The position numbers and the translations under genes are program-made. A DNA stretch of 32,928 bases. It comes from a virus. Lineage: Duplodnaviria; Caudoviricetes. This document shows, piece by piece, positions 1 through 32,928 of the stretch (the stretch's first letter is position 1; each line of letters begins with the position of its first letter). The notes beneath the pieces were generated by a model, which saw nothing but the letters and a program-made list of their open reading frames with translations, made no database searches and was not told the origin of the DNA. The stretch spans positions 1 through 32,928 of IMG/VR virus record IMGVR_UViG_3300017912_004314. The stretch is one strand, 5' to 3'.

Positions 1-70
1 ATATATAGAATATTTAAATTTGATTATATTAAAGTTTTATTAAAGTTTTATTAAATTTTGTTTAGAAATA

Positions 71-98
71 AAGGAAGCTGTACTAGTACAGCTTCCTT
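71..98 (-). terminator. Intrinsic terminator hairpin downstream of gp32
   Basis: Perfect 28-bp palindrome AAGGAAGCTGTACT|AGTACAGCTTCCTT, 7 nt past the gp32 stop. On the minus strand it is followed by T-rich TATTTCT. Confidence 0.8.
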
Positions 99-105
99 AA
101 AAGAA

Positions 106-1008
106 TTAGCTATCTTTAGCTAATGATTTGAAGTAATCTTCTAAGTCTTCATCATCATCAGATGACACTGTAGTTGCTGTTACAGCAGGAGCTGGTGTTT
201 CTTCTTTTTTAAACACTTCGTTCCACTCAGGATTACTCTTAGGTGCTTCAGCAGGTGCATCAGGTGAAGTCTTTTCAGTAACTTCGTTGAGTCTTTGTAC
301 TAGCTCATCATAAGACTTAAAGTTCTTAGGATTAACTAACTCATGTACATCATGCTGAGCTTCGAACACAGATTTCATTTTATTATCATCTTCTGATAGA
401 GGAGATGACTTTTCAAACTCAGACGAATCATAGTTCCAATAACCTGATACAGTCTTTATCTTTATTCTGAAGTTTGCACCTTCAACAAGGTCAAAAGGAT
501 TAACAGGAGTATCATCTGCAAACTCAGGTTGCATAACACCCATAATCTTATCAAAGATTTTTTGACCAAACCTAAAGATTTTTACCTGGCCTTCGTTCTC
601 AGGATTCTCAGGATCTTTAAGAATCAGAGCATTAGCAAAATAAGAAGTTCTTCTTTTCTGCTTCCTTGCAATATCCTTATTAGTCTCTATACCAGAGTTC
701 CAAAGAGTGGAGTTATATTCACTAACTGGATCTTTTTGACCAATTGTAGTTAATGAATTTTCAATATACCACTTTCCTGTTGGACCTTGAAATCCATGAT
801 CGTACATTCTAATCCATGGTGTCTTAGATGAATCAGTACCAGGTAACAATCTTATCACCGCATAACCAGTACCATCTTTACCCATCTTAGGTTTCCAGAT
901 ACGGTCATCAGTTCTGTTGTCTTGATTACCTTGAAGTTCTTGTTTTAGATTGTCCGTAAGTTTTTCAAACGCAGACTTACGATTCTGCATATAGTCTTCA
1001 AAAGACAT
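106..1008 (-). CDS. 32: T4-like single-stranded DNA-binding protein gp32
   Basis: DDRIWKP..GYAVIRLLP, HGFQGPTGKWYIENSLTT, YFANALI, FGQKIFDKI, GANF.IK, NYDSSEF and an acidic C-terminal tail. SD AAGGAG upstream. Confidence 0.97.
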   Translation of the reverse strand: MSFEDYMQNRKSAFEKLTDNLKQELQGNQDNRTDDRIWKPKMGKDGTGYAVIRLLPGTDSSKTPWIRMYDHGFQGPTGKWYIENSLTTIGQKDPVSEYNSTLWNSGIETNKDIARKQKRRTSYFANALILKDPENPENEGQVKIFRFGQKIFDKIMGVMQPEFADDTPVNPFDLVEGANFRIKIKTVSGYWNYDSSEFEKSSPLSEDDNKMKSVFEAQHDVHELVNPKNFKSYDELVQRLNEVTEKTSPDAPAEAPKSNPEWNEVFKKEETPAPAVTATTVSSDDDEDLEDYFKSLAKDS

Positions 1009-1035
1009 AAGTTTCTCCTTTTCTAGTTTCTAGTT

Positions 1036-1635
1036 TCACTTATTATTAGCTTTGAATATTTCTAACGCTATATCATTATAATATGTAATATTTAAAAATT
1101 TTTTCACAAAAGGTTGATATTTTTTTACTTTTTTTATATGTTGTGGCCAAAGCATTGGAATCTTTATTACTTTTTCATGTTTTTCAATAAATGGATAGAA
1201 CATATCAATAAGACATAATGTTTCTAAACTTATAGTTTTTTTAATTACAAGATTATGCAATAATGGAATACTATAATCGTTTTCAACCATAACCATATCT
1301 GGTGGACTATATTGTGAACATAGATATTGTAACTCTTCTTTAAATTTTGATGGAAAGTTGTTTATCTTACTTTTATATTTTTCAAAGTTTTCCTTTTTCA
1401 TTTCTTTAATCCAACAATTTGGTTTATCTAAGAAATGACAAACATAAAACATAAGCTGATCTTTATCAGATATAATTTTGACTAACTTTTCAAATGAATA
1501 ATAATCGTTTCTATTATTATATGCTTCTTTACTAGCATTCACTTTACCTTGATATTTGAAATAATCATAATCAGAGCTAAAATGTCTTTGAAGTGCTAGA
1601 TATTTTATATATGCGTAATAACCTGAATCAGACAA
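1036..1635 (-). CDS. 59: Helicase loader gp59
   Basis: YLALQRHFS..YDYFKYQGKV..Y..RND.Y.FEKL, ISLETL motif; adjacent to gp32 and gp33 as in T4. Confidence 0.9.
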   Translation of the reverse strand: MSDSGYYAYIKYLALQRHFSSDYDYFKYQGKVNASKEAYNNRNDYYSFEKLVKIISDKDQLMFYVCHFLDKPNCWIKEMKKENFEKYKSKINNFPSKFKEELQYLCSQYSPPDMVMVENDYSIPLLHNLVIKKTISLETLCLIDMFYPFIEKHEKVIKIPMLWPQHIKKVKKYQPFVKKFLNITYYNDIALEIFKANNK

Positions 1636-1867
1636 CTGTTTTCTTTTTATATTTTAGAGCATTAACTTCTAATGCATCACGTTCTATTTTTTCTTTAATA
1701 TTTTTGTTTAATAATCTTTTAACATCTCTAGGATCAATATCATAATCTTTACATACTTCTAATGTAGCATCAATATAATTTAACTTTTTATGTTTTACAG
1801 CTTCTTCAATTAACATAGGAAAAGATTTGTTATTAATACCAAAATCAGAATCAGTTATCTTTTTCAA
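1628..1867 (-). CDS. 33: Late-transcription coactivator gp33 (probable TTG start at 1867)
   Basis: F...IEEAVK...LNYIDA.LEVC...DID....RLL..NIKEKIE.DA..VN.L pattern. CAGGAG SD precedes an in-frame TTG at 1867. Synteny gp33-gp59-gp32. Confidence 0.88.
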   Translation of the reverse strand: MKKITDSDFGINNKSFPMLIEEAVKHKKLNYIDATLEVCKDYDIDPRDVKRLLNKNIKEKIERDALEVNALKYKKKTVV

Positions 1868-2081
1868 AACCAGTCTCCTGTGAATTTTTTGTAATAATAA
1901 TATCACACAACTGAGCAAACCAAGCATCAATTGTTGTTAAGTTTCTATCTTTATAATAATCTTTTACCATTGTAAGTATTTTTATTTTATCTTCAGTTGA
2001 TGCTTTAGAATTATTCCAATATGTAGAAATATCTCTTGCTGTTTCTTCTATTTCAGAAGGTTTAATTAGAGGTAAGTCCAT
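1851..2081 (-). CDS. Hypothetical protein (~76 aa, start MDLPLIKP)
   Basis: ORF fills the gap between the exonuclease and gp33 with short overlaps. AAAGGA lies upstream of the ATG at 2081. Confidence 0.65.
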   Translation of the reverse strand: MDLPLIKPSEIEETARDISTYWNNSKASTEDKIKILTMVKDYYKDRNLTTIDAWFAQLCDIIITKNSQETGFEKDN

Positions 2082-2739
2082 TGTAAGTATCAATCCTTTC
2101 TTTTAATATATTAGTGTATTTTATAATTTCTTTTTTAGTTAATGTAAAATTTTGTGTAGTACCATCTTGTACTGATATTAATATACAAACTTGTTCTGGC
2201 ATTTCACCTGTAAGTTCTCTGTAAGATATAAAATAAAAACAACCTTGAATAAAATAATCTTCTATCCAATGTTCTTTTTTTGGTTTGTTAGCAGTCTTGA
2301 AATCAATGATTGAAAGTTTGCCATCATATTCAGCAATACAATCAACTGTTCCTGCTACCTTTAGTATATGTGAATGTAAAGGTGTTTCTAAACATCTTAT
2401 ATTATCAATAAGATCTAATTTAGAACGTATGCCCCTGAATAAAAACTCACCACTAGTAGAACCCAAATCATCCAGTTCTTCATTGAGCAAGTAGTTTTCG
2501 CATAATTTATGCATTGAAGTACCACGAGTTGTAGCAGCACGAGTAACCCTACTTGCTTGTTCTTCGCCAACTCTTTTTCGCCAAGCGATAAGAGAACTTT
2601 TGTCCGAAGTCTTAGATAAGACAGTTGTAATGGAAGGATACGAAACCACTCCATTAATTTCATAAACTCTTCCTTCACCACTATTCCTTTGTTTTATTTT
2701 AGGTATCTCTTTCCAAAGATGATTGAATTTTTTTGACAT
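2062..2739 (-). CDS. PD-(D/E)xK exonuclease (RecB/Cas4-like fold) of T4-like phages
   Basis: YPSITTVL, RGT.MH..CE.YL, E..L, AGTVDCIAEYDGKLSIIDFKT and YFIQ...Y motifs. Confidence 0.9.
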   Translation of the reverse strand: MSKKFNHLWKEIPKIKQRNSGEGRVYEINGVVSYPSITTVLSKTSDKSSLIAWRKRVGEEQASRVTRAATTRGTSMHKLCENYLLNEELDDLGSTSGEFLFRGIRSKLDLIDNIRCLETPLHSHILKVAGTVDCIAEYDGKLSIIDFKTANKPKKEHWIEDYFIQGCFYFISYRELTGEMPEQVCILISVQDGTTQNFTLTKKEIIKYTNILKERIDTYNGLTSN

Positions 2740-3829
2740 GATCTCTCGTAATTGTAGTACCTTTTAGTTCAAACATATCATCTAATAATACATTTTCTAA
2801 AATAGTTTTTAACCCTCTAGCACCAGTTTTTTGTTGTAAAGCTAATTCAGCTATTGCATTCAATGCATCTTTATCAAACTTAAGTTCTTGATCAGACTTT
2901 GCAAATAACTTGATATATTGATCTACAGGATTGTTTTTTACTTTAGATAAAATATAAACTAAATCATCTACAGTAAGTTGTTTCAATGCTGCTACTAATG
3001 GTATTCTTCCTATGAGCTCAGGTATAAAACCAAACTCTTCTATATCTTGAGGTGTTACTTGTTGTAATAAACTAATGTCAGGTTCATATTCTTCAATTGA
3101 TGCATTTACACCTATATTTGTTGTAGGACCTATCTTTAATCTTTTTGCAACATTGTCTTCTAAACCAACAAATGCACCACCTACTATAAACATTATATTT
3201 GTTGTGTCTACCTGAAATTTCATTCTAGTCATACCAGCATTCTTTTCAACTTCTACTAATGTACCTTCCATTAACTTTAGAAGTGCTTGTTGAACACCTT
3301 CGCCACCAATATCTCTTTGTTTAGCATTGTTGTATCTTCTTGCTATCTTATCAAATTCATCAATGAAAATAATTCCTGTACCTGCTGCCTCAAACGATTG
3401 ACCTGCAGCATTAATTAAACCATCAATCATTGACTCAACATCTTTACCAACGTAACCTGCTGCAGTTAATGAATTAGCATCTGCAATATGGTAAGGTACT
3501 TTCATAAACTCAGCTAACTTTTTTACTAGATATGTTTTACCAGAACCTGTTGGTCCTAATAACATAACATTAGTCTTATCGAGTCTATCTTTAAATTTAG
3601 AATCTCTATAAATCAATAATCTTTTGTAGTGATTATGAGCTGCTGTAGAAAGAACTTTCTTAGCTCTTTCTTGCCCAACAACGTAACTGTCTAAAAAATT
3701 GTAAATCTCTTTAGGAGTAGGAAGATCAAAATCAAATACGTCTGGTGTATTGTGAATTAAGTCAACTTTTTCTTTAAGCCCTTCTAACATGTCTGATAGA
3801 AAGGTTCTATCTTTGTCAGCAATATTCAT
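2699..3829 (-). CDS. clpX: ClpX-family AAA+ ATPase lacking the N-terminal zinc-binding domain
   Basis: LPTPKEI..FLD.YVVGQERAKKVLS, Walker A GPTGSGKT, pore-1 GYVG, Walker B IFIDEFDKIA, RDIGGEGVQQALLKL.EG, FIPELIGRIP and KTGARGL. Confidence 0.95.
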   Translation of the reverse strand: MNIADKDRTFLSDMLEGLKEKVDLIHNTPDVFDFDLPTPKEIYNFLDSYVVGQERAKKVLSTAAHNHYKRLLIYRDSKFKDRLDKTNVMLLGPTGSGKTYLVKKLAEFMKVPYHIADANSLTAAGYVGKDVESMIDGLINAAGQSFEAAGTGIIFIDEFDKIARRYNNAKQRDIGGEGVQQALLKLMEGTLVEVEKNAGMTRMKFQVDTTNIMFIVGGAFVGLEDNVAKRLKIGPTTNIGVNASIEEYEPDISLLQQVTPQDIEEFGFIPELIGRIPLVAALKQLTVDDLVYILSKVKNNPVDQYIKLFAKSDQELKFDKDALNAIAELALQQKTGARGLKTILENVLLDDMFELKGTTITRDHVKKIQSSLERDT

Positions 3830-3830
3830 A

Positions 3831-4073
3831 TTATATAAGGTGGTCTACACCTTTCCCTCTAGGATGTTTTTCTTTGATAAGTTTCAGTTTATCTTTGAAA
3901 CCACCAGGTAATTTTCCACCATCTATAGTTCTTCCACCAATAAACGAAGGAGTAGTTAATAATTTTTTTATATGAGGATTTTCTTTGAGATATATTTCAC
4001 ATTGTTCATAAGAAGTAAAAAACTCTGTAGATTCTTCTTTAGTTTTTGTGTTAACAAAATTGTATGTAGGCAT
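3831..4073 (-). CDS. Small conserved T4-like phage protein (FmdB-like N-terminus without Cys pairs)
   Basis: MPTYNF.N..T.E...F......YLKENPH, plus C-terminal GFKD.LK.IK..HP, as seen in marine T4-like phages. Confidence 0.7.
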   Translation of the reverse strand: MPTYNFVNTKTKEESTEFFTSYEQCEIYLKENPHIKKLLTTPSFIGGRTIDGGKLPGGFKDKLKLIKEKHPRGKGVDHLI

Positions 4074-4249
4074 TAAACTTTATCTTCCTTTGTCATAATC
4101 TTTTTAGCGAGCTCGTCAAAAAATACTTTAAATGATTTATCATCTTTAAACAACATAGGTGTTCTATCAATCATATTTGATAGAGTATTCCACGAAGTTC
4201 TTGCAGCTCTTAATGCTTTTTTGCTGTACATAAAATGTCTCTTTTCCAT
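4073..4249 (-). CDS. Hypothetical protein (58 aa, start MEKRHF)
   Basis: Strong SD TAGGAG before the ATG at 4249; TAATG overlap with the next gene. Confidence 0.7.
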   Translation of the reverse strand: MEKRHFMYSKKALRAARTSWNTLSNMIDRTPMLFKDDKSFKVFFDELAKKIMTKEDKV

Positions 4250-4274
4250 TACTACTCCTAATATTATAGTAAAA

Positions 4275-4313
4275 ATTGTAATAAATATTTTATTACAATA
4301 TAAATTATTTATA
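4275..4313. promoter_or_regulatory. Divergent T4-type late promoter region with an 11-bp inverted repeat
   Basis: Minus-strand TATAAATA at 4306-4313; plus-strand AATAAATA at 4280-4287 and TATAAATT at 4299-4306; inverted repeat ATTGTAATAAA-tat-TTTATTACAAT at 4275-4299. Confidence 0.6.
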
Positions 4314-4323
4314 GATTTGGTAC

Positions 4324-4947
4324 ATGGCTGAAATACAAGATAACTTAAAAACACAAAGATCTCGCAAAAACACTATTGTTGAAAGAAAAACTGATGCTGC
4401 ATTAGATAAAAGAACTATCGCAAAAAAATATAGAGACTTAGCAGATAAAGCACAAAAGAGTTTAGGAACAAAAGAATCAATAAATTTTTTTAGGGATAAA
4501 TTAACAAGAAGAAAAGTAAATCATGAAGTACTTCTTAAAAATTATAGAACTGCTGCAAATCCAACTGTAGGTTCAATGTTGGTATATAATTATGATCCCA
4601 AACATAAAAAGAAACTTCCTTACTATGATGAACATCCATGTATAATTTTATTAGACTATACTAAAGATGGATGGTATGGAGCTAACCTTCATTATCTTCC
4701 TCCTAAGTTAAGAGCAGAGTTATTAATTGAAGTTGGTTGGAATAAAAGAAGACCTTTAAGACAAATTGCTGCAGCAATGGAACGTAACGAGTATACAAAA
4801 ATATGTCTTAAGAGATATTTAAGAAGTCAACTAAATAGTAGAGTAAAGGTAGTTAACAGAGAAGATTGGGAAATCATAGTTCAGCTTCCTTTTGATGCTT
4901 TTGTAAAAGAAAGTAGAGCTCAGATTTGGAGAAAGGCTAGAAGATAG
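4324..4947 (+). CDS. 2: DNA end protector protein gp2
   Basis: GSM..YNYDPKHK..LPYYD..P, GWYGANLHYLPP..R, C.KRYL and DWEI...LP...F.K motifs. Confidence 0.93.
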   Translation: MAEIQDNLKTQRSRKNTIVERKTDAALDKRTIAKKYRDLADKAQKSLGTKESINFFRDKLTRRKVNHEVLLKNYRTAANPTVGSMLVYNYDPKHKKKLPYYDEHPCIILLDYTKDGWYGANLHYLPPKLRAELLIEVGWNKRRPLRQIAAAMERNEYTKICLKRYLRSQLNSRVKVVNREDWEIIVQLPFDAFVKESRAQIWRKARR

Positions 4948-5771
4948 TGTCATTACAAGAATTTAAAACTTCTGTATATGCTGATAGTGGTTTAGCTAGA
5001 GCAAATAAGTACGTTGTAAATGTATTCTTGCCAAATGCTAAAACTGCTCAAGGTTCTGGTCTAATTGGTACTTTATTTAAGAATATGCCAAGTACACCAT
5101 TTAGTCAACCAGGAAGTTCTTTTATCAATATTCCTGGATTCTTTACAGGTTCACAAGGTGTAAACGTTGATGTTGCACAGCCGCTAAGAAATGCTTTAGC
5201 TAACAAAAATTTTGTCAATTCAGTTAGTAAGTTAGGAAGGCCAATCAGTGGATTTGTATTTCAAAATGTTATTGGAAGAGGTAGACAGTTAACATTATAT
5301 TGTAGTGGTGCAGAATTACCATCAAGAGATGTTGAGGCTACAGAATTATATCTTTATGGTGAATCAAGACAAGTTGGTTATAGACATCAACATCCTCAAC
5401 TAGCATTACAATATTATTGTTCAGAAGATTTAAGAGAAAGAAGATTTTTTGAAGAATGGCAAAATATGGTATTTGATCCATATTCAAAAAACACAGGTTA
5501 TTATGATGAATATACTTCTAAAGTTCAAGTACAACAATGGGATTATGGTTTAACTAGAATGATGGCAGAATATGAATTTGAAGAAGCATATGTTGCTACT
5601 GTTGGTAACTTAAACTATGATGCAGCTAATGGTGATATACAAAGATTAGCAATTAATTTTAATTATAGAAATTACAAAAGAACAGACGGAGGAGTTACTA
5701 ACGGAGGTTCAACTATTGGTAAAATAGTTGATAACTTTGTAGGTGGTCTAACTAGAAAAATAGGATTGTAA
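4947..5771 (+). CDS. Baseplate tail-tube initiator (gp54-like, tube-fold protein); GTG start
   Basis: GLARANKY.V, L.LYC..AELPSR, ERRFFEEWQ....D....GYYDEY...V.V.Q and L..NFNYR motifs. Confidence 0.8.
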   Translation: MSLQEFKTSVYADSGLARANKYVVNVFLPNAKTAQGSGLIGTLFKNMPSTPFSQPGSSFINIPGFFTGSQGVNVDVAQPLRNALANKNFVNSVSKLGRPISGFVFQNVIGRGRQLTLYCSGAELPSRDVEATELYLYGESRQVGYRHQHPQLALQYYCSEDLRERRFFEEWQNMVFDPYSKNTGYYDEYTSKVQVQQWDYGLTRMMAEYEFEEAYVATVGNLNYDAANGDIQRLAINFNYRNYKRTDGGVTNGGSTIGKIVDNFVGGLTRKIGL

Positions 5772-5772
5772 A

Positions 5773-6237
5773 ATGGATTCAATAGGTAACATAAACCAAA
5801 TGAGCATAGAACTTACAGCTTTTATCCTACCTTGGATAGGAGTTATATTGTCTGTTATTATTGCTATATGGTTAAAAGATTTAGCTACCAATGCAGCTAA
5901 AGGTTGGGCATTCAAATCTAATCAATCTTTTAATGAAGGCGATCATATCATATTAGATGGTAGAGACGCTATTATTGTAAAGATAGGAATGGCACAAACA
6001 GTATTTGGTGTGTATACTGAAAAAGGTTATACATGGAGATACATTTCTAATGACAGACTAGCAAGTACTAAAATAGAAAAAATTATAAACAAAAATCTTC
6101 ATTTAGATACTGAAGCTGAAAAAGGTTTAAGAATACAAAAAATGATTGATGCTTCTCAAAACGAATTAATAAAAATGAATGAAGATAGAATAAAAGAGAA
6201 TAAGAAAAATATAGAGGAACTTAAAAACAAAAATTAA
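5773..6237 (+). CDS. Membrane protein with an MscS-like TM3 plus beta (Sm-like) domain and a C-terminal coiled coil
   Basis: Hydrophobic FILPWIGVILSVIIAIWL followed by KDLATN..KG......FNEGDHIILDG..AIIVKIG...T..........ISN..L, which parallels the MscS consensus 'D...N...G......F..GD.I...G..G.V..I....T........IPN..L'. Confidence 0.65.
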   Translation: MDSIGNINQMSIELTAFILPWIGVILSVIIAIWLKDLATNAAKGWAFKSNQSFNEGDHIILDGRDAIIVKIGMAQTVFGVYTEKGYTWRYISNDRLASTKIEKIINKNLHLDTEAEKGLRIQKMIDASQNELIKMNEDRIKENKKNIEELKNKN

Positions 6238-6251
6238 ATTATGAGGTTGTA

Positions 6252-6953
6252 ATGAGTTTAAAAAATATCAAGTTAAAGACACCAGAATATGATGATGTCT
6301 TACCTTCTACAGATTCACCTATAAAATTTAGACCATTTACAGTAGCAGAAGAAAAGCTATTGTTAATTGCTAGTGAATCTAAAGATACAAAACAAGTATC
6401 AAATTCAATGAAACAAATTATTGTAAACTGTACAAGTCAAAATCCTAGTATCTTGCCTTACTATGATGTTGAATATTTGTTTACAAAAATTAGATCAAAG
6501 TCAGTTGGTGAACAAACACAAATAGTTAGTAAATGTGAAAGTTGTGAAGAAGACAATGAAGTAAGTATACAGCTAGATAATGTTAAAGTAATTAAAAACG
6601 AAAACCATGAAAAAACTATAAAAATCAGTGACGAGTTGGTTTTTGTATTTGATGATCCAACTATAGATACAATTTCTTCGTATGACGAGAATACAAATTC
6701 TGTTGATAATATAGTAAGCATGATATGTGAAACTGTCAAACAAGTTCAAATGAACGAAGAGATTAATGATGTAACTCCTGCAGATAAAGAAGATTTAAAA
6801 GGCTTACTCGAACAATTAACAACTGATCAGTTTCAAAAAATAAGTGGTTTTTTTGATACAATGCCTAAAGCCGTAATTGATTATGAATTCGAGTGTTCTA
6901 AGTGTAAGCATATAAATAAGGCAAGAGTGGAAGGTATGCATAATTTTTTTTAG
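6252..6953 (+). CDS. 26: gp26-family baseplate hub/assembly protein
   Basis: LPST...IKFRPFTV.EEK.LL.A.ES, DVEYLF.KIRSKSVGE, CxxC..CxxC, FF.TMPK and C-terminal G..NFF. Confidence 0.88.
   Translation: MSLKNIKLKTPEYDDVLPSTDSPIKFRPFTVAEEKLLLIASESKDTKQVSNSMKQIIVNCTSQNPSILPYYDVEYLFTKIRSKSVGEQTQIVSKCESCEEDNEVSIQLDNVKVIKNENHEKTIKISDELVFVFDDPTIDTISSYDENTNSVDNIVSMICETVKQVQMNEEINDVTPADKEDLKGLLEQLTTDQFQKISGFFDTMPKAVIDYEFECSKCKHINKARVEGMHNFF
6911..6918 (+). promoter_or_regulatory. T4-type late promoter inside the 3' end of gp26
   Basis: Exact TATAAATA, positioned to serve gp51 and the tape measure gene. Could be chance in AT-rich DNA. Confidence 0.45.
6944..6951 (+). other. Candidate -1 ribosomal frameshift slippery site (T TTT TTT T)
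   Basis: A T8 run ends gp26 (AAT TTT TTT TAG). The -1 frame reads TTA GTT AAC CTT TCC CAC ATG straight into gp51. Confidence 0.65.
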
Positions 6954-6967
6954 TTAACCTTTCCCAC

Positions 6968-7138
6968 ATGAGCTTGGTAGCACTTATGAAAAACATTTTT
7001 GGTTGTATACAACACCACAAATGGTCTTACACAGAGATAATGGAAATGTTACCGTGGGAAAGGGATATATACTTTAATTTATTAGCAGCTCACATAAAAG
7101 AAGAAAACGAAAGAATAGAACGAGAAAGTAAAACTTAA
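6968..7138 (+). CDS. 51: gp51-like baseplate hub assembly protein (56 aa; missing from the ORF track)
   Basis: Manual translation MSLVALMKNIFGCIQHHKWSYTEIMEMLPWERDIYFNLLAAHIKEENERIERESKT matches the Q.HKWS..E.E.M.PWER.IY motif. TAATG overlap with the next gene. Confidence 0.88.
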   Translation: MSLVALMKNIFGCIQHHKWSYTEIMEMLPWERDIYFNLLAAHIKEENERIERESKT

Positions 7139-8742
7139 TGGCTATTGAAGATAGAGATTATAAAGATGCATTAGCTAAACACGAAGCTGAAATTCGTAGT
7201 ATGGAAAGAAGTTTATCTTCTTTTGGAAGGATGCAAGAATCTTTAGTAGCAACACAAAAAGAACTTTACAGTAAAAGTACAGCAACCATCACAAACAAAC
7301 TTGATGATCTTAAAGGAGCTTTTACCAAATCAAATACACAAAAAGCAGCAACTACGTCATCAAACAATGACAAGAAAATTGAAGATTCAAAAGACGAAAA
7401 TGAATCTTACTTTAAAAAACTAATCAATAAAATAGATGAAAGATTTCCAAAACTTGAACTTGGTGGTAGAACAAAAGGAATGGAAAATAGAGCAAGAAAA
7501 ATGCAAGAGTCTTTCTATAAAAGTTTTAAAGAGTTACCAGGAAAACTTTCAAAAAGTATATCAAAAGGAATAGGTAAAATTTTTAGTCCTATTTTGAAAA
7601 CCTTTAATGCTATTAAAGATGCAGGAATAAAAGGAATATTATTAGCATTAGTAGGTGCTTCGTTCATAAAATTCTTAGAAGGTATACAAAAAGCATCTGA
7701 ATGGTTTGGAAACAATCCTTCTTTTGGTGAAATGTTAGCATCAGGATTATCAAATTTGATTGGTTTCTTTACAGGCGCTAGTGATGAAGAAAGAAAAAAA
7801 ATGGCTGAAAATATAGTTAACTTCTTTAATGAAGTTGGAGATTTTTTCAAAAAGCAAGCCGAAAGTTTTAAGAAGATAAAAGATGCAGAAGGATTTTTTG
7901 GAACATTGAAAGCAATGTTTGAAGAGTTTCCTGTGTTAACTGGAATAATAGGATTAATAGCTTTTGGAGCAGCATATAAATATATAAGAGCAGTAAGAGG
8001 TTTGTTTAATTTTTTTAAAACTTCTAAAGTTCCAAAACCAGATGCTAAAAATTTAAAAACTGATAGAACAAAAAATACAAACATTAACAAAACTGAAAAA
8101 ACTCAAACTAGTCAACAAAAACCTAAACCTAACATAAAATCATATCCTGCAGGTACAACTATTGATGGAAAAAAAGTTGGTGGTCAAACATATAATGCTA
8201 ATAAACCAGCTCCTAAAGGATTGCAAATGGGTAAAGTAAATCCTATAGTTGATGCTGCTAAAAACACTGCAAAAAATACAGCTACCAGCACTGTTAGTAG
8301 ATCAGTAGCTAATTCAATGTTGAGAAAAGTTGGAGCAGGAGCTCTTGGAATGTTAATTCCTGGAGCAGGTTGGGTTATGACAGCTGCAATGATTGCTTCG
8401 TTAGGATATGATGCATACACACTTGCTAAAAATACAGAAACAGGTCAAAGTTTTTTAAGTGGAATGAAAAACTTTTACAATGAAAACATTGCTGGACCTA
8501 AAGGTCAGATAGGTAAAACAGAAGATGCTAACAATGGTAATAAAATTACAAAACCTGATGATAGTTTAGTAAACGCAGTTAAAAAAATGAATGAAAATAA
8601 TAATGCAGGAACAAATATCACAACTCCTGTAGTTACAACTAATAATGTAACTAATAATACATTAGCAAAAAGTGATATTAAAGTTTACACTAATAGTGCC
8701 GGCAAAGGACCTTATTCAATGGTACCTCAAGGTGGGTTTTAA
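7138..8742 (+). CDS. Probable tape measure protein (gp29-like)
   Basis: 534 aa, helical/coiled N-terminus, several Gly/Ala-rich hydrophobic segments, Asn/Thr-rich C-terminus; position directly after gp26/gp51. Confidence 0.65.
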   Translation: MAIEDRDYKDALAKHEAEIRSMERSLSSFGRMQESLVATQKELYSKSTATITNKLDDLKGAFTKSNTQKAATTSSNNDKKIEDSKDENESYFKKLINKIDERFPKLELGGRTKGMENRARKMQESFYKSFKELPGKLSKSISKGIGKIFSPILKTFNAIKDAGIKGILLALVGASFIKFLEGIQKASEWFGNNPSFGEMLASGLSNLIGFFTGASDEERKKMAENIVNFFNEVGDFFKKQAESFKKIKDAEGFFGTLKAMFEEFPVLTGIIGLIAFGAAYKYIRAVRGLFNFFKTSKVPKPDAKNLKTDRTKNTNINKTEKTQTSQQKPKPNIKSYPAGTTIDGKKVGGQTYNANKPAPKGLQMGKVNPIVDAAKNTAKNTATSTVSRSVANSMLRKVGAGALGMLIPGAGWVMTAAMIASLGYDAYTLAKNTETGQSFLSGMKNFYNENIAGPKGQIGKTEDANNGNKITKPDDSLVNAVKKMNENNNAGTNITTPVVTTNNVTNNTLAKSDIKVYTNSAGKGPYSMVPQGGF

Positions 8743-9302
8743 CTTTTTCTTGTTGGTCTAGGTCTTTTAGGTTTAGTTTTCATGGCCTTAAAAATACTTT
8801 GAAACTTTGGTTTTTTGCTTTTCTTACTTTCTTTAAGTAAAACAGTCTTACTAGTTTCCCAATTCAATATACCCATATTTTTTAAAGTGTCTTCAGTCCA
8901 AATTTCAAATTTAAATTTGTTGTCTTTAGACACTTCTGTTGCTTTGTGCCACTTAGCCATGTTAACTGTATATGTTAACATTTCGTTTAAATATTTGTGT
9001 CCTGGTTTACCTTTAGGTTTGGCTGGTTTTTCTGTTTGAACTTTTGGTTTTACTTCAACAACTTTAACATGACCATTTTTAAACTTTATGTAAAAGTCAG
9101 GATAATATTTGTATCTTCTTTTATGTAAAGGATGTTCGTATGGAATTGCTATCTCTTCAGATGCCCATTCAACAACATTCTCATTAAGATCCAACCATCT
9201 CATTACATTTCTTTCCCAATGAGATCTGTATGTAATGTCGTTTTTATCACCTACATACTTTTGTGGATTCTTAATATCAGTAAATTTTCCCTTGTGATAC
9301 AT
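8739..9302 (-). CDS. 4: Head completion nuclease gp4 (TnsA-like endonuclease fold)
   Basis: KGKF...NP.KY.GD...I.YRS.WE...M.W.D....V..W.SEEI.IPY, YYPDF, VEVKP..QT and N.AKW motifs; basic C-terminal extension. Confidence 0.93.
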   Translation of the reverse strand: MYHKGKFTDIKNPQKYVGDKNDITYRSHWERNVMRWLDLNENVVEWASEEIAIPYEHPLHKRRYKYYPDFYIKFKNGHVKVVEVKPKVQTEKPAKPKGKPGHKYLNEMLTYTVNMAKWHKATEVSKDNKFKFEIWTEDTLKNMGILNWETSKTVLLKESKKSKKPKFQSIFKAMKTKPKRPRPTRKS

Positions 9303-9329
9303 ATAAATACCCTATATAAAATATTTATA
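9302..9329. promoter_or_regulatory. Face-to-face late promoters for divergent gp48 (+) and gp4 (-)
   Basis: TATAAATA on + at 9302-9309 and TATAAATA on - at 9322-9329, at the 37-bp intergenic gap. Confidence 0.8.
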
Positions 9330-9339
9330 AGGAAACTCA

Positions 9340-10272
9340 ATGCCAGCAGGTATATATACATTTCCAAGCAAAGGTCTTGGTGTTGAAAATGAAATTCCTG
9401 GCTCTATACAAATTATAGCTAGAAATGTAGAATTTGGTATGACATCTACTGTAAAAAGACCATCCACTTTAAGAGGTGGATCAAGTGTTGGTACTGAAAA
9501 CATTACAACCAAGCCTGATAGAATTAGAACTGAAGCATACATAAATTTACCTATGCCACAAAATTTATTATATGCTCAATCAGCTTCTTATAATCAAGGT
9601 CAAACTGTAGGTGCTTCAGTAGCAACTACAGCAACTGCTTTACAGGAATCTGCATTAGATGATACTTTAGGTAACAAAGCCAAAAATATAATAGGTGGTA
9701 TAGTTTCTGATATAGCTAGAGAAATAGCTTCTACACCTTTACAATTAGCAAAAGGTATTGTAGCCAATCCATTTACATTTACATTATTTGGTAAAATGGA
9801 ACATAGAACATTTAATTATAGTTGGGTATTTTTGCCAAGGAATGAAATAGAATCGCAAGAAATAAAAGCTATATGTGATGCATTATCTTATTATCAGTTA
9901 CCAGGAAGAAATGATTCTAGTTTTTTACAAATGCTAGACATACCATTACATTTTGATATAAAATATTTATGGGGAAATAGTTTAAACAGATATTTAGAAC
10001 AACCTAAAAGATGTGTGCTTACAAATATAAATGTAAACTATGGTGGAGCAACTAGAGCTCAAAGGCACATAGATGGAGCTCCAATAGAAGTAGGTTTAGA
10101 TTTAACTTTTATTGAAGTTGAACCACTAATAAGAAACAAGATAGGAACTAGTGGATCAACTATTACAGGAGGAGATAAATTTAATCCTGATGCTATGGCT
10201 GAAGCCAAAACTAAGTTAGGTAATTTAAACAATAGAGTTGTAAATGCTGATATGGGAGATCAAGACGTATGA
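9340..10272 (+). CDS. 48: Baseplate tail-tube cap gp48
   Basis: I.LPMP..L, NPF...LF.....RTF.YSW.F.PRN..E...I..I, P..F.I.Y, CVLT.I.VNY and L.LTF.E.E motifs. Confidence 0.88.
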   Translation: MPAGIYTFPSKGLGVENEIPGSIQIIARNVEFGMTSTVKRPSTLRGGSSVGTENITTKPDRIRTEAYINLPMPQNLLYAQSASYNQGQTVGASVATTATALQESALDDTLGNKAKNIIGGIVSDIAREIASTPLQLAKGIVANPFTFTLFGKMEHRTFNYSWVFLPRNEIESQEIKAICDALSYYQLPGRNDSSFLQMLDIPLHFDIKYLWGNSLNRYLEQPKRCVLTNINVNYGGATRAQRHIDGAPIEVGLDLTFIEVEPLIRNKIGTSGSTITGGDKFNPDAMAEAKTKLGNLNNRVVNADMGDQDV

Positions 10273-10934
10273 GTTATTTCAATGAATTTCCATATACTGA
10301 ATATACTTTTCCTAACAATGAATCTAAACTTGTAAAAAACATTTCTTTTAAACCGGAGATAATTGAAAAAGTCAAACAAGAAAGATCTGCTTTTGAAACT
10401 TACATTTTACAAGATGGTGATACAGTAGAATTAGTTGCACATAAACTATATAATGATATAAACTTACATTGGGCTGTAATGATATCAAATGACATGGTAA
10501 GTCCTTATTTTGATTTTCCTTTATCAACTACACAATTTGATGAATTTATATTTCAAAAATATAAAAATCAAACTGACTCAGATGGTAATTCTGTTACTTT
10601 ATCTAGATCTGATACATTGGCATTTACACAATTTGTTGGAACAGCAACAAATAATTACAATACATTAATAGGTGGTGTAACAGCAAAGCCACATCATTTT
10701 ATAGACTCTAACAAAAATAGATACTCATATGATTATGTAGTTAACAATCCTACAAAAGCGAATGCATTTAACAGATTAGAATCAGACAATATTAATACTT
10801 TTCCTATAGTGTCTCCTGTATCAATATATGATGAAGAACAAGCATTGAACGAAGGAAAAAGAGCTATACTTGTTTTAAAAGCTAGTTTTGTTAATCAAAT
10901 AAAGAATGAATTTCAAAGGTTATTAAATGAGTGA
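10269..10934 (+). CDS. 53: Baseplate wedge protein gp53 (LysM-like)
   Basis: MSYF..FP...Y, Y...DGD..E.VA.KLY.D..LHW.V...N, HH and S.Y..E...NE.KR.I motifs. Confidence 0.92.
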   Translation: MSYFNEFPYTEYTFPNNESKLVKNISFKPEIIEKVKQERSAFETYILQDGDTVELVAHKLYNDINLHWAVMISNDMVSPYFDFPLSTTQFDEFIFQKYKNQTDSDGNSVTLSRSDTLAFTQFVGTATNNYNTLIGGVTAKPHHFIDSNKNRYSYDYVVNNPTKANAFNRLESDNINTFPIVSPVSIYDEEQALNEGKRAILVLKASFVNQIKNEFQRLLNE

Positions 10935-12207
10935 GTATGCTGGATCATACAAATTAAAATCTGTTAATATTTTTTCCAATAAAAACAAATCTGATATTAT
11001 TGGAATGATATCAGAAATCAATATTTTTTCATACATAGAACAACCATCAACAACTGTAATGATTACTATGAATGATTCTACTAATTTTTTAAATGACTAT
11101 CCTATAAAAGGAGGTCAAGAAATTGAAATAGAAGTTGAGTTTGGTTTTGAAAATAGAAAGTGGAAAGTAACTATAGCAGCTATTGAAAATATAAACTCTG
11201 ATCTAAAAACAACAGTATATAATTTAAGATGTGTTTCTAAACTTCTATTTAGATCACATTATACAAATGTATCAAAATCATATAGTGGAAAAGTATCAGA
11301 TATAGCTAAATCAATTTTTAACGAATACAAAAGTGATGATGAAAAAATAAGAATTTGGCAAGATTCATCAAACAGTAGTTCTTATGTAATTCCTGGTTGG
11401 TCACCAGTTCAAACAATAATGTGGTTAGCTCAAAAATCAAGAGCTAAAAATACAGATACTAGATTTAAATTTTTTCAAGATTCATTCTTAACTTTTAATT
11501 TTTTACCTTTAGAAAGTTTAAATGAATTATACAAGGATAATGAAATACAAACCTTTTATCATAATGTGATAAAAACTCAAGGTGTAGAAAGAACAAAAAG
11601 AGAAATGATGGAAATCTTAGAATATAGTTTAAATGATACTAACAATATATTAGAAGGTTTTAATAATGGTTTTCTTTCGGGACAATTGTTTGAATATAAT
11701 ACAACATCTAAGAGATCAAATAATATTACATACAATTATTATAATGATTTTGAAAATTATAAAGAAGAAACAACTAATAAGAGACCTCTTTGGAGAAAGA
11801 ACGATTTATCAAATACATTTATTGATGACTCTATAGGAAGTGGTTTACAAATAGAACAAATTTCAAGATTTAGAGATGATAAACTTGTAGATACAAGTGA
11901 AGCATTAGACAGATCAAGACTAATCAATAGTTTTTTCAATTTAAGTAATAACATGATTACAATTCAAATAAAAGGTAACAATGTTACTGATATTGGACAA
12001 ATTATTAAATTAGAATTTCCAAAAATTAAACCAGCAATAAAAGGTGATATGGTTGATAAACACATATCAGGTAGATATTTAGTTGTAGGCAAAAGACAAC
12101 AGTTTGGACCTAGAGATAATATTATTTCATTAGATGTAATAAGAGATTCAACAATGTTAGATAGTAGTTATAGTGGTAATGAATTAATGGGCGGAGAAGA
12201 AGTATGA
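10927..12207 (+). CDS. Baseplate hub protein (gp27/late-control-D-like)
   Basis: Lies between gp53 and gp5; VSKSYSG..S.I, IP.W.P...I.WL, G.....G..I.L..P and SGRYLV motifs. Confidence 0.75.
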   Translation: MSEYAGSYKLKSVNIFSNKNKSDIIGMISEINIFSYIEQPSTTVMITMNDSTNFLNDYPIKGGQEIEIEVEFGFENRKWKVTIAAIENINSDLKTTVYNLRCVSKLLFRSHYTNVSKSYSGKVSDIAKSIFNEYKSDDEKIRIWQDSSNSSSYVIPGWSPVQTIMWLAQKSRAKNTDTRFKFFQDSFLTFNFLPLESLNELYKDNEIQTFYHNVIKTQGVERTKREMMEILEYSLNDTNNILEGFNNGFLSGQLFEYNTTSKRSNNITYNYYNDFENYKEETTNKRPLWRKNDLSNTFIDDSIGSGLQIEQISRFRDDKLVDTSEALDRSRLINSFFNLSNNMITIQIKGNNVTDIGQIIKLEFPKIKPAIKGDMVDKHISGRYLVVGKRQQFGPRDNIISLDVIRDSTMLDSSYSGNELMGGEEV

Positions 12208-13616
12208 GTTATTTTGGCGACACATTTAAATGGTTTATTGGAGTTGTTGAAGATAGAAATGATCCAAGCGAACTTGGAAGAGTTAAAGTAAGATGTCATG
12301 GTCTTCATACAGATGACAAAACTTTAATACCAACTAAAGATCTTCCTTGGGCTCAGGTAATGATGCCTGTTACTTCTGCAAGTGTTGGAGGTATTGGAGA
12401 ATCACCAACAGGTATAGTTCATGGATCTACTGTTGTTGGTTTTTTCACAGATGGTGTAAGTATGCAACAACCATTTGTAATTGGAACTTTTCATGGAATG
12501 AATAAAGTAAAACCTGATTTTGAAAAAGGTTTTAGTGATCCAAACGAACAACATCCAGTAAGAGTTGGAGAAGTAGGAATTGCAAGTGATAATGACTTAC
12601 CTCATAACTCTCAAAGACTTCAATACAAAAAAACAGATAATTTTACTAAAAGATTAAATGATAGAGTTGAAAATGTAGACACAGCTTCACCTCCTAAAGT
12701 TTCATCTGTAGCACAAGATAAAGATAATTTATATTATGAAAAAGAAACTTGGGACGAACCTTTACCTTACAATGGAGGATCACCTAGATTTCCTTACAAC
12801 AAAGTATTAGAATCAGAAAGAGGTCACATTAAAGAAATAAATGATACTCCGGGATCGGAGAGTTTATTAGATTATCATAAATCAGGAACATTTGAAGAAG
12901 TAATAGCTGATGGAACAAAAACTGTTAGAGTTAAAGGAGATAACTATACAGTAGTATTCAAAGATAATAATATGTTAGTTCAAGGTGATATGAACATGAC
13001 TATTAAAAAAGATTTAAGAGTTAAAGTTGAAGGTAATTATCATTTGGAAGTTGATGGAAACTATACTGAAAATATACATGGTGAAAAACAAGTTAAAATA
13101 TCTAACTCATATAATTTAGAAGTTGATCAAGATTACGTACAAAACATAGGTGAAGACTATGAGACTAGGATAAATGGTAATGAAGCTAGACATGTTGTTG
13201 GAGACAGAAGAAGTATTATTAATAGAACTGATTCAGTTAATATAGACAGTGATTATCAAGTATTTGTTAATAATACAATTAATACATTTAGTGTTAATAG
13301 AAATGTAACAGCAACATTAGATGAATATAAAGTTATGTCTGAAAAAGATATAACTGTTGAAACACCTGCTAGTATGATAACAGAAGTAGATACTAACGTA
13401 ACTACTACTATAGGAGGAAATGTAACTGAAACTGTAACAGGTAATGTTACAGAAAATACAACTGGTACATATGCTAAAACTGTTACCGGAGCAGGTACAA
13501 TTACAATGGAAAACAATGGAAGTGAAGTTAAAGCAAAAACAATTACACTTACAGGTCATACACATACTGACCCTGCAGGAGTAGCTGGAGGTCAAACTTC
13601 AACACCAAACAATTAG
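12204..13616 (+). CDS. 5: Central spike gp5 (OB-fold plus beta-helix, no lysozyme domain, C-terminal HxH)
   Basis: WFIGVVEDRNDP..LGRVKVRC.G.H, LPWA, V.GFF.DG...Q.P..IG, P.NKV.ES..GH..E..DTPG.E, V.G octapeptide repeats and terminal GHTH. Confidence 0.93.
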   Translation: MSYFGDTFKWFIGVVEDRNDPSELGRVKVRCHGLHTDDKTLIPTKDLPWAQVMMPVTSASVGGIGESPTGIVHGSTVVGFFTDGVSMQQPFVIGTFHGMNKVKPDFEKGFSDPNEQHPVRVGEVGIASDNDLPHNSQRLQYKKTDNFTKRLNDRVENVDTASPPKVSSVAQDKDNLYYEKETWDEPLPYNGGSPRFPYNKVLESERGHIKEINDTPGSESLLDYHKSGTFEEVIADGTKTVRVKGDNYTVVFKDNNMLVQGDMNMTIKKDLRVKVEGNYHLEVDGNYTENIHGEKQVKISNSYNLEVDQDYVQNIGEDYETRINGNEARHVVGDRRSIINRTDSVNIDSDYQVFVNNTINTFSVNRNVTATLDEYKVMSEKDITVETPASMITEVDTNVTTTIGGNVTETVTGNVTENTTGTYAKTVTGAGTITMENNGSEVKAKTITLTGHTHTDPAGVAGGQTSTPNN

Positions 13617-13624
13617 AGGTATGA

Positions 13625-16015
13625 ATGCCATTACTTTGTGGTAAAAATTTAGAACAAGAATCTATAAAAGATGTACAGAATGAAATGAAAGATTTCATGA
13701 AGTTAGGTCGTGCTAAATTAGCAAACATAAAACAAAGTAATTTAGCAAAACAATTAGATGTTAATAAATTAAAAACAGTACCTAAAAAACTTAAAGAGGT
13801 TACAATAACTGGATATACAAATATAGTTACTATCCCTGAAGATACATATTTGATAGCTACAGTTTATGGAAAGAAACCAGGATCTGGACAAAAGTTTTTA
13901 ATTTTAGATTATGTTTATGATAAACCAAACAACACTGTTTCTACAAAAGAAAAAGTATCTGAACTTATTGTAACAGTAGCAGTCCCAGATGGAGCTCAAG
14001 AAATAAATTTACAAGAAGAAATAGGTAAGTTACAAGGAACAACAGATGTTAATTCATTTTTAGAAAAAGCACAAGAAATACAATTAAAGTTTGGTTCTGC
14101 TACTCCAGCTCCAGATACAGCTGATGTAACAGAATCAGTTGAAAATAGTTCTACTATTAATTTAAGTGATAAACCAATTAATATTTTAAAAGTTAATGTT
14201 ATGAAACAAGGAACAAATTGGTTTGGAGGTACTAATAGTTACAGACTTGATGATACTGTTGTATCTTTATATGTACCTGGTGAACCAAACAAACCATATG
14301 TAGCAAAAAAAATTAAAGTGAAATATACTGTTCCAGGTACAAGTTCTGTAGCAATGGGTACAAAAGGTAATTTTGACATAAATCAAATACTAGCTAAAGT
14401 TACAAAAGATAAAAATTTTACAACCAACGATTTAAAATCATTGGACAATGCTAAAATAAAAGGGCTCGTGGGTTCATATGAAAAAGACATTGCAAAAGGA
14501 TTAAACAATTTAGACACATCAACTATGGGTAAAGAAGAAAGAGATTTACTTAATCAATTTAAAGGTGGCATAGGAAGTGATGGAAAATTAAATTTAAGCA
14601 ATCTTGACACTGACAAAATTTTTGGTTCAGCTAACAAAATAGCTAGTATTCAATCAAAAGGTAAAGTTGAAGAACAAGCTGTTAATAAATTATTAAAAGG
14701 AGATTTAGTTGGAGCTTTTCAAGAAGGTAGAAAATTAAGCACAATGGGTGGATCAAAATTTCCTGGAGTACCAAGCTCTTTTGACTTAACTAAAAACACT
14801 GATCCCACTTCTGCTTTAACTGGTTTGTTAAATTTACAAACTGCAAGTCCAAGTGTAAGTACATTAACAACTGTTGAATATTCTGAAACTGCTGTTGGCA
14901 ATACTGTTAAATTTGTTACATTAACAAAACCAATAGTAAGTATTATATCTGTTGAAGGAAATAGAGCTGGAACTAATGTTTTTTCAAATGTATCATTTAC
15001 AAAAAATCAAAATACAATAACAACCACAAATAGTTATAAACGAATAAAAGTAACTTATAAAACTCCTGCTCCCAAAATAAAACCAGGTGAGGCTTTTGGA
15101 GAAAGAAAAATAGATACTTGTAAAGATATTCCTGAAATAAAAGTTGTTATTCAAGATTTTAAAAAAGAAGATTTGCTTGCTGGTAAAACTATAAGTGATT
15201 TTACTACAGTACAACAATTAAGTAAACCAAAAAAAGTACCTGAAACTAAACCAAAAGCTATTGCAATAGAAAAGCCAACATTAAATTTAAATGCAAAATC
15301 ACCATACAGCGAAATTGGAATTACACTTGAAGAAAAAGAATTTTTTGAAAAAACTGTAACATATTTTGAATCATTAATTGATAATTTTTATCAACCAGAA
15401 GTAAGTAAACTTGAATCAGAAATAAAGGCTTATCAAGAAAAACCAGAATATAAAAAAATATACAATATTCAAAGAGCTAACAATAATAAAGATGCAGAAA
15501 CTTTATTAAGCGAAGGTAAAATAACACCTGAAGATATGAAAGTGTTAGTAGAAATTCAAGATGAGAATGAAAGATATTTAGATCTTACTTTTAGTTTTAC
15601 TGACGGAAAACAATATCCTGATCAAGGAATAATACAGACCGTTGCTGATTTCACAGGTGCTTTATCAAATGCTAATGTACTTATTGCGGTAACAAAAATT
15701 TGTTTACAAGGAGATGATAAATCTCTTGCGGCAAAGTTTCAAAAAGATTTAGATGATGCAAACAAAATTATTCAAAAAATAACTCCAGTATTTGATAATG
15801 CTAACTTTACAAAAGAAGACACTGAAAATCTCGAAAAAATAATTCCTATTGTTACTTTTAGAGGACCTCCAAAGGGTTTTGCTAGTGTAGAAGAAGCAAC
15901 TAAAGCAAGAAGTGCCTTTATAAAACATTTCTTTGAAGGAGAAAGATTAAATCAAAAGACTATTGATTTAATAAATGATAAACAAGTAATTGAAAATATA
16001 ATACCAATTAACTAA
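13625..16015 (+). CDS. Large hypothetical (probably virion) protein with three dispersed beta-rich repeats
   Basis: 796-aa ORF with SD GAGG, co-oriented after gp5; internal repeats visible. Confidence 0.75.
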   Translation: MPLLCGKNLEQESIKDVQNEMKDFMKLGRAKLANIKQSNLAKQLDVNKLKTVPKKLKEVTITGYTNIVTIPEDTYLIATVYGKKPGSGQKFLILDYVYDKPNNTVSTKEKVSELIVTVAVPDGAQEINLQEEIGKLQGTTDVNSFLEKAQEIQLKFGSATPAPDTADVTESVENSSTINLSDKPINILKVNVMKQGTNWFGGTNSYRLDDTVVSLYVPGEPNKPYVAKKIKVKYTVPGTSSVAMGTKGNFDINQILAKVTKDKNFTTNDLKSLDNAKIKGLVGSYEKDIAKGLNNLDTSTMGKEERDLLNQFKGGIGSDGKLNLSNLDTDKIFGSANKIASIQSKGKVEEQAVNKLLKGDLVGAFQEGRKLSTMGGSKFPGVPSSFDLTKNTDPTSALTGLLNLQTASPSVSTLTTVEYSETAVGNTVKFVTLTKPIVSIISVEGNRAGTNVFSNVSFTKNQNTITTTNSYKRIKVTYKTPAPKIKPGEAFGERKIDTCKDIPEIKVVIQDFKKEDLLAGKTISDFTTVQQLSKPKKVPETKPKAIAIEKPTLNLNAKSPYSEIGITLEEKEFFEKTVTYFESLIDNFYQPEVSKLESEIKAYQEKPEYKKIYNIQRANNNKDAETLLSEGKITPEDMKVLVEIQDENERYLDLTFSFTDGKQYPDQGIIQTVADFTGALSNANVLIAVTKICLQGDDKSLAAKFQKDLDDANKIIQKITPVFDNANFTKEDTENLEKIIPIVTFRGPPKGFASVEEATKARSAFIKHFFEGERLNQKTIDLINDKQVIENIIPIN

Positions 16016-16025
16016 GGAGAGTTTA

Positions 16026-16475
16026 ATGCTTACATTATTATCATCATTACTGGGTTTCGGTACCAGCTTTGTTCCAAAATTATTAGAATTTTGGCAAGAC
16101 AAATCCGATAAAGCACAAGAGTTAAAAATTATGGCTCTTCAAATTGAAAGAGAAGAAAAAATGTTAGCAGCTAAAGCTGAAATGATGGAAGCTGCAAATG
16201 ATATGCAAAGAGATGTTGCTTTGTTGAATCATGATATAGAAACTTCTAAGAATGCATCAAAATGGGTGCATAATTTAAGATCAACTGTAAGACCAATAAT
16301 AACATATCTATTTTTTGTATTGTTCTTCTTCGTTGAAGGTGTTGCTGCATATGTAGTATTAAGAGATGGTGGAGATATTTCTGTAATAGCAAACACATTG
16401 TGGTCAGAAGAAACATCTTCAATATTTGCTGCTATTGTTAGTTTTTGGTTTGGTTCTAGAGCTATAAAGAAATAA
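16026..16475 (+). CDS. Holin (GTA-type 3TM holin family-like)
   Basis: N-terminal amphipathic helix, W...LR..VRP.ITY + TM, C-terminal I.SFWFGSR..KK; directly precedes a lysozyme; SD AAGGAG. Confidence 0.8.
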   Translation: MLTLLSSLLGFGTSFVPKLLEFWQDKSDKAQELKIMALQIEREEKMLAAKAEMMEAANDMQRDVALLNHDIETSKNASKWVHNLRSTVRPIITYLFFVLFFFVEGVAAYVVLRDGGDISVIANTLWSEETSSIFAAIVSFWFGSRAIKK

Positions 16476-16476
16476 A

Positions 16477-16920
16477 ATGAATATAAGTGATAACTGTATA
16501 ACTTTAATCAAGCACCACGAAGGTGTCAGAAATATGCCATATCAAGATCCAATTGGATTATGGACTGTTGGAGTAGGACACCTTATGGGAAATGGTAAAG
16601 TAAGACCAAAAGATTGGAATAGAAGAAGATCAAACGAAGAAGTAGATCAATTGCTTCGAAGCGACATAAGAAGATTTGAAAATGGAGTAGAATCTTTAAT
16701 TAATGTTAAACTAAATCAAAATCAATTTGATGCATTAGTATGTTTTGCATTTAATGTTGGTTTAGGAAACTTACAAGCTAGTACATTAAGAAGGAAATTG
16801 AACAGAGGTGACTATGAAGGTGCTGCTAATGAATTTCCAAAATGGAGAAGAGCTGGTGGTAGAGTTTTAAAAGGTTTAGTTAAAAGACGTAATGATGAAA
16901 GAGTTTTATTCTTAAGTTAA
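16477..16920 (+). CDS. GH24 phage lysozyme (endolysin)
   Basis: Catalytic E-x8-D-x5-T in HEGVRNMPYQDPIGLWTVGVGH; QNQFDALV.FAFNVG and GL..RR..ER.LF motifs. Confidence 0.96.
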   Translation: MNISDNCITLIKHHEGVRNMPYQDPIGLWTVGVGHLMGNGKVRPKDWNRRRSNEEVDQLLRSDIRRFENGVESLINVKLNQNQFDALVCFAFNVGLGNLQASTLRRKLNRGDYEGAANEFPKWRRAGGRVLKGLVKRRNDERVLFLS

Positions 16921-17789
16921 GGTCTTGTAAAGAAAGCGAATACTACGTTTCCATTTACATCTTTAACTTCAAAGTCATTACAAACTTTTTGAAACAATGT
17001 CTTCATTGTATCAGAATCTGTTGTAGTATTAAGTAATGCATATTCGTTAAACATGTTTACTATTGCATCTGAATCAATTGATACATTTATAGCAGCAGTG
17101 TTTGTATTTACAGCAGTTTGTAATGATTGTACTTTTCCTTGATCAGAATCTAATCTATCAATAATCTCTGTAATTCTATTGTTTACAATTGATAACAATG
17201 CAGAATCAGAATCATGTTGTGTTTGTAATTTTTGTATAGCTGTAGAATCTGAATCTAATCTAGATTTTAAAGAAGCAACATCAGTTTTTAATGCTTCACC
17301 AGCATCTGCATCTGAATCTACTTTAGATTTTAAAGTTGTAAAAGCTGCTGCTGTAGATAATACAGCATTAAATGAATTAGTTGTTACAAGTGCATCTGAA
17401 TCTGTTGCTTGTTCTTTGTTTACATTAACTAATATTTTTCTATTAGCAACCCAAGCATCTCTTTGACCATTGTATTGAAAAGAAGGTGATGTTCCTCTTT
17501 CAAACAACTCATCACTATCTGCTATTGTAATTCCAGCATTGTTATATTGATCGGAGTCATATGCTCCTTTTGCAATAACAATATTTTTGTCAGCTATTGT
17601 AAGTGTAGAAGAATTTACTACAGACTGAGCTCCGTAAACTTTAAGATCACCATGTATCCTTACATTATCAAAAGATACAAATCCATCAGCTTCAGAGTCT
17701 GCTAATAAACTATTTAAATTTTTATCTACTAATCCAGTGACTTGTGATCTGCCTAACTGGTTAGTAATTCTTCTCGAGTTCTTGGCCAT
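16917..17789 (-). CDS. Fibre-like virion protein with a coiled-coil stalk, rich in DSD motifs
   Basis: GDLKVYG....VNSSTLTIADKNIVIAKGA....NAGITI resembles a common phage fibre beta motif; heptad region follows; it has its own late promoter. Confidence 0.65.
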   Translation of the reverse strand: MAKNSRRITNQLGRSQVTGLVDKNLNSLLADSEADGFVSFDNVRIHGDLKVYGAQSVVNSSTLTIADKNIVIAKGAYDSDQYNNAGITIADSDELFERGTSPSFQYNGQRDAWVANRKILVNVNKEQATDSDALVTTNSFNAVLSTAAAFTTLKSKVDSDADAGEALKTDVASLKSRLDSDSTAIQKLQTQHDSDSALLSIVNNRITEIIDRLDSDQGKVQSLQTAVNTNTAAINVSIDSDAIVNMFNEYALLNTTTDSDTMKTLFQKVCNDFEVKDVNGNVVFAFFTRP

Positions 17790-17793
17790 AAAC

Positions 17794-17801
17794 TATTTAT
17801 T
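17794..17801 (-). promoter_or_regulatory. Late promoter variant AATAAATA, 4 nt before the ATG
   Basis: Minus strand reads AATAAATA-GTTT-ATG. Confidence 0.65.
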
Positions 17802-17805
17802 ATAG

Positions 17806-17881
17806 AAAAAAACAAAAAAAATTTAAATTAGCTGTTGACTTTAGATTGATATGTGGGATTATAAAAGCATAGTTAAGGAGA
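17806..17881 (+). promoter_or_regulatory. Host sigma70-type early promoter, copy 1, with UP-like A-tracts and SD
   Basis: A-tracts, TTGACT (17835-17840), 16-nt spacer ending TGTGn, GATTAT, then AAGGAG. Near-identical to copy 2. Confidence 0.8.
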
Positions 17882-17886
17882 ATGTT

Positions 17887-18114
17887 ATGAAAAATGAAGC
17901 AGTAATGAAAATAGCTAGATGTCACTTTACAGATGATTATGTTAAGGTTATATCTTATATGGGTATGGGTATATATCAAGTAGTATATCCTGATGGATCA
18001 TTACAAGGTGCTCACGAATCAACTTTAGATTTTGACGGAGCTTTCGAAAACCAAGAACAAGAGAAAGGTACTTGGTCTGACTTTGCATTAGAAGGTTTAA
18101 TGGAGAACAAATAA
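17887..18114 (+). CDS. Hypothetical early protein (75 aa, start MKNEAVMK)
   Basis: SD AAGGAG before the ATG at 17887; the track's ATG at 17851 lies inside the promoter. Confidence 0.75.
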   Translation: MKNEAVMKIARCHFTDDYVKVISYMGMGIYQVVYPDGSLQGAHESTLDFDGAFENQEQEKGTWSDFALEGLMENK

Positions 18115-18323
18115 TGGCATTACATTTTATAGGTTTTAGAGGCGACGAATATAATAGAGCTAAAAAGATATGGGGTGAACCAGATTTTATTCACCCTGTA
18201 CACGATAGAAGAGCTTATGTTGAAATTGATATTTTTGATGATATTCTTATCTTTGCTAATAAAGAAAGACCAGATGTTATTAGCAAATACAGAAGAGAAT
18301 ATGAAGATATAAAAAAAAATTAA
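18114..18323 (+). CDS. Hypothetical early protein (HFIGFRGDEY..A..IWG.PDFIH..HD.R type)
   Basis: TAATG overlap and GGAG SD; compact motif-rich 69-aa ORF. Confidence 0.75.
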   Translation: MALHFIGFRGDEYNRAKKIWGEPDFIHPVHDRRAYVEIDIFDDILIFANKERPDVISKYRREYEDIKKN

Positions 18324-18374
18324 CTGTTGACTTTAGTTTAGAATGTGTTATTATAAAAGTATAGTTTAAGGAGA
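18311..18374 (+). promoter_or_regulatory. Host sigma70-type early promoter, copy 2
   Basis: A-tract, TTGACT (18327-18332), 16-nt spacer ending TGTGn, TATTAT (18349-18354), then AAGGAG. Confidence 0.82.
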
Positions 18375-18379
18375 TATAT

Positions 18380-18682
18380 ATGATTTGTTCAACTAGAAGT
18401 TATGAGAAATGTCTTAAAGAAGGTTTAAGACCAATTACAGCTAAGTACAAAGCTACTTATTTGTATGTTTATCTAGCAGATGAGATTAAAAAAATTCAAT
18501 CTAGACTTAGAAGAGATCCATGGAATGAATTTAATCAAGATCTTCTTAAGTTGTTACAAAAAAACAAAAAAGTATTATCAGAAGAAAAAAATGATGAAAA
18601 AGTTTGTAAAATGTTAGACTGTTTATATTCAGATTTATATTACGGTCTATGGAATTGGCAAGGAGAATTAAAATGTCAGTAA
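18380..18682 (+). CDS. Hypothetical early protein
   Basis: 100-aa ORF directly after promoter copy 2, with SD AAGGAG. Confidence 0.75.
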   Translation: MICSTRSYEKCLKEGLRPITAKYKATYLYVYLADEIKKIQSRLRRDPWNEFNQDLLKLLQKNKKVLSEEKNDEKVCKMLDCLYSDLYYGLWNWQGELKCQ

Positions 18683-18885
18683 AAAGTAAGTTAAAAGTTG
18701 GTGACTATGTACTTGGTAAATACGGTACTGGTACTATAAGTAATATTGAGTTGTGTGAAAATCCAGGCGACAAATATGGTATTAAAGTTAAAGAAGTTTG
18801 GATGAAAGATATTGACAGAATTGTTGTTGATGTTGACAATAACCGTTTTGAATACGGCAAAGACTTAGATGTAATAATGTATTAG
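18673..18885 (+). CDS. Hypothetical small beta-barrel (SH3/KOW-like) protein, start MSVKSKLKVGD
   Basis: SD AAGGAG before the ATG at 18673; LKVGDYV....GTG.I..I pattern. Confidence 0.65.
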   Translation: MSVKSKLKVGDYVLGKYGTGTISNIELCENPGDKYGIKVKEVWMKDIDRIVVDVDNNRFEYGKDLDVIMY

Positions 18886-18894
18886 GAGATTTCA

Positions 18895-19392
18895 ATGTTT
18901 GATTTTTTAGCAAGTTTGTTTTTATCTACAACAATTGGATTTACAACACCACCACATAAAGTTGAAACAATGTCACCAGAGCTTTTCTGTTTAGTTCAGA
19001 ATATATATTTTGAAGCTGGTAATCAATCTTATGCTGGAAAAGTAGCTGTTGCAGAAGTTACAATGAATAGAGTACAATCAAAAAAATATCCAGATACAAT
19101 ATGTAGTGTTGTTAAACAAGCTAAAATGAGTAAATGGTGGAAAGAACAACACGATAAAAATGTGCCTGTAAGAAACAAATGCCAATTTAGTTGGTTTTGT
19201 GATGGAAAGAGCGACAAAATAAAATATGAAGGCACTTGGAGAAGTTCTATGATTGCTGCTTTTGATGCATTACAATCTGAAAGAAAATTTACAGAAGGTG
19301 CATTGTATTACCATGCTACGTATGTTAATCCTAAGTGGAATAAGAGTAAGGAATACATTACTCGTATAGGAGATCATATTTTCTACAGATAA
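18895..19392 (+). CDS. SleB/Hydrolase_2-family cell wall hydrolase with an N-terminal signal/TM segment
   Basis: CL..NIYFEA..Q...G..AVA.V.MNRV....YP.TIC.VV.Q, CQFSW.CDGK, GAL.YHA.YV.P.W and IG.HIFY motifs. Confidence 0.93.
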   Translation: MFDFLASLFLSTTIGFTTPPHKVETMSPELFCLVQNIYFEAGNQSYAGKVAVAEVTMNRVQSKKYPDTICSVVKQAKMSKWWKEQHDKNVPVRNKCQFSWFCDGKSDKIKYEGTWRSSMIAAFDALQSERKFTEGALYYHATYVNPKWNKSKEYITRIGDHIFYR

Positions 19393-19396
19393 CTGT

Positions 19397-19404
19397 CATA
19401 AATA
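19397..19404 (+). promoter_or_regulatory. Late promoter variant CATAAATA, 4 nt before the gp25 ATG
   Basis: CATAAATA-GTGT-ATG at the point where late genes resume after the early island. Confidence 0.7.
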
Positions 19405-19408
19405 GTGT

Positions 19409-19828
19409 ATGGCTATTTATGATCAAAAATTTATTAGAAAAAGTGTATACAAAGACTTAGATTTTAACTTTTCTAAATTAGCGCTCACTAATGATGTAGG
19501 TTCTAAAACTGATACTAATGCTATTAAGCAATCAGTTGTTAACCTAGTTATGACTAATTTTGGTGAAAGACCTTTTCATCCTGAAATAGGTAGTGATGTA
19601 AATTCACTATTGTTTGAACCTGGTGGTTCATTAACAAATAGTATTATTGAAGATGCTATTCAAAATGTATTAGAAAATTTTGAACCTAGAATACAAGTCA
19701 TATCTGTAAGAGTAGATGACACACCTCAAAACATAGACGAGAATAGAATTTTTGTTAGAATAGTTTATAATTTTTTAGAAAAAAACGAAACAGATAGTTT
19801 TGATGTAGTACTTGAGAGGTTAAGATAA
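19409..19828 (+). CDS. 25: Baseplate wedge gp25
   Basis: YKDLD..F, AIKQSV.NLV.T..GERPF.P..GS....LLFE and FEPRI motifs. Confidence 0.96.
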   Translation: MAIYDQKFIRKSVYKDLDFNFSKLALTNDVGSKTDTNAIKQSVVNLVMTNFGERPFHPEIGSDVNSLLFEPGGSLTNSIIEDAIQNVLENFEPRIQVISVRVDDTPQNIDENRIFVRIVYNFLEKNETDSFDVVLERLR

Positions 19829-21636
19829 TGGCTAGTTTAAATAGACCTTTAGTAGCTAATTTAGATTTTGATGATATCAAAGACGATATTATAAATCATT
19901 TTAAAGACAACGAAGAGTTTCAAGATTATAATTTTGAAGGCTCAGCTTTAAACACACTAATAGATATATTAGCTTACAACACACATTTGAATGCAATGAC
20001 AGCAAACTTTTCAATAAATGAAATGTTTATAAATTCAGCACAAAAAAGAGAGAACATAATTGCAATTGCAAAAGGAATGAATTATGTCCCTAGTTCAACT
20101 ACAAGTGCTAAAGTTGAAGTTACTGTTAATGTACCTAGATTAGGAAGTGAAAGATCTTTTGTAATTCCAGTTGGAACAACACTAACAGCAACAAGTGGAA
20201 ATACAACATTTACTTTTAATTTAACACAAGATGCTATAGCACAGTTTTTAACAGGAGACACATCTAAACAAGTTAAATTAACTTTTGTACAAGGTAAAAT
20301 GTTGACTGATAGGTTTGTACAAACAGAATCAAATACTAGCTTTCCAACTTTTGAATTATTAAATGGTAATGTTGATACAAAAACTATTGCAGTAAGAGTA
20401 AATGATGCAAAGTATACAAGACTAGATCCTGAAAACGAAAGTATCAATACATTAGATGGAACATCAACAATATTTTTTGTAGAGGAAACTACTAATGAAA
20501 AACATAGAATAAGACTTGGTAATGGTACAATTGGTAAAAAACCAAGTATTGGTGATGAAGTTGTAGTATCATATCTAACAAGTGCTGGTGCAAATGCAAA
20601 TGGTATATCTTCATTTAGTATATCAGTATCTGGAAGGTCTGACATATCAATTGTTTCTAATGGAACTTCGTTTGGAGGAGCATCAATTGAAAGTGAAAGA
20701 TCAATTAAAGATAATGCACCACATTGGTTTCAATCTCAATTTAGAGCTGTTACAACCAATGATTATGAAACAATAATAAAGAAAAATTATCCAGACATAC
20801 AAGCAATAAACGCATACGGTGGTGAAGAAGTTGGAAAACCAGGAAAAGTTTTTTTAACAATTAAACCAAAAGTAGGTAATACACTTTCACAATCTGCTAA
20901 ACTTCATATAAAAAATAATATTATAAAAAAGTTTAATATTGTTAATATTACACCTGAAATATTAGATCCAGAATATATTGAATTGTTATTAAACTCAACA
21001 ATAATATATGACAATGCGAGATTAACATCTGACGAAGCTACTTTAAGATCTAAAGTATTTCAGTTGTTTACATCTTTTAATAATGATAGACTTTCAAGTT
21101 TTAAGAAAAGTTTTTTCGAACAAAATTTAGCAGAAGAAATAAAATTATTAGATAAATCTATTGTATCAATTAACACAAGAACTTCATTAAGATATGATGC
21201 AACTGTTACCAATAATAAACTAAACAAATATCAAATTAGTTTTAACAATCCGTTGTATCATCCATTGTTAGGATTCAATGCTGAAAAAGGTGGAATATTA
21301 TCAACAAATGAGTTTAACAGAATAGGTAAAAGTTTTACATCTGGATTTAATGATGATGGAAAAGGCAACATAAGATTGTTTGATAATTTAGATGGCGTAA
21401 AAGTTTATGCAAATAATAAAGCTGGAACAATTGATTATGGTACAGGATTAATTGATATAAAAGATTTTGATCCCCAAGATGGTAATATTAATTTTACTGT
21501 TGTTCCAGATAGCTTTGATGTACTTTCTCTAAATGAATATATTTTAAGAATAAGTTTAGATTCATCATTAGTTAATATTGTAGAAAAAGATAATATAGAA
21601 TTAATTAACTTACTTAACAAATCAAGAAGTGTATAA
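19828..21636 (+). CDS. 6: Baseplate wedge gp6
   Basis: LDFD.IK, F.DYNFEGS.L..L.D.LAYNTH, SA..R, Q.RAVT..DY and GTIDY.TG motifs. Confidence 0.96.
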   Translation: MASLNRPLVANLDFDDIKDDIINHFKDNEEFQDYNFEGSALNTLIDILAYNTHLNAMTANFSINEMFINSAQKRENIIAIAKGMNYVPSSTTSAKVEVTVNVPRLGSERSFVIPVGTTLTATSGNTTFTFNLTQDAIAQFLTGDTSKQVKLTFVQGKMLTDRFVQTESNTSFPTFELLNGNVDTKTIAVRVNDAKYTRLDPENESINTLDGTSTIFFVEETTNEKHRIRLGNGTIGKKPSIGDEVVVSYLTSAGANANGISSFSISVSGRSDISIVSNGTSFGGASIESERSIKDNAPHWFQSQFRAVTTNDYETIIKKNYPDIQAINAYGGEEVGKPGKVFLTIKPKVGNTLSQSAKLHIKNNIIKKFNIVNITPEILDPEYIELLLNSTIIYDNARLTSDEATLRSKVFQLFTSFNNDRLSSFKKSFFEQNLAEEIKLLDKSIVSINTRTSLRYDATVTNNKLNKYQISFNNPLYHPLLGFNAEKGGILSTNEFNRIGKSFTSGFNDDGKGNIRLFDNLDGVKVYANNKAGTIDYGTGLIDIKDFDPQDGNINFTVVPDSFDVLSLNEYILRISLDSSLVNIVEKDNIELINLLNKSRSV

Positions 21637-24600
21637 TGTCTAAAAGAGTTTATCCTTATATAAGCGAGCAAATTCCAAATTTTATTCGTAGTAACTACGA
21701 ATTGTTTGAGAAATTTCTAAAAGTATATTACGAATATATGGAAAAACAAAACGATTCAGACACTACTACAGATATTACAGCATACAAAAAATTAACTAAT
21801 CCAAACGATCTTATTCAAGGTCAACAAGAATACAGAGATCCAGATAAATCTCTTACTCATTTATTAGAATATTTTAAAAGAGATGTTCTTCCAATATCAG
21901 CTACACCTCAAGGAAGTGATGATAGGTTTCTTATTAATAAAATAAGAGACTTATATCTTTCTAAAGGTACTCCAAATTCATTTAAGTTATTATTTAAACT
22001 TTTGTACAACAAATCTATTGAAGTACAACAACCTAACGAACAAGTTTTAGATACTTCTGAAGGAACTTTCGTTGCTTTTGATGTAGTAACATTTTTATCA
22101 AATGATTCGGATGGAGTTTTAAATAATGTTGATTTTAACAATTCTTTTATTGAACAAGATGATAGTGAAATAGCTTCTGTTATTTTTGGATCAAAAATTA
22201 ATAAGATAGGAGCAAATTCTGTTGTAACTTTAACTACATCTGCTCCTTTCAACAAACAACCAGATTCTGAAATAGTTGTTATTAACAAAAGCGATAGAAG
22301 TAAGTATGTTACAGGTACTGTACTAAGACAAATAAAAAATTTAACTATTACAGATTCTGAAATTGGAATGTACAATGTCGGAGATGAAATACTTGTGAAG
22401 CAAGGAGATAACAAATTTAAAGTGCCTGTAAGATCAACAGAATCTGGTCCAGTAACTTCTTTAATTGTAAAAAACAGAGGTATAAATTATAAAGTAAATG
22501 ATACTATTATTTTTACATCAAAAGGTTTTGGTACAGGAGGATCTGCTACTATAACATCAGTTGATTCAGCTGGTAGAATAACAGGTATTGATAACTCTAA
22601 TGTAAGAACTGGAATATTAAGAAATGGTTATTTATCAAATGATTTTCAAAATGTAAATGTTCCAATATTTTCTGGTGGTAATTATAGTCAATTGCCACAA
22701 GTAAAAATTATTTCAAAAACAGGTCATAGTGCAGAAATTGTTCCTTTTTCAAATAAAATTGGAAGGATCAATGACTTTAATTTTTTTAACAAAGGTTTTT
22801 TTGATTCTGAAAATCATGTGTCTGTTGTTATGCCAATGAATATTAATGTTCATGACCAAACAGATTTGACTAATGGACAAACAGTTAGAATACAAAGGTT
22901 CGAAGCTGATTCAGAAGGTTTTTTATTTGATAGTGATACTTTTAGATTAAGTATAAAATTTAGTAATAGAAAATTTAATGAAACTGATAGTGAGTTAGTT
23001 AGAGTTAGAATACCTTATGCGTTTAACTTTAACACTTTCCAATGGATAGATAGTGAGTTTACTTTTAGTCATACTGATTCAGAATCTTTAGCACACGCAT
23101 TCAAAGATATATTAGATAGAGAAATAAAACCAAACTCTACATATAAATTTAAAGTTATTGACAGTGATGAACAAGGTAATCCAGATTCAGAAACACTGAG
23201 AGTTTTTTTATTTTATTTTAATTTGAAGGGATTGGATGATTTTCATTTTGACTTATTAAGTAGATATGAAGATAGTGACAAATATAGATCAATTGCATTT
23301 AAAAAAATAAAAGTGACACCATTTTTAGGTTTGAGTGAAAACGTTGGAAGATTTCAAAATACTAATTTTATTGGAACTGTTGTATCAGTAAACAGTGATA
23401 AAAATATTGTTAAAATTTTAGAAACAGAAAAAATTGATTCTGATGATAGATTTCCAACAGATTCTGATTTAGACATTATTGAAAATAACAGGTATAGAAT
23501 ATTAAGATTAGTTCCTGTTGATAAAGAAACTAACAATGCAATGGTTGTTGAATCTTTTCCTTTTAAAAATTTAATAGCAAATCATCAAAGAGGCAAAGCT
23601 AGTGTTTTATTTGAAGGTTCAGGTCAAACATCAAAACAATTTTTAGACGAAAAAGGTTTTCTTAATTCATTAAGTGGAGGTGTTCTAAGAGATAATTTAT
23701 TTTATGATTTGTTTAGTTATGTTATAAAGTCAGATTTATCAATTAATTCATGGAGAGAGTATGTAAAGAATATATTACACCCAGCTGGAATGAATCTTTT
23801 GAGTAACTTAAATATTGATTCTACAGTTAATAGTGAAACTAATAAATCAAGTATTGTAGATAACTTAGGTGAAACATTTAACATTACCTTTGATAGATCT
23901 TTAGATCATTCAGTAAATGCAGCTGAAAATTCTGGGTCTTTAAATGCAGCGACTTCGTTATATGCTTCAAATGCTTTTAATTTGTATAACACAACTTTTG
24001 AAAATGGAGTTTCTGTTACAGCTGATAATACAAGTTTAATTTTAGGTCAAGCTGAAGATGCTGAATTTGGTAATGCGTTTTGGGATTATGAACCAGTTGG
24101 ATATATCGATCCTCAATCTACACAAACAAAAGATAGTGATGGATCTCAAATTATTCATGAAACAAATTTTATACATCAAACATATGATAAAAAAGATAAA
24201 GATTCAGATTATCTTCAAGATTTTTACAAATATAAAAACTTATCAAGATATCCAGATCAACAAACTATTACATTAGGTAAAACTGAATTCAAAGAAGGAG
24301 AAAATATATTTTTATTATTTGATTCAGAAAAAGTAAACAGAATTAACTTTTTAAGATTTGATTTTTCTAAAGATAGTGATAACAGTTATGCTGGCGACAG
24401 TGATGAAAAATTAATTTTTAAAGGTATAGAATATTTAAAATTAAAAGATACAGACTCTGATTTTGTAAAACAAGAAATAACAAAAAGAAACTACGAATAC
24501 TTGATAGAGTTTAACAAAGATTTAAAAAATGCAAGTAAAGAAGACAATAGTTTTTCTTATGCAGTAAATGGAACAACCTTTTTAAACATGGAAGCATTCA

Positions 24601-24905
24601 ATCAAAAGTGGAATACGATTCATAGAAAAAGAGTTAATAATGAAGGATGGGAAATACAAGGATATAGTTCTTCATTAGTAAATGCTACAGGTGCAGATTA
24701 CAGATTCATAAACGAACATATGAATTTTGTTCCAAAATATTCAAAAGAAAAAGCATCAATAAACAAAGAATTTTGGAATAGTCAAAATACAATTGTTTGG
24801 CAAAATGCTTATCTAAACCCAATAAATAGTAAAGAAACAAATTTACTTTATATTGATTCGGATAGTAGAGATCCAAACTCATATAATAGTTCGAGAAAAG
24901 ACTGA
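21636..24905 (+). CDS. Baseplate wedge protein, gp7-like
   Basis: Between gp6 and gp8; QIP.FIR..Y..F..FL..YYE, I.DLY.SKGT..SF.LLF..LY and DN..Y..FSY.IKS......W...V....HPAG motifs. Confidence 0.8.
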   Translation: MSKRVYPYISEQIPNFIRSNYELFEKFLKVYYEYMEKQNDSDTTTDITAYKKLTNPNDLIQGQQEYRDPDKSLTHLLEYFKRDVLPISATPQGSDDRFLINKIRDLYLSKGTPNSFKLLFKLLYNKSIEVQQPNEQVLDTSEGTFVAFDVVTFLSNDSDGVLNNVDFNNSFIEQDDSEIASVIFGSKINKIGANSVVTLTTSAPFNKQPDSEIVVINKSDRSKYVTGTVLRQIKNLTITDSEIGMYNVGDEILVKQGDNKFKVPVRSTESGPVTSLIVKNRGINYKVNDTIIFTSKGFGTGGSATITSVDSAGRITGIDNSNVRTGILRNGYLSNDFQNVNVPIFSGGNYSQLPQVKIISKTGHSAEIVPFSNKIGRINDFNFFNKGFFDSENHVSVVMPMNINVHDQTDLTNGQTVRIQRFEADSEGFLFDSDTFRLSIKFSNRKFNETDSELVRVRIPYAFNFNTFQWIDSEFTFSHTDSESLAHAFKDILDREIKPNSTYKFKVIDSDEQGNPDSETLRVFLFYFNLKGLDDFHFDLLSRYEDSDKYRSIAFKKIKVTPFLGLSENVGRFQNTNFIGTVVSVNSDKNIVKILETEKIDSDDRFPTDSDLDIIENNRYRILRLVPVDKETNNAMVVESFPFKNLIANHQRGKASVLFEGSGQTSKQFLDEKGFLNSLSGGVLRDNLFYDLFSYVIKSDLSINSWREYVKNILHPAGMNLLSNLNIDSTVNSETNKSSIVDNLGETFNITFDRSLDHSVNAAENSGSLNAATSLYASNAFNLYNTTFENGVSVTADNTSLILGQAEDAEFGNAFWDYEPVGYIDPQSTQTKDSDGSQIIHETNFIHQTYDKKDKDSDYLQDFYKYKNLSRYPDQQTITLGKTEFKEGENIFLLFDSEKVNRINFLRFDFSKDSDNSYAGDSDEKLIFKGIEYLKLKDTDSDFVKQEITKRNYEYLIEFNKDLKNASKEDNSFSYAVNGTTFLNMEAFNQKWNTIHRKRVNNEGWEIQGYSSSLVNATGADYRFINEHMNFVPKYSKEKASINKEFWNSQNTIVWQNAYLNPINSKETNLLYIDSDSRDPNSYNSSRKD

Positions 24906-26371
24906 TGACAGCAAAGATAACAAATAACTTTAATTCTTTTGTAGCTAAAGCTGTAAGAGATAATTTAAAAGACATTGATAATGAAGATGTTTATTATGCT
25001 TTTTTAAGTTTTAACAATGATTCTGATTTACAAAGATATACTGATTCAGATGGTATTGACGAAGATGCTGAATTTGTAGGTGGATCAAATTCAACATTCA
25101 ACGCAGATGACAAAGCATATTATTTGCAACATTCTATTACAGCTCACAAATTACAAAAAGGAAATATTACTAGAGTAATACCTAGAGTAAACTGGACTAA
25201 TGGTACTAGATATTATGTTAACAATTATGTTATGGTATCAAGTGTAATAAGAGGTATTGCAAATTTAAACGTATATAAAGTATTGCATTATCCAAATGCA
25301 GTAAGTGCTGTTGCACCATCAGGAGATCAATCTACACCAATAACAACTTCTGACAAATATGTTTGGCAATATATGTATACTATCAATGCTTCTGATAGTT
25401 TAAGATTTGTTACTGATAACTTTATACCTGTACCTGAGAGAATCAAAGACAATGAAATATCTTCTTTAAATACAGGAACATCAAAGTATAAACAATTTCA
25501 AGTACAAAGAGACTCAGTTGTAGGTACAATTTATAATGTAACAATAAACGATAGTGATTGGGAAGTTTGGGCAAAAGACAACTATGGATCATTTTCAGAT
25601 ATTCCATCGTCTATAACATTAAGTGCAGAAAACTCTACATCAAATACACCTTCTAAAGTTTTTGCAGGTACAATAACTAAAAACGATAGTGAGTTTACAT
25701 TTAACTTAGTTACAAATGGTGCTGGATATAGTGAAGGTACAAAAATTAAAATTGGTTCTCTTTCACCAAATGGATTATCATCAGATGTGTCTCCAGGCAT
25801 GGGTCATGGAACTAATGCTCCTTTAGAACTGGGTGCAAAACATGTTATGATAAACATAAGAAATGTTCCAGACGAAGAAGTAGTTAAGTTTGCGAGAAAC
25901 AATTTTAGAATGGTTACGCTGATAAGAAATCCTATAGACAATGCTACATTAAAAACAGCTAAGAATGATTTTTATATTACGTGTAAATCATTTATAGGAA
26001 GTGATTCTGATGGTGGTAATACTACTTTCAACATTGGAGATATTGTTTCTACAGCAGATATTTCAGGTAATAATTATGATGATACAACAGCAAAAGTAGG
26101 AAGAATTGTAGCTGTAGATGTAAATAAAAAAGAATACTTTTATGTAAATTTAGGTAAAGTAAAAGATAATAAATCTTTTGCAGTAGATGATTTAGTTAAA
26201 GTTGTTACAACAGATGGAACAGTATCTGGTAATCCTTTATCTATTTCAAGCATTAACAATAGACAAATATTATACAATTCAGGTGATATTTTGATTAATG
26301 ATATTAAAGCAAATAATATTAGAAGAGCAAAAGATCAAATAGAATCGTTTAATTTTATCTTAACTTTTTAG
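24905..26371 (+). CDS. 8: Baseplate wedge gp8
   Basis: VIPR.NW..G, VYK, D.YVW.YMYTI, F.....IPV, GHG.N...ELGA, NP and SG.I..........R...Q.E...F.L.F motifs. Confidence 0.9.
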   Translation: MTAKITNNFNSFVAKAVRDNLKDIDNEDVYYAFLSFNNDSDLQRYTDSDGIDEDAEFVGGSNSTFNADDKAYYLQHSITAHKLQKGNITRVIPRVNWTNGTRYYVNNYVMVSSVIRGIANLNVYKVLHYPNAVSAVAPSGDQSTPITTSDKYVWQYMYTINASDSLRFVTDNFIPVPERIKDNEISSLNTGTSKYKQFQVQRDSVVGTIYNVTINDSDWEVWAKDNYGSFSDIPSSITLSAENSTSNTPSKVFAGTITKNDSEFTFNLVTNGAGYSEGTKIKIGSLSPNGLSSDVSPGMGHGTNAPLELGAKHVMINIRNVPDEEVVKFARNNFRMVTLIRNPIDNATLKTAKNDFYITCKSFIGSDSDGGNTTFNIGDIVSTADISGNNYDDTTAKVGRIVAVDVNKKEYFYVNLGKVKDNKSFAVDDLVKVVTTDGTVSGNPLSISSINNRQILYNSGDILINDIKANNIRRAKDQIESFNFILTF

Positions 26372-26379
26372 TATAAATA
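26372..26379 (+). promoter_or_regulatory. Late promoter TATAAATA, 4 nt before the ATG
   Basis: TATAAATA-CAAC-ATG in the 12-bp intergenic gap. Confidence 0.8.
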
Positions 26380-26383
26380 CAAC

Positions 26384-29300
26384 ATGGCAAATATTGATTT
26401 AAATATATCACCTTATTTTGATGATTTTGATGAAACTAAAGACTTTTTAAGAGTTTTATTCAGACCTGGTTTTCCTGTTCAAGCAAGAGAACTTACTACA
26501 GCTCAATCAATTTTACAAGAACAAATAAAAAGGTCTGGTGACTTTTTATTAAAAGATGGTGCAAGAGTTACAGGTGCTAAAATTGACTTTGATAAAAAAG
26601 CAAATAAATTAGAACTTACTGGTTCATCAAATGCATCCTTTCCAGCTTCTAGTGCAAGAGCAAGTTCTATACTTTCTAATATTGAAAACTTAGAAAACTT
26701 AGTTATTTCAAATACAGAAGGTACAGTAAAGGCTATTGTAATGTCAAGTCCAACAGGTACTATAAAATCAAACAATGTTGGAAATCTATACATAAAATAT
26801 ATTACAGCAGAACAATTTGATACCGGTGGTGGTTACATTTATGCTACTATAGCTGATAATCCAACTTTGTCTTCAGAATTATATAATACTTTTTCTTCAA
26901 CTAGTCCTTGTTCATTAGCACACATAGAAGAAGGTGTTTATTATGTTCAAGGTTTTTTTACAAGAGTAGCTCAACAAACTGTTGTAGTTGATAATACAAC
27001 AACATCACCAAGTGTTAAATTAGGTTTTACAGTTTCAGAAACATTAGTTACTCCTAATAATGATACAAGTTTGTTTGATAATGCAAGAGGATCTTCTAAT
27101 GAAGGAGCTCCAGGAGCACATAGACTACAACAATCATTATCATTTGGAATAAGATCACTTACTGCTGATACAGATCCAAACTTTTTTGAGGTGATGACGA
27201 TACAAGAAGGTATTGCAATACAACAAACTTCAAAAACAGATAATATTGGTGGTGGTTTAGCAAAAGCATTTAGTAGTAGATTGTATGAAACTTTAGGAAG
27301 TTATCAAATTACTCCTACAATATTAAACTTTAATTATACAGATAGTGATTCAACTTTTGCATATACACTTGATAGAATTATAGCTTATGTAAATGGAGAA
27401 AGATTTTCAACTGCTGGTAAATCAAATTTAGTAGCACCAAAATCTTTGAACACTGAAAGAATAAACAGTCAGTCTGTAACGCTAACAGGTGTGCCTTATA
27501 TTAACGTTGATATAGAAGTTAACAGCGCACTTCCAGGTTTTGTAAGTGCAACTTCAAACAATCCTCATTTACATACAAACAGATTGTTATTACAAGATTC
27601 AGATAATAAAACTTATGGTTATGCTAGAGCATATGGTATAGGTAATATTGGTCCTAACGACACAAGATTATATCTTTATGATGTACAATTTTTTCAAAAG
27701 TTGACTTTACAAGGTGCGCCTGCTACATTAGGTATTGGATATAATATTAAAACTGTTAATGATACAAGAGCTTATTATACAGAATTAGAAAACACTGCAG
27801 CTGCTTCAGACTCAGATTGGTTACATGATTCTGAAATATTTGTTATTGATTATAATAGAAATTTTAGAAAAGGTCAAGTAATTACATCTAACGTAGATAC
27901 AACTTTTAAGAAAACAATTGATAATGTAACAACTTTTGACTGGTCAAATATTACATATATAAGAGGAAAGTCAGGAACTTTTTATGCAAAAATAAAAAGT
28001 AATAGTAAAATACAAAACGACAATAGTCAATTAATAGGACAAGTACCAGGTATTGTTAGAACAGCTAGAGACAATGGTAAAGTATTTGATAATGATTTTG
28101 AATTGTTGATGCCTAATCCTCCAACAATATCTGCAACAGGTGGAACTATTGCTATTACTCCACAACCATCAGATACTTTCTTTTCAACAGCAACTGCTAA
28201 TGGTGATTATCAAAGAACTAGAATTGATGATGGAAATGAAATTACTAAAAAATTAAAGTATGCATATTTAAAAATAAGAAACGGAGCAGGAAGAACAACT
28301 TCAATAAATTATGGATGGACAACTAATGATAGAGAGATGACTTTAATATATTCAGATGTTCACAAAATTCAAGGTTTATCTCAAGGTACTGTTAATAATG
28401 AATTCTCACATTTTGATCAAATAGATATTAATATTGCTGGTGGTGGTATTATTCCTCAAGGTTCTGTAATAATTGGAAATACATCAAGAACTGTAGCAGT
28501 TGTTGCACTTTCAAATACAGATGTAAATCAGGTAGAATTATCTGATACAACTGGTTATCATACATCTAGATCTGGTACTGGATCTCCAACAGTTTTAGAA
28601 ATAATTAAAAGAGATGATACAAAAAACTTTATTGCAAATGAACAATTATTAATTTTGACACCAAATGATAAAGATCCTTTTAACAATGTAGTAACATTTT
28701 TTGGAAATAGATCAACTATTATTACAAATACAACAGAAGGTTTTGGTAATAGAGTTGAGTTACAATATTTTGTTGATGATGGACAAAGAGATCATATATA
28801 TGAAACTGGTAAGTTAATAAGAAAACAATTAATAGATCCTCCTACATCTGGAGATCTCACGGTTTTCTTTTCTTATTATGATGATGAAGATACTACAAAT
28901 AAATTTTATTATAGTGCAGATTCATATTCTACAGGTGGTTACAGCAAATCAAATCCAGTTTATAAAAAAGGTTCAACACCTATAAGAGGACAACAAGTTG
29001 TTAATGGTATCAATAGAAAAAATTTAATTGACTTTAGAAAAAAATTACAAGCTCACACAACAACAAGTCAAAATCCATTTGTTTTCAATCATAAAGTTTT
29101 TAATAACAGAACAAGTATACTTCCTGGAGTTGGTAATAGCTTTAATAGTAGATCTAAATTTACTTTTACGTATGATGAATATTTAAGTAGATACGATATA
29201 TTATATATTAACTCTGGTGCAAATAAACAAATAAGTAGACTTGGTGGTTTACCTTCTAGAAATCCTGAAGTTCCTAAATTTGATTCGTCTCTAGGACTAA

Positions 29301-30943
29301 AACTTGCAACAATTAAAGTACCAGGAGCTTTTAAAACTTTTGATAGACTAAAAGTTACTATTGAAAAAAATAAAAATTTTACTATGAGAGACATCGCTTC
29401 AATTGAAAGTAGATTAAAAAATCTAGAAAATGTTGTCTCTTTATCATTTCTTGAAACTCAAGCACTTGCTGAAGATGTAAATGATAGAACTAAATTAGGT
29501 TTTATTGTAGATGACTTTACAACTAAAACTGATGATGTAGTTCAAAATTTGTTACTTTCAACAGCTTTTGCATCAAACAAAGACAAAACTTTAAGACCAA
29601 GATCAGTAGCTACAACTGTTGATATGGAAATTTCTGATAGCACTAATGATGGATTAAGAAACAAAGGTATTGATCCTTTTTACTTTAATAATGGATTTAT
29701 TACTAAAACTTATACTCAATTTCCAAATGTTGAAAATGGAGACAATGAATATGTTTCTCAGCTACAAGCATCAGGAAGTATAAGAATTAATCCTCACTCT
29801 ACTTCTGTTTTTACAGGATATATTACATTAGATCCTCCTAGAGATACAACTAGAGTCAAAGCAAATAGAAATATAAAAAGATTTATCATTGATAGAGAAG
29901 GATTAGAAAATGACTCTGATGTTACGTTACAAGAGTTTGAAACTAATGTTAAACCAGTTCCAATGTCTGACACATGGGCAGGTGAATGGGAAAATTTAGG
30001 TGATGTAAGTACAGCAAGTTCTGAACAAGGCAATGTTGTTGTTACAGTAAAAACTCAAGCACAAATTAAAAATACATTCCAAAAACAACTTGTTACTAGA
30101 GATAAGGCTTCTACATTTGCAAGAGAAGATACATTCATAGATGTAAATGCTTTTGTACCATCAAGAGAAGTTATTTTTAATGTTGAAGGATTAAAACCAA
30201 ATACTACACACAATGCATTTTTTGATCAAAGAGATGTAACATCAAACTGTATTCAAGCAGATGATACAAGTGGTGATCTTACATTTATTAATAGTACAGT
30301 AGGTGTATTAAGAACTGATGAACTTGGTTTAATAAGAGGTAAATTTACAATACCACCAGCAATATTTAAAACAGGAACTCATATTTTTACGTTAAAAGAT
30401 AGTACTGGAATATCAATTGCAAAAGCAAAATATATTGCAGGAGCAACTTATGATGTTGGTACATTATCAAAATTTAGAACTGAAGGTATTGAAGACGTTG
30501 TAGTTGATACTGAAGCTAGAGTTAAAACATTTGATACTGTCATTACTTATAAAGGAAATGTTGTAAAAACTGATAATAGTGAACAAGTTTGGGGTGAAGA
30601 TACTCCAGGTGTATCACAAATTTCAGATTACATGGATGACATACACTCATCTAATATGATATCTGATCCTTTTGAACCTGCTTCAAATGGAACAATTGAC
30701 TACAGTGATTTTTCAGTTGCTAACAGTTACACAGGACATGATGGAATTGATGGACATGTTTCAGCTGTAGCAAATGATGTAGGTAGTAGTTACGCTGACG
30801 ATACAAGTTATTCTCCACCATCAACAAATAGTATTTATAGTAATGATGCAAATGATAGTGGAAATAGTGATGGTGATGGACATGATGGTACTGATGGCGG
30901 TTTTGGAGGACCTGATAATGATACTGATCACGGAGGAACTTAA
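26384..30943 (+). CDS. Large VrlC-like (DUF4815-type) virion structural protein, N-terminal part
   Basis: LN.SPYFDDF..K.F.RVLFRPG.PVQARELT..QSILQ.QI, L.DNA.G.SN..APGAHR, TMRDI..IE.R..NLE...SLS.LE, GF.VDDF and GLKPNT....FFD motifs. Confidence 0.85.
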   Translation: MANIDLNISPYFDDFDETKDFLRVLFRPGFPVQARELTTAQSILQEQIKRSGDFLLKDGARVTGAKIDFDKKANKLELTGSSNASFPASSARASSILSNIENLENLVISNTEGTVKAIVMSSPTGTIKSNNVGNLYIKYITAEQFDTGGGYIYATIADNPTLSSELYNTFSSTSPCSLAHIEEGVYYVQGFFTRVAQQTVVVDNTTTSPSVKLGFTVSETLVTPNNDTSLFDNARGSSNEGAPGAHRLQQSLSFGIRSLTADTDPNFFEVMTIQEGIAIQQTSKTDNIGGGLAKAFSSRLYETLGSYQITPTILNFNYTDSDSTFAYTLDRIIAYVNGERFSTAGKSNLVAPKSLNTERINSQSVTLTGVPYINVDIEVNSALPGFVSATSNNPHLHTNRLLLQDSDNKTYGYARAYGIGNIGPNDTRLYLYDVQFFQKLTLQGAPATLGIGYNIKTVNDTRAYYTELENTAAASDSDWLHDSEIFVIDYNRNFRKGQVITSNVDTTFKKTIDNVTTFDWSNITYIRGKSGTFYAKIKSNSKIQNDNSQLIGQVPGIVRTARDNGKVFDNDFELLMPNPPTISATGGTIAITPQPSDTFFSTATANGDYQRTRIDDGNEITKKLKYAYLKIRNGAGRTTSINYGWTTNDREMTLIYSDVHKIQGLSQGTVNNEFSHFDQIDINIAGGGIIPQGSVIIGNTSRTVAVVALSNTDVNQVELSDTTGYHTSRSGTGSPTVLEIIKRDDTKNFIANEQLLILTPNDKDPFNNVVTFFGNRSTIITNTTEGFGNRVELQYFVDDGQRDHIYETGKLIRKQLIDPPTSGDLTVFFSYYDDEDTTNKFYYSADSYSTGGYSKSNPVYKKGSTPIRGQQVVNGINRKNLIDFRKKLQAHTTTSQNPFVFNHKVFNNRTSILPGVGNSFNSRSKFTFTYDEYLSRYDILYINSGANKQISRLGGLPSRNPEVPKFDSSLGLKLATIKVPGAFKTFDRLKVTIEKNKNFTMRDIASIESRLKNLENVVSLSFLETQALAEDVNDRTKLGFIVDDFTTKTDDVVQNLLLSTAFASNKDKTLRPRSVATTVDMEISDSTNDGLRNKGIDPFYFNNGFITKTYTQFPNVENGDNEYVSQLQASGSIRINPHSTSVFTGYITLDPPRDTTRVKANRNIKRFIIDREGLENDSDVTLQEFETNVKPVPMSDTWAGEWENLGDVSTASSEQGNVVVTVKTQAQIKNTFQKQLVTRDKASTFAREDTFIDVNAFVPSREVIFNVEGLKPNTTHNAFFDQRDVTSNCIQADDTSGDLTFINSTVGVLRTDELGLIRGKFTIPPAIFKTGTHIFTLKDSTGISIAKAKYIAGATYDVGTLSKFRTEGIEDVVVDTEARVKTFDTVITYKGNVVKTDNSEQVWGEDTPGVSQISDYMDDIHSSNMISDPFEPASNGTIDYSDFSVANSYTGHDGIDGHVSAVANDVGSSYADDTSYSPPSTNSIYSNDANDSGNSDGDGHDGTDGGFGGPDNDTDHGGT

Positions 30944-32790
30944 TGATAGGTAGTATTGCACAAACTTTTACATTACCAGGAGTTTTTGCTCAAAGTTTAG
31001 GCTTTGATTCTAATGGTGTTCCTTTCAAACAAAATACAAGTAACAACGATAACTCAATAGCAGTAAGAGATGCATGTTTTGTTACAGCTGTAGATTTGTT
31101 TTTTGATTATGTTGATCTAAATGCAAATCAAAATTATGTTAGAGTTGAAATAAGAAATACAAGAGCTGATGGAACTCCAGGAGATGTAGTAGTTGGTTAC
31201 TCATCAAAATTTTTAACTGACAGTGATGGATCAGCTGTAGGTAGAGCTGTTGCTTCAACAAGATCAAATTTTAGATTTAACTCTCCTGTATATCTTTTAG
31301 CTAATAAAATTTATGCATTAGTTGTAAAAACAAGATCTCCTCTTACAAGTTTATATGTTTCTGAGTTAGGACAATCAGACATTACTGCTGGTAAAGGAGG
31401 ACTTATTAATAGACCACCTGTTATTGGACAAGCTGGTGGAACTTTATATACATCTGATAATAGCTTTACATATACTGCAAACCCAACTAAAGATATGAAA
31501 TTTAGATTATACAAAGCTAAATTTGACACTTCAACAAATGAATTTAGTTTAAAAAGTAAAACATCAAAATTAGCAATCAATATTGGTAAACACAGTGATG
31601 GATTACCAATAAGAGTATTCAAACATTCTCCATATGTTTTAATAAAACATGCTAATCATGGTATGTATGGAGCTAATCAAAAAGTAGTTATATCAGGAGC
31701 AATAGGTCCAAATGGAACTGATAATATTGGAGGTGTTCCTGTAAGTGAAATTAATAATCAAAAAGATGCTGCTTTAGATGGCTTCGTTAATTCACATGAA
31801 GTGTTGTTTCCATATCAAGATGGATATTTTATTAAAGTAACAAAAAATGCTACAGCAAATGCTGATGGAGGTGGTTATAATGTATTAGCTACTTCTAATT
31901 TACAATATAATAATTTATACTCAAACATTAATGCAATTACAAATGAATTTACAAGAGTTGATGCTAAAATTAAACAAACATCTGGAACTACATTAGATAA
32001 TAAAATTATTAACAGATTAAAAGTTTTAGATACTACTTACAAAGATTATAGAGCATCTGGTGTAAAGGATGATAATTTTACACACATTGAAGTAGATAAA
32101 AATAATTATTATGATAAACCAAAGATTGTTCAGTCTTCAGTTAACTCAACTTTAAATTCATTGGATATGAATATAATAATGAATACAGCTAATGAAAATT
32201 TTTCTCCAGTAATTCCAGTTGAATCATCTTCGTTTGGTATTGTTAATAAAATTAAATTACTTAGAAACAAAACTGGTATAAGTCCAGATGATTCTGATGT
32301 TGAAAACTTTTACAGTGATTTCAATATTTTAAGAGCTAATGATAGTGATTTGTTAAACGAAAATGATTCTGAAAATGATGATAAACAACAAAAAGTATCT
32401 TCATACTTATCATCACTTTATTCTGCGTCTAATGATCACAGTGATTATATTACAAAAACTACAAGTTTAGAAACTCCTGCAGATACTTTGATTGTTAAAT
32501 TTTCAGCTGATATGAATCCTTCTAACATTATTGAAATTGCTTTTAAAGCAAAAAGATTAGGAGATTCAAAAAACATTGATGATCAACCATTTGAAAATTT
32601 TAAACTTAACCAATTTATTAACGAAACAAATTATGGGGAATTTAATTCAGGTGAAGACTTTAGAGAATACTCTGCAGAACATAGTGTTGGTGAAGATTTT
32701 TCAGACTTTATTGTAAGAATTAGAATGAAAACAAAGAACGAAGCATTTGTTCCAAGAATAAAAAATTTAAGGATAATAGCAGTTGCATAA
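30943..32790 (+). CDS. VrlC-like virion structural protein, C-terminal part as a separate ORF
   Basis: Starts IAQTF..FVTAVDLFF, then F.F..PVYL....YA.V, D.KF.LY.A.F, H.NHGM, SPVI, YITK...L and a terminal P.IK.LR.IA.A. Confidence 0.8.
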   Translation: MIGSIAQTFTLPGVFAQSLGFDSNGVPFKQNTSNNDNSIAVRDACFVTAVDLFFDYVDLNANQNYVRVEIRNTRADGTPGDVVVGYSSKFLTDSDGSAVGRAVASTRSNFRFNSPVYLLANKIYALVVKTRSPLTSLYVSELGQSDITAGKGGLINRPPVIGQAGGTLYTSDNSFTYTANPTKDMKFRLYKAKFDTSTNEFSLKSKTSKLAINIGKHSDGLPIRVFKHSPYVLIKHANHGMYGANQKVVISGAIGPNGTDNIGGVPVSEINNQKDAALDGFVNSHEVLFPYQDGYFIKVTKNATANADGGGYNVLATSNLQYNNLYSNINAITNEFTRVDAKIKQTSGTTLDNKIINRLKVLDTTYKDYRASGVKDDNFTHIEVDKNNYYDKPKIVQSSVNSTLNSLDMNIIMNTANENFSPVIPVESSSFGIVNKIKLLRNKTGISPDDSDVENFYSDFNILRANDSDLLNENDSENDDKQQKVSSYLSSLYSASNDHSDYITKTTSLETPADTLIVKFSADMNPSNIIEIAFKAKRLGDSKNIDDQPFENFKLNQFINETNYGEFNSGEDFREYSAEHSVGEDFSDFIVRIRMKTKNEAFVPRIKNLRIIAVA

Positions 32791-32928
32791 TAATTTAAAA
32801 AGAATAAACGGAGCAATAATTAATATTGATCCATCTGTCAAAAATAAAATAAGGATTAGAAAAGAAAAAGAAAAAAGACTTGATATGATGGAAGAAAAAT
32901 TAAATAAGATAGAAAACTTATTAATAAA
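32783..32928 (+). CDS. Partial small coiled-coil protein following VrlC (TTG start; runs off the window)
   Basis: Manual translation MHNNLKRINGAIINIDPSVKNKIRIRKEKEKRLDMMEEKLNKIENLLI...; AAGGA SD; GAIIN + coiled-coil pattern typical of the gene after VrlC. Confidence 0.65.
   Translation, partial: MHNNLKRINGAIINIDPSVKNKIRIRKEKEKRLDMMEEKLNKIENLLI

Follow-up and report, generated by a model that had tools for sequence, protein, structure and literature searches.

D-S-[D/E], a likely modification tag on tail proteins of a clade of marine T4-like phages, and a Maf/GT42-like candidate for the enzyme that reads it

The O-glycosylation sequon of Bacteroidota is D-(S/T)-(A/I/L/V/M/T). In mycobacteriophages, where virion glycosylation was reportedly described by Freeman et al. 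in 2023, few sites are involved, on capsid or tail-tube subunits. The virions are decorated by phage-encoded glycosyltransferases, according to the available text of PMC11256854. SdgB and SdgA O-GlcNAcylate the Ser-Asp repeats of staphylococcal proteins; SdgB is a GT-B enzyme that uses UDP-GlcNAc on tandem SD repeats, with DSD sufficing as its minimal substrate (available part of PMC8561734). The Maf flagellin transferases (PF01973; Magnetospirillum Maf, PDB code 5MU5) act on protein serine in the cytoplasm with CMP-sugars as donors and attach Kdo and Neu5Ac to Ser/Thr; the accessible part of the Maf paper (bioRxiv 10.1101/2020.06.03.131540) uses neither the term “sequon” nor the term “motif”. 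The GT42 enzymes Cst-I and Cst-II act on lipooligosaccharide sugars, not on protein serines.

The window analyzed here is a stretch of 32,928 nucleotides of DNA from an uncultured marine T4-like phage, whose gene names are backed by PHROG and Pfam matches. Its 26 proteins were each compared with 2000 composition shuffles. The tripeptide D-S-[D/E] is found in the following proteins:

21636..24905, plus strand: gp7-like outer baseplate wedge protein, 1089 residues, 23 sites
16917..17789, minus strand: fibre-like, likely coiled-coil protein, 290 residues, 10 sites
24905..26371, plus strand: gp8 baseplate wedge protein, 5 sites
26384..30943, plus strand: VrlC-like protein, N-terminal part, 5 sites
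30943..32790, plus strand: VrlC-like protein, C-terminal part, 4 sites
10269..10934, plus strand: gp53, 1 site (family: 11 against 1.2 expected)
12204..13616, plus strand: gp5, 1 site (family: 10 against 3.5 expected)
1628..1930, minus strand: gp33 late-transcription co-activator, one N-terminal, clade-specific site; the non-virion exception

The six outer proteins of the window together contain 48 motifs against 4.0 expected, about 12 times chance. A sequence-only reading had estimated some 23 motifs in the gp7-like protein, nearly all of its DS dipeptides, where 1–2 would be expected; the count is 23 of 26 DS dipeptides (13 DSD and 10 DSE), with a shuffle mean of 1.23 and a maximum of 6, and the control tripeptides that it had proposed remain rare (DT[DE] 1, ES[DE] 0, DDS 1). 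Its estimates for the fibre (10 of 12 DS dipeptides; shuffle mean 0.39), gp8 (5 against 0.42, p 0.0005) and the two VrlC-like parts (5 against 1.28, p 0.011, and 4 against 0.50, p 0.002) were equally accurate, as were the single motifs in gp53 and gp5, neither of which is significant alone by shuffling. The motif is absent from 18 of the 26 proteins, including gp27 and all those read as motif-free (gp6, gp25, gp48, the tape measure, the 796-residue protein, ClpX and gp32). The restriction to virion proteins holds less well: the outer proteins are enriched, but the DSD of gp33, which is kept across the tagged clade, had been missed.

The 23 sites of the gp7-like protein are encoded by 12 distinct 9-mers with mixed serine codons (AGT 9, TCA 6, TCT 6, TCG 2), as seen at 22908 (GATTCAGAA) and 22929 (GATAGTGAT), both correctly placed by that reading. 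The motif is therefore not a DNA repeat, in agreement with the selection at the protein level that had been proposed. The sites of the window are scattered, with unrelated flanks and no tandem SD-repeat region. In relatives, one fibre has as many as 65 internal copies, and some fibres contain tandem repeats that include DSD.

Homologues of the gp7-like protein (n=22; 29–96% identity) have 11–32 sites each, and its predicted structure has a 1004-residue T4 baseplate chain as its best PDB match. The orthologues of gp8 have 4–10 sites in the tagged clade and 0–1 elsewhere, and the family of the 290-residue fibre has 49 against 2.3 expected in six sequences. The tag marks one clade of marine T4-like phages, the terminases of which (25 of 25) fall on a single branch with a bootstrap of 100; its carriers are proteins of the neck, the sheath, the outer baseplate and the fibres; capsid, portal and tube are spared. 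It is absent from equally marine outgroups. No isolate of the strict clade was found among 50,697 phage records, and the gp7 relatives in GTDB genomes are all distant and untagged. For habitat, only runs X1 and X2 were used, other runs containing at most 0.30 of the words. Non-virion proteins do not avoid the motif: the untagged proteins, with 0.55 of the expected number against 0.63 in outgroups, display no clear avoidance. An apparent avoidance in the non-virion proteins of one tagged genome, G001 (8 motifs against 18–22 expected), was rejected, as it disappeared on a non-redundant set.

The motif is strict. In 19 tagged proteins of G001, DSD was observed 145 times against 6.6 expected and DSE 40 times against 3.2, while DTD (3/5.6), DTE (3/2.9), ESD (1/3.2), DAD (6/4.6), DND (3/4.8), DGD (1/5.4), DSA (4/5.0) and DSL (1/5.0) are not enriched. 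Proline at position +2 after the motif was found in none of 50 cases in the window, none of 555 distinct contexts from four genomes and 5 of 1600 across all tagged proteins, compared with 3.1–4.5% following control triplets; in outgroups it was 6 of 60. Among six close homologues, 96% of motif serines are conserved against 55% of other serines; across 18 gp7 proteins, the 345 sites occupy 60 positions, one of which is common to all. In the gp7 model, of middling quality (pLDDT 62.8, mostly below 50 across 718–949), the sites occur in loops, strands and helices alike, and the proportion of motif serines in loops (9 of 14) does not clearly differ from that of other serines (21 of 40). The Bacteroidetes sequon, offered earlier as a model, shares the Asp immediately before the acceptor but does not fit, since Thr is not enriched and the +1 residue of the phage tag is acidic rather than small and hydrophobic. 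SdgB is closer in its serine acceptor and DSD motif, yet the phage tag is scattered and allows DSE, and the candidate enzyme described below differs from SdgB in fold. In contrast to mycobacteriophages, the tag has numerous sites, spread over neck, sheath, baseplate and fibres, and the putative writer is Maf-like.

A candidate for the modifying enzyme is a two-domain protein of about 390 residues, core to the tagged clade. In relatives its gene begins 3.2–3.5 kb past gp32 and it therefore falls outside the window:

1..105, no strand: left edge of the window past gp32, beyond the end of which the relatives' Maf-like gene begins at the distance given
L177:3719-4897, L201:10001-11170 and L179:16435-17604: Maf-like gene in the closest relatives

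Run X1 has a matching gene, on a contig of its own, and no contig joins the window to its own copy. The gene was found in 5 of 5 contigs of sufficient reach that were chosen by gp7/gp8, and in all three sub-lineages with 47–58% identity, where gp7 has about 30%. It is missing from both complete untagged genomes, G022 and G023, the informative ones among the 28 records searched, because the other 26 are fragments (six of them from the head and tail region of the tagged clade). Among 1.84 billion proteins there are two full-length representatives, followed by a gap down to single-domain relatives.

The model of this protein (pLDDT 88.6) matches Maf 5MU5 best (Foldseek E 2.7e-5). Its residues 17–221 superpose on 270–514 of 5MU5 with Z 11.7 and rmsd 3.6 over 170 aligned residues, with the modified GT-A fold of Maf and Cst, ahead of Cst-I (Z 9.1) and HPPK (Z 8.2). 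A narrow five-sequence profile found no real relative in the PDB; a wider one with distant relatives had GT42 sialyltransferases as the nine best of ten matches, aligned at the CMP-site motifs GNG, CN, (S/A)G and GxD, at about 15% identity. G26, N27, G28, N49, G108, G128 and D130 are invariant in the family, and the Ser of SG is replaced by Ala. D65 and D130, invariant in 103 members, lie at the motif ends where the catalytic acids E324 and D415 of 5MU5 would be expected, as placed by motif and not by residue-level structural alignment. The Ser that is essential in CbMaf (S334) and GkMaf seems to align with the invariant Ala107, mapped by spacing and the Cst “SG” motif. The candidate also differs from Maf (632 residues) in its length and in its own C-terminal domain with a poly-Pro tail (109 of 120 members), for which the Atlas offered no convincing look-alike (best 0.79). 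Its family matches neither PF01973 (searched with L155:17084-18328, P0218 and P0241) nor any NCBIfam model, while 5 of 27 distant relatives match PF01973, one above the cut-off. The gene is set among T4-like replication genes, not in a flagellar locus with a flagellin substrate; its putative substrates would instead be tail proteins of the phage, recognized by a short sequon. A complex prediction of residues 1–345 with gp7 905–945 scored 0.00, evidence in neither direction.

Because of the roughly 12-fold enrichment and the match of the relatives' gene to flagellin sugar-transferases, the phage likely sugar-coats its own tail. D-S-[D/E]-(not Pro) would be a sequon read by the Maf/GT42-like enzyme, giving a putative sugar on serine and a dense tail coat, a reading to which we assign a probability of about 55%. 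The N-terminal domain of the enzyme, basic with a mean net charge of +9.6, may bind the acidic motif, and a CMP-activated acidic sugar, possibly Kdo, would be transferred to its serine in the cytoplasm, either ahead of assembly or while it proceeds. Host pools could supply the donor, CMP-Kdo or another nonulosonate related to it, supplemented by phage KdsA where present. The coat might shield the tail from proteases, limit decoy binding and sticking to particles, or tune host attachment. The earlier proposal of a tag for a Ser-modifying enzyme is thus strengthened by the strict serine, the missing proline, the turnover of sites and the clade-core candidate outside the window, and weakened by the tag on non-virion gp33.

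A second lineage carries a related tag. The complete genome G044, with DSD 33/4.9 and DSA 21/6.4 (observed/expected), contains a single-domain Maf-like gene and KdsA, and the 4 of 4 baseplate-holding contigs chosen by the G044-type gene have D-S-[D/A] tags, with proline at +2 in 1 of 140. The G044-type gene is also present in the GenBank phage C48C1, whose fibres show a weaker tag. The Maf-like genes of the pelagiphages Mosig and HTVC008M belong to a third subfamily (phrog_30607), and the several proteins of theirs that were compared show no D-S tag; the suggested co-occurrence of enzyme and tag thus holds in the strict clade and the G044 lineage and fails in these two phages. Within each lineage, common descent accounts for the co-occurrence: any core gene would follow the tag in the same way; the terminase tree is without outgroup, and the independence of the two tagged lineages cannot be read from it. 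KdsA, patchy in both lineages and missing from complete C48C1, is a weak pointer to Kdo as the donor sugar. A fuller scheme is tentatively suggested, though rather doubtful as a whole: the phages would run their own O-glycosylation, in which an enzyme derived from Maf attaches Kdo, or an acidic sugar related to it, to the D-S-x sites of the tail; subfamily and sequon would differ together (D-S-[D/E] or D-S-[D/A]), and the mark on gp33 would couple the coat to late transcription. In the literature searched, outside which most subscription papers lay, neither the tag nor a phage Maf nor C48C1 is described.

Serine modification by another writer or chemistry is clearly less probable than the Maf/GT42-like reading. 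The writer could be a different glycosyltransferase of the phage (from the “KWGxKY” cluster that follows the fibre genes, a family recurring in eight genomes, or from the five-gene cluster of G001 and G016) or an SdgB-type host enzyme, the Maf-like protein then acting on host LPS, as phage genes of this kind are interpreted in the available parts of PMC7029224 and PMC12801897, or on DNA. Transferase-like genes and Asp/Asn hydroxylases are many in the clade, but most of the former are only 22–32% identical between sub-lineages and the three tested genes all have homologues in untagged Mosig. Searches for GT25 and GT2 gave no match in five tagged records each, GT25 being present in G016. In a Pfam search that covered 113 of the roughly 187 ORFs of G001, as well as 80 other proteins, no SdgB-type GT-B UDP-GlcNAc enzyme was named, several transferase-like ORFs being unnamed. 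Action on DNA agrees with the G001 neighbourhood, where the gene adjoins a UDP-glucose dehydrogenase and a thymidylate-synthase-like gene, a setting lost in lineages A and C. Pyrophospho-transfer is suggested by HPPK and thiamine pyrophosphokinase, which have the fold of the Maf-like protein; the kinase target considered by the sequence-only reading lost ground, as no core kinase was found in the clade and RIO-like kinases are confined to lineage A. The strictness for Ser speaks against a hydroxylation of Asp only.

An unmodified motif that binds Ca2+, Mg2+ or Fe or caps helices, stabilizing the tail exterior in seawater, is improbable. It places a hydroxyl between two carboxylates, several sites lie just before helices (fibres, gp7 model), and the missing proline could mean that a backbone NH is needed. 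Cation loops, however, tolerate DAD, DND, DGD, DTD and ESD, and a plain cation coat, the alternative raised earlier, is disfavoured because such variants are not enriched; moreover, sites are spread over all types of secondary structure, the second lineage has D-S-A about as often as D-S-D, and equally marine outgroups lack the motif. Still less probable is that the motif serves as a docking site for a reader without enzymatic activity, for example a small decoration protein or, as assembly chaperone, the ClpX of the clade. ClpX is core to all three sub-lineages and missing from G022–G024, and the conserved gp33 site, two genes from ClpX, would suit regulatory docking; yet ClpX degrons are mostly terminal, whereas the copies in fibres are internal and numerous, and no ClpX homologue is among the best matches for G044. 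That the excess merely reflects composition, repeated DNA or duplicated domains, to which the tandem repeats in relatives' fibres would conform, is refuted by the shuffling, the codon variety, the unrelated folds of the carriers and the persistence of the excess after removal of repeated contexts.

If sequon-directed glycosylation by the Maf/GT42-like enzyme is correct, protein engineering would gain a useful tool in a Maf-type enzyme whose minimal sequon is defined, because the available part of the Maf paper (bioRxiv 10.1101/2020.06.03.131540) names none; the lineage-matched scheme would provide a tag for Ser-O-Kdo or sialylation that is three residues long and can be genetically encoded. 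Some of the glycosyltransferase and KdsA genes at present interpreted as modifiers of host LPS would then serve the virion, and a widespread group of marine myoviruses would wear a self-made sugar coat, directed by a three-residue address.

The window is a T4-like phage fragment running from gp32 to VrlC, in which the tripeptide D-S-[D/E] is concentrated in the outer proteins. The counts per protein of the sequence-only reading were borne out by a recount against 2000 shuffles of each protein, and the codons that it quoted are exact, although a single site in gp33 had been overlooked.

21636-24905 (+), gp7-like protein: 23 D-S-[D/E] among 26 D-S, 1.23 expected, shuffle maximum 6
16917-17789 (-), fibre: 10 sites, 0.39 expected
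24905-26371 (+), gp8: 5 sites, 0.42 expected
26384-30943 (+), first VrlC part: 5 sites, 1.28 expected
30943-32790 (+), second VrlC part: 4 sites, 0.50 expected
1628-1930 (-), gp33: single N-terminal site

One site each is found in gp53 and gp5, and 18 of the 26 window proteins contain none; the six outer proteins pooled hold 48 sites against 4.0 expected. The 23 gp7 sites are encoded by 12 different 9-mers, so the constraint acts on the protein, and the excess is real and selected. Both VrlC ORFs match phrog_358, the first ending in an Asp/Gly/His-rich low-complexity tail; VrlC is a single long ORF in several relatives.

In the tagged contig G001 (152 kb, 85% complete), at least two sites occur in 19 of 187 ORFs, which comprise gp7, gp8, VrlC, the neck proteins gp13/14/15, the sheath protein gp18, fibres and a few unnamed proteins. 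The gp6 family has no sites against 10.0 expected. Within the tagged-contig protein set the motif is also missing from gp25, gp27, tube, portal and terminase, and it occurs 0-1 times in the major capsid protein; the maximum noted in one fibre is 65. The N-terminal site of gp33 is kept in most clade members (loci L344-L381) with changing flanks and is missing from outgroup gp33, making this protein a possible regulatory substrate. Lineage C possesses additional arrays of large tagged fibre-like genes (L215:2174-12386; L169:11747-19579), and in contig G011 four such genes stand two genes from the Maf-like gene described below.

Tagged G001 proteins are enriched in DSD (145 observed/6.6 expected) and DSE (40/3.2) but not in DTD (3/5.6), ESD (1/3.2), DAD (6/4.6), DND (3/4.8) or DGD (1/5.4). 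Pro immediately follows the motif in 0 of 50 cases in the window, 0 of 555 distinct contexts and 5 of 1600 overall, compared with 3.1-4.5% behind control triplets; in outgroups it does so in 6 of 60. Among six close homologues the motif Ser is 96% conserved, as opposed to 55% for other Ser, while in 18 gp7 proteins 345 sites are spread over 60 positions, one of them common to all. By these patterns the motif behaves like a sequon, and covalent modification of its Ser, of whatever kind, is quite probable. An unmodified motif acting as a cation-binding or capping element is improbable, and a docking tag more improbable still. The gp7 model (pLDDT 62.8) is uninformative, with 9 of 14 motif Ser in loops versus 21 of 40 other Ser, and motif avoidance in non-virion proteins gives no clear signal (0.55 of expected versus 0.63 in outgroups). 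Other T4-like baseplate loci (L047, L050, L055-L058, L065, L110, L113, L119, L121-L123, L133, L138) show A-N-[T/V/A/S] at 4-8 times expectation across several proteins, and locus L149 has D-S-T 17 times against 3.4 expected; these are possibly further lineage tags.

Among the best 120 of 295 gp7 homologues, the 22 closest (29-96% identity) contain 11-32 sites each and the remaining 98 contain 0-2. A 7- to 22-fold excess was found in 57 of 152 fetched loci, many of them redundant; 93 others pooled gave 147 sites against 214 expected, and two lacked the length for a verdict. The 38 top loci of a terminase scan (at least 65% identity) fall within the tagged clade, with an excess wherever outer tail genes are included, and no excess was seen in the other 42. 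All 25 distinct terminases of the clade group on a single branch (bootstrap 100) with three sub-lineages, A, B and C, the window belonging to A. Among 50,697 phage records no isolate of the strict clade was found; two runs in which the gp7 gene is mostly covered are metagenomes of seawater from one study.

The large terminase of the clade (L182:170-2014, L160:9475-11316) has an N-terminal extension of ~60 residues, unmatched in its next relatives. ClpX (window 2699-3829, -) is core to all three sub-lineages (56-57% identity) and absent from G022-G024. In lineage B locus L156, CsgF/CsgG curli genes are clustered with genes for FecR and a CHASE2-cyclase (13415-19723), resembling a cluster reported for pelagimyophages (PMC7029224). 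DNA-modification modules vary within lineage B (L156:1663-2367, L156:8340-9665; L217:912-5936); that of G001 comprises thymidylate-synthase-like and alpha-glucosyltransferase genes, and that of contig G012 a methylase, a 5-hmdU-kinase helical domain and an inositol-phosphate synthase.

Clustering of proteins from tagged contigs brought out a candidate writer, a two-domain Maf-like protein of 374-415 residues. It is present in all five contigs picked by gp7/gp8 that extend far enough past gp32, and in sub-lineages A, B and C at 47-58% identity. In each of the 14 viral loci where it was found, it is surrounded by tagged-clade genes, and it is absent from the complete untagged genomes G022 and G023. 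An independent gp32 scan placed it within 10 kb in 9 of 44 clade loci; the remaining loci either break off before reaching it or come from sub-lineages with a distance of 12-25 kb between gp32 and the gene. In lineage A this distance, measured to the start of the gene, is 3.2-3.5 kb; the window extends 105 bases beyond gp32. Sequencing run X1 holds one contig (depth 8.2) identical to window 287-1500 and a separate one (depth 7.2) bearing the gene with ~83% DNA identity to locus L200; no contig joining the two was found in X1, which may be the run that the window came from.

A protein search with the candidate gave 141 matches, the best 120 all at E < 1e-119, and a 1.84-billion library gave two full-length representatives followed by single-domain relatives of ~190 residues, none of them stronger than E 1e-35. 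Its model (pLDDT 88.6) matches best the Maf structure 5MU5 (E 2.7e-5; Z 11.7, rmsd 3.6, 170 aligned), then Cst-I (Z 9.1), HPPK and SteA (both Z 8.2). With distant relatives included in the profile, GT42 sialyltransferases are the nine best of ten PDB matches, falling at the GNG, CN, SG and GxD motifs, which we take to form the CMP site. The Ser required by CbMaf and GkMaf seems, in our own mapping, to correspond to Ala107. The N-terminal 230 residues have a mean net charge of +9.6, 109 of 120 members have a poly-Pro C-terminal tail, and the family contains no D-S-[D/E] against 12 expected, its members not being independent. The C-terminal part of the candidate (gene at L177:3719-4897) includes a conserved ~120-residue domain with no named look-alike.

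We give a probability of about 0.55 to a mechanism in which this enzyme reads the acidic tripeptide and glycosylates tail proteins. It would bind the motif within accessible segments in the cytoplasm and then move a CMP-activated acidic sugar onto the motif Ser, and sites would be gained where the outer surface tolerates them and omitted from buried interfaces. Another writer or another chemistry at the motif is rather unlikely. Mosig and HTVC008M are counter-examples to the pairing of Maf-like gene and tag, carrying a third Maf-like subfamily yet no D-S tag. For the Maf-like enzyme, Kdo is a tentative donor lead, since KdsA occurs in G001 (310 bits, cut-off 242), G012, G016, G044 and G062, and Maf enzymes can attach Kdo and Neu5Ac to Ser/Thr in E. 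coli (bioRxiv 10.1101/2020.06.03.131540).

Virion glycosylation is known from mycobacteriophages. The proposed mode of action is like that of Maf, but the candidate has no PF01973 match and no flagellar context. The tag shares the minimal motif DSD with SdgB (PMC8561734), but lacks the tandem repeats of that system. On these three grounds the candidate system belongs to neither group. Such genes are interpreted as host-LPS modifiers in publications on related phages (PMC7029224; PMC12801897), and a literature search found no description of a D-S-[D/E] phage tag.

The complete genome G044, whose terminase is 44% identical to the tagged clade, represents a second lineage, in which DSD (33/4.9) and DSA (21/6.4) mark the same types of protein as in the strict clade. 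Besides KdsA it encodes a 205-residue single-domain Maf-like protein, related to the strict-clade family by a profile match of 66% probability. Five contigs were selected by this gene type and then searched for gp8; D-S-[D/A] tags are present in all four that hold gp8, and Pro follows the tag in 1 of 140 cases. In a terminase tree without outgroup the strict clade, untagged phages and the second lineage stand apart, and the tagged groups may be sister to each other; in the Maf-like tree the subfamilies separate and deep nodes are unresolved.

The GenBank phage C48C1 (OQ984149.1), a complete genome with no recorded host, carries a G044-type Maf-like gene (L435:7720-8382; 41%) and no KdsA. Its D-S-[D/E/A] tag is weaker and partial (DSD 18 against 5.7 expected, in 6 of 14 proteins) and does not occur in gp8 or VrlC. 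If in culture, this phage could serve as an experimental handle.
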